Shown piece after piece: positions 1 through 64,000 of a stretch of DNA of 64,000 nucleotides. Under the pieces are notes generated by a model, which saw only the letters and a program-made list of their open reading frames with translations, did not search any database and had not been told where the DNA came from. Source of the stretch: a virus (lineage: Duplodnaviria; Caudoviricetes); the IMG/VR virus record IMGVR_UViG_3300046816_000070, positions 455-64,454 of that record; one strand, 5' to 3'. Position 1 is the first letter of the stretch. Each line of letters opens with the position of its first letter. Position numbers and translations under genes: made by a program.

Positions 1-507
1 ACCAGTTGCGCCTGTTGGTCCAGTGTAGCCTGTTGGCCCAGTCGGCCCAGTAAACCCAGTAGGTCCCGTCGCTCCCGTTGGTCCTGACGGACCTGTCGCT
101 CCTGTTGCGCCAGTATTCGTAGCAGTGCCAGCCGGTCCCGTGAAGCCTGTAGGTCCTGAGGGTCCAATGGGTCCAACAATAGAGAGCATGAGGGCTTGCT
201 GGCCCGATAGGACCGTAGGGCCTCCGTTCGTCTCACAGAATAGTTCGATCCTGTCATTGCGCACCTGAGAGAAGTTGGTGGTTGCAGTGAGGATTATATT
301 AAAGCGGTCGCCTAAAGTCCAGCCTTGTGCAAAGAAAAAAACCTGCTTCTTATTGGGTTCAAGAGTGATGCTATCAACAGTCGCCGTACCTTGGTCCACA
401 ACGGCATTGACCCCGGAGAGGATTTCCCCCCGCTGCAACCAGTCGCGGTAGTCAATGTCGAAGCGTACTCGATCAGCGACCAGTACGTTACGTTTTGCCA
501 GTAACAT
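1..507 (-). CDS. Collagen-like fibre protein, N-terminal part (runs off window start); N-terminal adaptor domain then G-x-T repeats
   Basis: Hand-translated from ATG at 507: [28 protein letters not shown]... then [16 protein letters not shown] repeats to base 1. The N-terminus resembles ORF 60756..61037. Confidence 0.8.
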
Positions 508-668
508 CAGTGCTTCCTACTTCTCTGCGTCACATAGAACACGTTGCTCACAACCGGCACGACGAACGTATCCGGCTGATCCGGCAGAGAAGCGAAGTCG
601 CACGACGCCTCAGAAGGCGGGACTAGGAACGTGTTATCCCCCGGCTGTGCATCCAGTTCGTTTCCCAT
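507..668 (-). CDS. Small hypothetical protein (53 aa)
   Basis: Hand-translated [18 protein letters not shown]...QRSRKH. Fills the gap between genes, and its TGA overlaps the next ATG (TGATG). Confidence 0.55.
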
Positions 669-669
669 A

Positions 670-1326
670 TCACGGTCCTAACACACCACTTTTTTTCAAG
701 TCATCAATCAGCGCCTTGAGGGCTTGCGCGATGTTTGCTTGCGATGCCGTAGTAGTATCATGGGTTGATCGGTCAGGAATACCAGTCCAAGAAGCCCAGC
801 CGCTTTGTGGGCCAGTCGGTCCACCCGGAGAACCAGTCGGACCCGTTGGACCCCCGCTGGGACCAGTCGGACCAGTCGGTCCACCCGGAGGGCCTTGCGG
901 ACCTGTATCTCCATCAAAGCCATCTACACCAGCATGGCCAGTAGGGCCAGTAGGGCCAGTGGACCCCGGAGACGGGCCGGTAGCGCCAGTAGCGCCTGTA
1001 TTTGCAGCGGTACCCGCAGGGCCAGTAGGGCCAGTACGGCCAGTAGGGCCAGTAAAGCCCGTAGGGCCATCGTCGCCGTTCGGGCCTGTTGCGCCTATCC
1101 CCGGAGGGCCAGTAAAGCCCGTAGGGCCTGCCACTGAGGAGGCCGCGCCCTGTGGCCCAATAGAGCCTGTGGGGCCTGTCGCCCCCGTAAATGTGGGCGC
1201 GGTTGGACCTGTAGGACCGGTTACTCCGGTCGCTCCTGTAGGGCCACCTGCCGGTCCCGTAGGACCATTGGCAACCACCACCGGTAAGGCGGAAACTGGG
1301 GACGGAACACTCTGAAACACAGGCAT
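670..1326 (-). CDS. Collagen-like virion protein (GPT repeats, C-terminal helix [12 protein letters not shown])
   Basis: Interrupted G-x-T triplet repeats, located in the structural module. Confidence 0.8.
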
Positions 1327-1362
1327 TTGGACACCCTCTTTGCGGACCCTACCGCCGATCAG

Positions 1363-3570
<2,208 letters not shown>

Positions 3571-3571
3571 G

Positions 3572-4276
3572 TTAGAACCTCTGATCCTGACCGGTACTGA
3601 CGTTCAGATACCCGCGTTGTGTGTTGGTTCGGTAGTCGCGCGGGAAGCACCAAGACTGGCCACCCTGCGAATTGGCGGCGAGAGTGGCGCTGCGCAGACG
3701 CGCGATGCCCTCTTGGAACCGCTTTAGATGGTACGTCCCTAGCGTGTCGTTGCTGTATGACTTATTCTGAGAACTCATCATCTTGCCGAGGATACCATCG
3801 AGAATGTAGCGACCCCAGACCGGCAGAACCCAGTCAGGCCCTATCGGCGTCTGGTCGCGGGTCGTCGGGAGGGTGACATTTTTGATGACAACGACCTGTA
3901 ATGCCGTAGGCGTGTTAGGCGGAAAGCCGAGTTTAACAGTCCCGATAGTGGGCATAATAGCACTGACCGGGGTGAAGGCACCGAGATTTCCACCCGGAGA
4001 AGCGGCTTTGGCGGCGATGAACGCTGCATTGGTCGGGAACAGAGAGTTGGATAGAACCGCACCCAGCCTAATGATCTGGCCTTCGGTGGGTTCAACAATA
4101 TACTCCTGTTGGTAGGCGACCGCATCAATCGGGACACTTTCCTGCCACCCCGACGATATATCGAAAAACTCATGGAGTACATCGAACAACTCCGCTTTGA
4201 TTGCGGCAGAGGACGCCCCGGTCAACTTGACCGTGGCTTGGTTCAACAGTTTGCGTACATCTTGCTGTGCTAACAT
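3572..4276 (-). CDS. Head-tail adaptor / tail tubular protein A-like
   Basis: Downstream of the capsid gene, with a C-terminal ILDGILGKMM...KSYSN...Y...F pattern typical of podovirus adaptors. Confidence 0.55.
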   Translation of the reverse strand: MLAQQDVRKLLNQATVKLTGASSAAIKAELFDVLHEFFDISSGWQESVPIDAVAYQQEYIVEPTEGQIIRLGAVLSNSLFPTNAAFIAAKAASPGGNLGAFTPVSAIMPTIGTVKLGFPPNTPTALQVVVIKNVTLPTTRDQTPIGPDWVLPVWGRYILDGILGKMMSSQNKSYSNDTLGTYHLKRFQEGIARLRSATLAANSQGGQSWCFPRDYRTNTQRGYLNVSTGQDQRF

Positions 4277-4690
4277 TTACTTACCCGCCTGTCCGCGACC
4301 GGGCGGCGACATGATCGCCTGCGCTCCGGTACCAATCAACATCGAATTGAACGCTGACATAAATGCTGTGGCGCGACTGTCCTCAATATCCTCTTGGTCG
4401 CGCATGAGCGCGTGAGCAACGGTCCCGAACACGAAGGCCAACCGGAAGGCAGGCTCCATGTGAAACTCCTCGTTGTCGTTGGAATTGAAGCTAGGCACAC
4501 GATCATGCCCATGCCGGTACACGAATAGGTCCGGGCGGATACGCCGGGCTTCTAATATGGTGGTATTGAAGGCCACCAGCAAGGAGGGGTCGTCATACCG
4601 GTATGGCTGAATTACGTCTTGGAGGAGGGTCCGGGCATCAGAGATATAGTCGGATACCGTCTCCAACGTGTCGTTATCAAAGTCGCTCAT
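4277..4690 (-). CDS. Head-tail connector-type virion protein
   Basis: ARTLLQD...RY.D..L....N.......RRIRPDLF pattern. Start moved to ATG 4690, which has an AGGGG SD. Confidence 0.55.
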   Translation of the reverse strand: MSDFDNDTLETVSDYISDARTLLQDVIQPYRYDDPSLLVAFNTTILEARRIRPDLFVYRHGHDRVPSFNSNDNEEFHMEPAFRLAFVFGTVAHALMRDQEDIEDSRATAFMSAFNSMLIGTGAQAIMSPPGRGQAGK

Positions 4691-4734
4691 GTCGGCCCCT
4701 GAGTTATAGGAACCCCAGCTATAACTCACAGGGG

Positions 4735-4749
4735 TTAACGATTTAATAA
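4735..4749 (-). promoter_or_regulatory. CtrA-type box (1 mismatch), late promoter
   Basis: TTAA-cgattta-ATAA on the plus strand. TATAGCT lies 11 nt downstream on the minus strand. Confidence 0.6.
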
Positions 4750-4751
4750 GG

Positions 4752-4776
4752 AAAAGGCCGGGTTTTACCCCGGCCC
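4752..4776 (-). terminator. Rho-independent terminator after major capsid gene
   Basis: Minus strand GGCCGGG-gtaaaa-CCCGGCC followed by TTTT. Confidence 0.7.
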
Positions 4777-4801
4777 TATCCGTGTTGCGTACTCGGGGCT
4801 A

Positions 4802-5806
4802 TTAGTTGCCCGGAGTGACCTGAGCCTGAACGAGCGCCTTGCCGTCGAGGATTTGGTATCCATAGACTTGCAGGCCGCGCAGGATTTGGCCGAACGTCAA
4901 CTCTGACCGCAAGGTTTCGACCTTGCTGATCTGTGAAGCAAACGTCAGTCCGTGGGCGTGACCGGCATAGATCGGCCATTCGCCTACGTTGAAGTTGGCA
5001 GGCTGCGAACTGTTGTTCGGCAGCAAGTTGCTGATGTAGATCGTGAACCGATCCACCATGCCCAACCGACCGTTGCGCAGCATCGAAACGCTGTCACCGG
5101 ACAGATAAGCCTGTCGCAACTCAGACTGCTTGATCTGACGACCCGCCCAAGCAGGCAGAACGACCCAGCGGCCTTCCTCGGGGATATTCTGCTCGTCGAG
5201 GACCTGCCCCATACGCATCAGAACGTCCAAGAGTTCGATCTGGCCACCAGTCGGGTTCTTGGAGACAACCGTCAGCGGAGCGCCTTGGACACCCAAGTTC
5301 AACGACGCGGTGATGACACCGGCAGTCGTGCCTTGGTTGGCCGCAGCCATACCACCGTAGATGCCGCCCAGAACGTCTTGGTCAACCGCGATCTTTAGCT
5401 GTTGAGCCGCGTCGTCTGACCAGATGGAGAGAATATTCAGATCGCTCTGAACTTCCATCACGTCATCGAGGATCAGCGAGAAGTACTTGCCGTTACCGAT
5501 GAACAGTTCGACAGAACCACCGCTCGGACGATCCAAAGCCAGCAACCCGTCCGCGCCGTAGTTGCGGATCGTGATGGTCGGCTTCGTACGGATTTTAACC
5601 CGGTCGCCCTTATTTTTGATTTCGCCTTCGTAGTCGGTATTGGAAATCGCCGCCAGCACAGTGCTAGCGTAGAACTTCTCAACCAACTTGCCCGACCAAA
5701 TTTCTGGAATAAATCCAGTAGCTTGGAGGGTATTGCCCGAACCACCGGACGGATAGACCGGTACGTTGGTCGGTGCAATAGGAAACGCGCCGCTCGGAAT
5801 AGCCAT
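4802..5806 (-). CDS. Major capsid protein (P22 coat-like, HK97 fold)
   Basis: FIPEIWSGKL, NTDYEGEI..GD.V.I, LDEQNIPEEGRW and RGLQVYG motifs, downstream of the scaffold gene. Confidence 0.9.
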   Translation of the reverse strand: MAIPSGAFPIAPTNVPVYPSGGSGNTLQATGFIPEIWSGKLVEKFYASTVLAAISNTDYEGEIKNKGDRVKIRTKPTITIRNYGADGLLALDRPSGGSVELFIGNGKYFSLILDDVMEVQSDLNILSIWSDDAAQQLKIAVDQDVLGGIYGGMAAANQGTTAGVITASLNLGVQGAPLTVVSKNPTGGQIELLDVLMRMGQVLDEQNIPEEGRWVVLPAWAGRQIKQSELRQAYLSGDSVSMLRNGRLGMVDRFTIYISNLLPNNSSQPANFNVGEWPIYAGHAHGLTFASQISKVETLRSELTFGQILRGLQVYGYQILDGKALVQAQVTPGN

Positions 5807-5863
5807 TGTAGGCCCCTACGTTTGTGGGGGCCTACGCATTATTGCGTGGTTCTGGCCCCCGGA

Positions 5864-6970
5864 TTAGCGAATACGTCCCTCGCGCTGAGCCAAGAAGATG
5901 GCCTGCTCGGTTGCGTTCTTGTCCGCTTCTCGGCCCCGGTACACACCGGCCCGAACATCGGAATAGAATTTTGCAACTTGAGGACGTGTGAAAGATTGTT
6001 TATCGTCGGCGGGCGCAGGCGTGTTTCCACCACTTGCGGGTCGCGCTCTGCCGGGTGCAGCCATCGTTTCCAAACTTGCAGCCGCAACGCGAGGAGCCGG
6101 GGACGGCTGCTCTAGGGCTACAGGCGGTTCGATATTGCCCGTGGCAACTTCATCGTCGATGAAGCCTTTGAAAAATGCCAACACCCGAGGAGCCGAAGCT
6201 GCTGCGAACGCGGCATCTAGCATCTGTTTCCTTACCACGCCTGAGTAAATATCTGGTAAAGATAGCCATTGGCGGAAGCGCGGGGAGCGATTTATTTCAC
6301 GCCAGTTGGTGATCGCACCATCCAAAGCGTTGATAACTCCTTGCTGTTGCTGCTGAACTAGCCGTTGGGTCAACTGCTGGTTCTCTTGCTTCACGGCGTT
6401 GAGTTCCGGCTCGACGGCCTCGCGGGCAGCCCGTTTGGTCAAGTCGATCAGATCATCGCCGTAGTTTCGGCGGTCGTCCTCCGTAACCAGCGAATGGGGG
6501 GTCTGGGTCGGCGTATTGGCAGGCTGGTTGAGCATAGCCTGCGTACGGGTGAGTTCGTTCGCCATCAGGCTCATCTGCTCCTGCATCTGCGCCATAACAC
6601 CTTGGGAGGCGTCGTAGCGGCCTTTCATGGAGCGGAAGCGATGTTCCCACTGCTCGTCGGACACGGGCGCGGCGGGTGCGGCGGGCGCGGCGACCGGTTG
6701 GTTGACCGGTTCCGCAGGGGCAGAAGCCCTTGATTTTGCTCGCGTTTTAGGCGCAGGAGCAGGTTCTACGACCGGTTCTACGACCGGTTCCGGGGCAGCC
6801 TGTACAGGCTCAGGTTCAGCGGGGGCCGCAGCCGGTTCGGCTGGCGGGGTCTGCTGGTAATAGGCTTCCGCCCTCGCGGCGGCTTGCTTGACGCTATCTG
6901 GGATTTTTACGCTGGGGTCGATGGGGGCGCGTGGGGTGTCCTTCGCATCGACTGAAATATCGACTGGCAT
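5864..6970 (-). CDS. Capsid scaffolding protein
   Basis: Pro/Ala/Glu-rich N-terminus, coiled coil and C-terminal AQREGRIR, immediately upstream of the capsid gene. Confidence 0.7.
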   Translation of the reverse strand: MPVDISVDAKDTPRAPIDPSVKIPDSVKQAAARAEAYYQQTPPAEPAAAPAEPEPVQAAPEPVVEPVVEPAPAPKTRAKSRASAPAEPVNQPVAAPAAPAAPVSDEQWEHRFRSMKGRYDASQGVMAQMQEQMSLMANELTRTQAMLNQPANTPTQTPHSLVTEDDRRNYGDDLIDLTKRAAREAVEPELNAVKQENQQLTQRLVQQQQQGVINALDGAITNWREINRSPRFRQWLSLPDIYSGVVRKQMLDAAFAAASAPRVLAFFKGFIDDEVATGNIEPPVALEQPSPAPRVAAASLETMAAPGRARPASGGNTPAPADDKQSFTRPQVAKFYSDVRAGVYRGREADKNATEQAIFLAQREGRIR

Positions 6971-6995
6971 GGTAGTCTCCTATACGCACACGGCT

Positions 6996-7232
6996 TTATT
7001 GCGGTGTGGGTTGATCGGTCTTGTCGCACTCTACAAACAACCTCATCAGGGACCTTAGCTGTTGGCACCGGCCTTGCTGGACGAGGATTTGGTCGCTGGT
7101 CGCTTCGGAGAGTGCCTTCAAAGCGTCCATCGTGTAGTCATTGAGTTGGTTCAAGAAGTTCTCAAACCCCTCAGGATTGGCATTACGCAGCGAGAGCATC
7201 GTCAACTTTAGATCACGATATTGTGAACTCAT
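6996..7232 (-). CDS. Small head-region protein (QGRCQQL motif)
   Basis: Helical 78-aa ORF coupled to its neighbours, a type common between portal and scaffold. Confidence 0.55.
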   Translation of the reverse strand: MSSQYRDLKLTMLSLRNANPEGFENFLNQLNDYTMDALKALSEATSDQILVQQGRCQQLRSLMRLFVECDKTDQPTPQ

Positions 7233-7438
7233 TACATTCCATCTTGATCGGTATCACCCCCGAAAGAGGAAACGCCCTGCATTGGCGATGAAGGATTAGC
7301 CATAGGGGTGGACTTGGCATAATCGTTGATCGAGGCGCTATTATAGTTGGGGGCAAAGGGTTTTGAGCCTTTTCCCGCATGTTTGACGATTGAGCCGCCC
7401 TTCGTGAGCGGCGTCAGGTGCTTCTTGAGAACGGCCAT
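7232..7438 (-). CDS. Small hypothetical protein
   Basis: Stop/start overlaps with both neighbours. Confidence 0.55.
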   Translation of the reverse strand: MAVLKKHLTPLTKGGSIVKHAGKGSKPFAPNYNSASINDYAKSTPMANPSSPMQGVSSFGGDTDQDGM

Positions 7439-7644
7439 CAGCTTTCTCCCGTCTTTCCGGTATCGCCAAAGCCAGCGTTGACCTTGGGGACATTCAATGA
7501 TTTCGAGTACTGCGTTACGTTCTCGGCAGGCTTGATGCGCGGACTACGCAGAGACGGTGGTCGAGTACCCAACGCGAACCGCGTAAAACTGGGAGCCGAG
7601 GATTGCCTCGGCCCACTGATCTTGATCCTGACCGGGCCAGCCAT
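7438..7644 (-). CDS. Small basic hypothetical protein
   Basis: Tightly packed in the operon, with a TGATG overlap. Confidence 0.55.
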   Translation of the reverse strand: MAGPVRIKISGPRQSSAPSFTRFALGTRPPSLRSPRIKPAENVTQYSKSLNVPKVNAGFGDTGKTGES

Positions 7645-7653
7645 TGGACAGCC

Positions 7654-7875
7654 TTATCGGGCGCTGGTAATTCCGCCCTGCGCAGGCAGAGCGCCGGTAA
7701 AACCGAACATCTTGCCCTTGCCGCCAGCGGCGAACTTCGCACCCGGCGCACTATCCTTTGCAGAATGGTCGCGCGTGGTGCCCTGCTCCGCAGGCTCCGC
7801 AGCCTGTTCAGAGAACATATGCGTCTTTCCGCCCTTGGCGAACTCGACGTTATGTGACTTTTCGTTGGTAGCCAT
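7654..7875 (-). CDS. Small protein with two FAxGGK repeats
   Basis: EFAKGGKTHMF and KFAAGGKGKMF, with a GGGAG SD. Confidence 0.65.
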   Translation of the reverse strand: MATNEKSHNVEFAKGGKTHMFSEQAAEPAEQGTTRDHSAKDSAPGAKFAAGGKGKMFGFTGALPAQGGITSAR

Positions 7876-7920
7876 GTGAGTACTCCCGGTGAATAGTACC
7901 GGGAGGTAATCACACGAACC

Positions 7921-7935
7921 TTAAGGGAAGGTTAA
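7921..7935 (-). promoter_or_regulatory. Perfect CtrA box, late promoter for head genes
   Basis: TTAA-gggaagg-TTAA. One half-site contains the TAA stop of the epimerase gene. Confidence 0.75.
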
Positions 7936-8942
7936 AAGAGGCGGTCTTTCCACGTCTTGGGGGTCTGCCCGTTCACAATCTCCAAGTCCAGATGGTACTT
8001 GAAGGGCTTGGGGCCACGGGCAACAATCGCGAGCAACATCTTTTCCAAGCCAACCCGTAGAGGCGTTTTTGTCTCGTAGCCTAGCAACCGTCGCACCTTG
8101 TCAGAGGAACATAGTGCTACCTTCACTTCTTGCGGACGACCGGGCATGTATTTCGGAGCAAGAACGAAGTGGTCGAGCAGCGAGGCAATCTCGCGGGCAA
8201 GAGCGTTGATCGAGATTGGCTCCTCATCGGGACCGATGTTGATGACTTGCCCAACCACATTATTCTCGAACGCCATTGCCTTGAGGCAGGTGATGCAGTC
8301 ATCGACGTACGAAAAACACCTCTGCTGGGTCCCATCACCATAGATCACCGGTTGCCTTCCTTGCAGCATCATATTCATCATTATGGACGCCACGTTGCGG
8401 TAGGGGTCGTCGTACTTCTGTCGCGGCCCGATGATGTTATGCGGGACTGCGATGACGTGTTCTACCATGTGCGTGACGCACAGGTTTGATAGGAACTGTT
8501 CGACGGCGAGTTTTCCGATGCCGTACGGGTCTTGTGGTCTGCAAGTCATATTCTCCTTGAACGGCGGCAATAACGCTCCGTATCGGGCCATCGAGGAACA
8601 GATCACTATACGCTTCAAACCATTCGATATGGCTGCGGAGATTACCGAGACACTCGCTCCGACTATATTCTGTGTTACAACATGCGGTGAGAATACGCTC
8701 AAGCCTTCGTACGCGGTCGCGGCGCAGTGAAAAAGAATATCGCATCGTTTCATTAACTCCTTCACGGTTGAGAAGTCGTTGCAGTCAACTTGGTGGAACT
8801 CTACGTCGCTGGGCACATTGTCCAGTTCGCCGCCGATCATATTGTCGATACCCACGACCTTATGACCGTCAGCGATCATGGCGTCAGCGAGGTGGCTGCC
8901 GAGGAACCCGGCAACCCCCGTGATGAATATCCTACTTGGCAT
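7932..8942 (-). CDS. NAD-dependent nucleotide-sugar epimerase/dehydratase (extended SDR)
   Basis: ITGVAGFLGS (GxxGxxG), catalytic YGIGK (YxxxK), NIIGP and IYGDGTQQR..SYVDD. Confidence 0.9.
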   Translation of the reverse strand: MPSRIFITGVAGFLGSHLADAMIADGHKVVGIDNMIGGELDNVPSDVEFHQVDCNDFSTVKELMKRCDILFHCAATAYEGLSVFSPHVVTQNIVGASVSVISAAISNGLKRIVICSSMARYGALLPPFKENMTCRPQDPYGIGKLAVEQFLSNLCVTHMVEHVIAVPHNIIGPRQKYDDPYRNVASIMMNMMLQGRQPVIYGDGTQQRCFSYVDDCITCLKAMAFENNVVGQVINIGPDEEPISINALAREIASLLDHFVLAPKYMPGRPQEVKVALCSSDKVRRLLGYETKTPLRVGLEKMLLAIVARGPKPFKYHLDLEIVNGQTPKTWKDRLF

Positions 8943-10212
8943 GACGGATCAGCATCGTGTAGGCATGATCGGGTTCAGCGCGAGACTTGAACGCTTCCCA
9001 CTCATAGCCGGGCGGTAGAAAATTACCCAGCCGTTGCGGAGCCTCATTTATATCCTCGCAGATGAACAGACCGTCCTTCGCCAAGTACGGCAGAAGAATA
9101 TTGGCCGTCAGAATTTGGTGTTCCAGCACATGCGACCCGTCATCACAGATCACATCAAATGGGCCACCTAACAACCGATGCACACCGCCAATGAGAGAGG
9201 AGGCAACGCTCTGGTCAACCAGATCAGTCTTGATCCGCTTCTCGCCTTCAATCATCACCTCAGGCGCTATATCCCACCCGTAGATCATGGCGTTGGGGAA
9301 GAACGACCGCCACATATACAGGCTCGCGCCGTACGGCCAATAAGCATTGTAGTGCTGGGCCTTGTACCCGATGCCAACTTCCAGCACCTTCTTGACTGTG
9401 GCGCATTTATCTTTGAGCGCCTTGTAGTAGTGGGGCGTGTAACAGTGGTGAGGGCCTTTGTCCGTGTTGAAGAAGTAGGCGGCGCTACAGAGAGGCGTCT
9501 CCGGGGGGATACCACGGAAATTCACGAACTGGGTATTGTCATGGTTCGCACTGTAACTGACAAACGGGATTTCGAGAGTATGGTTCTTCTCAACCATCGC
9601 CCAGACTGGCAGATCATTCGGGACGGCTTGTATCTCCGATATGATCTTCGACGCTTCCTCCTTATAGGCGCGGTCAATGGCAGGCAGCCACTTGGTTGGC
9701 CAGATGTGGGTCGAACCAACGAACCGCCAGTTGATCCCACGAAAATCAATCGGGCCTTGTCCCCAGATCGCCGGGAACGGAACTATATCTCCCATATCTG
9801 CATTGCGCAGGCGGTTGAGAAACTCCCGAATGATCTGCTCGGTGACAGGGCGACCGGTCCAATCACCCTGCTTGAGAACGCCTAGGTCCAACCACACCCA
9901 AATGTCCACGTCCGGGTATTCTGCCATCGCCTGCATGGCCCAACTGGTACGCTGGTGCTGAACAATGTTGGACTTCACGTTGTCTCGATCAGTCGGATAC
10001 CGGTCACGCGGAACGTCCGGGTTAGCTGGTGGCAAATCAACTGCCATTGACAACCAGCAATTACTGAACGGGTACTCATCAAACATAACGAAGTCCCCGT
10101 CGCAAGCGCGTTCGAGGCGCTTCCCGAGTTCGTGATACTTGGCTGAGGACAGGTGCGAGACGTTGAGAGGAACGTACGCAGTAACAACCTTTACTTTATT
10201 AGGCATGGTCAA
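8932..10212 (-). CDS. HtrL/YibB-family putative glycosyltransferase fused to SAM-dependent sugar O-methyltransferase
   Basis: N-terminal half has WVWLDLG and WRFVG and is paralogous to 10209..10868. C-terminal half has TDK..H.Y...Y, VLEVGIG, GASLYMW..FFP and DDGSH, as in MycE-like O-methyltransferases. Confidence 0.75.
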   Translation of the reverse strand: MTMPNKVKVVTAYVPLNVSHLSSAKYHELGKRLERACDGDFVMFDEYPFSNCWLSMAVDLPPANPDVPRDRYPTDRDNVKSNIVQHQRTSWAMQAMAEYPDVDIWVWLDLGVLKQGDWTGRPVTEQIIREFLNRLRNADMGDIVPFPAIWGQGPIDFRGINWRFVGSTHIWPTKWLPAIDRAYKEEASKIISEIQAVPNDLPVWAMVEKNHTLEIPFVSYSANHDNTQFVNFRGIPPETPLCSAAYFFNTDKGPHHCYTPHYYKALKDKCATVKKVLEVGIGYKAQHYNAYWPYGASLYMWRSFFPNAMIYGWDIAPEVMIEGEKRIKTDLVDQSVASSLIGGVHRLLGGPFDVICDDGSHVLEHQILTANILLPYLAKDGLFICEDINEAPQRLGNFLPPGYEWEAFKSRAEPDHAYTMLIRHAK

Positions 10213-10868
10213 CCTTTGCTATAGTTAGTGAACATAGTTTCGTTGTGGTCAGCTTCGTACCAACGGATCGCTGTGGCACCGTACTTCTCTACTCGCGCCA
10301 AGTCATTCACTTCCCACGTCATCTTCATCTTGAGACGCAGGTTGCGCATCGTACGATCCTTGAACTCCCGGTCGAGTTGCAGCAGCTTGCTGCGCGGCAC
10401 GACAGCCAGCCCGCCGCAGAAACGCCAGTGTGGGATGCTGTCATCTATAGGCCGGTCGCGCCCCCAGCAGCCGGGGATCGCCAGATCATCCTTCTTCACT
10501 GTGGACAGAAAGTTGTTCAAGACTTCGATAGTAACGCCGGGTACATGCAAGATGCCATAGTCGAGCCATACGAATACGTCTGCTTCTCTGTCGATCAGAG
10601 AGGCGGCTCCAAGCCACTCGAATTTTTGGTGGTTGACTATGTGGTACGCGGGCGTGTTTTTCTTTGGGTTGTCGGCAAAGTGGTGCGTTGGCCACACGGG
10701 CATTTCGCTTACCTGCTTCCATAGCCAGCAATCCTCCACAGTGTTGTAGAACGCCTTGAGCGGAGCGTTCAGCGCCTTCAACTGGATGCCGAGGGCACTG
10801 TATTCCTCGGGCGGGCGCGGATGCTTTGGGATCGGCACGAAGCCGGTTACTACCCTGATTTTAGTCAT
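10209..10868 (-). CDS. HtrL/YibB-family putative glycosyltransferase
   Basis: VVTGF, Y.IVNHQKFEWL, FVWLDYGILH, WRFCGG, WEVN and ADHN motifs. Confidence 0.75.
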   Translation of the reverse strand: MTKIRVVTGFVPIPKHPRPPEEYSALGIQLKALNAPLKAFYNTVEDCWLWKQVSEMPVWPTHHFADNPKKNTPAYHIVNHQKFEWLGAASLIDREADVFVWLDYGILHVPGVTIEVLNNFLSTVKKDDLAIPGCWGRDRPIDDSIPHWRFCGGLAVVPRSKLLQLDREFKDRTMRNLRLKMKMTWEVNDLARVEKYGATAIRWYEADHNETMFTNYSKG

Positions 10869-12858
10869 CGAGCATCATGTCCATAATGTCTTGGGGTTCC
10901 ATCGTGGCTATCCACGCTTCCTTATCTTCGCGTCCGTAGGAAATCATTACGCGCTTTCCATCAGGATGCCACGCCATTCCTGCCGCAAACTCGATCACTT
11001 TATCGTGAAAGAAGAATGGCTTGCTGACCTTCGTCCACGCGCACTCCGGTCCCATATAGACGAACCGGTGCGTATAGTATCGTTTACCGGTCGCAGGGCT
11101 GACGTGCGCTTCGTGAATTATGCCCAGATGGCCCATGCGCCACGGGATATACTGGCCCCCGCCGCTGAGCGTGTCATTGGCATAGCGAATTTTCTTATGT
11201 GTAATGAGGCCCGTCCTCGGGTCTAGTAGTTCGCCCAGCCGGTACACGAACTTCAAATCGTGACCTTCGTTAGAGACGAGCGCAGCCCAGTTCTTCTCGT
11301 TCTGCCGGGTCTGCGGGTAGATAGGCTTAGGGTCATGGTACCGCAGATAGCCGTGTTTGTCCCGCTTGATCCGGGCAAGCCATTGCTCGCACCATCCCTC
11401 CGGGTTCTGTTCACGGAGATTTGATAGCGTCCATAATTCCCCCCGCCACGCGAACAACCGGGTATCTTCAAATCCGATAACCAAGTCATACGCGGGCGCG
11501 GGGAACCCCTCAGGCGGCTGCAATGTGGCTGCCACTTGCACAGTGAAGTCGTTATTCATAGTCAACAGAAAATTGCGCGTGTTGATGGGGTTCGTGCTAT
11601 TCGCTTCCCCGTTGGTACTCTTAATCAAGTACCGACCAGCTTCGTCCATCGTATAGTTCACTGTCCGCACAACACAGTAAATCTGGTTGTTGAGAACCTC
11701 GATTGACGGGTTCATCGGCGTCCAATCCTGCGGCGGCGTGAACGCGATACGGCGCGTCTGGAATGACGGCACATATTCGCACAGCGGCTTGAGGCAGAAG
11801 AACATATTTTGCTTGGCGTGTTGCCGGTTGTGCCAGTTGACCTTCGGGTCGAGCGCCAGCGAGTTCATCACCGAGTAGGCTTGCGGGCGCAGTTTCTCGT
11901 TGTAGTATGCACAGATAGAGAACTCCTCCTTCATGCCTGTGGTGTATGGGTAATCCAGCACGAACAAATGGTCGGAGGGGTACGGGATTTTCATCCCCTC
12001 GGCAGCGATCATCGTGCCCAGCGTGTTCTGCCCCTTCTCTCGATAATACTTCGCCAGTTCCCACAGCGGCTCAGCGCGAGAGGGGCGATAGTTATAGGCT
12101 TCCAACATGGCGGCGATGAACCGGTCATAGCTTTTTAAGGCTGACCAGCAGCGACCAATCTCATACTTGGAATAGAATATTTCCTCGTCCCAGCTACCCA
12201 GTTCGATAACTTTCTCGTAGGCGCGGATCGCTTTTACAAAATCGCCATCGTCCTTGTATGAGTTGGCGAGATAGAACCACGACCGCCCATTGTTGGGATG
12301 CTTTTTAAGATCGTCGCGCAGCAACTTAATATCACGCCGCGCTTTGTTGGTACGGTTCGATCCGTCTGCATGGTCATTGTACCACACGCCGGTAATATGA
12401 CCAGCAGGAGGAATGTCAATGTACTCATGCGTAACGCCGACATAGCCGCCAGTTGCCCGCCGTCCAATGAACCGCACGTTGTTGTAAGTAGTGCCGCTGC
12501 CCTTCTGGGTCAGGAGATAACACTGGCCGCCAATTAGTTGCTTTTTGAAGTCCGGGTCTTCAACCACCAGTTCCATATCTGCATCGCAGAGCAGGAGATA
12601 TGTCCACGGATACGGTGCAGAACGGGCGGCGTCGAGGCCCTCGTTTCTGGCTTGAGAGAAGTCGATAAACTTCCCGTGTGTAAAGTGACCGGGAATACCA
12701 CGTCCCTTAAAAAATGCTTCCACAATCTCAACTGTATTATCAGTTGATCCAGTATCATGTATCACCCAATAGTCGATGTGTGGAGCGACTGACTTGAGGG
12801 CGCGTTCGATCCGTGCCGCTTCGTTGCGGACGATCATATTCAGACACAGTTTCATCAT
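10861..12858 (-). CDS. GT2 glycosyltransferase with TPR repeats and C-terminal beta-propeller (GH130/GT91-like) domain
   Basis: LNMIVRNE, DTGSTD, FSQARN, DAD and HE motifs, a TPR region (WFYLANSY, PSRAEPL), and C-terminal NPSI, GFEDTRLF, EKNW, IEFAAG and SYG.ED. Confidence 0.85.
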   Translation of the reverse strand: MMKLCLNMIVRNEAARIERALKSVAPHIDYWVIHDTGSTDNTVEIVEAFFKGRGIPGHFTHGKFIDFSQARNEGLDAARSAPYPWTYLLLCDADMELVVEDPDFKKQLIGGQCYLLTQKGSGTTYNNVRFIGRRATGGYVGVTHEYIDIPPAGHITGVWYNDHADGSNRTNKARRDIKLLRDDLKKHPNNGRSWFYLANSYKDDGDFVKAIRAYEKVIELGSWDEEIFYSKYEIGRCWSALKSYDRFIAAMLEAYNYRPSRAEPLWELAKYYREKGQNTLGTMIAAEGMKIPYPSDHLFVLDYPYTTGMKEEFSICAYYNEKLRPQAYSVMNSLALDPKVNWHNRQHAKQNMFFCLKPLCEYVPSFQTRRIAFTPPQDWTPMNPSIEVLNNQIYCVVRTVNYTMDEAGRYLIKSTNGEANSTNPINTRNFLLTMNNDFTVQVAATLQPPEGFPAPAYDLVIGFEDTRLFAWRGELWTLSNLREQNPEGWCEQWLARIKRDKHGYLRYHDPKPIYPQTRQNEKNWAALVSNEGHDLKFVYRLGELLDPRTGLITHKKIRYANDTLSGGGQYIPWRMGHLGIIHEAHVSPATGKRYYTHRFVYMGPECAWTKVSKPFFFHDKVIEFAAGMAWHPDGKRVMISYGREDKEAWIATMEPQDIMDMMLDD

Positions 12859-12921
12859 TCAACTCCGAGGGGGTCGGCGGTTGATTAAGAACCTATACTA
12901 TCCCGATTGGGATTGCAAGCG

Positions 12922-13689
12922 TTAGAATGGCGCACCGAGAGAAATTCTCAACGGACCTGTCATGCCGTAGTTGCCGCCAGTGCCACCAATACCTGTCGTT
13001 CCCGATGGACCAGTACCGCGCGGGAACTGGTTTGGTCCAGTGCTACCGTCATTGCGCGTGAAGAAACCTGTTGCGCCGGTAATATTGGGCCAGAGAACTA
13101 GAGAGGCGTTCCACACCGCTCCTACAACATACGGATCAGACAGAGGTGGAATGAACAACAATCCGCTACCAGCCGTGACAGGACCATCAGGACCCGTAGG
13201 ACCAGCCTGCGGACCTGTGATGCCTGTAGCGCCAGTCGCACCAGCCTTGCCCGGTCCATCCGTACCGGTATTACCGGTCACACCGGTTGAACCAGTCGCG
13301 GGGCCACGCGGGCCAGCGGGGCCAATGAAACCGCCCTGCAAACCTTGCGGGCCGGTCGGACCAGTTGGCTTCTGAGAACCGGCATTGCCGGAAGGACCTA
13401 TTGGACCAGCAGCGCCTTGCGGGCCTGTACGGCCTGTAGGGCCAGTCGAGTTTGGATCGGGACCACGCGGACTTGCTCCGATAGGTCCAGTCGGACCCGT
13501 CGAACTGGCACCGGACGTAACAGAAGGACCAGCCTTCCCGGTTGCACCGAGAGGGCCAGTTATGTCCTTGTCGTTGATAAGATCAATGACTTCCTTAAGA
13601 ATGTTGGCCTGAGTATTGTCATCGTACACAGTAGCCGTGACGACAACATTAGGCCAACCGCCTTGTACTAGTGGACCGGGACCAGCCAT
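12922..13689 (-). CDS. Collagen-like protein, paralog of 13702..14259
   Basis: N-terminal helix [12 protein letters not shown] repeats and C-terminal [16 protein letters not shown]...LRISLG. Confidence 0.75.
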
Positions 13690-13701
13690 AGTGTTCCCCT
13701 A

Positions 13702-14277
<576 letters not shown>

Positions 14278-14308
14278 CTAATTCACCATGATTACTATCG
14301 TACATTCG

Positions 14309-14323
14309 TTACTGCTTCCTTAA
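14309..14323 (-). promoter_or_regulatory. CtrA-type box (1 mismatch), late promoter
   Basis: TTAC-tgcttcc-TTAA, containing the portal stop codon. TAGTAAT lies 11 nt downstream on the minus strand. Confidence 0.6.
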
Positions 14324-16617
14324 CCGACGCCGGGAGAGATAGGATGGCCCCCGCCGCGCGGCGTATTCCCGAGGATATTAGCCGTCTGAGGGCCGAGGCC
14401 CCCGCCTGACAACTGCCCCTGCTGGGTTCCTTGACCCACGGCAGCGGCCCTTGCCATATCCATTTGCGGATTGTTTGTCGCACCGGGCTGCCCGCCGTTC
14501 GGGCTGGCCTCAGTACCGATGTGGGTGGGGTTGCCTTCCGGCATACCCAGCCTGCTCGCCAACACACCTGCTGTCAACTCCGTTGAAATTCTCTTAATAC
14601 CCGCTCCTACACCAGTTGCCACCCCTTTGTCAACCTCTTGCTGGATGGCCTGCTCATGCTGGCCCTGCTGGTTCTGTTTGTCCTGCTGCTCCATCTGCTC
14701 CATAGCTTCCTCGGGCGGGACAATCTCCTCCCCGTCCATACCGATGGTGCTGGACACTGACCGCAGAACCGCCGCCCTGCCTTTCAGGCCCACGATGCGC
14801 TGGTCAACCGGGTTGATGGTTGCCTGCAAGAACTCGATCTGGCGCTGGCGCAGCGTCTCGCGCTGGATGGCGACGTTCACGCCTTGGACACTGATCTTCT
14901 CCTGACCGGTCAAGATACCTGTGGTATCCGTCAGCATTATCAGATCAGACAACTGCAACAGGCACGGCTCAAACACGTCCCTGTCGATGTTGGCGCTAAC
15001 TGATTGTAGTATCTTCGATGCATTGCCCATCAGCATGGCTAGCCCGGACGCTGTGCGCCCCGCGCCGCCCGATGAGGCTTGCCCACCAACGTATTTCGGG
15101 ATCGCGGAAACATCGTCCGCAATAGACACAAACTCTTGAAACACAGCGATTAATTGCTGCGCGTTCGAGGTAGGCATGAAGAACGAGATTGGAACTTGCG
15201 TGTTGTTCCCGACTGGATCGTTTCGGACGTGCCACCTTTTCCACGGGAACATATCCTCGCCGTTTTCCTCGGGGGCCAAGCGGTCGTCGTTGATGACGAC
15301 TTGCGGGCCTGAGGCAATGCTTAAGTTATTGACAAGACTGCGTAAAGTGGCGTTTGCCACTTCCTGCAAGTCTGTCAACAAGTCTGTCAAGCCGTTGCCG
15401 ACCGGGGTGCCGGGAACTTTCTCAAAGGAGGTAATGAAGTAGGGATGCCGCTGGCGCGGGCTGGGAGACAGTTGGCACTTGATGACGTGCGCCCCGATGA
15501 CCCAGCACTGGACGTTGTAGTCTCGGAGTTCATCCGGTACGGCCATACCGTAATCTTGCAGGATGCGCCCCTGCACATTGCCGTTGAACTCCATCATTGA
15601 AATCATGCCGCTGCGATTGAAGGCCGGGTTCTCACGGCTCTCCAAGACCGCGCGTTCGGCGTCGGTAGTATCCCAGTTGTCGTACAAGCCCCCACGCCCA
15701 TACTCGTCCAAGACCGCGCGTAATTCGTCTTGATTGTATCCGGGCAAGTCGAGCAAGTCGTTCAACTCTGCGCGAGTGATCCGTAGCTTCTCGATCACGT
15801 TTGCGTTTTCTATATCCGCGACACCGGGGGTCCACCACAGGTCGAACGGCGATACTCGGTTCCATGTCAGCTTAGGTTTCTGTTGAACAGTTGGCTGCCC
15901 GCCGCCCTTCGGCCACACCACTTCTGGCATGACCTTGACAACCGGGCCTTTGATACAGGCGAATGGGAAGATCGGCAGATCGACTAGGAACTCAGCCATC
16001 GCATGATAGAAGCCGCCGTCCCGTAATAGCGTTTCGATTTTGCTATCACTGTCGCGGGCCTGTTGGGCAGCCTTCTTTTTCGCAGCGTCCTTAGCACTCT
16101 CCACCAATGCAGTACGCCGCTTGGTAACGTCCTGTGGGTTGGCAGGCTTGCCCGTGCGCTGCTGGATAATCTGCTGCTCAGTCTTAGTGAGTTGGTCGAT
16201 AGACTGTATAATCTCCGGGGGTATCTCGGGGTCAGCAGGCGGCTTGACACACCACGGCTGGTCCTGCCCCAGATAAATGTCCCGCAGGAGGGATGAAGCT
16301 GCACGACACTTCTGGGCGACGAGCCGAGCATAGACTTCGGACCCGCCCCACTTCTTGATTTCTCTAATCTTTTCAGCATTATACTGGCCGTTGAAGGTCC
16401 GCAATGCAACGAGCATACGCTCCGACCAACCCGCAGAGGTATTGCGGTGGTTTCGGAATATCTCGAATTGCCCTTTGATGTACCCCGCGAGTGGAGTGGC
16501 ATCTTGCTGGGGCGGCTGCTGGGCCTGCGCAGCGGCAGCATCCCGCGCTTGGAGTTGTTGCTCCAACACTGCTGGCGGAATGACTTGCAAAACCCCAGAT
16601 TGACCTAAATCACTCAT
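14320..16617 (-). CDS. Portal protein (P22-like podovirus type)
   Basis: 765 aa with VSPFDLWW.P, PG...GNG...L.DLQ, L.IASGPQ and RTASGLAMLM motifs and a Gln-rich C-terminal tail. Near the terminase genes. Confidence 0.85.
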   Translation of the reverse strand: MSDLGQSGVLQVIPPAVLEQQLQARDAAAAQAQQPPQQDATPLAGYIKGQFEIFRNHRNTSAGWSERMLVALRTFNGQYNAEKIREIKKWGGSEVYARLVAQKCRAASSLLRDIYLGQDQPWCVKPPADPEIPPEIIQSIDQLTKTEQQIIQQRTGKPANPQDVTKRRTALVESAKDAAKKKAAQQARDSDSKIETLLRDGGFYHAMAEFLVDLPIFPFACIKGPVVKVMPEVVWPKGGGQPTVQQKPKLTWNRVSPFDLWWTPGVADIENANVIEKLRITRAELNDLLDLPGYNQDELRAVLDEYGRGGLYDNWDTTDAERAVLESRENPAFNRSGMISMMEFNGNVQGRILQDYGMAVPDELRDYNVQCWVIGAHVIKCQLSPSPRQRHPYFITSFEKVPGTPVGNGLTDLLTDLQEVANATLRSLVNNLSIASGPQVVINDDRLAPEENGEDMFPWKRWHVRNDPVGNNTQVPISFFMPTSNAQQLIAVFQEFVSIADDVSAIPKYVGGQASSGGAGRTASGLAMLMGNASKILQSVSANIDRDVFEPCLLQLSDLIMLTDTTGILTGQEKISVQGVNVAIQRETLRQRQIEFLQATINPVDQRIVGLKGRAAVLRSVSSTIGMDGEEIVPPEEAMEQMEQQDKQNQQGQHEQAIQQEVDKGVATGVGAGIKRISTELTAGVLASRLGMPEGNPTHIGTEASPNGGQPGATNNPQMDMARAAAVGQGTQQGQLSGGGLGPQTANILGNTPRGGGHPISPGVG

Positions 16618-16666
16618 GCCAAGCCTTGGACGGATGGAAACTCTTGGAGAAGCTAGCCTTTATCAG

Positions 16667-16681
16667 CTAACAAAATCTTAA
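16667..16681 (-). promoter_or_regulatory. CtrA-type box (1 mismatch) upstream of portal
   Basis: CTAA-caaaatc-TTAA. TAGCTT lies 11 nt downstream on the minus strand. Confidence 0.65.
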
Positions 16682-16751
16682 GATAAGTCGCGCTTGTTTT
16701 ACCCTTTCTTATGTGTTATAGGCCATAAATCACTGAAATAAGGACCTATCT

Positions 16752-17243
16752 GTGACTGACACCGTGAATTTGCCGGTCCCCGCAAGGGACCTAGACTTGC
16801 ACGAACTGGCCGCGTTGGCGCGGGAGGTGGCGATCAATATCGCCAACCTGCCGGTCGCGCTGGCCAAGTTCAAGATTACCGAGGAGCAATACGCCCGGTA
16901 TCTGGCCATTCCGTTCTACCGGCAGGCCCTAGAAATCGCCATCCTCGACTGGGAAAAGATACCATCGGCGGAACGGCGTTTGCAGTTGCGGGCGCAAGCC
17001 GCTATAGAAGACGGGATGCATGTCCTCGCCGCCCGGATGCAAAGCATGGATGAACCGCTACCAGCCGCAGTTGAGGCGGGCAAGCTGTTCACCAAGATTG
17101 CCGGGATCGGTGAGACAGGCAAGACAGCCAACCCCGGAGAGAAATTCGTCATCACGATAAATCTCGGGGATGCAGAGCCGATCAAGTTCGAGAAAGACAT
17201 TACCCCTCAAGCCCCGCCACCGAAGGAAATTGAGCATGAATAG
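16752..17243 (+). CDS. Putative terminase small subunit
   Basis: Helical 163-aa protein with a C-terminal FVITINLG strand, upstream of terL. Confidence 0.6.
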   Translation: MTDTVNLPVPARDLDLHELAALAREVAINIANLPVALAKFKITEEQYARYLAIPFYRQALEIAILDWEKIPSAERRLQLRAQAAIEDGMHVLAARMQSMDEPLPAAVEAGKLFTKIAGIGETGKTANPGEKFVITINLGDAEPIKFEKDITPQAPPPKEIEHE

Positions 17244-17988
17244 GAAGCCGCGCATCTGTTACTTCGATATTGAGACTGCTCCCTCACTCGGATATTTCTG
17301 GGGCAAGCTGTGGGAGACAGACATTATCGAGGTTAGGCAGCCTTGGTACATGCTCTGCTTCGCGTACCAGTGGGAAGGCGAGGCCAAGATACACGCTCAC
17401 TCCCTCCCCGAATACAAGAACTTCAAGAAAGACAAACAGGACGACAGCGCACTCATCAAGGACTTGTGGAAAGTCTTTGACGAGGCAGACATACTGATCG
17501 CGCACAACGGCGACCGCTTCGACATTCGCAAGACATACGCCCGGTTCGCGATGCTGGGTATGCCGCCGCCGTCACCGTCCAAGACCATCGACACATACAA
17601 GCAGGCCAAGCGGTGGTTCGACTTTGAGAGCAACCGGCTGAATACGCTGGGCAGGCTACTCGGGGTCGGCACGAAGCTGGCCAACACAGGGTTCGCCCTG
17701 TGGAAGAAGGTCATGCTCACCGCCGACGCAAAAGCGTGGGGCCTGATGGTCCGGTACAACAAACAGGACGTGCGGCTGCTCAAGCGCGTCTATCTCAAGC
17801 TGCGCCCCTTCATGCGAACGCATCCGAACCTGACGATCTACGATCACTTCGACAGGCCAGCTTGCCCGAAGTGTACGTCAGTCGATGTGGTCAAGCGCGG
17901 CTACCAGTACGCAGCCAAGTTGAAATACCAGCGGTTTCTGTGCAACTCCTGCCACGGCTGGTTCCAGTCAGGTAAGTGTATCAAATGA
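17236..17988 (+). CDS. DEDD/RNase H-like 3'-5' exonuclease with C-terminal zinc ribbon
   Basis: FDIET, AHNGDRFD, IDT and YNKQDV motifs, plus CPKC...CNSC. Start moved to ATG 17236. Confidence 0.85.
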   Translation: MNRKPRICYFDIETAPSLGYFWGKLWETDIIEVRQPWYMLCFAYQWEGEAKIHAHSLPEYKNFKKDKQDDSALIKDLWKVFDEADILIAHNGDRFDIRKTYARFAMLGMPPPSPSKTIDTYKQAKRWFDFESNRLNTLGRLLGVGTKLANTGFALWKKVMLTADAKAWGLMVRYNKQDVRLLKRVYLKLRPFMRTHPNLTIYDHFDRPACPKCTSVDVVKRGYQYAAKLKYQRFLCNSCHGWFQSGKCIK

Positions 17989-19442
17989 TAAAATTCGACG
18001 CGACCCCCACGCCGACGATCAAGAACTTTATGAAGTCCAACGCCTTCGGGCGATTGATCGCTGGCCCTGTGGGTAGCGGCAAGACCACAGGCTGTATCGT
18101 TGAATTGTTCCGGCGCTCTATGGAGCAGGACCAAGCAGGGGACGGCTTCCGCTACACCCGCCACGCCATTGTGCGGCAGACATTGAAGCAGTTGAAAGAT
18201 ACTGTCCTCAAGGACTGCCGCGACTGGCTGGGCGAATTGGGCGAGTGGCGAGTATCGGAAAATACCTTCTTACTGAACTTCGGTGATGTACGCAGCGAAT
18301 GGATATTCATCCCGCTGGAAGACGCACAGGATCAGGCACGGCTGCTGTCGATGCAGTTGACGGGAGCGTGGGGATCAGAAATCATCGAAATGAACTACGA
18401 TATTCTCGCGCCGCTGTCAGGCCGTATTGGCCGATACCCTCGCGCCGAGAAGGGAACGCCAACGTGGAGCGGCATCATAGCCGACACCAACTTCCCTACT
18501 GATCTTACACCTTGGCACGATTTCATGGAAAATCCGCCAGCGGACTGGCAAATTTTCAAGCAGCCAAGCGGTCTATCCCCGGACGCTGAGAACCTCAACT
18601 GGCTGGTGCAGAACAAAGAGACGATCAAGTTGCCGATCAATCATCCGGCAAGGCTGGCTCAGGGGCGGCGATACTACGAGCGTCTGGTCGAAACCTACGG
18701 GGCGGATAGCGACTGGGTGAAGCGGTACGTCTATGCACAGTATGGCGAAGACCCGACCGGGGCTGCCGTGTTCAAGCAATCGTGGAATACGCAGTTCCAC
18801 ACCGTCGAGGACACGCTGCTGATCCCCGGCTACCCGCTCATCATCGCACAGGACTTCGGCAGGAACCCGTGGAGCCTGATCTGTCAGGTTGACCACATGG
18901 GTCGCCTGCTGGTACACAAGGAAGTTGCCGCCACCAATATAGGATTAGAGAAGCATGTCCTCGAACACCTCCGACCGGTGCTGTACAGTGATAAGTATTC
19001 TGGATACAAGGTCGCGGTTGTGGGCGACCCATCTGGTGTTGCGAAGGGGAACGTCTCCGAAGAAAGTTGTTTTGACGCGCTCAAGCGCATGGGACTACCA
19101 GCGTTCCCCGCTCCGACCAACGACATTGAACCGCGCCTACGAGCGGTGGAAGCCCTCTTGGGTCGGCAAGTCATGGGCGGACCCGCGCTCGTTGTAAGCC
19201 GGGCGGGCTGTCCCTTCCTGATACGGGCAATGGCTGGTGGCTACCGCTTCACGAAGACGAAGCAGGGGGGCCTCCGCGTTGTCCCTGAGAAGAACGATCC
19301 CGAGGGATTTTCGCACGTTGCAGACGATCTGCAATACGCCGCTCTGATCGCACATGGGAACCTAGGATTAGAAATAGCCCGCAGGTTGCGACCACGGTTA
19401 AAAACCCCCCGCTCGTCAATATCCTCAGCAGCATGGACATGA
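17985..19442 (+). CDS. terL: Terminase large subunit
   Basis: Walker A GPVGSGKT, coupling motif DTN, and nuclease motifs QDFGRNP, GDPSG and SHVADDLQY. Confidence 0.92.
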   Translation: MIKFDATPTPTIKNFMKSNAFGRLIAGPVGSGKTTGCIVELFRRSMEQDQAGDGFRYTRHAIVRQTLKQLKDTVLKDCRDWLGELGEWRVSENTFLLNFGDVRSEWIFIPLEDAQDQARLLSMQLTGAWGSEIIEMNYDILAPLSGRIGRYPRAEKGTPTWSGIIADTNFPTDLTPWHDFMENPPADWQIFKQPSGLSPDAENLNWLVQNKETIKLPINHPARLAQGRRYYERLVETYGADSDWVKRYVYAQYGEDPTGAAVFKQSWNTQFHTVEDTLLIPGYPLIIAQDFGRNPWSLICQVDHMGRLLVHKEVAATNIGLEKHVLEHLRPVLYSDKYSGYKVAVVGDPSGVAKGNVSEESCFDALKRMGLPAFPAPTNDIEPRLRAVEALLGRQVMGGPALVVSRAGCPFLIRAMAGGYRFTKTKQGGLRVVPEKNDPEGFSHVADDLQYAALIAHGNLGLEIARRLRPRLKTPRSSISSAAWT

Positions 19443-19444
19443 GA

Positions 19445-19470
19445 TAGCCTCCCCAGTTATGGAGAGGCTA
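19445..19470. terminator. Hairpin between convergent genes
   Basis: TAGCCT...AGGCTA inverted repeat right after the terL stop. The T-run is about 12 nt away. Confidence 0.4.
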
Positions 19471-19481
19471 CCACGTCTGGA

Positions 19482-19604
19482 TTATTTTTTTCTTGCCCTT
19501 GCCATCGCGAGCATCATTCTTTTTTTGTCGAGGCGGTTGGGCTTGCGACCGTTAATCATCTTGGCTTGACGGCGACGGCGCTTCGCCGTGGAGGTAGCAC
19601 ACAT
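19482..19604 (-). CDS. 40-aa highly basic peptide
   Basis: Hand-translated MCATSTAKRRRRQAKMINGRKPNRLDKKRMMLAMARARKK, with a TAATG overlap with the upstream gene. Confidence 0.5.
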   Translation of the reverse strand: MCATSTAKRRRRQAKMINGRKPNRLDKKRMMLAMARARKK

Positions 19605-19870
19605 TACGGAATGTCCTTGTCAGCTTGTAGGGTTTCTAGGCGAACTATCTCGGCACGGTAGCGAGCGATCCTGCGGGCGCGGCGTCGAGCAAAGTAGTTC
19701 CGCATTGTCTGACTTTCCCATATCTGGATCGTGTACCAGACGAACGCGGCAACTGCGGCAATGGGCGGGAAGAACCCGATCAGGGAGCCGAGGATGGCGG
19801 TCCCAGACAGGGAGTGGCCTATCCAGCCGATCCAGTTAAAGTCTTCCATTGCCCGGTCCCTTACTATCAT
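19604..19870 (-). CDS. Holin-like small membrane protein
   Basis: Hydrophobic segment(s) followed by a basic C-terminal tail. Confidence 0.5.
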   Translation of the reverse strand: MIVRDRAMEDFNWIGWIGHSLSGTAILGSLIGFFPPIAAVAAFVWYTIQIWESQTMRNYFARRRARRIARYRAEIVRLETLQADKDIP

Positions 19871-19911
19871 GGTGGCCTCTCTCGGAGGGGTCCATTAGTA
19901 TCTGCGTAAGG

Positions 19912-19926
19912 TTTACGCCACGTTAA
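19912..19926 (-). promoter_or_regulatory. CtrA-type box (1 mismatch)
   Basis: TTTA-cgccacg-TTAA, containing the stop of 19923..20366. TACTAAT lies 11 nt downstream on the minus strand. Confidence 0.6.
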
Positions 19927-20366
19927 TTGATACTATCCTCTCCTGTCGGACATTGAACGAGCAAGTGGACCATCTGGTTCAACTCCTTCTGCCGCATGGA
20001 GGCGTGGTTCAGCAGGGACTTGATGGCCCCGTCGAGTTCCCTCTCGGGGTTGGCCTTGAACTGGTCCTCCTTGGCCATAGCCCGGAGAACAGTGCTGGTA
20101 TGCAAACGACCCATCGCGGTGTGCAGGGCGAGACAGGTGGCGGCTACGTTGCCGAAGAACTCGCGCTCGACCTTGCGGTCGAAGCAGTCGATCAGGGTCA
20201 TCATCGCTGCGGATTGCAGCGGGCCTATACTGTCGAACCCGATGGGCTGGGCGAGACAGTCAATTATCATCCCCTCGTCAAATAGCGGGCTAGTTCCCTT
20301 CGTCTTGAGGGGCTTCTTGGGCGGCGACCGTTTCACCGCCTTCGCCGGTTGCTTTTCCACTGACAT
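19923..20366 (-). CDS. Hypothetical protein
   Basis: ORF downstream of and overlapping the winged-helix regulator. Start is uncertain. Confidence 0.55.
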   Translation of the reverse strand: MSVEKQPAKAVKRSPPKKPLKTKGTSPLFDEGMIIDCLAQPIGFDSIGPLQSAAMMTLIDCFDRKVEREFFGNVAATCLALHTAMGRLHTSTVLRAMAKEDQFKANPERELDGAIKSLLNHASMRQKELNQMVHLLVQCPTGEDSIN

Positions 20367-20916
20367 AGTTGTTCACCATTTCCAGTATTTGTTTTCGCTG
20401 GACCGGCTCTATGTAATACCCACAGGCCCATAGGGTAGTGATCTTGAGGTTAAACGGCTTTAGGCGCTGACGCAAGAGGCAGATTACCACATCTACCATC
20501 TTGGGGTCCGTCTCCTCTTTGCCGGGTGGACGGCGGCTTTCGATGACTTGGTGCAGCGTTTCCTTGCTCACCTCGTTCCGGTTTATCAGGACGGCGAGGA
20601 AGGAAGCCTGTAGGCGCGTGATCTTGAACAACTGCTTGCAGGTGAAGATCAGGCTGTCGTCGTTGATGCGGTTCTGTCGGATAAAGACGGGCGAGCGGTC
20701 GTCGCGGCTCTGGCCGACCGGCCAGTCGTCCTTCGGCATCTGGACGATACGCCCAGAATAGATCGCTGTCTCAACGGCCTCTCTAATCGCTTCCGCCGTC
20801 TGCTTGAACGCCCTCGCCATAGCACGGATTGGTACGCCTTCGTCTGCAAATCGTTCGGCGTAGGGGACGAGTGCCGGTGTCAGGATTTCTTCGGGTAGGC
20901 TATCGGGGTCAGCCAT
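20290..20916 (-). CDS. CtrA-like winged-helix transcription regulator lacking a receiver domain
   Basis: C-terminal ETDPKMVDVVICLLRQRL...ITTLWACGY aligns by eye with the CtrA DNA-binding domain (EPELKIIDVFICKLRKKL...IETVWGRGY). N-terminus has an HTH-like GVPIRAMARAF segment. ATG 20916 has a GGAGAG SD. Confidence 0.8.
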   Translation of the reverse strand: MADPDSLPEEILTPALVPYAERFADEGVPIRAMARAFKQTAEAIREAVETAIYSGRIVQMPKDDWPVGQSRDDRSPVFIRQNRINDDSLIFTCKQLFKITRLQASFLAVLINRNEVSKETLHQVIESRRPPGKEETDPKMVDVVICLLRQRLKPFNLKITTLWACGYYIEPVQRKQILEMVNNYVSGKATGEGGETVAAQEAPQDEGN

Positions 20917-21069
20917 GTAACTCTCCACGGTAAAGGGAGAGTGGGTCCAACAGGATGATACCCCCATTGGTCAACCACGCTATCCGCGCAGGACCTATCT
21001 CCCGCTGGACCCGTGACTGTTCTATCCTCAAACCCTTACACATCTGTTACCTTGCTACTCTTTCGGTGG

Positions 21070-21084
21070 TTAACAGACACTTAA
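21070..21084 (-). promoter_or_regulatory. Perfect CtrA box upstream of the CtrA-like gene
   Basis: TTAA-cagacac-TTAA. Confidence 0.75.
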
Positions 21085-21126
21085 TGCTTTAAGATTGGGC
21101 CGTCAAGCGGTTGGATCACGAAAAAT

Positions 21127-21324
21127 TTACTCGTCCTCATCCGGTTCTTCGTCCAGCCGGGTCAGGTGTCCGCCGCAGCGGCGCGTCGCGTACACGGGCG
21201 GCTCGAACAGGATTTGCTCGTTCACCTCATCAAAGTCCTCGTCCAGCAGGATGGCGTCCGGGTCCACGACAAACGCGGGCATCCGGGGAGACGGTATATG
21301 ACGTATGTGCCTTGGCTTACTCAT
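21127..21324 (-). CDS. Small acidic hypothetical protein
   Basis: 65-aa ORF downstream of a structured leader. Confidence 0.45.
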   Translation of the reverse strand: MSKPRHIRHIPSPRMPAFVVDPDAILLDEDFDEVNEQILFEPPVYATRRCGGHLTRLDEEPDEDE

Positions 21325-21340
21325 TCCTCATTCCATCTGC

Positions 21341-21448
21341 GGGGTCCCCGGTGATGGAACCGCAAGGGTATGACCGGGGACCCCTAAGCCCGCCCCTCTC
21401 GGGGCTGACAGCTTTCTCGACAGCCGCACACGGCGACCTCACGGGCTA
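21341..21448 (-). ncRNA. Candidate structured RNA / leader
   Basis: 12-bp stem GGGGTCCCCGGT/ACCGGGGACCCC, plus a multibranch closed by AGCCCG/CGGGCT containing a GCCCC-GAGA-GGGGC tetraloop hairpin on the minus strand. Confidence 0.4.
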
Positions 21449-21478
21449 GGCCCAGTAGCAAGGTATCATCGGCAATCG

Positions 21479-21493
21479 TAAATGTAAAGTTAA
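21479..21493 (-). promoter_or_regulatory. CtrA-type box (1 mismatch)
   Basis: TAAA-tgtaaag-TTAA upstream of the structured region. Confidence 0.45.
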
Positions 21494-21601
21494 TTTGGTT
21501 GGAAGGGCAGGTAGTAGGTAGGGAGTTCGGCGGCCCACCATGCCGACTTTGCACACACCGCACCCTCTCGGCAGCGGCTCCCTCCCACTCGGACTTCCGG
21601 G

Positions 21602-21796
21602 TCATGCCCAGAAGAATACCAACAACATCAGCGTCCAGAGCCAGTCGGCGTTGCCAGTGATGAACGCCAGCGGGATGCCGCTGAATATCACGGAGACAAT
21701 AGCGGTCACGATCAGCCGATCCGTAATGGAAAGGTCCGACGATGGGCCGGGGATATTCGTCCCCCGGATTTTATTGGGGCTACGGGAATGTTTCAT
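21602..21796 (-). CDS. Small membrane protein
   Basis: Two hydrophobic segments and an ATGA overlap with the upstream gene. Confidence 0.55.
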   Translation of the reverse strand: MKHSRSPNKIRGTNIPGPSSDLSITDRLIVTAIVSVIFSGIPLAFITGNADWLWTLMLLVFFWA

Positions 21797-22053
21797 GCGG
21801 GACCTGAGAAGCCGGGGATGACAACGGTGGGTATGCCCTGAGTGCCGGTAGGGGCGAGCAGAACTACCGGCATCGTCCCGGCAACGAACGACGCGCCGGA
21901 CACCTGCCTGTGTTCCTTGTTCTTGGACTTGCCGCCCTCGGGGCCGGTCGCGCCGGTCGAGAGGACGTTCACCGTCTTGAAGACGCTAGCGGCAGGCCCG
22001 GTGAACCCTGCTCCTTGGGCACCGGTAACAACTCGTACGTTCGTGTTTGCCAT
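21793..22053 (-). CDS. Small protein with beta-strand/TG-motif repeats (possible virion decoration)
   Basis: VRVVTGAQG, VNVLSTGATGP and PVVLLAPTGTQG repeats, downstream of a CtrA box. Confidence 0.6.
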   Translation of the reverse strand: MANTNVRVVTGAQGAGFTGPAASVFKTVNVLSTGATGPEGGKSKNKEHRQVSGASFVAGTMPVVLLAPTGTQGIPTVVIPGFSGPA

Positions 22054-22179
22054 CTGGTCTGCCTCTATTGGTGCGGTGGACTACTGGATGCGGAAGTCTC
22101 CGACTTACTCCGGGTGTCATTTCACCGGGTCATCTAGAATACTACCCTCTCACCGCCCGTAGTGTTTGAGGCTCATACC

Positions 22180-22194
22180 TTAAGATTTACTTAA
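22180..22194 (-). promoter_or_regulatory. Perfect CtrA box
   Basis: TTAA-gatttac-TTAA, overlapping the last codons of the GIY-YIG gene. Confidence 0.7.
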
Positions 22195-22614
22195 TCGTTC
22201 AAGACGACGCACTCTTTTATATTCCTGATAGCAAGAGTTACAGTACGCCTTGCCGGGGCGCGGGTTTTCTTTTGCCCGCCCGCAACGTGGACAGTATCTC
22301 CCGTCACCTTTTCGTTTCGCGCCCGCTTTGCGCAATACCGCCGTCCCAATTCGGTCGGGCGCAACGGTCGCCCGGTTATATTTTGGGTTCTCTGACAGGA
22401 TGGCAGCCGCCTCTGCTTTATATCCTGAGGCCCAGTCTGGGTACCATTTCACCTTTACAGTCGCGATTTCCTTCGCCCACGAACGGGTCGCGCCATGATG
22501 TGCTAACCGTCCGCCGAATGGATTGGTCGAACACCCAATGTATAGCAAGGTGTCATCGGCAGAGAAGAAGCGATAGACCGCGTGGGGGAGTACGTCTTTC
22601 TCATAGTGTTTCAT
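22180..22614 (-). CDS. GIY-YIG nuclease with C-terminal zinc finger
   Basis: AVYRF...LLYIG...RL..H, AE..AI...NPKYN and CPRC...CNSC. Start at ATG 22614 has a GGAGG SD. Confidence 0.8.
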   Translation of the reverse strand: MKHYEKDVLPHAVYRFFSADDTLLYIGCSTNPFGGRLAHHGATRSWAKEIATVKVKWYPDWASGYKAEAAAILSENPKYNRATVAPDRIGTAVLRKAGAKRKGDGRYCPRCGRAKENPRPGKAYCNSCYQEYKRVRRLERLSKS

Positions 22615-22786
22615 TGATCCCTCCGTTGTATGTCCATACATAACACAAAAATTGCCATATGTCAAATCTTACCTTATATATTTCCAAAGGGGGTAGATAA
22701 GAAAGCAGGCCACTACCTCTGTCCATCATACCCCACGGGGCGAAATTAACCTTAACGGTTAACCCTAACGGGCTAGCGCGGGGCGC

Positions 22787-22823
22787 AAAAAGACCCGCCG
22801 CATATGCGAACATATGCGGCGGG
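22787..22823 (-). terminator. Rho-independent terminator
   Basis: 13-bp stem CCCGCCGCATATG with a TTCG loop, followed by TCTTTTT on the minus strand. Confidence 0.8.
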
Positions 22824-22842
22824 ATACTGTCAGAGTATGGCG

Positions 22843-23199
22843 TTACTTCTTGCTAGACTGTAACGCTAAGTCAACCTTAGTCCAATCAATGTCTTTCCCG
22901 GCCAACTCTGGCGCTTTCGCCTTCTTCCGGCCTTTGCCGTCATCCAGAGTAACAGAGACTTTGCCGAAATTGAGCAAAACGACCGGCTCCTCAGTCATTC
23001 CGCCTTTTACCGCGATCTGTTGCATGTAGGCAATGAAAAGATCGCGCTTTTTCTGATGTACCTCGCCGGACGCCTTTTGCTCGTCATAAAGCGATTGTGC
23101 CTTAGCATCCGGCAAATCGCCTTTTACATTCGGATCGAAAACCAAAAAGACGCGTCCGGGATTTTTGCTTTCTGGTCCGCTTACTGTAGTCTTTGGCAT
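22843..23199 (-). CDS. Hypothetical Lys-rich protein
   Basis: 118-aa ORF followed by a strong terminator. Confidence 0.65.
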   Translation of the reverse strand: MPKTTVSGPESKNPGRVFLVFDPNVKGDLPDAKAQSLYDEQKASGEVHQKKRDLFIAYMQQIAVKGGMTEEPVVLLNFGKVSVTLDDGKGRKKAKAPELAGKDIDWTKVDLALQSSKK

Positions 23200-23279
23200 T
23201 TTACTGCCCTTTCCGCTTTGTGGCGGAAGCGGAATTGCTTCCGCCTACGCGGCTTGCCATTTCGGGCAAGCCACATTTA

Positions 23280-23830
23280 TGCCATAATCTGAGAGGTATT
23301 ATTAATCCTAGAGGGTCCGAAGGTGCTACCTTAATATTCAAAAGTGAGCAAAGGGGTGCATATTAAAAAACTACTATTTAAGAAGTCCTTGGTACCACAT
23401 CATTACATCGCTGTTTTGGAGTTATAATATGATAATATGAACGCTAGGACGGAGCAATAGTGGAAATCTCTACCATCCCACCTTTTCACCTTTTTGCGGG
23501 AGCATGGAATAGGCAATAGCAAGCAAAGCGCCCTCTCTCTCTCTCTACTTGGAACAAAACATAAACATAAAGAAAAAGCCAGCAATCGCAAGGTGTAAAG
23601 GTTCAACCAGTATCAAAGGTGAACCAAAATTAGTTAACAAATCATTAGTCAGGGTAGAGAAAGTCAAGGTTGCTCCAGAAAACGGTTCATATTATCATAT
23701 TTGCAATAATTGCGCAAAAAGACCGTTTCACGCAATATTGTTGCGCATAATATGAATAATATGAACACATTTGCGCCACATTTGAAGGATAAATTCACCT
23801 TTATTCTCACCTTTCTTGCATATAACTAAT
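23280..23830. repeat. AT-rich divergent control region with direct/inverted repeats (candidate origin or genome-end region)
   Basis: AATATGATAATATGAAC at 23426-23442, its reverse complement at 23685-23701 and a variant at 23747-23766. Also recurring CACCTT/AAGGTG and a CtrA-like box at 23634-23648. Confidence 0.6.
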
Positions 23831-23910
23831 GCGAACCGTGCCCGAAATCGCAAGTTCGGGTCCGCCGCTCGGCGGCCCATGATCCACCGTGCCACTGAGG
23901 AGTATGCACA

Positions 23911-26900
23911 GTGAACCCCGGAACAATCATCGACTATAAGCGTCTAAGCCATGCTGGCACGAAAGTGCGCGGCAATGAGGTGCTTGATGCGCGTAAGCGC
24001 GTCAGTCACCGTCCGCAAGGCGTGATCCCGAATATCACCGCCCCTGTCCACGTCAAGTCTTTCACCGAGGAAATGGGCACTCCACGCAAGCAGTGGTTTG
24101 AGGGCATATGCCGCGATGTGGCCGAGTATCGGCGGCAGCGCACGGCAGACCGCAAGGCACATGAGGCCAAGCTGCTGGCCATGATCGCGAAAGCCTGAAC
24201 ATGAGCAATGGCCCGTTCAAGATTAAATGCGAGATATTCCAGAGCGGTAGCGTAAAACGCTACAAACACACGCTTTGGCTGTACAACTCGCAGATTGGTT
24301 TTAAGGTGGGACCGTCTCCCATCGCACCCGAATGGATGCGGCAGCGTCAAGCTGTCGGAAACACGTCTCATATCCTCGATGGGACATATCAGCCACCCAA
24401 GCCAGATGCGCCGGTCAAAGGCGTATTGCGGGCCACATGAGGGACTTCTGCACACAATGCGGCGCAGGCTTTCCCCCGCGAATGGGGGAAGGCTGCTGCA
24501 TTGACTGGCAGAAGTGCCAAAGGGAGCAAAATTCAATGACGAAAATGGAGAATGATGTGTGGATGGCAGTGATATGCCTTACGTTCGGCATGGTTGCCGC
24601 GTGGGGCATATGCCTGCTTATGGTGCTTGGGAGGGCGGCATGAAGGATACCTTCCCATTTCATCGTACACGCGAGTATGATGTGCTGCTTGGCAAGCATA
24701 TTGCCAAACTGCGCGTTGGCTGGGCTATCAACGCTGAGGGCTATATCAGCGGATTTGGCCGGTTTGGCGGCAAGGCTGGCAACGGCGCAAGGGCCATGCG
24801 CGAGATATGCCTGATTGCCGACAGATGGCAGCAAAGCCTCTCGCTGCGAGCGGACAATCAGCGATTGGCCGATTGGTACAAGCAATTCGACTTTGTGCAG
24901 CCTGACGACGACCTGTGGCTGTTTCGCAGCACATTCCGGCTCTCTCCCAAGAGAGTGCAGGCATACTACAATATGACCGAGGTGAACTATCAGGCGTATT
25001 CTCGCGCCCAGCGTCGGCATTACAGGGAGCATCCAGTCCATGAAGCCGTTTAGAGGCGTACTGCAAAGCTGGGGCAAGATACCCGGCAAGCGTGTTCGTG
25101 GGCGCATTGTCCACGATAACAGGCACAATCCCGAGACTACGGAGTTTGCGCCGGATCACCGCATCGAGACTAGCAAGGTGACACGGTTAACGCCCGTTCT
25201 GGGTAGTGACTTCGCCATTCTGGAGACTGACAACAGTTTCTATGTGCTGATGGGCAAGGAGGTGTACCATGACGACCGCTAAACGCCCCACTCGGTATGA
25301 GGTGCGAAAGCGCCGCAGGCTGCGAGCATTGCGCATTATGCTCAGGCAGGAAGTGAGTATCGACAGAGACGAGGCACAGGCGTTCCTCAATGGCTGTGGC
25401 ATAAAGCCCAGACATTGCAGCCTTGCACCCATCCATATGCGCGTGGTGGACTGGGACGTTCGCGGCAGACAATGACAGACATGCAAACATATCTGGTGCG
25501 TTGCGGCGACGGCCACAAACGCACTAACATCGTAGTCCATGCGGATTACTACAAAGTGGAGGGCGGAACTCTGACGTTCCGTATGTGCAAACATGGTGTG
25601 GGGCTTGGGGGCTTTGCAGCTTATCCTGAGACAATACGCTCATTCGCCGCTGGATATTGGCGCGACGTTGAGCGTATTAAGGCAGATGAGGTTGCCATAT
25701 ACGAGGCCAGCGATGAATGAAATCAAGGTAAAGTTCAACAAAAAAGTGTTCCTGCATGGTGATAGTGCAGGAATAAACGAGACATTTGCCAAACTTGTAG
25801 AGTTTGACAAATACTATCCAGCGGTCATTAGCGACGTTGGATCGTTCTATGCGCTGCGTGTGAAGGTGTCAGAACACGACACAATACCGGCGCATCGTGA
25901 GGAGGTGCATCCATTTGGGCCACTCAACTTGGACAAGTGGATACGCCAACAGCGCAATGAGCAGTGGAAGGCTCGTCTTAAACTGCGGATCAAGGCGCTC
26001 ACTGAGGAAATGGAAGCGTTGGAGAAAGCCGATGCAGCCGCCCAATGATGACGAATATGAGTTTGGCTTCTTTAGAGGACTGTTGTGGGCCATGCCGCCC
26101 ACGATCATCCTTTGGGTTGCGATCATATACGCTTGGAGTAAGCTGTGAAACTCACTCGCAACGAGATAAACGCGGTCGCTACGGCTGCCTTGAGCGGCAT
26201 GTTTCCAGTTAATGCACTGTGGTACAAGCAGTTCTTTGGCATCCCGCATGGCCGCGCAATGGCGCTAGAACGTCACAGGTTCAAGCCGGTGGATATTCGC
26301 CGGATAAAAGGTGCATTGGAGCGGGCACATGCTCCAAAGGGCGCAGGAGAGGTGCAAATGAAGTGCATAGAGGAGATAAAGACACGCGCGATAATGCGGG
26401 TGTCTGATGCGTCAGCGGCGGAAGTGGTAAAGAACGGTACTCACCGTTATGTGCCAAAGAACCGCTGGCGGGCTGACAAGCGCAAGCATGAGGCGGTACA
26501 GGAGAGCAACCCATGAAGGGTGGGGACAAAATCCGCGAAATACTAAAGCAGGAACGGCAATGGTCCCGCTCCTGCCGAATAGCATATGCGAATTACCGCA
26601 TGGGCACAGCCGCCAACGCTGAGGAGCATCGGCTGTGGGCATCGGTACTCGCTGCCAATTCCGGTAGCGAGAACACAGGAGGTGCCGATGTTACGGCGCA
26701 AACTTGAGTGCATGAACTCCATGCGCGAGTGCAGTGGTCACAGCGAGTGTGACTATGGCTGCTATGTGGGCTATAATTGGCCCGCTATCATCGTGCTTGG
26801 CGTTGGTATGGCGCTGCTGGCGTTCACCAGCATCATCACCTACAATTCTTGGTACAACTGGTAGAAAGGTGGGAGCGTCTAAGGCGGCGCTCCCATTCAC

Positions 26901-27131
26901 CATATGAGCAACATAATAGAGTTTCCGGGGCCTAACCGTGCTACCCGCAAAGCCATGACAACAGAGGCTTTGTGTGAGGCAGAGTTAGGCTTTACCGATG
27001 AGGAACTCGCAGACTTGAGAGAGGCGCTTAACCAGAGCAATAGGGCGCACCTCATAGAGAATGTGCGTAAGCAGTGTCTAGCCGTGCGTGTATTGTTGAA
27101 TGAGTTGCTGGATAGTTACCATAATACCTAA
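23911..27131 (+). other. Cluster of small early hypothetical ORFs
   Basis: Tightly coupled ORFs, e.g. 23911-24198, 24201-24440, 24640-25053, 25040-25282, 25269-25475, 25472-25720, 25713-26048, 26145-26516, 26513-26707 and 26904-27131. No functions recognised. Confidence 0.65.
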
Positions 27132-27182
27132 TGTGGCCCTGCCCGAAGCGGCAAGGCCCGAACGAAGCGAGGAGCATATCAG

Positions 27183-28826
27183 ATGCCGTTCAGAATAATG
27201 CTTGTTGGTACCAAGAATGATCCGCTTTGGTATCGTGGAGAGGGTGGCAGTATCCTCGAATTTGAGGATGGGGCCGCTGCTCAAGCCAGAGTGAAGGAGA
27301 TTGCCGCTGCTGGGAGTGACCAGAAGTGGAGGGTCAAACGAGTTGTGGACACGCGCTGGAAATCGCGTGAACAGCGCAAGTTTGACGATGGTACCTACGA
27401 ATATGTACCGTGGGAGGGATCGTCATGGTGGGGTGCGGTGCGCCACATACATGGCCACCATTACCCGCATGTGTCCCGTTCCATGCCGGGTATGGTCGCT
27501 TATACCGAAAGCCCGGACAAGGGCATGGACAACAAGCAAACCCAGATCAAGCCGGGACGGTATCTGGAAAAGTATTTTGCCGAAATCCTCAAAGTTTATG
27601 GCCTCAGCATCAAATCGCTGGCCACTCAGTATGAAAAGGACTATCGACCTCGCAAGGTACACTTTGCCACTACAGAGGACGAGGTGCAGCGTGTGTACGA
27701 GAAGGGTCCACATAGCTGCATGTCGGACAGGCCCCATCGTGTCAAGCATGGCTGGGGCTGGCCAGTTCCCGGTGCGTGGCCAAATGGCGTCCATGCCTGC
27801 CGGGCCTACATCACTGATGAGGACGGGTTGCAAGTCGCATATCTCACTTCCAGCGATGAGCCGGGTGGACGCATAGAGGCGAGAGCCTTGGTGTGGCCGA
27901 AGAAGAAAACGCATAGCCGTTGTTACGGCGCAGAAGCGGCTTTGCGGAAGGAATTGGGCCTGTTGGGCTATACGCCAGAGGCTCCCATAGGGGCGAGGAT
28001 ACAGCGCCTCCCAGTGGACGTTCACGGGACCATGCTGTTTATCACGCCATATATTGACATAGGCCAGCAAGCCGGGGCGGGCGCAACTGCTGTCAAGGAC
28101 AAGAAAACGTATCTTGAAATTGTCCTTGCAGAACCCGGTACCTATCCTGCCAATGCGACAAGCGGCCTCTGTGGCAGCAAACTAGACCGTAATATGCGGC
28201 CCATTACCCACAATGTCGTCCACTGCCAAATGTGCAACGATCACACTGATGATGTTGGGCCGTTCTATCAAATCTATATGTCCAGTGCTGGCTCAGACTT
28301 CCAGATGTGGTGCGAAGCGTGTCTGATGCGAGACGGCACCGATCTAGCCGGTACGCCGCGTGGCGCATATCAATGCCATCAGGACGGGCGGTACTATTCC
28401 CGTGCTGCGTTTCCTCCGGTAAAGATGGATGACGGCAGTATATGGTCCCCGAGGGCGTTCAGGGCGCATGGCTTCACCTGCAAGGCCACCGGCAAGAACT
28501 ATCCCGCGCAGGAAGCGGTGCGTATGTTCAACGGTGACAAGTGGCATTTGCGCCATTTCCGCGCTAATGGCTTTACTTGCTGGTGGAGCGGAGAGCATTA
28601 CCCCAACGCTATGAAGATGATAATGGCAGAGGGCAAGGCAATGGCCCAAGCGATATTCATATCGCAGGGCTTCACCTGTGAAGGGTGCAGCCGAAACTGG
28701 CTCAAATCCAACAGATCGAGAGTACGCGGCCTCTGCATGGAGTGTGCCAACAATGAGTTGCGTATGGACGCAAGACTTGCGGCGTACAAGGTTCCTAATA
28801 CCAATGAGGAGTATCGTTGTGACTGA
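27183..28826 (+). CDS. Conserved phage early protein with C-terminal Cys-rich (zinc-finger-like) repeats
   Basis: KPGRYL, SCM, ARALVW, RCYG and PYID core. C-terminus has CxxC pairs and three GFTC repeats. GAGGAG SD. Confidence 0.7.
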   Translation: MPFRIMLVGTKNDPLWYRGEGGSILEFEDGAAAQARVKEIAAAGSDQKWRVKRVVDTRWKSREQRKFDDGTYEYVPWEGSSWWGAVRHIHGHHYPHVSRSMPGMVAYTESPDKGMDNKQTQIKPGRYLEKYFAEILKVYGLSIKSLATQYEKDYRPRKVHFATTEDEVQRVYEKGPHSCMSDRPHRVKHGWGWPVPGAWPNGVHACRAYITDEDGLQVAYLTSSDEPGGRIEARALVWPKKKTHSRCYGAEAALRKELGLLGYTPEAPIGARIQRLPVDVHGTMLFITPYIDIGQQAGAGATAVKDKKTYLEIVLAEPGTYPANATSGLCGSKLDRNMRPITHNVVHCQMCNDHTDDVGPFYQIYMSSAGSDFQMWCEACLMRDGTDLAGTPRGAYQCHQDGRYYSRAAFPPVKMDDGSIWSPRAFRAHGFTCKATGKNYPAQEAVRMFNGDKWHLRHFRANGFTCWWSGEHYPNAMKMIMAEGKAMAQAIFISQGFTCEGCSRNWLKSNRSRVRGLCMECANNELRMDARLAAYKVPNTNEEYRCD

Positions 28827-30228
28827 CATTAAGAAAGACGACACTCCACCAAAGCGGTCGGACTGGTGGGTTACGGAGAATATCCGTACTACGCCAGAAC
28901 GCACGGCTGCGGTGGATCAGCTAATCGAAATGCACACCTATAAGCGGGTGGCATGGAGCAAGAGTGAACGCAAGTTCATCCACGAATTTATTAAGCCGAT
29001 CAAAGGCATAAAGTTCGACAAGTTCGGCAATATGAGCGTTCGGGTGGGTAATTCGCCAATCATGTGGTCCAGCCATACCGATACTGTCCATGAGAAGAAG
29101 GGCAGGCAGCGGGTAGGCTTCGACGATAAGGAGATTGGCATTGCCTCCGAGGATGACAGCGGCAGCACTTGCTTCGGTGCTGATGACACTGTGGGCGTGT
29201 GGCATATGCTGCAAATGCTGGATGCTGGCGTTCCCGGCCTCTATGTGTTCCACCGAGAGGAAGAAGGTGGCCGCAAGGGCAGCAAATGGATCGTAGAGAA
29301 CGACAAGGAACTGCTGAAAGATATTAAGTTTGCAGTTGCCTTGGACCGCAAAAACCACGACAACTTCATCACCCATCAGATGGGCGACCGCTGTTGTTCT
29401 GAGGATTTTGCCAATCAGTTCATTGCGCTCCTCAATGCTGGTGGCACTCTTAGCTACAAGTCAGACACCACCGGCTCATATACCGATACCGCATCATATG
29501 TGGATCATATTGGTGAGTGTACCAATCTGTCGGTAGGCTACACCGGGGCACATAGCAAGTGGGAGCGGCTGGATATTGAGCATTGCTTCAAACTGCGCGA
29601 TGTGCTGTGCAGCCCTGAGTTCATTGCAGGGCTGAAAGGGCTGGATATGAAGCGCCAGCCGGGAGAGAAGGAAGTCAAGAAGGCTTACAGCTACAATGGC
29701 CATAACTATGGTGGTGGTGGTGGCAGCTACTACAATTCAGCCAACAAGCGGTCATATGGCGGTAATGCGTGGACCGCCGAAGAACGGGAGTTCTGGGACG
29801 AGTGGGGCTACCGCGATGAAACTCGCCACAGTGCCTATAATGGCTTGCCCCTCCGGGAGAATAAAGGCACACAAAGCGGTACACAGGTAGGTACGGGTGT
29901 CAGCAAGATTGGCGATATACGCCGCATTGGCGGGAATGAGGCTAATCCTGATGGCAAGCCGGTTATCATGCTGCCTGATCTGCGGAAAGACCCTCCCAAG
30001 CCGGATACTGCTGTCGTGCCACCAGCCGATGATGACAGCGAACATGATACAAACTACGAGCGTCTGATCCAACTGATCCAGCGCAACCCGGAAGCAACTC
30101 TGGAAATGATGTCAACTATAATTGATGAAAGTCCAGAGACGATTGCGGATATACTGGATGCAGAAGGGATGAGCGAAAAGAAGTTCATCGACGAAATTGT
30201 CCAGATGTACGGAGTTTGTAACTGCTAG
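28819..30228 (+). CDS. M28/M20-clan zinc metallopeptidase
   Basis: SHTDTVH, GADD, EEEG, LDRK, YTDT and NLSVGY..AH motifs. GTG start at 28819 after GAGGAG. Confidence 0.85.
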   Translation: MTDIKKDDTPPKRSDWWVTENIRTTPERTAAVDQLIEMHTYKRVAWSKSERKFIHEFIKPIKGIKFDKFGNMSVRVGNSPIMWSSHTDTVHEKKGRQRVGFDDKEIGIASEDDSGSTCFGADDTVGVWHMLQMLDAGVPGLYVFHREEEGGRKGSKWIVENDKELLKDIKFAVALDRKNHDNFITHQMGDRCCSEDFANQFIALLNAGGTLSYKSDTTGSYTDTASYVDHIGECTNLSVGYTGAHSKWERLDIEHCFKLRDVLCSPEFIAGLKGLDMKRQPGEKEVKKAYSYNGHNYGGGGGSYYNSANKRSYGGNAWTAEEREFWDEWGYRDETRHSAYNGLPLRENKGTQSGTQVGTGVSKIGDIRRIGGNEANPDGKPVIMLPDLRKDPPKPDTAVVPPADDDSEHDTNYERLIQLIQRNPEATLEMMSTIIDESPETIADILDAEGMSEKKFIDEIVQMYGVCNC

Positions 30229-30332
30229 TTGCTTTCCCACTCTGGGGCCATATCGCCCCAGCAGGGAGCGCACCTAGGCGCATCCCTCACCATCCCGGTG
30301 AGTAGTTGGTACCAACCAAAGGAGGTGTTCAG

Positions 30333-30638
30333 ATGAACACAGCAAAGGTTATTGATCTGCTCGAAAGTCTCTTGAAGGAAGTGAAAGGCAGCGCATGTGT
30401 TGCCGCCACGCCCGTCAAGAAGGGCAACCGTACGCCCCCGCGTACGGATTATCGCGGCGGTAACGCCGTGCAAGACTTGACGGACGTAGTTCGTCGAGCC
30501 GTGCGGCTTGCCCGCAACGGCAAGATGCTCTCCAAAAAGGAGCGCAATCTTGCGCGGAAGGTGGTGAAGGACGCTAAGAAGCGTCATGCCATCGTCAATA
30601 CCAACGGGGTGGACGTGTTCACCCACGCTGGCCTCTAG
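30333..30638 (+). CDS. Basic hypothetical protein
   Basis: AAGGAGG SD before ATG 30333. Confidence 0.65.
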   Translation: MNTAKVIDLLESLLKEVKGSACVAATPVKKGNRTPPRTDYRGGNAVQDLTDVVRRAVRLARNGKMLSKKERNLARKVVKDAKKRHAIVNTNGVDVFTHAGL

Positions 30639-30645
30639 TGGGATC

Positions 30646-30675
30646 GCCCCGCACAGCTTCCAACCTGTGCGGGGC
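30646..30675 (+). other. 11-bp hairpin upstream of the tRNA pair
   Basis: GCCCCGCACAG-cttccaac-CTGTGCGGGGC, with no U tail. Confidence 0.55.
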
Positions 30676-30698
30676 ACCATTACCATGCTGGTATTCGT

Positions 30699-30775
30699 GT
30701 TGCCATCGTCTAGCGGCCTAGGACGCTTGCCCCCTCAGGTGAGAAACGCATGTTCAAATCATGCTGGCAACGCCA
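30699..30775 (+). tRNA. Atypical tRNA-Glu-like gene 1 (77 nt, 8-nt anticodon loop CCCCTCAG)
   Basis: Acceptor GTTGCCA/TGGCAAC, D-arm GTCT...GGAC, T-arm GCATG-TTCAAAT-CATGC, and encoded G-CCA. Confidence 0.85.
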
Positions 30776-30785
30776 ATATCAGCTT

Positions 30786-39324: not shown

Positions 39325-40353
39325 ATGACCAATGCTGTTACCCCGTTTGCTACCAGTAAGCCCTCTGCCGCCTTCGTGTCGGCTCTGGGTGCTGCCCCGC
39401 AGGAGAGCCTAGCCGAAGGGATCGGCACCAGTTACGGCGTCCTGCATTACAAAGGCAAGGTGTGGTCGCTCCGTTATCGCGGCCAGTCTTACGTTATTAC
39501 CCGTCCTGATGATGGCTCGCCCGCCAATTCGGTGGACTTCATCATCTTGCGGCAGGCTCGCAATAAGTCCAAGTCCTTCTATGCGAAGTGGGACCCGAAT
39601 ACATCGGACGGCGAGCGTCCTATCTGTGCGTCCCTAGACGGCATCACGCCGGATGAGGACGTGCAGAGCAAGCAGGCGAACGCTTGTGCAGTTTGCCCGC
39701 GTAACACTTGGAAGACTATGCCGGATGGTCGCCGCACTAGAGAGTGTTCCGACTACAAGCGGCTGGCAGTACTGCTACTGCCGACGCTGACAACGAGGCT
39801 CCTCGGGTCCCCCCTCTTGGAGCCTGTGTTCTTGCGTATCCCGCCTGCGTCCCTGAATGATCTAGGCACGTTTGGTGATCGCATGAACGCGATGGGCTGG
39901 CATTACTCGTCCTTTGTTACGCGGGCATCCTTTGACCCGACAAGTGAGTACCCCAAGTTCAAGTTCGAGGAGGTAGTCGCTTTGACGGATCAAGAGGCTC
40001 CGGTGGTTCTGCCCATGCGCGATGAGCCGCAGACGTTGCGGATCACGGGTGAGGACAAGACCAGCGCAATACCGGGTGCTGCTCGCCCTCAGTTGGGGTT
40101 TACTCCACAGCCGACAGGGCTGGCCATCGCGCCGCCTGTTCAAACTGCGGCTGTGCTGACGACCCCGACCCCATCTACCGCGCCCCCCGCGCAGCCCTTG
40201 GCCACCCCTACCCCCCAACCAGCCCCTACAACGACTGGTTTGGGTTTTGCGACCGCTGCATCCCCTTCTAAACCGGTTGTCCCAGACACCGGAGAAACAG
40301 TAGAGAGTGACAATGCGCTAGACGAGAAGATCAAATCCATACTGGGTGTCTAA
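39325..40353 (+). CDS. Putative ssDNA-binding/annealing protein
   Basis: P.C.S.DG..P, C..CP.N, LRIPPASL and a Pro-rich then acidic tail, between helicase and primase. Confidence 0.55.
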   Translation: MTNAVTPFATSKPSAAFVSALGAAPQESLAEGIGTSYGVLHYKGKVWSLRYRGQSYVITRPDDGSPANSVDFIILRQARNKSKSFYAKWDPNTSDGERPICASLDGITPDEDVQSKQANACAVCPRNTWKTMPDGRRTRECSDYKRLAVLLLPTLTTRLLGSPLLEPVFLRIPPASLNDLGTFGDRMNAMGWHYSSFVTRASFDPTSEYPKFKFEEVVALTDQEAPVVLPMRDEPQTLRITGEDKTSAIPGAARPQLGFTPQPTGLAIAPPVQTAAVLTTPTPSTAPPAQPLATPTPQPAPTTTGLGFATAASPSKPVVPDTGETVESDNALDEKIKSILGV

Positions 40354-43300
40354 ATGACCCCGGTACAGGAGTTCATGTCTCGTATAGTTCCGTGGCCGGG
40401 GGCTGATGCTCCCGGCTACGTCAACTTGCATTGGCGGGCGAAGAACACGCGGGAGCCTGACAAGAAGTACTGGGGTGGCAAGCCGACCCGGACAGTCACG
40501 GACTTCCTCAAGGCAGCGGCATGGGCATCACAGCGGGACTTCATTGAGGACCTGTACTTTTGCACGTCTCTGCAATCGACGGCTGGCAAGAATACCAAAG
40601 GCAACTCGACGGTGGCACGGTCGAAGGACCTAGCCATATCACTCCGGGCCATATGGCTGGACGTGGACGTGAAGGAGCCGCCCAAGGGATATGCTACGCT
40701 GGACGACGCTATGGCTGGCGTGGCCAAGTTCATCATGGATGCAGAGTTGCCGAAGCCCAGTGCGCTGGTAGCGACAGGCGGCGGCCTGCATGTGTACTGG
40801 ATTAGCGACCGTGATCTGCCGGTAGCCGTGTGGCAACCGTATGCGGACGGATTAAAATTCCTCGCATTGAAGCACGGTCTGCTCTGCGATGCTGGTGTGA
40901 CCAGCGATGCCGCGCGTATCCTGCGTGTGCCCGGCACCTACAACTTCAAGCAGGACCCACCTCGCCCAGTCCTCGTACTGGGTATCAAGCCGAAGGAGTT
41001 GGATTATGACTTTTCGCGTCAACTCGGGATGCTACCCACACTGGTACCTGTACATGCTGCTCCACGGTCAGTTTCCTCCATACTTACGGGGGGACCCAGC
41101 GCGTTATTCTCGGCTCTCCAAACAGATAGTCTATCAGCAGGCATCGAACGCGATGAGACGCCAATCGACTGGATACCGGTCGCGCAGCAATGCGGCTTCA
41201 TCGCGGAAGCGATCAAGACGGGTGGCAAAGATTACAGTCAACCAATGTGGAACCTCTCCACTCTAGCTGCAACCTTCTTGGAGGATGGACATGCTCTTGC
41301 TCATCGAATGGGGAGGAGCCACCCCGGCTACACTCCTGAAAGCACCGAAGCGTTATGGGATCGCAAAGTTCGCGAACGCAAGGATCGCGGCTTGGGATGG
41401 CCCTCATGCTCAGCTATTCAGTCTGCTGGCTGCAAGTCGTGTGCAACCTGCCCGCATTTTAGTAAAGGGAAATCGCCCCTCAATCTCGGTGCCCCGGTCC
41501 AGAAAGTTGAGACGGAAACCGGTGAAGTTTCGCTTGTTCCTGAACCCGAATACGCCCTGCATCTACCCTTCGGATACAAACTCAACAAAGAGGAGCGTAT
41601 CTGCAAGATCGAAGCGGCGAAGGGTAAAGCAGGCGAAGCGGGGGAAACGGTAGAGACACAACTGTTTCACAACAAGATCACTCGCCCTTCGGTAGAGGGG
41701 TCGCCTAAGGCTATCAGCTTTACGGTGACTACCGACAAGGGGCGATCTGAACGAGTTACGATACTAGCCCAAAATATCGTGAACTCGACGCAAATGTGGA
41801 CGATGTTGCAGGCACAAGGCTTGCTCCCGATCCCACGGCAACGGGCAAATTGTGAGGAGTTTCTCATGGCATGGTTAAACAAACTACAGGAAGCAAAGGC
41901 CGCGTTGGCGTCCACTCCCTTCGGGTGGTGGCGCGACGAGGAAGGTGCCCGCAAAGGGTTCGTGTACGGTGGCACCATTATGAAACAGGACGGGTCTGAG
42001 GTACCCAATGGGCAAGGCGACCGCAATCTGCGGGCGTTGTACACCCCGAAGGGAAGCCTCAAGCCGTGGTTCGATGCGCTGAAAGTCATCACAGACCAGA
42101 AGCGACCGGACCTAGAGGCCATCGTGGCAGCGGCGTTCGCTGCCCCACTGGTCGTGACCCCGGCAGAGTATAGCTGTATGCTCGCCGTCTGGGGTCCGTC
42201 TGCGGCGTTCAAGTCCACTGCGATGAAGGTTGGCCTCTCAGTATGGGGCCATCCCAAGTTGACCAAGGAAGTCACCAAGTCAACGGCTCGTAGCGTCCTG
42301 CACAAGATGGGCGAGACGAAGAACCTGCCGCTGTACTGGGACGAAATCCGCGAGGACACCCTACAAAATCTGTACGAGGTGTTCTTCGATGCCACGCTGG
42401 GTGTTGAAGGATCGCGGCTTACGTCACAGGTTGTCCAGCGGGACAAGGGCGACTGGCAGACCATGATGATAACCGCGTCCAACTATAACTTTGTGGACTA
42501 TTTGATAAACATGCAGAAGTCCACGGACGCCGGTATTCACCGGGTCTTTGAATACGAAATGACCGCGCCCCCCGATCAGGGTCCGGGCATCATGTCCACG
42601 ATGGAGGCCAGCCGCATCATGCAGGAGTTGGAGAACAACTACGGCGCGATGGGGATGAAGTACGCCAAGCTACTCGCTCTCGATCCTGCGGGCGTAGACA
42701 AGATGACCAACGAAATCTGCGAGAGTTTCGCGAAGGAAGTCGCGCAGACGAAGAAGGAACGGTTGTGGGTGTCCACTGCCGGGACCATCTTGGCAGGTGC
42801 CAAGCTGGCGAACATGCTGGGTGCCACGTTCGATGAGGTTGCCCTGCATCAGTTCTTGGTCAAGACGTACTTGGCCAACCGGGAGCGGCGTAAGGAAGAA
42901 GCGTTGGAAGGTGGGACCGCCATACACGTTGACGAAATACTGGCGAACTTCCTGCGCGATAACCGGGACCACACGATCTACACTGACACCTTCCCACATG
43001 GTAAAGGCAAGCCGCCGTCTATCACGATCATCCATGCTCCGCAGATCGACCGGGGCAAGGGGGTCAAGGTACACTTTGCGGTGCATGACAATCTGCTGCG
43101 GTTCTCTCGGACTGAGTTCAGGAAGTATCTAGGCTTCCAGAAGATCGGCCCGGCCTCCGTCATGCGGGGTCTGAACGAACACTACGGCGCGTTCCCGGCC
43201 AACGCTATGCTGGCTGCGAGTACGCCGTGGGCAGTAGGGCAGGCCCATCTGATCTGCATCCCGGTTAAGGAGGGTACACCGTTGTTTGAACTGATGACTG

Positions 43301-43362
43301 CGCACAGGCCAGTAGTGGAGGCTCCTAGTGGACTTACGATCCAGCCCGCAGCCGCATCTTAA
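40354..43362 (+). CDS. Primase-helicase (RepB-like AEP primase, Cys cluster, DUF927-type helicase)
   Basis: WLDVD, TGGGLHVYW, D.ARILRVPGT.N, C..C..CP, GPSAAFKST (Walker A-like) and WDE. Confidence 0.85.
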   Translation: MTPVQEFMSRIVPWPGADAPGYVNLHWRAKNTREPDKKYWGGKPTRTVTDFLKAAAWASQRDFIEDLYFCTSLQSTAGKNTKGNSTVARSKDLAISLRAIWLDVDVKEPPKGYATLDDAMAGVAKFIMDAELPKPSALVATGGGLHVYWISDRDLPVAVWQPYADGLKFLALKHGLLCDAGVTSDAARILRVPGTYNFKQDPPRPVLVLGIKPKELDYDFSRQLGMLPTLVPVHAAPRSVSSILTGGPSALFSALQTDSLSAGIERDETPIDWIPVAQQCGFIAEAIKTGGKDYSQPMWNLSTLAATFLEDGHALAHRMGRSHPGYTPESTEALWDRKVRERKDRGLGWPSCSAIQSAGCKSCATCPHFSKGKSPLNLGAPVQKVETETGEVSLVPEPEYALHLPFGYKLNKEERICKIEAAKGKAGEAGETVETQLFHNKITRPSVEGSPKAISFTVTTDKGRSERVTILAQNIVNSTQMWTMLQAQGLLPIPRQRANCEEFLMAWLNKLQEAKAALASTPFGWWRDEEGARKGFVYGGTIMKQDGSEVPNGQGDRNLRALYTPKGSLKPWFDALKVITDQKRPDLEAIVAAAFAAPLVVTPAEYSCMLAVWGPSAAFKSTAMKVGLSVWGHPKLTKEVTKSTARSVLHKMGETKNLPLYWDEIREDTLQNLYEVFFDATLGVEGSRLTSQVVQRDKGDWQTMMITASNYNFVDYLINMQKSTDAGIHRVFEYEMTAPPDQGPGIMSTMEASRIMQELENNYGAMGMKYAKLLALDPAGVDKMTNEICESFAKEVAQTKKERLWVSTAGTILAGAKLANMLGATFDEVALHQFLVKTYLANRERRKEEALEGGTAIHVDEILANFLRDNRDHTIYTDTFPHGKGKPPSITIIHAPQIDRGKGVKVHFAVHDNLLRFSRTEFRKYLGFQKIGPASVMRGLNEHYGAFPANAMLAASTPWAVGQAHLICIPVKEGTPLFELMTAHRPVVEAPSGLTIQPAAAS

Positions 43363-43612
43363 CGTCTGTCCGTTCTGCGGTGGCGGCGAGACAAGCGTCG
43401 AAGAAAAGCACTTGTCGCCCCGCATGGATGGACCCGGTGCGCTGATAAGCGTAGCGATACGGCATTGGTGTACGCCGTTCCCCGGAGCGGTACAGCAGTT
43501 CAGGGAGTGTAGAGGAAGGGATATGGACAGTGCTGTTGGTGCCTACAATAGAACTACAGCCACCGAACAGCAGTCCACGTCCCCGCAAACGCGCCCATCG
43601 CCACCGGGATAA
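43328..43612 (+). CDS. Lar-like zinc-finger protein
   Basis: CPFCGG near the N-terminus and A...YNR near the C-terminus. Start is uncertain. Confidence 0.45.
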   Translation: MDLRSSPQPHLNVCPFCGGGETSVEEKHLSPRMDGPGALISVAIRHWCTPFPGAVQQFRECRGRDMDSAVGAYNRTTATEQQSTSPQTRPSPPG

Positions 43613-43784
43613 CCATCCAGTGGTTATCGACCACGTTGATAACCATGACGGTGTTGCAGAGCATGATCCCAGCAGCGTAAAGACCGGCCATCGTTGGCCG
43701 GTTTTTTATTACCGATTTTGTATATAGAGCAAACACTACGTCCATCAGGAACATCGAGACAAAGGCCATGATGATCTGGGTCAT
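43554..43784 (-). CDS. Small multi-pass membrane protein
   Basis: Three hydrophobic segments from ATG 43784 (ATGA overlap). Confidence 0.6.
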   Translation of the reverse strand: MTQIIMAFVSMFLMDVVFALYTKSVIKNRPTMAGLYAAGIMLCNTVMVINVVDNHWMVIPVAMGAFAGTWTAVRWL

Positions 43785-44242
43785 TTGTGTAACCTGTATC
43801 CTTCCTTCTTGAGATAGAGGCGGCATTGCTTGTACAGCCAGTAGGTCCGACCGGCTGCATTGATTTCCCACGGGGCGTTCCAGTAGGCGTCGTTCTGCTT
43901 CATAAAGTCTCCGGTATAGACCCGTCCGTTCCATGCAGTCCCTTTACCGGTTTCCTGCATGGCCCCGCTGAGGTACTGCTCAACGTGGATCATTTCGTGC
44001 GCCAGATCATTCAACACTTGATAGGGTCCAGTCAAGGGGGAGCAGCTTATAGTGAACCTGTTGCGCCGTTTCCGGGGCCACATTTCAGCCCGGAACTTGG
44101 CAGCCTTTTCAGTGAAACGCAGGTGGACGTTGAGGTTCTTTAGGTCGCGGACAGTGATTAGCTTGCGGGCATAGAACCGCATAGCCTCACGCACGATATG
44201 GTTGGAGAGGGCCTTCGATCTGCCTTTGATTTCAATCCGCAC
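43781..44242 (-). CDS. Zincin metallopeptidase (HExxH)
   Basis: LAHEMIHVEQY...Y...PWE..A. Confidence 0.8.
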   Translation of the reverse strand: MRIEIKGRSKALSNHIVREAMRFYARKLITVRDLKNLNVHLRFTEKAAKFRAEMWPRKRRNRFTISCSPLTGPYQVLNDLAHEMIHVEQYLSGAMQETGKGTAWNGRVYTGDFMKQNDAYWNAPWEINAAGRTYWLYKQCRLYLKKEGYRLHK

Positions 44243-44251
44243 TGATGCCCC

Positions 44252-44443
44252 CTATTTATGATCGAAGTAGTCACACAATCCTCCAAACCGTATCACTCCT
44301 GCTACGGCGGTACATGATTTAGGGGGGCGGAACATTGTACAAATCCCGCAATGCTCGGACGGAGTGCCGTCGCGATAGTCAGCCTCGGCTTTGGTGGACT
44401 TCTTATCGGAAGCCCAGCCGTCTTTGGTACCGTAGTCGCGCAT
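44252..44443 (-). CDS. HiPIP-like four-cysteine iron-sulfur protein without signal peptide
   Basis: K.TK....Y....P..HCGICTMF.PP..C..V.G.I...G.C.YF. Start at ATG 44443. Confidence 0.7.
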   Translation of the reverse strand: MRDYGTKDGWASDKKSTKAEADYRDGTPSEHCGICTMFRPPKSCTAVAGVIRFGGLCDYFDHK

Positions 44444-44445
44444 GG

Positions 44446-44790
44446 TCAGCCCTTTGGCTTGACCGGCGTCAGGCATTTATCGCCTGTCCGCTTGGCCGGG
44501 GACCCTTTGGAACCGTAATCTTGGTTCTGCTTGTCTGTGCGGAACGTGTCCGGTTCCTTCATAAAATCGCGGGTGCGGCCCAGAACAGGGCCGCCAGCGG
44601 CATATGCGGCCCCGAAGGTGCCGTAACTCTTTGACCTTGCCATAGATGGCCCCTTTACCGTTCCGCCCTCTCTGTGGGCTTCTCCGGGGAAATGCCCCCC
44701 GTTTGCGTAGTACAGCTTGACTTGGGCGCTGTTGAAGTGCCTCCCGGACGGGGAGGTATAGTCGTTATCTTTGACCTTCTGGAATGGCAT
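44446..44790 (-). CDS. Small basic virion-associated protein with [FY]AxGG motifs
   Basis: YYANGG and AYAAGGPV, with a GGAGG SD. Confidence 0.65.
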   Translation of the reverse strand: MPFQKVKDNDYTSPSGRHFNSAQVKLYYANGGHFPGEAHREGGTVKGPSMARSKSYGTFGAAYAAGGPVLGRTRDFMKEPDTFRTDKQNQDYGSKGSPAKRTGDKCLTPVKPKG

Positions 44791-44814
44791 AGCCCGCCTC
44801 CGTTAATGAATGGT

Positions 44815-47800
44815 TTACTGGGTCACACTGTCGTAGAACCGTTTGAGCGGGTCCTTCTCGGACTTCATTTCCTGCCGCCGCGCCCGCAGATCGTATTTCG
44901 CCTTTAAGTTCTTGAACTTAACGGCGCTGTCGGTCGGGTTCGTTATGCCCAACAACTGGTCGCGGATCACGCCGGGGATGCTTTGTTTATTCTCTGTTAA
45001 CCCGCCAGCAGCGAGGTTATAGGGGGCCACCAGCCCTCGGGCAGTGAACTCCGCAGCCGACAGCGCAGCGCGGCCCAGCGCCTTCGGGCTGCCATGTGCA
45101 GCCTCTTTAATATCCTCGGGCTGCACGATAGACCGGCCAGCGAAATTCTGATTTCGCAACAGCGAGGTGACAGTGTTCGCCAGCGGCGGGATGGTAAACG
45201 TGTCCCGTAGCGCCTGCCCTATATCCTTCTCGCCCACGCCTGCCCTATAGACATTGGTCGGGATAGTTAACGGTCCCATTGGCCGCACCTCGGCGTCCTC
45301 GTTGCCGGTGAGAACCTGAGCCACCTTGTCCAAGCCGCCCTTGACCACTGTCCCCAAGAACGCCAGCGCGGCCAACTGGCCTAGCGCATCCATGCGTTCC
45401 TTCGGGGTACCCGGCTTCAAGGCGCGATTGAATATATCTCCGAAGAACCGGATCACGCCAACGTGATAAGGTCCAAAGGCCATAGTCGCCGGGTCTGCCA
45501 TCAGCTTGGCCATGAAGCGGCCACCCTCGCCGGACCCCATGAAGTGAGTTCCGATCTTGTAGTTCGGGATCAGCTTCTCCACCTGTGCGATAGCGGCTTC
45601 GCGGCTCATACCTTGAGCCTCGCGTTCCAGCACCGCCTGCACCGGGATCATGTCTGCGCCTGTCCACATATAATGGCTGGACTTATCGTACAGGTTCTTC
45701 ACGAAGTCGCGGGCAGGGACGCCAGCGATCTTAGCCAGTAACTCAAAGCTGCGGCTATTGGATCGGATCACCTGCCCGGCTGCCTTGCCCAGCCGTTCCA
45801 TGTCAGTGCCTTGCATCCCGGACATTAGGGTTAACCCCTTGTCCCGCAGATCAGCAATCAGATCGTCCTGTGCCAGCACGGACTTCATGGCGCGGGCGCT
45901 AGTTTCGCCCAGCACCTTGTATGCGTTCGGTTTGAGCCACTCGTTGCCACGGGCAGCAAAGCCAAAGCCACCTACGTTCAGTAAGTGCATGGTCGGGAAC
46001 AGATAGATCAGCTTGGTCACGCCCTGACTGATCTGGCGTACCCAGTTGAACGCATCGTCATGGAAGCCGGGCTGATGGTAGTCATCCAAGAACGCAGCCA
46101 ACTGCTTGTCCATGTACCAGTTCTTGAAGGTAGGCATCTTGGTCTGTACCCACCCGTTCTTGTCAATGCGCGGGTCCTTCGGATCGGTCGTCGCGTGTGC
46201 CCGCCACTCCGGGTCTTCCGCCTTCATCTTGCCGAAGTACTCATGCTCCAAGCCGAAGTTCACCAGATCGCGCATATTGCGGGCCAGTGACAGCGGCAGG
46301 TTGCGGGCGTACTGTGGCGGCTGCCCGTTCTCTAACAGGGCATTGTCCTCGATAGCTTTTATTGGGGCCTCGACCATAGTGTACCGCTGCCCGTCAGGCG
46401 CGGTATAGGCTTTACCCTGCTCGAACGTAAAGGAAGGGTCTTTCACGCTGGTAGCTTTGTGATTGTTCCAGAACGCGAAGCCTTCGGGCGACGGCGTGAT
46501 GACTTGCACCTTGCCCTTTTGCGGGCCATCTGCATACTCTAAGCCATTAAAGGCGCGTTCCCGCATGGAGCCGCGACCGCTTACCCGCAGGTTACGGGAC
46601 AGCATTGGGTCATCGCTACGGCCAGAGAGGTACTTCTGGTACTCGGCGCTATTTGGGCCGTTCAACAGGACGCGCCCGGTATGGTTCTCGATCAACTGCC
46701 CCATTTCCTCCGGGGCAATCTCCTTGACGTTATGCGCCAGCACGTCCTTAATGTCTTCCATCGGCTTCAAATGCATGTAGTAATCCGCCCGCAGATCGGC
46801 AGGCAGATCGTCTATACGATTGTCAGCCTTGGCCTCGTACACCTCAGGCGAGAACAGTTGCGGGTGGGTCTTGCGCAGTTCAGTCAATTTCTGTTCGGTC
46901 TTCTGCACGAAGTTCTTACGGGCACTATCCATTTCGGTCAGCCGTTTATCCAACGCCTTGGCGTACTCCGGGGCAGACCGGATCGGATACGGCTTCTCCG
47001 GGGAGACGGCTTCGCTCTCGACGCCCTCACCTTCCGGTGTAGCCTTCACGCCATAGGCTTCTTCCAGCGTCGGCTCGCGGCGCGACGGAACTTCTTTCTG
47101 CGGCGGCGGGTTGATTTCGCTTTCTGTATTAGCAGCCTTGGCTTCCTCTACCTTCTTCAAGCCTGCTTCCAAGATCGCCTTGTTTGCCGCATCATACCCC
47201 AGACTGTCAGACGGACGCGGTATCTTCTTGCGGGCCATAGGCTGCATCTTGGTCTTGAGCAGTTGCGCTTCGATCTGGGCGAACTTGGCGTCTCGCTCAG
47301 GCCCAATATTCAACTCCTCCAAGGTGTCAGCCAGCTTGTCGTATTTCATTGAGCGCAGCTTATCGAGAACGCGATCTTCTTTCTGCTCCCGCTTTAGACG
47401 TTCTCCGAGTGTCTCCTCCGCAGCCTCAGGCTCGGCGGCAACAGCTTTCTTAATCAGAGTGGACTGCTCTGTCGTCTGTCCCTTGGCGACGTTACGGGCA
47501 GCCTGCTTGATCTGTGCATAGTCAATGTCGCTCTTGGCCTTGCCCTTCTTCGATAGCTCGGCTTCCATCCGGTTGTTCTTCTCGAACTCCGCATAGTCCT
47601 CGGGCTTGCCACGGATCAGCAGTTCGTCGCCTTTGAACTTTTGATAAGGCTCAACGGGACCGTTCTCGGGGAACTTGCCCTCCAAGAAGTCTTTGGCATG
47701 ACGCTGCAAGCGCCACGCGGGCGGCTTGCCCAGCCGCGCCATTTCGTAGTTCTCAACAGGCAGCTTCCCATTGCCGACCAGTTTGGCGGCTTCGATCAGG

Positions 47801-49905
47801 TTCTTCCTGTCTGCATCAGTCAGGTTGCTGCCTTCTCGATTGGCCTCCTCTATCATACGCTCAGCTTCCTTCTTGGCTTCGGCCTTTGCCGCGCCCAAGA
47901 TTGCCTGCGCCCGATCCTTAACCTGCTCCTCTGTCTCGTTGGCTTTCGGTGCCAGCTTCTTATCCGCCAGCAGCCGGTCGTTAATATCGTGGATGCGGCT
48001 GTACGCAATCGCATCGGAAGCGTATTTTGTTCGCACCTTCTTACCAGTGGCCGGGTTGAGGTAGTTGTCCACTTCCAGCTTTTTGTATGTCTCCGGGTTG
48101 CGTACCCTGATGTTCTTCAACTCGCCGGGGGCTTCACCCGTCTGACTGTGCATGGCAGCCCATGTACGGGCAGCGGCTTGCTCACGCTCCTGACCGGGGG
48201 GCAGGGCATCAATGTTGTTAGCCAGCTTCGCCATGCTCTTGTCGCCGGTAGCCCGCAACGCCTTGATGGTTTTGTCGGACACTTCGGTATTGGTGTAGCG
48301 GCCCGGACGAGGCTTACGTTCCATCGGCTCTGCACCTTTCGGCGCAAAGATGTTCATCATCTTCTCGAACTCGGAAGCCGGTTCTTGGGGGGTAGCTTCC
48401 TTCACGGGAGGTTCTTTTAACGCACCAGCGGGCTTCTCTGGGAGAGACAATTTCTGTTTCGGCGCTTTCTGCTTGCTTGCGGCAGCCGCCTCCGTTGCAG
48501 CGGGAGGTGGTTCAGCCTTCGCAAGACTTATCTCCCTCGCCCGCTGCGCCAACGGATGCTCGGGGTTCGCTGCTATGAACTGGGGCGAATTGGTTTCCAC
48601 ATTAGGCGGCCTGCGCACTGGCGGCATAGGCCGACGAGGGGGCGCAACCGGAGCAGGCTGCGGAGCCTGCGGTACATCAGGATTAGGGCCGCTACCGAAG
48701 TCGGTACCGGGAGGATACATAGGTGGCGTCTGTTGCGCCTGTTGAGGTTGCGGCTGTTGCTCTGGGCGCGGAGTGGCCGCAGGTTCTTTGTCGCCGCCAA
48801 TCGCTGCTTGAATAGCAGGATCGTCAGCCATAGACTGCACAACGCGAACAGATTGCTCGGGCAAGTCACCGGGTTTCACCGGGCTGCTGCCTAGGTCAGT
48901 TCCCTCAGGATACAAGGGGGGCGGTTGATTAGGTGCATCTTTATCCTGCCGCGTCTTGTTGCCTGCGCTCTCCGTCACACGGAAGCCGCTGAACGGTTGC
49001 TCCTTGGTGGAGGGAGCAGCTTGCGATGCGGCACTATAGTTGTCGCCGGTTCGGACGAACGGCTGTACGGCATCCTTGTCAGCCTGTGTCTGTTCCGGGG
49101 TTTGATCCGGCTCTCGCTCCGGTCGGATCGTTTCGTTCGGCTGAACTTCTTTCAGGTTCGATAGATCAGGGCGACCGGCAGGGAAGTACTTGCCAGCAAA
49201 GTCAGCGCCATACTTGGAGAACCTTGCGGCCTGCGGTTCGGCCCACCCTCGCGGCTTGCTGAGTAACGCGCCGCCCGCCGCCTGTACGCCAGCCTCGGTC
49301 CAGTCAATGGGATTAGGTCCAGCCGCCTGCTGTGCAACGTCGATAGCACCCATACCCGCGCCCATCAGCAAGCGTTGCGCCAGCTTGGTGGACAGATCGC
49401 CAATACGGAATGTCGCAACAGCAGGGGCTAATTCACCGATGTTGGAAGAAAGAGGGTTCTCCTGCCGGTTAGCCGCCCGCTGTTCTGTATCGTTCAGGCC
49501 CGCTGCATCGAGTGCGCTTTCCTGTAATTTACTGCCAACATAGGCACCGGGGATTGCGCCTAGAGCGCCACCGATGATGCCGCCCGCTACGGTACCGATA
49601 CCCGGTGCGACGGCAGAACCGATCAGCCCACCAGCCTCAGCACCGGCCAACATGCCGGGAGCGCCCGCAGCAAATGGAACAACGGAATGGGCCGCCTCGC
49701 GTAGCCCGCTGGCAACCATACCCTCAGGTTGAGGAGGAGCCTGTCGGCGTTGCGGGGCGGGCTGGTCAACAGGTGTAAAACCTGCCGACTGTAACTGATC
49801 TAGCGAGTATCCTTGATCTGACGATTGCTCAGGCGCAGGCGTGTCGGCAGGGGTGAAGCCAGCCGATTGCAACTGCTCTAGAGTGTAGCCTTGATCGTCA
49901 GCCAC
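44815..49905 (-). CDS. Large internal virion (ejection) protein
   Basis: 1696 aa with an N-terminal tandem repeat, Gly/Ala-rich hydrophobic helices and a helical C-terminus. Last of three large genes after the tail gene. Confidence 0.7.
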   Translation of the reverse strand: MADDQGYTLEQLQSAGFTPADTPAPEQSSDQGYSLDQLQSAGFTPVDQPAPQRRQAPPQPEGMVASGLREAAHSVVPFAAGAPGMLAGAEAGGLIGSAVAPGIGTVAGGIIGGALGAIPGAYVGSKLQESALDAAGLNDTEQRAANRQENPLSSNIGELAPAVATFRIGDLSTKLAQRLLMGAGMGAIDVAQQAAGPNPIDWTEAGVQAAGGALLSKPRGWAEPQAARFSKYGADFAGKYFPAGRPDLSNLKEVQPNETIRPEREPDQTPEQTQADKDAVQPFVRTGDNYSAASQAAPSTKEQPFSGFRVTESAGNKTRQDKDAPNQPPPLYPEGTDLGSSPVKPGDLPEQSVRVVQSMADDPAIQAAIGGDKEPAATPRPEQQPQPQQAQQTPPMYPPGTDFGSGPNPDVPQAPQPAPVAPPRRPMPPVRRPPNVETNSPQFIAANPEHPLAQRAREISLAKAEPPPAATEAAAASKQKAPKQKLSLPEKPAGALKEPPVKEATPQEPASEFEKMMNIFAPKGAEPMERKPRPGRYTNTEVSDKTIKALRATGDKSMAKLANNIDALPPGQEREQAAARTWAAMHSQTGEAPGELKNIRVRNPETYKKLEVDNYLNPATGKKVRTKYASDAIAYSRIHDINDRLLADKKLAPKANETEEQVKDRAQAILGAAKAEAKKEAERMIEEANREGSNLTDADRKNLIEAAKLVGNGKLPVENYEMARLGKPPAWRLQRHAKDFLEGKFPENGPVEPYQKFKGDELLIRGKPEDYAEFEKNNRMEAELSKKGKAKSDIDYAQIKQAARNVAKGQTTEQSTLIKKAVAAEPEAAEETLGERLKREQKEDRVLDKLRSMKYDKLADTLEELNIGPERDAKFAQIEAQLLKTKMQPMARKKIPRPSDSLGYDAANKAILEAGLKKVEEAKAANTESEINPPPQKEVPSRREPTLEEAYGVKATPEGEGVESEAVSPEKPYPIRSAPEYAKALDKRLTEMDSARKNFVQKTEQKLTELRKTHPQLFSPEVYEAKADNRIDDLPADLRADYYMHLKPMEDIKDVLAHNVKEIAPEEMGQLIENHTGRVLLNGPNSAEYQKYLSGRSDDPMLSRNLRVSGRGSMRERAFNGLEYADGPQKGKVQVITPSPEGFAFWNNHKATSVKDPSFTFEQGKAYTAPDGQRYTMVEAPIKAIEDNALLENGQPPQYARNLPLSLARNMRDLVNFGLEHEYFGKMKAEDPEWRAHATTDPKDPRIDKNGWVQTKMPTFKNWYMDKQLAAFLDDYHQPGFHDDAFNWVRQISQGVTKLIYLFPTMHLLNVGGFGFAARGNEWLKPNAYKVLGETSARAMKSVLAQDDLIADLRDKGLTLMSGMQGTDMERLGKAAGQVIRSNSRSFELLAKIAGVPARDFVKNLYDKSSHYMWTGADMIPVQAVLEREAQGMSREAAIAQVEKLIPNYKIGTHFMGSGEGGRFMAKLMADPATMAFGPYHVGVIRFFGDIFNRALKPGTPKERMDALGQLAALAFLGTVVKGGLDKVAQVLTGNEDAEVRPMGPLTIPTNVYRAGVGEKDIGQALRDTFTIPPLANTVTSLLRNQNFAGRSIVQPEDIKEAAHGSPKALGRAALSAAEFTARGLVAPYNLAAGGLTENKQSIPGVIRDQLLGITNPTDSAVKFKNLKAKYDLRARRQEMKSEKDPLKRFYDSVTQ

Positions 49906-49914
49906 CTTAGCACC

Positions 49915-52443
49915 TTATCTCTGCTGCGGAACGAATTTCCCGTCTGCCGTCTGGACGAACGTGTGTAGTTGTCCATCAGGTCCGCGCATCACCTGAGTAA
50001 CCGGGCCGCCCTGCGTCGGGGCGTTCGGGTTAGTCGCCTGTTGTATCTGAACCGGGGACGATCCCCGGTCTTCTTGCTGTTCACGCGCCGAGACGTGGTT
50101 GATCGTATCGAGAGCCTGCTGCATCAACGCAGGCGGCATCTTGCCGATCTGACCAGACTGGACGTATGAGTTGAACTCCTTGCTCAGATTGCTTTCGCGA
50201 CCCATATTCACTTTCATGTCCGCGATCTTTAGCGCACGGGCGGTCATCGCCGCCTGTGTACGGTCGTTCATCTTGGACTTCATATCCTGAATGGTCATCT
50301 TGTTGCCGCCGACCAGTTCAGCGATCTTCGTCTTGTGGCCCCAGATGGCTTCGTTTTCTTCCAGCTTGTTCTGGTGCTTGGTTTCTTCTTCACCCTGCGA
50401 CCGGACATACTCGGCTCGCTTTGCAGCATCGCCAAAGATGTTCGGATACAAACGCCACGCCTGCTGCTCTGTCTCTTTCGAGAACGGCTGCACAGGAGCG
50501 TTCTTATCCCCTTGCCCCTCTGTTGGAACAGTGGTGGCATCAGCTTCGCGTTCAGCGTCCTTCGCTTCCTGCGGACGCGCCTGTGGCATAGGCACCGTAC
50601 GCTTCGGCAAATCCTGTTCTTCTTCCTCGGACCCGATCTTTGGGCCGCCAGACAAGGCCGTACCAACACGGCTCGCCATTGACGGACCCGGTGGGGTCGG
50701 GAACGGCTGATTGACTTCCTCCTCGGAGAAGCCACTCGCTCCGCTTGGTGCCTGCTTCCGCAGGTTCGTATCCATTTCTGCACGGCGAGAAGACGCATCT
50801 TTCAGTGCGCCTGCAATGCCGTTATTCCATACTTCATCGTACTGACCGAGGCGTCCGCGCAACAGACCGATATACTGCGGGATGCTTAGAACCTGATCGG
50901 CAATGGTGTGGCCAACACTGGCCAGTGCGCCGGATATATCTGCGCCACCAGTCTCAGGGATTGCACCTGACGGCTTATCAGAAATAGGCTGGGCGTCGTT
51001 ACCGTTCGCATCTTCGACAGAACCACCATCATCGAACCTCTGGGAAGATGAACCACTAGAGGGTCCGATCCTTTTCACCTGTACGCGGACACCGCCCTGT
51101 GCAGGTGAAAAGTGGACGCTGGTACCATCCAACACGTTATGCATGGCATTGGTAGCCGCAATCGTGGACTGAGGGATATTACCCTTGGCAGCTTTAACTG
51201 CGGCGTTTGTCTTGTTCAGATCATATTGTTTGCGCAACGACTGCAAATAGGACCACGCGGCGTCAGGCCCATGAGACTGTGCCAAGGTGGCAGCGGTCTT
51301 GATCTTCGCCATGTTCGGGTCAGCTTCTCCGCTCTGATGTTCGAGTTGCTGCGCCTGCGGGATCGGCATTGCGCCGCCGCCTTGGATCAGGTTCAGTATC
51401 CGCTTGACATGCGGAACCATAGCGTCAGCAGGTGAGGGAGCGCCACGCATAGAATTACGAATGTTATCCATAGTAGGTATGCCACCTTGCCACCCGCCAT
51501 TAGGATCGTCCTGAGGCTGCGGCTGGGCCTGCTGTGGTGCCTGTCCCGGCTGATCGGGAATTGCGCCCTGCTGGTCATCATCCTCTACTGCACCGCCATC
51601 ATCGAAGCGGTGTCCCTGATAGGTACCCGGAGCAATCGCTGTACCGCCTATAGCCTGCCCGCTTTGAGCCGGGTCTTGAACACCAGTGCCATTGGTTGGC
51701 ACGGTCGGCGTGGGCGCACTGGGGCTAGCCGAGGGCATAGGCTGTGACCGTGCAGCCGTCGCTCGCTGACGGGCACTGGCCATGAAATTCTGATAAGGTG
51801 TTCCAGTAAATGAAGGCGGCGTAATTGTGCCGGGGGCATTGGGAACCAGCCCGCCACGCGCGAACGCGGGAGCCTGCGCTCCACCGGCAGACGCACTTTG
51901 CGGCATCTGCTGGGATTGTCCAGTCAGTCCGTTGATCTTGTAACCGTGCATCATCACATCGTCAATAGTCTGCAACGCAGACGCTAGACCATCGGTATGC
52001 TGGTCCTGTGCAGCCCCCTTAGGGACAGCACGGCCATCGTCAGTGTCGTCGTTCACAGCACCACCCTCCGCATATCCGTAGTCCAGTCCTTGCCAATTTC
52101 CACCGCTGTCATATCCGCCGCTCTCATCTGTCTCGTTGCCGAGTATCTCCCCGACCGGACTTGGGTTCTGCGTAATGCCACCTTGATCGTCGTATCCTGT
52201 ATCGTCCGGGGTGGATGACTGTTGTCCACTATCCATCACCTGATTGCCGCCCAACTGATCGGCCAGCGATCCTTGCTGGAACCCGTTGTTGGGGTCAGCT
52301 AGGCTCGCCCACCGGTTGTCATCATTCCCGCCGCCCACTGCATTGGCGACCTTGCCAACGCCTGTGCTATTGAACCAGTCCTGTGCATCAGCGAGAGGAC
52401 CAGTGTCTATTGCGCCCGACCTACGGAACTGAGAATAGTCCAT
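49915..52443 (-). CDS. Internal virion protein
   Basis: 842 aa, low-complexity, with four [FY]xxGGxV motifs. Confidence 0.65.
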   Translation of the reverse strand: MDYSQFRRSGAIDTGPLADAQDWFNSTGVGKVANAVGGGNDDNRWASLADPNNGFQQGSLADQLGGNQVMDSGQQSSTPDDTGYDDQGGITQNPSPVGEILGNETDESGGYDSGGNWQGLDYGYAEGGAVNDDTDDGRAVPKGAAQDQHTDGLASALQTIDDVMMHGYKINGLTGQSQQMPQSASAGGAQAPAFARGGLVPNAPGTITPPSFTGTPYQNFMASARQRATAARSQPMPSASPSAPTPTVPTNGTGVQDPAQSGQAIGGTAIAPGTYQGHRFDDGGAVEDDDQQGAIPDQPGQAPQQAQPQPQDDPNGGWQGGIPTMDNIRNSMRGAPSPADAMVPHVKRILNLIQGGGAMPIPQAQQLEHQSGEADPNMAKIKTAATLAQSHGPDAAWSYLQSLRKQYDLNKTNAAVKAAKGNIPQSTIAATNAMHNVLDGTSVHFSPAQGGVRVQVKRIGPSSGSSSQRFDDGGSVEDANGNDAQPISDKPSGAIPETGGADISGALASVGHTIADQVLSIPQYIGLLRGRLGQYDEVWNNGIAGALKDASSRRAEMDTNLRKQAPSGASGFSEEEVNQPFPTPPGPSMASRVGTALSGGPKIGSEEEEQDLPKRTVPMPQARPQEAKDAEREADATTVPTEGQGDKNAPVQPFSKETEQQAWRLYPNIFGDAAKRAEYVRSQGEEETKHQNKLEENEAIWGHKTKIAELVGGNKMTIQDMKSKMNDRTQAAMTARALKIADMKVNMGRESNLSKEFNSYVQSGQIGKMPPALMQQALDTINHVSAREQQEDRGSSPVQIQQATNPNAPTQGGPVTQVMRGPDGQLHTFVQTADGKFVPQQR

Positions 52444-54114
52444 TTACTGCCCCATCGGTCGAGAAGCGAACCGTACCGGGCCTTGCGGAGCGGGGGCAGG
52501 CTTGCCTCGCGCCCCGGCCTTGGCCAAGTTCTGTCGCGATTGTGCGATCAACTTCTGGAAGAACTCTTGTCCCTTCCACAGAGCCACGTCCTTTGGAACA
52601 ACGAACTCGTCGGCGTTCACGCTGGCATGAACATCATCAGTTACCTGCCCGCCGCTCGGGCTGGCAGACTTCGGCACGAAGCCGCCAGTCGTAGCGTTCT
52701 CAGGGATCGCGCCACCGGTAGCGAACCCGCCGCCGTAGTCACCGCCGTAGTCACTGTAGTCGTTGCTGTAGCTGCCTTGGTCGTACCCTTGATCCATCGC
52801 GCCGCCGTAGTCACCGCCACCGTCAAACGCGGTATCATTGTAGTTGTAACTGTCGTTGTAGTTGGTGTTCGGGCCGCTATCCCAGCCGCCCGTATCCGCC
52901 ACCGACCCCATATTGTAATCGGATACAGGGTCTTGACCGATCCCATACCCATAGTTGTTGCCGTCAGTTGCTCCGTACGAACCGAAGTCCTGCCCGCCGC
53001 TATTGTAGTTCCCGTACTGGCTTTCGTAGGGGTCGCTCTGACCGCCTGCGTATATGTCATTGTTCTGAGAGAACTGGCTGTAATCCGGCCCGCTCATCCC
53101 ATTGTAGCCGTCATCAAAGTTACCCCATTCGCCACTTCCGTAGTTCGGGTTCTGGGTCAGATCAACCACATTCTGCCCGCCGCCGCCATATCCGCCTCCG
53201 TACCCGCTGGTCGTAGGAGTGCCCTGCCCGCCACCACCGTGGTTCATGGCGAAGCTGTCAAACGGACTGGGCGTAGCGCCCCCAAACGGATTGCTCGGGG
53301 CGGGTCCACCGCTTGAACGGTTGCTGCTACTCGGGTTCGGCTGTGGTCCAGACGAGGTACCGGAACTGGAACTGCGGGTCGTCTGCCCGGTGGGCGGGAA
53401 GCGATCCTGCATGGCCGTGTTCAAATATGCGTTCGGCAACTGCATCAGGGCCGTACCGGCATTGGTCTTGCCAATGTCCAAGTTGCCCGAAATACTGTTG
53501 GCTTGGTTCGCTTGGTTCAGGAAGTTCGCGGCGATGCCGGGGAACTGTATGCCATAGTCCAAGGCGTTCTTCTTCAATCCCAGTGCCGTCTGCTCGTCGG
53601 CCCGGATGCTCGACGTGCCCGCGCCCGCAGCCGCCGCAGCGCCCGCAGTCTTGCCGGATAGAATGTCATGGGCGTATCGTCCGCTGGACGTGTCTATGCC
53701 CATGCTCTCCAATTTCTGGGTAGCGTCATTTATTGCAGACTGGTTGGCCTGCATCTGGTCGCTTTCGGCCAGTCCCGCGTTACGCGCCTGCCGCGCCGGG
53801 TTGGCGTACTGGGCAGCTTCGGTGCGTAAGTTATTGTAATCAGGCATGAAATCGTTTTGGAAGGCTCCCGCCGCCTGCTTTGCGCCGGTAAGCGCGGTAT
53901 CCGCCGCCTGCCCCAGCTTGCCCATCAGGCCGGATATATCCCCGGACAGGCCGTTGAACACGCCCTGACCCCAGTTATACATGGTATTTGCGTAATTTGT
54001 GGCCACCCCCGCAATACTATTAAGTATGTTCTGGGTGATAATCTCCTGCGGGTCAACCGAGGGGGTACTCGTAGAGTTGGACGATGAAAAACTGGACGAC
54101 ATAGGTGCCCCCAA
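52444..54114 (-). CDS. Internal virion / pilot protein
   Basis: Ala/Gln-rich helices with MGID.SSGRY, a Tyr/Gly/Asp-rich region, and C-terminal FATGG...DDV.A.V..DEFVVP. Confidence 0.65.
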   Translation of the reverse strand: MGAPMSSSFSSSNSTSTPSVDPQEIITQNILNSIAGVATNYANTMYNWGQGVFNGLSGDISGLMGKLGQAADTALTGAKQAAGAFQNDFMPDYNNLRTEAAQYANPARQARNAGLAESDQMQANQSAINDATQKLESMGIDTSSGRYAHDILSGKTAGAAAAAGAGTSSIRADEQTALGLKKNALDYGIQFPGIAANFLNQANQANSISGNLDIGKTNAGTALMQLPNAYLNTAMQDRFPPTGQTTRSSSSGTSSGPQPNPSSSNRSSGGPAPSNPFGGATPSPFDSFAMNHGGGGQGTPTTSGYGGGYGGGGQNVVDLTQNPNYGSGEWGNFDDGYNGMSGPDYSQFSQNNDIYAGGQSDPYESQYGNYNSGGQDFGSYGATDGNNYGYGIGQDPVSDYNMGSVADTGGWDSGPNTNYNDSYNYNDTAFDGGGDYGGAMDQGYDQGSYSNDYSDYGGDYGGGFATGGAIPENATTGGFVPKSASPSGGQVTDDVHASVNADEFVVPKDVALWKGQEFFQKLIAQSRQNLAKAGARGKPAPAPQGPVRFASRPMGQ

Positions 54115-54149
54115 GGCGCTGTTGTTATAGAAGGATTACCGCATCCTTC

Positions 54150-54164
54150 TTTATCAATCGTTAA
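54150..54164 (-). promoter_or_regulatory. CtrA-type box (1 mismatch)
   Basis: TTTA-tcaatcg-TTAA. TAATCCT lies 11 nt downstream on the minus strand. Confidence 0.6.
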
Positions 54165-54168
54165 CGAT

Positions 54169-54756
54169 TTAGCTGGTGAAGGGAAACGGCCCCCCATCCA
54201 AAGCGGGCATCGGCTTGTCCCAGTGCTGAACCTGACTACTATTCTTACTGATCGGAATGTGTATTTTCTGGGTGAACTGGGGTTCATTAGACAGGGTTAT
54301 TTGAATGTCTGTCCCATTCAGGTGCCCGTTTTTGTTGTTTTTTTGTAGCCATGCCCCGATTAGAAATAAATACCCTATCTGCTGAGACGTGAACTCTGTG
54401 AATGATTGGTTGGCCCATAACTGGTTGGTTATCAGAATATAAGGAACTGGCAGAGAAGCAGCTTTGTCAACCAATGTCTTCCGTTTCGAGATCGAGTTAA
54501 TATCATCCAGATGCAAGTGATCGGCAAAACTGAGATAACTGAACGCCGATTGGGACCCTGCTGGTGTACCAAATATCTCCTGTGCGAAAGCATCCCCGAA
54601 GAAAATATTGGCGTTGCCTACTGAACTGTCAGGGACTTGCAAGCCGGAAAAGGCTTCGCCCGCGTTCACGATTATGCCCGCGACCGCGTATATGTCGTTC
54701 GTTACCCAGTGGACCGATTTTATCTGGTCCAAGAAACTTTCGGTATAATCAGCCAT
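54169..54756 (-). CDS. Hypothetical protein
   Basis: 195-aa ORF coupled to its upstream neighbour, visibly more AT-rich than flanking genes. Confidence 0.6.
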   Translation of the reverse strand: MADYTESFLDQIKSVHWVTNDIYAVAGIIVNAGEAFSGLQVPDSSVGNANIFFGDAFAQEIFGTPAGSQSAFSYLSFADHLHLDDINSISKRKTLVDKAASLPVPYILITNQLWANQSFTEFTSQQIGYLFLIGAWLQKNNKNGHLNGTDIQITLSNEPQFTQKIHIPISKNSSQVQHWDKPMPALDGGPFPFTS

Positions 54757-55162
54757 CTTGACCTTGATATACCCACGTCTCGCCGGTCACGCTGTCTGTC
54801 ATCGTGAGGTTCTGGACACGCGAGACAATGACGAACTGGGATGGATCGTCCGGGTTCGTGATCTTAACGTCCTTTCGGGTGATCGTCTTCTGTATCCATC
54901 GGCCAACCTGAGGCGGCTTATTCGGCTTCGGAGGTATCGTGGTGCCGCCCTGCCCAGTAATGTTGGTCACGAAGCGGTTGTTAACCACAGTCACGCCCGT
55001 CTGCCCCGTGAGATTGCGCACGATCTGCGAAAGCGCATTGATAGCCCGCAGAGCCGAAGCCAAGTCCGTCGCCTGTGGGATCGGCGGAAATTTGGACGGG
55101 TCCGGTTGATCCGGTTTGATGATCGGTTCGATACTACAGATCGGTGCATTAGGATCAGACAT
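54749..55162 (-). CDS. Hypothetical tail-associated protein
   Basis: Coupled to the tail tubular gene. Confidence 0.6.
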   Translation of the reverse strand: MSDPNAPICSIEPIIKPDQPDPSKFPPIPQATDLASALRAINALSQIVRNLTGQTGVTVVNNRFVTNITGQGGTTIPPKPNKPPQVGRWIQKTITRKDVKITNPDDPSQFVIVSRVQNLTMTDSVTGETWVYQGQDG

Positions 55163-57926
55163 TACGCAACTCCTTGACTGAGGTTGCCACCTGAATGTTG
55201 GATATGTTCACGCGGCCCTGTATCTTCCACTGCCACTCCTCGTACTTCTGGCCGCTTCCGATCCGCAGCAATTCCGCGTTAGTGCGAATTTCGCGGGTCG
55301 TGATGAGGTTGCCATCCCCGTACACATAGACGATGCCATACTGGTCCGGGTTCAGAGTATTCCACGCAGGATCATCTGTAGCCAGTTCTTGGCGCGTCGG
55401 GTTCTGGGCCGGGGTCCCCGGTGGTATGTTGAAGAAGAACCGCATCGCAGAAAAGTTCTCTTTGTTTTTCTGCTGGTATATTTTGCTCTCCCACATATAC
55501 GGTTGGATAACCGGGCTTGGATCGCTAAAGTCATAGTAGTACACTGCTCCATCCTGCATGAGCAGCGTGACGCCGCTCCACGGATCGTTCCAGATGTTGT
55601 CAATGTCGAAGCCGTTGGGCGCGGTCAGTGGCATGAAGCCGATGCGATGCCCGCCCGGCTGCGGCCAGATGGTAAAGCTGGTGGTATCGCCCTGCGACAA
55701 CTCCACCGCAAACCCTTGCTGTGCAACGCTATTGTCGCCGTTCTCCGTCACCCCAAAGGCGAAGTATGCTGCGGCCAGCGGAACGGCATGGACGTTCTTC
55801 TGCGGGGTCAACTGCATCCACTTCTCGCGGGTGATCCATCCCTCGGTGACATTGTTGGCAATCTGGGAGTTTGGGTCCACTTGGATCAGCCCGGCTTGGG
55901 CTTGATAGAAGACCGTGGACGATCCAGATATGATGCTGCCGCGCGACAGTCCGGGGTACGGAGTAGCGGTCTTGACCATTGACATTACCGAAGGGTTCAC
56001 GCCGGTACAGATGTACGGCTCAGCCCCGGTCACGACGATAGCGGAGTTGCCTACAACGCCTACTCCCACAATGGGAAACTCGGTCGTCAGCACGTTGCCG
56101 GGCGGCCACGCATGGGGGTTATATGGCTCGCAGAACCACAACTCGTTGCCGCGCCATCCGACGATCATGCCGTTCGGCATGGAGATAATGCCCGACAGGC
56201 CCACCGGTGGCGGGAACCAGTTGGTGCTTTGTAGCTGATTATTCAGGGCTACAACGTCATCACCCTGCGTGTCACGGACCTGTCCGGGGCCTTCCTCTAC
56301 AATGGTCCCTTCCAATACGCCCTTGGCGGAACTGACAGCTACGACCTTGTTAGTCGCCAGATCGAAGTCACAACACCAGTAAAATACGGTCTGTCCGGTC
56401 GTACCGGGGACGGTGCGATATAGCCTTGCAGTGGTGATATTTCGGTCCTCTCCCATATCCTCCGCTACGGGTGCCCACATGGTTATGAGCCAGTTACCGT
56501 TGGACCACCCATTCAACAAGGTAGCTGGGCTTGGCGCACTTTCCTCACCATACGCTGTCACCCAAGTATAGACGTAACCGCGTGTTTCTAACACGCTGGC
56601 CGTCTGCAACGTGGCGAACAGTTGCACGTCAGGGATCAGGAACTCAACAGTGAACGAACCGGGAGGGCCGTTGTCAAACGTGTTCGACATACCCACAACG
56701 CCAGCATTGTTATCTAGGTCGGAGAGAACCCACGGCACAGACGTATCCATCATCATGCCGATCCAGTACTGCGTGTTGGCAGTGACGCCGACCGGCGAAG
56801 TGAATGTGCTGACAACCGGGGTACCTCCGGTTGCGCCTGTGGTAACGAGGCCGAAGCCCAGCAACAAGCCGGGTTTGCCTGTACCGTCATCCCCATACAC
56901 AACGCCCGCAAAACGAGCAGCTAGCGGTTGCGGATCGGGGATCGTAGAAGTAGGCGTCATGGTTACGTCCACGATAGTCATGTTCTGTGTCGGCAGAACA
57001 GGGACGAGGACTATCTGGTTCGCCAAATTGGTAAAGCTGCCGCCTGTATTCAGTTGCAGGCCCAGCGTAGCGGAGTTGCCGCCCGCAGAAGTGGTCACTA
57101 TAGGAGCGCAGCCGGGAGGATTGATACCCAGCAGATACTCAGGCAAATGCTGTGTGATCCGGTCATAGCTGTTGTACTTGGGTGGCAAAGACGGGCTGGC
57201 CCAGTAGTACCGGTTGAACTGGTCGTCCACCACCGGAGACTTGACTACGGTCGTTTCCGTGTCGAGGAACTCCATCCAGATAGCCGGGGTAGTTATGGTG
57301 GGATCGAAGTGTGCGTTGACGCCGCCTGTAAAATTCGGCGTGGTGGCCCACACCATTCGGGTCCCAGCGGAACTCTCCTGTGCGGAAATAGTGTTGTATC
57401 CTGTGCCCACGTCAGCAGCGACGAACGAAGCAATGGTAGCCGATGCCGTGGACTTGGTTATGCTAATATCCTGATTGAGCGACGTACCGTTGCCGTACAG
57501 GATGCCTTGGTTGGTGTCCTTGCCGTTGTCCAGCGTGACGGCAGCGATGATGTTGGCGGCGCTATCGCCCGCCGTCGCACCGATCAGAACCTTGTAAGGG
57601 GTCGAAGCCAGATCAGCGACGTTGCTGGTGAACGTATAGAGAACCTCGCCAACCTCTACGGTATCACCGTCAATGGGGTTGGCGAGGAAGGTCAGTGTAT
57701 TGCCCGCAGTCCCGACCGTCACAGTCGGAATACGGTAGGCCGACCCAGCAGAAGGGTTATCCAGATTGCGGAGGAACTTGGGAACGCGCCACCCCGTCAG
57801 TGCGCCCGAATAGGCATAGACGTTCTGTGCGTCAGCAGCCTGTCCAGTCGGCAGCAGATGCGGGTCCCACGCGGGTAGCATCCCGCCGAATTGCTCTAAC
57901 TTGATAGCGCCCATTCCCAGCCCCAA
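55155..57926 (-). CDS. Tail tubular protein B / tail nozzle-like protein
   Basis: F.GM.P...P.LLP..QA..A.N, YVYTWVT.YGEESAPSP, MPNG...G, FCEPY.PHAWP and W.SK motifs. Confidence 0.75.
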   Translation of the reverse strand: MGLGMGAIKLEQFGGMLPAWDPHLLPTGQAADAQNVYAYSGALTGWRVPKFLRNLDNPSAGSAYRIPTVTVGTAGNTLTFLANPIDGDTVEVGEVLYTFTSNVADLASTPYKVLIGATAGDSAANIIAAVTLDNGKDTNQGILYGNGTSLNQDISITKSTASATIASFVAADVGTGYNTISAQESSAGTRMVWATTPNFTGGVNAHFDPTITTPAIWMEFLDTETTVVKSPVVDDQFNRYYWASPSLPPKYNSYDRITQHLPEYLLGINPPGCAPIVTTSAGGNSATLGLQLNTGGSFTNLANQIVLVPVLPTQNMTIVDVTMTPTSTIPDPQPLAARFAGVVYGDDGTGKPGLLLGFGLVTTGATGGTPVVSTFTSPVGVTANTQYWIGMMMDTSVPWVLSDLDNNAGVVGMSNTFDNGPPGSFTVEFLIPDVQLFATLQTASVLETRGYVYTWVTAYGEESAPSPATLLNGWSNGNWLITMWAPVAEDMGEDRNITTARLYRTVPGTTGQTVFYWCCDFDLATNKVVAVSSAKGVLEGTIVEEGPGQVRDTQGDDVVALNNQLQSTNWFPPPVGLSGIISMPNGMIVGWRGNELWFCEPYNPHAWPPGNVLTTEFPIVGVGVVGNSAIVVTGAEPYICTGVNPSVMSMVKTATPYPGLSRGSIISGSSTVFYQAQAGLIQVDPNSQIANNVTEGWITREKWMQLTPQKNVHAVPLAAAYFAFGVTENGDNSVAQQGFAVELSQGDTTSFTIWPQPGGHRIGFMPLTAPNGFDIDNIWNDPWSGVTLLMQDGAVYYYDFSDPSPVIQPYMWESKIYQQKNKENFSAMRFFFNIPPGTPAQNPTRQELATDDPAWNTLNPDQYGIVYVYGDGNLITTREIRTNAELLRIGSGQKYEEWQWKIQGRVNISNIQVATSVKELRNV

Positions 57927-57929
57927 TCA

Positions 57930-58268
57930 TTACAGTGTCTTGTAAGACTTCGTTACCGTCTGCCCTTGGTTCATATTCGGAACGTAGTCGGCTGGGCGAT
58001 AGACCGGCTCGGTAGTACCTTCGGACTTGTCTGGCTTCGGAACTAGGGCGTTCGCCCGTTCCGCAGCCTGTCGCGCGTTTTGTCGTTTGCCTTCTTCTAG
58101 TTCGAGGCGTGTCTTCTCTGCGATACCCACTGGGACAGGGGGCGCTACATACTCCGGGGCCTTCTGGTTGCGCATTTCGATAATCTGCTTATGCACTTCC
58201 TCGATGGACCTAGCGGCTTGGCTTAACGGCTCCGCGTTCGCTACCGGAAACGGTGTTCCCATTGGCAT
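57930..58268 (-). CDS. Hypothetical protein
   Basis: Start moved to MPMGTPF, which follows an AAGGAG SD. Confidence 0.6.
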   Translation of the reverse strand: MPMGTPFPVANAEPLSQAARSIEEVHKQIIEMRNQKAPEYVAPPVPVGIAEKTRLELEEGKRQNARQAAERANALVPKPDKSEGTTEPVYRPADYVPNMNQGQTVTKSYKTL

Positions 58269-58428
58269 TGTCTTCTCCTTGTGATGGCAGGGACCCAACG
58301 GCAAAGGAGCCGCCAATCGCTGCATGTCTAGCCCCGTGGTCCACCTTCTCCGCACGTCCCTGTGAGTACAGGATGCGGGGTCGGCCTGACGACTGGGCCA
58401 TTGCTTCGGCTAAGCTAGCGTTCTTTCG

Positions 58429-58443
58429 TTTAGGCTTTCTTAA
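58429..58443 (-). promoter_or_regulatory. CtrA-type box (1 mismatch)
   Basis: TTTA-ggctttc-TTAA. TAGCTT lies 11 nt downstream on the minus strand. Confidence 0.6.
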
Positions 58444-58454
58444 CTTTGCGACCA

Positions 58455-58634
58455 TCAACCCTTACTCATTTTCGAGAGCCTAAGACCGAGGTTCCCGGCA
58501 GAGCGTAGGGAGGGATTGTCGCTGTGGCTGTCCTCCACCATCTGCTGGTGGGTGGACACGCCATGCTCTTTGGCCCGGCGTTTCTCCTTGCCGGGGTGCT
58601 TGATAGCCCCTTGTATCCAGTGCTTTTTTGCCAT
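58455..58634 (-). CDS. Small basic phage protein (WIQGAIKHPG motif)
   Basis: Start moved to MAKKHW. Confidence 0.6.
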   Translation of the reverse strand: MAKKHWIQGAIKHPGKEKRRAKEHGVSTHQQMVEDSHSDNPSLRSAGNLGLRLSKMSKG

Positions 58635-58635
58635 A

Positions 58636-59007
58636 TTACGACCCCTTTCCTTTGTACACTTCAATGAACTCGGGCAGCGGGATGACCTGATGGCCTTTCA
58701 CGCAGCCGTGATAGAGCGTCACAAACAGGGCGAACACGTTGTCTCCATCACGCGCGAAGACCACGATTTCGTCCACACCGTCCGGGGTATCCATCCCGGT
58801 CTGCTCGGTGAAGTGCTTGTTAAATATGGATAATTCCTCACCTTTCAAGTCGTACCGGAGAGGGAGGTCGATCTGATCGGTGATGGCTTTGATCGTTGCG
58901 CACTGGCTCATATCGAAGGTATTGGTGGTCGCAGGCAGAACCCGCCCCGTGAAGAACGAGAATGTGACAAGTATCGCGAAGAAAACTTCCAGTGCGATGC
59001 GGCGCAT
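58636..59007 (-). CDS. Exported protein with signal peptide
   Basis: Basic then hydrophobic N-terminus and two Cys. Confidence 0.55.
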   Translation of the reverse strand: MRRIALEVFFAILVTFSFFTGRVLPATTNTFDMSQCATIKAITDQIDLPLRYDLKGEELSIFNKHFTEQTGMDTPDGVDEIVVFARDGDNVFALFVTLYHGCVKGHQVIPLPEFIEVYKGKGS

Positions 59008-59016
59008 GATGCGCTC

Positions 59017-59241
59017 CTATTTGAAGGCCGGGCAGCCTAGCTTCCGCCCGATTTCGTTCCGTTGATGCAAGTCCAGTGCCAAGAGATAGGCGGCATACCG
59101 CTCACTCATGGGGCTGGTAGAATTGTATTCTATCGGGCCGACCAGCGCCTTACAGATAGGCGGGATCGCGCTCGGCGGAATATCCTCGACACTACAGCCA
59201 CTTAGCAGTAGTGCGGAGATTAACAGGGCTATTCTCCGCAT
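59017..59241 (-). CDS. Outer-membrane spanin (Rz1-like lipoprotein)
   Basis: Lipobox LLSGC, Pro-rich, downstream of the i-spanin. Confidence 0.7.
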   Translation of the reverse strand: MRRIALLISALLLSGCSVEDIPPSAIPPICKALVGPIEYNSTSPMSERYAAYLLALDLHQRNEIGRKLGCPAFK

Positions 59242-59243
59242 GG

Positions 59244-59624
59244 TCAGTTCTCCGGTCTATCCCAGCGGTCGGCTGGCGGGGTACGTTTCTGCCCTTTTAT
59301 CAAGGGCTTAGGCTTATTGGCGGGGTCATTGGTGACACTATCGACCACCCTCCCCACCTGCTTGAGCAGAACCGCCTGCTGCGCTTTACAGCGGGCAGCT
59401 TCGACGTTGACACCCTGCGTGAAGGCGAACAGGTACGCGGCGGCGGCGACCGCCACCCACAACAGGTCCTTCTGGAATGGCCTCAGCCATGAGGCAAAAG
59501 GCCCACTGAACTCGATCAATACCTCGCATACGAGACAGATCAGGATGACGCCCCCAGCAATGCCCCAGTGCAGGGCGAAGCCCCACACCCCAGCGAACCA
59601 TTGCTCTACGATATATTGGATCAT
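59244..59624 (-). CDS. Inner-membrane spanin (Rz-like)
   Basis: Transmembrane segments then a helical periplasmic part, following the endolysin. Confidence 0.6.
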   Translation of the reverse strand: MIQYIVEQWFAGVWGFALHWGIAGGVILICLVCEVLIEFSGPFASWLRPFQKDLLWVAVAAAAYLFAFTQGVNVEAARCKAQQAVLLKQVGRVVDSVTNDPANKPKPLIKGQKRTPPADRWDRPEN

Positions 59625-59626
59625 GG

Positions 59627-60091
59627 TCAGCCTTTTATACAGTGTTTATATTCATCGTTACGGCGATTGACCAGCCCCTTGCGAACCACGCCCATCGACT
59701 TGTTGAAGACGAGCATGTACTCGCAGGCATTGGGATCGCCAGCGTTCAGGTGCTTCACGAACGTCGAGCGGCATACCGCGCCGACGCCGATGTTGTATGC
59801 CAAGCTGACGACCGCCGCGTGGCGCTCATCGGACATGGGGACATGGATACACTTCTGGATACCCGCGTCGTACTTCGGGAGGGCATCAGCGAGTAGCTGG
59901 ATGCACTGGTCCTTGGTGAACCGGTCGCCGTTCTTGAGGTTCGGAATTTCCGCTTTTGTTGCGCCATAACATACGGTCGGCAGGCCGTTGGCCAGTTGAT
60001 CCGGCTTCGTCACCAGATCAAGACCCTCCCACCCTGCGATCAGGGTGGAAGCAATCACTGCCCATGTTGCAACTCGGCGGGTCGTAAACAT
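59627..60091 (-). CDS. Endolysin, GH24 lysozyme (possible SAR type)
   Basis: WEG...D.......T.CYG.T catalytic pattern, SLAYNIG, GLVNRR..E and a short weakly hydrophobic N-terminus. Confidence 0.9.
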   Translation of the reverse strand: MFTTRRVATWAVIASTLIAGWEGLDLVTKPDQLANGLPTVCYGATKAEIPNLKNGDRFTKDQCIQLLADALPKYDAGIQKCIHVPMSDERHAAVVSLAYNIGVGAVCRSTFVKHLNAGDPNACEYMLVFNKSMGVVRKGLVNRRNDEYKHCIKG

Positions 60092-60315
60092 CAGAAGTCA
60101 ATCCCTGACTGGTTGACTACCCGAGCGATCACGATAGCGACTGATATGCCGATGCACAGGCAGGCAAATTGAACAGGAGAGACGGCGTTCTGGAAGGCGG
60201 GCACAGCCGCATAGGCTCCGCTCAGGATCGCGCCGATAAAGGCGAACCTGACGGTCCACAGCTTGTGTACCATCTTGAGTTGGTTGGTTGGCAAAAACCA
60301 TTCGCGTAACGTCAC
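60091..60315 (-). CDS. Holin
   Basis: Two transmembrane segments, K.WTVR...IARVVNQ, directly upstream of the lysozyme. Confidence 0.7.
   Translation of the reverse strand: MTLREWFLPTNQLKMVHKLWTVRFAFIGAILSGAYAAVPAFQNAVSPVQFACLCIGISVAIVIARVVNQSGIDF

Positions 60316-64000: not shown

Follow-up and report, generated by a model that had tools for sequence, protein, structure and literature searches.

CtrA is the essential hub of alphaproteobacterial cell-cycle control, and its activity is gated by phosphorylation and proteolysis. The locus described here raises the question of why a phage would carry what looks like the DNA-binding half of this regulator without its phospho-receiver, and which sites such a protein would read. 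The window, by which we mean the entire 64,000-nt stretch analysed, belongs to a virus record rated 100% complete, with a 64.5-kb podovirus-like genome, and PHROGs on the window gave a full phage gene set. The regulator gene runs from 20916 to 20290 on the minus strand, a strand left unstated when it was first described as encoding a receiver-less CtrA mimic. The ATG at 20916, with GGAGAG before it, is the likely translation start, and an ESM Atlas entry has the identical 208-aa sequence. The coordinates of the features are given in Table 1.

Table 1. Features of the regulator locus and the full boxes, in window positions.
Feature	Position	Strand	Description
Regulator ORF	20967..20290	-	225 aa
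Receiver-less CtrA-type regulator CDS	20290..20916	-	208 aa; likely start ATG 20916; stop codon 20290-20292
Shine-Dalgarno GGAGAG	20921..20926	-	4 nt ahead of ATG; from sequence
N-terminal three-helix HTH (predicted)	20758..20868	-	Residues 17-53, core ADEGVPIRAMARA; helices 17-25, 30-37, 41-53, pLDDT ~96
OmpR/PhoB-type winged helix, CtrA-derived	20410..20661	-	Residues 86-169; Trans_reg_C in 144/146 members; from profile, VIA-align and tree
Recognition helix KMVDVVICLLRQRL	20461..20502	-	Residues 139-152; with CtrA-type Cys; from translation
Extra C-terminal helix (predicted)	20362..20406	-	Residues 171-185, after wing; AlphaFold2
Conserved structured element	20940..21015	-	9-bp outer stem, loop motif AUGGGGGU; between box and gene
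CtrA-type box TTAAGTGTCTGTTAA(C), TTAA-N7-TTAAC	21070..21084	-	As TTAACAGACACTTAA; gene-strand reading TTAAGTGTCTGTTAAC; from sequence
Second full box	22180..22194	.	Overlaps stop codon of GIY-YIG endonuclease ORF
Third full box	7921..7935	.	Between 3' ends of convergent ORFs 7418-7879 (+) and 7932-8942 (-)
Downstream partner gene	19923..20270	-	115 aa from ATG 20270; directly after regulator in 21/45 related loci
88-aa ORF, hydrophobic stretch	19604..19870	-	Last gene of block; homologue in 18/45 loci
Large terminase gene (TerL)	17976-19442	+	PHROGs; convergent with 88-aa ORF; at 44/45 loci

The absence of a receiver, as originally claimed, was confirmed. Pfam matches of the window protein at E<=10 were Trans_reg_C, HTH_PafC and Kunitz_legume only, with no Response_reg, and Response_reg was also missing from the 20 Pfam families that had the most matching members among 146 family proteins. 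The AlphaFold2 model of residues 1-100 was all-helical, with no alpha/beta fold. The full-length model (pLDDT 89.8) was likewise predicted to be all-helical to residue 155, with an HTH at residues 17-53 and the winged helix at 101-169. The HTH-like segment noted at the N-terminus appears in the model as a three-helix HTH instead of a receiver. Its profile matched 2lvs in the PDB (E 3.8e-4), its model aligned by VIA-align with the HTHs of Lrp/AsnC, Tn3 resolvase and DeoR (Z 5.0-5.5), and HTH_23 matched in 11/146 family members. The Caulobacter GcrA DNA-binding domain scored Z 4.4 (rmsd 1.9 over 43 residues), which is within the generic HTH background, and no GcrA Pfam match was listed for the window protein or family members. 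The N-terminal part had no usable match in the ESM Atlas, and neither the whole model nor the N-terminal model had a Foldseek match in the PDB at E<=1e-3. OmpR-type DNA-binding domains ranked high in Foldseek by probability and rmsd only. The N-terminal half is modelled as a generic three-helix HTH, not a receiver.

The C-terminal half was assigned as an OmpR/PhoB-type winged helix. Trans_reg_C (PF00486) was found at E<=0.01 in all but two of the 146 members (best 1.4e-11). The window protein alone reached 20.2-20.5 bits, under the 26.2 cut-off, so the assignment draws on the family. The family profile matched 44 PDB sequences at E<=0.01 (best E 1.1e-8), by name OmpR/PhoB-type regulators or DNA-binding domains, while phmmer with the window protein gave a best PDB E of 1.5. 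In VIA-align, the winged helix was closest to the ArlR DNA-binding domain (Z 9.2, rmsd 2.8 over 76 residues), followed by VanR, ToxR and PmrA (each Z 8.7) and CadC (Z 8.0). The canonical OmpR/PhoB effector domain begins with an N-terminal β-sheet; in the model, helices at residues 77-97 occupy that place. The extra helix after the wing is followed by an acidic tail modelled with low confidence (pLDDT 56-61 beyond residue 190), and R174 was invariant across the 40 sequences of alignment A2. The window protein had no further Pfam domain, and its model had no long hydrophobic helix. A homodimer prediction (two copies, alignment A1) scored 0.31 against a mark of 0.42 and carries no weight either way. 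A search for longer family forms gave 2 proteins only, histidine-kinase chimeras on one contig, and no receiver-effector fusions.

This arrangement differs from known regulators with the same type of winged helix. Two-component OmpR/PhoB regulators hold receiver and effector in one chain, whereas the phage protein lacks the receiver. ToxR, CadC and SARP/AfsR likewise have the winged helix without a phospho-receiver. However, theirs is N-terminal and joined to membrane/periplasmic or BTA/NB-ARC modules, while that of the phage protein is C-terminal; they are also cellular and not CtrA-derived.

The sequence patterns of the winged helix pointed to CtrA. The recognition-helix pattern K..DV.IC.LR..L and the wing pattern T.W..GY, both attributed to the gene at the outset, were found at residues 139-152 and at residues 161-167 (TLWACGY), respectively. 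CtrA shares with the family the helix K-[IM]-[IV]-D-V-x-I-C-x-L-R-K-K-L and the wing T-x-W-x-x-G-Y. No stretch of the family is more conserved than the recognition helix, with K-x-x-D-V-x-I-C-x-L-R in 218/265 proteins, and TxWxxGY is kept in 228/265. The Cys of the recognition helix occurred in 13/13 CtrA rows and 225/265 family proteins, compared with 0/39 rows of paralogues. The helix departs from CtrA at possible base-contact positions (F to V, K to L/H), and the α2-α3 loop is 5 residues longer than CtrA's in the window protein and up to ~10 in other members. With these changes, the specificity and the contact with RNA polymerase could both have changed.

We then placed the family in a careful maximum-likelihood tree of 96 winged-helix domains, comprising 44 from the family, 13 from CtrA and 39 from other Trans_reg_C paralogues, the last drawn from three alphaproteobacterial genomes only. 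CtrA and the family split together from the 39 paralogues with support of 100/100, and the family formed one clade (100/99). This phylogeny had been set beforehand as a refutation test, and the winged helix joined CtrA rather than the other OmpR regulators. CtrA stood alone on one side of a branch in 0/200 bootstrap trees, so that with a root placed among the paralogues the family nests inside CtrA. The ultrafast bootstrap stopped short of full convergence (correlation 0.923). Consistently, the NCBIfam CtrA equivalog NF045991 was the top-scoring model for 7/8 members tested (E 2.5e-17 to 3.8e-6), with matches restricted to DNA-binding-domain positions, about 137-221 of 224. The whole-protein cut-off of 350 bits was not reached, the basal member P0201 scoring best at 63.4 and the window protein at 12.5. 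P0201 was 49% identical to Agrobacterium CtrA over 72 residues (E 1e-17), and the window protein 37% identical to CtrA over 52 residues (E 2e-5). On these comparisons, the winged helix of the family derives from CtrA, which is its closest relative.

Apart from the winged helix, the phage protein departs from CtrA in several ways. It has neither receiver nor phospho-acceptor Asp, and the HTH stands in that place. It also has the longer α2-α3 loop and, in the model, helices for the effector's N-terminal β-sheet and an extra C-terminal helix. A C-terminal Ala-Ala marks CtrA for ClpXP. Unlike CtrA, the phage-borne gene of the window encodes a protein that ends ...DEGN, without Ala-Ala; across the family, AA is the commonest terminal dipeptide (45/265 proteins).

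The family is large and uncharacterised. Homologues at E<=1e-3 comprised 124 proteins among 315 candidates and 764 cluster representatives (50% identity), and members were located on viral and metagenome contigs. A scan of 185,579 species genomes with two peptide patterns gave 33 pattern matches, none confirmed; prophage copies could escape these patterns. A single-sequence search of PHROGs with the window protein reached a best E of 0.014. The sole match in 50,697 cultured-phage records was a protein of Roseobacter phage RDJL3, UFK26651.1 (279 aa), annotated as 'CzcR-like response regulator'. Its winged helix fell inside the family clade (quick tree, SH-aLRT 100), and CtrA was its top NCBIfam model (E 1.9e-14). 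Like the family, it lacks a receiver and includes a small HTH, whose core reads EG-x-P-x-R-x-I-A-R, but the order is swapped: a DUF6456-like N-terminus, the winged helix, then a C-terminal HTH. The family's N-terminal HTH and this C-terminal HTH gave an hhalign probability of 23.8%. RDJL3 is a different phage type, outside the clade of the window, and has no full box in its 61.5-kb genome. The accessible text of one paper mentioning RDJL3 makes no mention of the family gene.

Within its own clade, the regulator has a conserved position. Related loci were gathered with the closer alignment A2; there were 46 viral loci, of which 13 lie on contigs 60.9-68.4 kb long. The regulator belongs to the syntenic core genes in a clade of lytic podovirus-like soil and rhizosphere phages of ~60-68 kb, in the conserved order regulator, partner, probable membrane protein and convergent TerL. 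The 115-aa partner had no lead in Pfam or the ESM Atlas, where its 115-aa form is present, and the hydrophobic stretch of the 88-aa ORF makes a membrane protein its likely product. The closest cultured TerL proteins were those of Rhizobium phages (50.6% identity), and we infer alphaproteobacterial hosts. The nearest cultured phage by TerL, Rhizobium phage RHph_TM3_14A, has no full family member and 0 boxes in 60,889 nt. It encodes a 105-aa winged-helix-like protein with a weak family-profile match (23.5 bits), which joined the paralogues in a quick tree with an end branch of 7.8 changes per column.

We next considered the sites that the protein might read. The perfect TTAA-N7-TTAA said to lie about 155 bp upstream was found ending 153 nt before the ATG, with an additional third TTAA beside it at 21089-21092. 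The second full box lies 127 nt upstream of a minus-strand ORF starting at 22053, and the third is not obviously in a promoter position. These 3 boxes compare with a mean of 0.20 (sd 0.40) in dinucleotide-preserving shuffles of the window, 0/100 of which reached 3. Across the 340,889 nt of 35 non-redundant related loci, TTAA-N7-TTAA occurred 29 times and each of the other spacings from 0 to 15 only 0-8 times. Among all pairs of spaced 4-mers in the intergenic DNA of the clade, CtrA's target motif TTAA-N7-TTAA(C) ranked top, with 19 observed and 1.42 expected. In the related loci, where ORFs were crude longest-ORF calls, 21/32 boxes were intergenic, though intergenic DNA made up 12% of bases, and 19/32 lay no more than 250 nt ahead of an ORF start. 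TTAAC was present in the 200 nt upstream at 16/32 family-gene loci versus 105/558 other ORFs (Fisher p 1.2e-4), and a full box at 5/32 versus 21/558 (p 0.01); the counts across related loci are not independent because the loci share ancestry.

Counted over whole genomes, full boxes numbered 3 in the window and 1, 1, 4, 2, 3, 2, 6 and 0 in eight complete relatives, compared with 0, 2, 0, 0, 0, 2, 0 and 1 for the reversed control pattern. Among the clade genomes that encode the regulator, one lacks a full box. The boxes are concentrated among the small genes around the regulator, away from the structural module. The original prediction also held that the protein uncouples late transcription from the host cell cycle. 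The box distribution does not support this part, because boxes are few (0-6 per genome), absent from some genomes and outside the structural module. What stands of the CtrA-mimic reading is a receiver-less, CtrA-derived protein, encoded by a phage core gene with a non-chance box.

Between box and gene lies the conserved structured element. Its covariance model R1 found 13 sources at E<=1e-6, in which 98.3% of cells were paired and 6/9 pairs had compensatory changes, with 0/500 shuffles as high. No Rfam family matched at E<=1 across 19400-23600. The 22 sequencing runs that contain all or part of the stretch include no listed RNA run.

CtrA boxes in phage promoters have a precedent. The available text of PMC9437464 describes alphaproteobacterial phage promoters that carry CtrA boxes and thereby tie phage expression to the host cell-cycle regulator, termed 'lytic deferment'. 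There, host CtrA reads the boxes, whereas here the phage supplies its own CtrA-type DNA-binding domain. The same text gives phiCbK a GcrA homologue and, as far as that text goes, reports no phage-encoded CtrA-like protein (PMC9437464). Our literature search found no report of such a protein; supplementary gene tables might mention them.

Taken together, we consider it fairly probable that the regulator is a captured CtrA winged helix, with an HTH replacing the receiver, that binds CtrA-type boxes free of the phosphorelay, activates phage promoters and competes for host sites. The phage would have captured the winged helix of a host-type CtrA and swapped the phospho-receiver for a small HTH. 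The protein would not need the CckA-ChpT phosphorelay to bind boxes because it has no receiver, and it would act on a handful of phage promoters, its own included. Host CtrA~P may fire the regulator promoter first, with the phage protein then sustaining the firing. The protein may also occupy host CtrA sites, removing cell-cycle-controlled genes from host control. If we had to choose, we would have the protein activate phage promoters and act as a competitor on host DNA; of all the steps in this explanation, we are least sure of the sign of regulation. A more far-reaching version is tentative: a family of constitutively active 'stolen' CtrA, independent of the phosphorelay and mostly of ClpXP, which would drive a phage regulon by positive feedback and lock the host CtrA regulon, with the structured element and the partner belonging to the module. 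This version would concern soil, rhizosphere and marine alphaproteobacterial phages, and a host regulon of origin firing, division, flagella and pili.

The regulator could instead be a pure competitor or repressor that binds CtrA boxes and recruits no RNA polymerase, switching the host regulon off and regulating itself negatively. We regard this as rather unlikely. In PhoB-type regulators, the α2-α3 loop mediates transactivation, and the fact that most members have one 5-10 residues longer than CtrA's and unlike it in sequence would fit such a protein; P0201, the RDJL3 protein and similar basal members are alone in keeping a CtrA-like loop. The distance of the box from the ATG, with the structured element intervening, also departs from the classic activator arrangement, in which the site overlaps the -35, barring a long 5' leader. 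However, repressor-only sites would bring little gain at the majority of phage boxes, which lie <=250 nt upstream of ORF starts, and several orthologue promoters have TTAAC(C) beside or replacing a TTGACA-like -35, as activator sites do.

It is improbable that host CtrA alone reads the boxes, as in 'lytic deferment', with the phage protein having drifted to another specificity or job. CtrA sites are documented in phages without such a protein (available text of PMC9437464), and the recognition-helix substitutions, together with the 0 full boxes in one gene-bearing clade genome and in RDJL3, are in line with drift. Against this, the recognition-helix pattern is retained in most of the family, the DNA just upstream of the family gene is itself enriched in boxes, and TTAA-N7-TTAA is unsurpassed among spaced 4-mer pairs in the intergenic DNA of the clade. 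RHph_TM3_14A, which lacks a full member, has 0 boxes despite host CtrA, a single data point.

A protein that is no transcription factor but a subunit that recognises a phage site through its CtrA-type winged helix, either in packaging (small-terminase-like) or at the replication origin, is very doubtful. The gene does lie beside TerL in nearly all loci, and the conserved structured element adjoins it, but it is transcribed towards TerL, not with TerL, and the boxes are dispersed upstream of several genes with no single pac- or ori-like cluster. The N-terminal HTH also aligned with that of the G20C small terminase, but with Z 4.8 this was one of many HTH alignments and within the generic HTH background. 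A small terminase was judged unlikely, given the convergence with TerL and a model in which no oligomerisation domain or core is evident. Finally, an ordinary OmpR/PhoB effector domain with no special kinship to CtrA, its motif likeness convergent or due to chance, is hardly credible: on its own, the window protein best matches TctD in NCBIfam (19.1 bits, with TorR at 12.8 and CtrA at 12.5) and ArlR in the PDB, not CtrA, but the tree unites CtrA with the family against the 39 paralogues, and the CtrA HMM and the intermediate members bridge the two.

CtrA sites in phages were known before, as was a GcrA homologue in one phage group. If the favoured reading is true, a phage-encoded CtrA DNA-binding domain without a receiver would be a direct takeover of the cell-cycle hub, through which the phage might read the control sites of the host cell cycle or jam them. 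It would also offer a natural CtrA variant, 'always-on' or 'always-blocking', with which to dissect the regulon. Family members are carried by soil and rhizosphere phages with cultured relatives that infect Rhizobium, and the host of RDJL3 escapes infection through CtrA-pathway mutations. Because the family is large, with Rhizobium-infecting cultured relatives and RDJL3 as a cultured member, the idea is testable now. The 'CzcR-like response regulator' annotation in RDJL3 is corrected by this finding, which also supplies a marker for linking uncultivated phages with hosts among the Alphaproteobacteria.

The regulator is encoded on the minus strand by an ORF at 20967..20290, in which the ATG at 20916, preceded 4 nt upstream by a GGAGAG Shine-Dalgarno sequence, gives a 208-aa protein; the ESM Atlas entry has the same 208-aa form. 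The original prediction of an autoregulated, receiver-less CtrA mimic had cited CtrA-type motifs and an upstream TTAA-N7-TTAA box, and both were present. The motifs lie at residues 139-152 (KMVDVVICLLRQRL) and 161-167 (TLWACGY), and the perfect box, TTAAGTGTCTGTTAAC on the gene strand (21084..21070 plus C at 21069), ends 153 nt before the ATG. Taken alone, the regulator sequence would be weak evidence. Trans_reg_C matched it with 20.2 bits (E 6e-4), under the 26.2 cut-off, the best E-values were 0.014 in PHROGs and 1.5 in the PDB, and TctD outscored CtrA in NCBIfam. The question is settled by the family.

A word-indexed search returned 124 relatives at E<=1e-3 among 315 candidates (137-229 aa). 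Exhaustive HMMER searching of 1.84 billion representatives gave 764 cluster representatives at E<=1e-3, of which 219 reached <=1e-10 and 43 reached <=1e-30; almost all aligned across residues about 20-185. Trans_reg_C was matched at E<=0.01 by 144 of the 146 aligned members (best 1.4e-11). The family profile matched 44 PDB sequences at E<=0.01 (best 1.1e-8), all with names of OmpR/PhoB-type response regulators or DNA-binding domains. The family alignment was used to build an AlphaFold2 model, which had a mean pLDDT of 89.8 and a pTM of 0.68. When it was compared with 48,161 chains by VIA-align, OmpR/PhoB DNA-binding domains ranked at the top (ArlR, Z 9.2, rmsd 2.8 over 76 residues), followed by VanR, ToxR and PmrA at Z 8.7; every Foldseek E-value for this model was above 1e-3. 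The predicted absence of a receiver was borne out, with no receiver match to the regulator at E<=10. Modelled separately (pLDDT 83.4), the N-terminal part resembled Lrp/AsnC, Tn3 resolvase and DeoR at Z 5.0-5.5, and its profile matched 2lvs in the PDB (E 3.8e-4). The models indicate that this part is a generic tri-helical HTH, not a receiver.

Two further features of the family were observed. Ala-Ala was the commonest C-terminal dipeptide (45 of 265 proteins), and 63 of the 265 ended in AA, VA, SA, GA, LA or IA; the regulator of the window ends in GN. Such ends resemble the C-terminal ClpXP tag of CtrA. One 193,638-nt metagenome contig carries two reciprocal-looking fusions of a family member with a hybrid histidine kinase. 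In P0269 (479 aa), a family member contributes its N-terminal 106 residues and the kinase its HisKA-HATPase-receiver half; in P0270 (687 aa), a kinase contributes its membrane/PAS half and a family member its C-terminal half. Integration, inversion or misassembly would give such a pattern.

For phylogeny, a degenerate wing-motif pattern found 120 stretches, almost all in Alphaproteobacteria, from which 103 ORFs were extracted as the CtrA set. The paralogue set comprised all Trans_reg_C matches in three alphaproteobacterial genomes (20 + 11 + 11 = 42, 3 of them CtrA). The careful IQ-TREE analysis covered 96 domains (44 family, 13 CtrA and 39 paralogues). This phylogeny, proposed as a check in the original prediction, grouped the winged helix with CtrA and not with non-CtrA OmpR regulators: CtrA and the family split from the 39 paralogues with support of 100/100, and the family formed a single clade (100/99), in a tree limited by few columns (97), paralogues from three genomes and a bootstrap correlation of 0.923. 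With the root placed among the paralogues, the family arises within CtrA, because in none of 200 bootstrap trees did a branch separate CtrA from all other domains. The NCBIfam CtrA equivalog was the top model for seven of the eight other members tested (E 2.5e-17 to 3.8e-6), with matches spanning DNA-binding-domain positions only; the eighth, P0041, had no match in this test. The basal member P0201 shared 49% identity with an Agrobacterium CtrA across 72 residues (E 1e-17), and the window regulator 37% with CtrA over 52 residues (E 2e-5). Of the 265 family proteins, 225 have an unusual Cys in the recognition helix, as do all 13 CtrA rows and none of the 39 paralogues; 228 of the 265 have TxWxxGY. 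Because the tree, NCBIfam, identity and Cys/TxWxxGY comparisons agree, a grouping with non-CtrA OmpR regulators fails, and these comparisons firmly indicate a CtrA ancestry of the family winged helix.

The regulator gene is a phage core gene. A search of IMG/VR with two peptide patterns located it at 46 loci, of which 13 lie on contigs of 60.9-68.4 kb; across 185,579 species genomes, two peptide patterns matched 33 stretches, with no copy confirmed. Its neighbourhood keeps a conserved gene order: the gene is convergent with the large terminase gene (TerL) in 44 of 45 loci, and is followed by a homologue of the partner gene (19923-20270) in 21, with the 88-aa hydrophobic ORF next in 18. Among cultured phages, the nearest TerL (50.6% identity) is that of four Rhizobium phages, each about 60.9 kb long. 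The window stretch, or most of it, was found again in contigs of runs labelled as soil or rhizosphere metagenome; half or more of the sampled words were present in six runs, two of which may be where the window DNA came from.

The source virus record is rated 100% complete, and the window covers 64,000 of its 64,454 bases. PHROGs scans of 80 ORFs revealed a podovirus-like gene set, with no integrase or repressor among the matches at E<=1e-5. Nucleotide-sugar epimerase, methyltransferase-like and glycosyltransferase genes at 7932-12858 (-), flanked by head and tail-fibre genes, suggest that virion or host surface components are modified with sugars. Two tandem tRNA genes (30699-30775 and 30786-30862, +) scored 39.7 and 39.1 bits with the Rfam tRNA model. 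ARAGORN assigned no anticodon to either, and by inspection an anticodon arm could be drawn only with a loop of non-canonical length, 6 or 8 nt (CCCUCA or CCCCUCAG).

Features of the regulator protein, of the window and of related viral loci (L handles)
Feature	Position	Strand	Basis
Three-helix HTH	residues 17-53		AlphaFold2 model
Conserved linker PKDDWP; W65 invariant in 146 sequences	between HTH and helices 77-97		alignment
Two helices	residues 77-97		AlphaFold2 model
Winged helix	residues 101-169		AlphaFold2 model
Extra helix	residues 171-185		AlphaFold2 model
Major head protein	4802-5806		PHROGs
Portal/adaptor	14320-16617		PHROGs
Large terminase	17976-19442		PHROGs
T7-type DNA polymerase	31863-33734		PHROGs
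Primase-helicase	40354-43362		PHROGs
Internal virion protein	55155-57926		PHROGs
Endolysin and holin	59627-60315		PHROGs
Structured element, about 75 nt, between box and regulator gene	20940-21015	-	covariance model R1
Structured element in relatives	L003:3107-3185, L004:5486-5564, L007:5621-5694, L032:5604-5682, others		
Second variant of element	L017:499-568, L019:1991-2063, L023:1908-1984, L025:5385-5452, L029:4763-4832		by eye and stem search

The window contains three boxes vs 0.20 expected, a count reached in none of 100 shuffles. In 340,889 nt from 35 non-redundant related loci, TTAA-Nx-TTAA had 29 occurrences with x=7, compared with 0-8 for any other spacing from 0 to 15. An unbiased scan of all 4-mer/gap/4-mer pairs with gaps of 3-10 in 53,095 nt of intergenic DNA ranked TTAA-N7-TTAA first (19 observed vs 1.42 expected), with overlapping variants next. 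ACCT-N4-ACCT (13 vs 0.8 expected) and the inverted TTAC-N7-GTAA (9 vs 0.45) were also over-represented between genes in the window and 34 related loci, and may be sites of other regulators. By crude ORF calls, and with L017 and L018 near-duplicates, 21 of 32 boxes in the window and related loci were intergenic, vs 12% of bases, and 19 had an ORF start no more than 250 nt downstream. The coding strand carried TTAAC within 200 nt upstream in 16 of 32 family-gene loci vs 105 of 558 other ORFs (p 1.2e-4), and the full box in 5 of 32 vs 21 of 558 (p 0.01). In many orthologue promoters TTAACC or TTAACCAT adjoins a TTGACA-like hexamer. These statistics are tempered by the common ancestry of the loci, so that box counts are not independent, by the box at 7921, which sits between convergent gene ends, and by small whole-genome counts: 3 in the window and 1, 1, 4, 2, 3, 2, 6 and 0 in eight complete relatives, in which a reversed control pattern gave 0, 2, 0, 0, 0, 2, 0 and 1. 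The Rhizobium phage RHph_TM3_14A has no full family member and no box in 60,889 nt, one data point which hints that boxes travel with the regulator gene. This phage has a 105-aa ORF (L211:1474-1788) weakly matching the family winged helix (23.5 bits), without the N-terminal HTH and with the C-terminus NAA.

Other features were noted in the small-gene region. A TTAAC repeat cluster, TTAACCTTAACGGTTAACCCTAAC, at 22746-22765 in a 177-nt intergenic gap (22666-22842) adjoins a 13-bp GC-rich terminator-like hairpin at 22794-22823 (-). A GIY-YIG endonuclease ORF (22180-22665, -; Pfam 28.0 bits) within the small-gene block, whose stop codon overlaps a CtrA-type box, has homologues in only 4 of 45 related loci and is probably a homing endonuclease.

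The structured element had a single match per locus in 13 sources at E<=1e-6, in every case upstream of the regulator gene and on the same strand, and matched no Rfam family. Its GC-rich outer stem of 9 bp shows compensatory changes and is accompanied by an inner hairpin, and an A/U-U/A-GGGGG-U motif is conserved in a single-stranded part; 98.3% of cells were paired, with compensatory changes in six of nine pairs. The 3' end of the element lies about 23 nt upstream of the ATG in the window and, by stem search, about 36-430 nt upstream of the gene start in relatives. Candidate roles are an RNA leader, a small RNA and a DNA site. A second variant, …ATAAG-Y-CGGTCGGAAGC…ATAGGGGGGACC… within a long variable stem, was undetected by covariance model R1 in the five loci that carry it.

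CtrA sites in alphaproteobacterial phages have been described with host CtrA as the reader (Mascolo et al. 2022, PMC9437464); in the parts of that article covered, a GcrA homologue in phiCbK is mentioned and no phage-encoded CtrA-like protein was found. Our literature search, supplements not included, likewise found no report of one. Among 50,697 cultured-phage records, the family matched only Roseobacter phage RDJL3, through the 279-aa UFK26651.1 (L216:1156-1995). Like the family, this protein lacks a receiver, and it carries a DUF6456-like N-terminus, a very CtrA-like winged helix mid-chain and a small C-terminal HTH. A quick tree placed its winged helix inside the clade of the family (SH-aLRT 100), and CtrA was its top NCBIfam model; its annotation as 'CzcR-like response regulator' is misleading. 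Resistance of the RDJL3 host arises via mutations in the CtrA phosphorelay (PMC13392355, 2026), and the parts of that article covered leave the CtrA-type gene of the phage unmentioned.

Given the observed architecture, CtrA ancestry, phage-core status and box statistics, we infer that the regulator would bind CtrA-type boxes without phosphorylation. Within the small-gene block (23199..19604) it would control a small number of phage promoters, its own included, and it may be able to occupy host CtrA sites. The alpha2-alpha3 loop, which is the sigma contact in PhoB-type activators, is CtrA-like in basal members, and longer than that of CtrA and dissimilar in most members; the regulator may be an activator or a competitor. 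The N-terminal HTH may serve to dimerise the protein or to bind DNA. The phage encodes its own version of a host cell-cycle regulator, a receiver-less CtrA head fused to an HTH.
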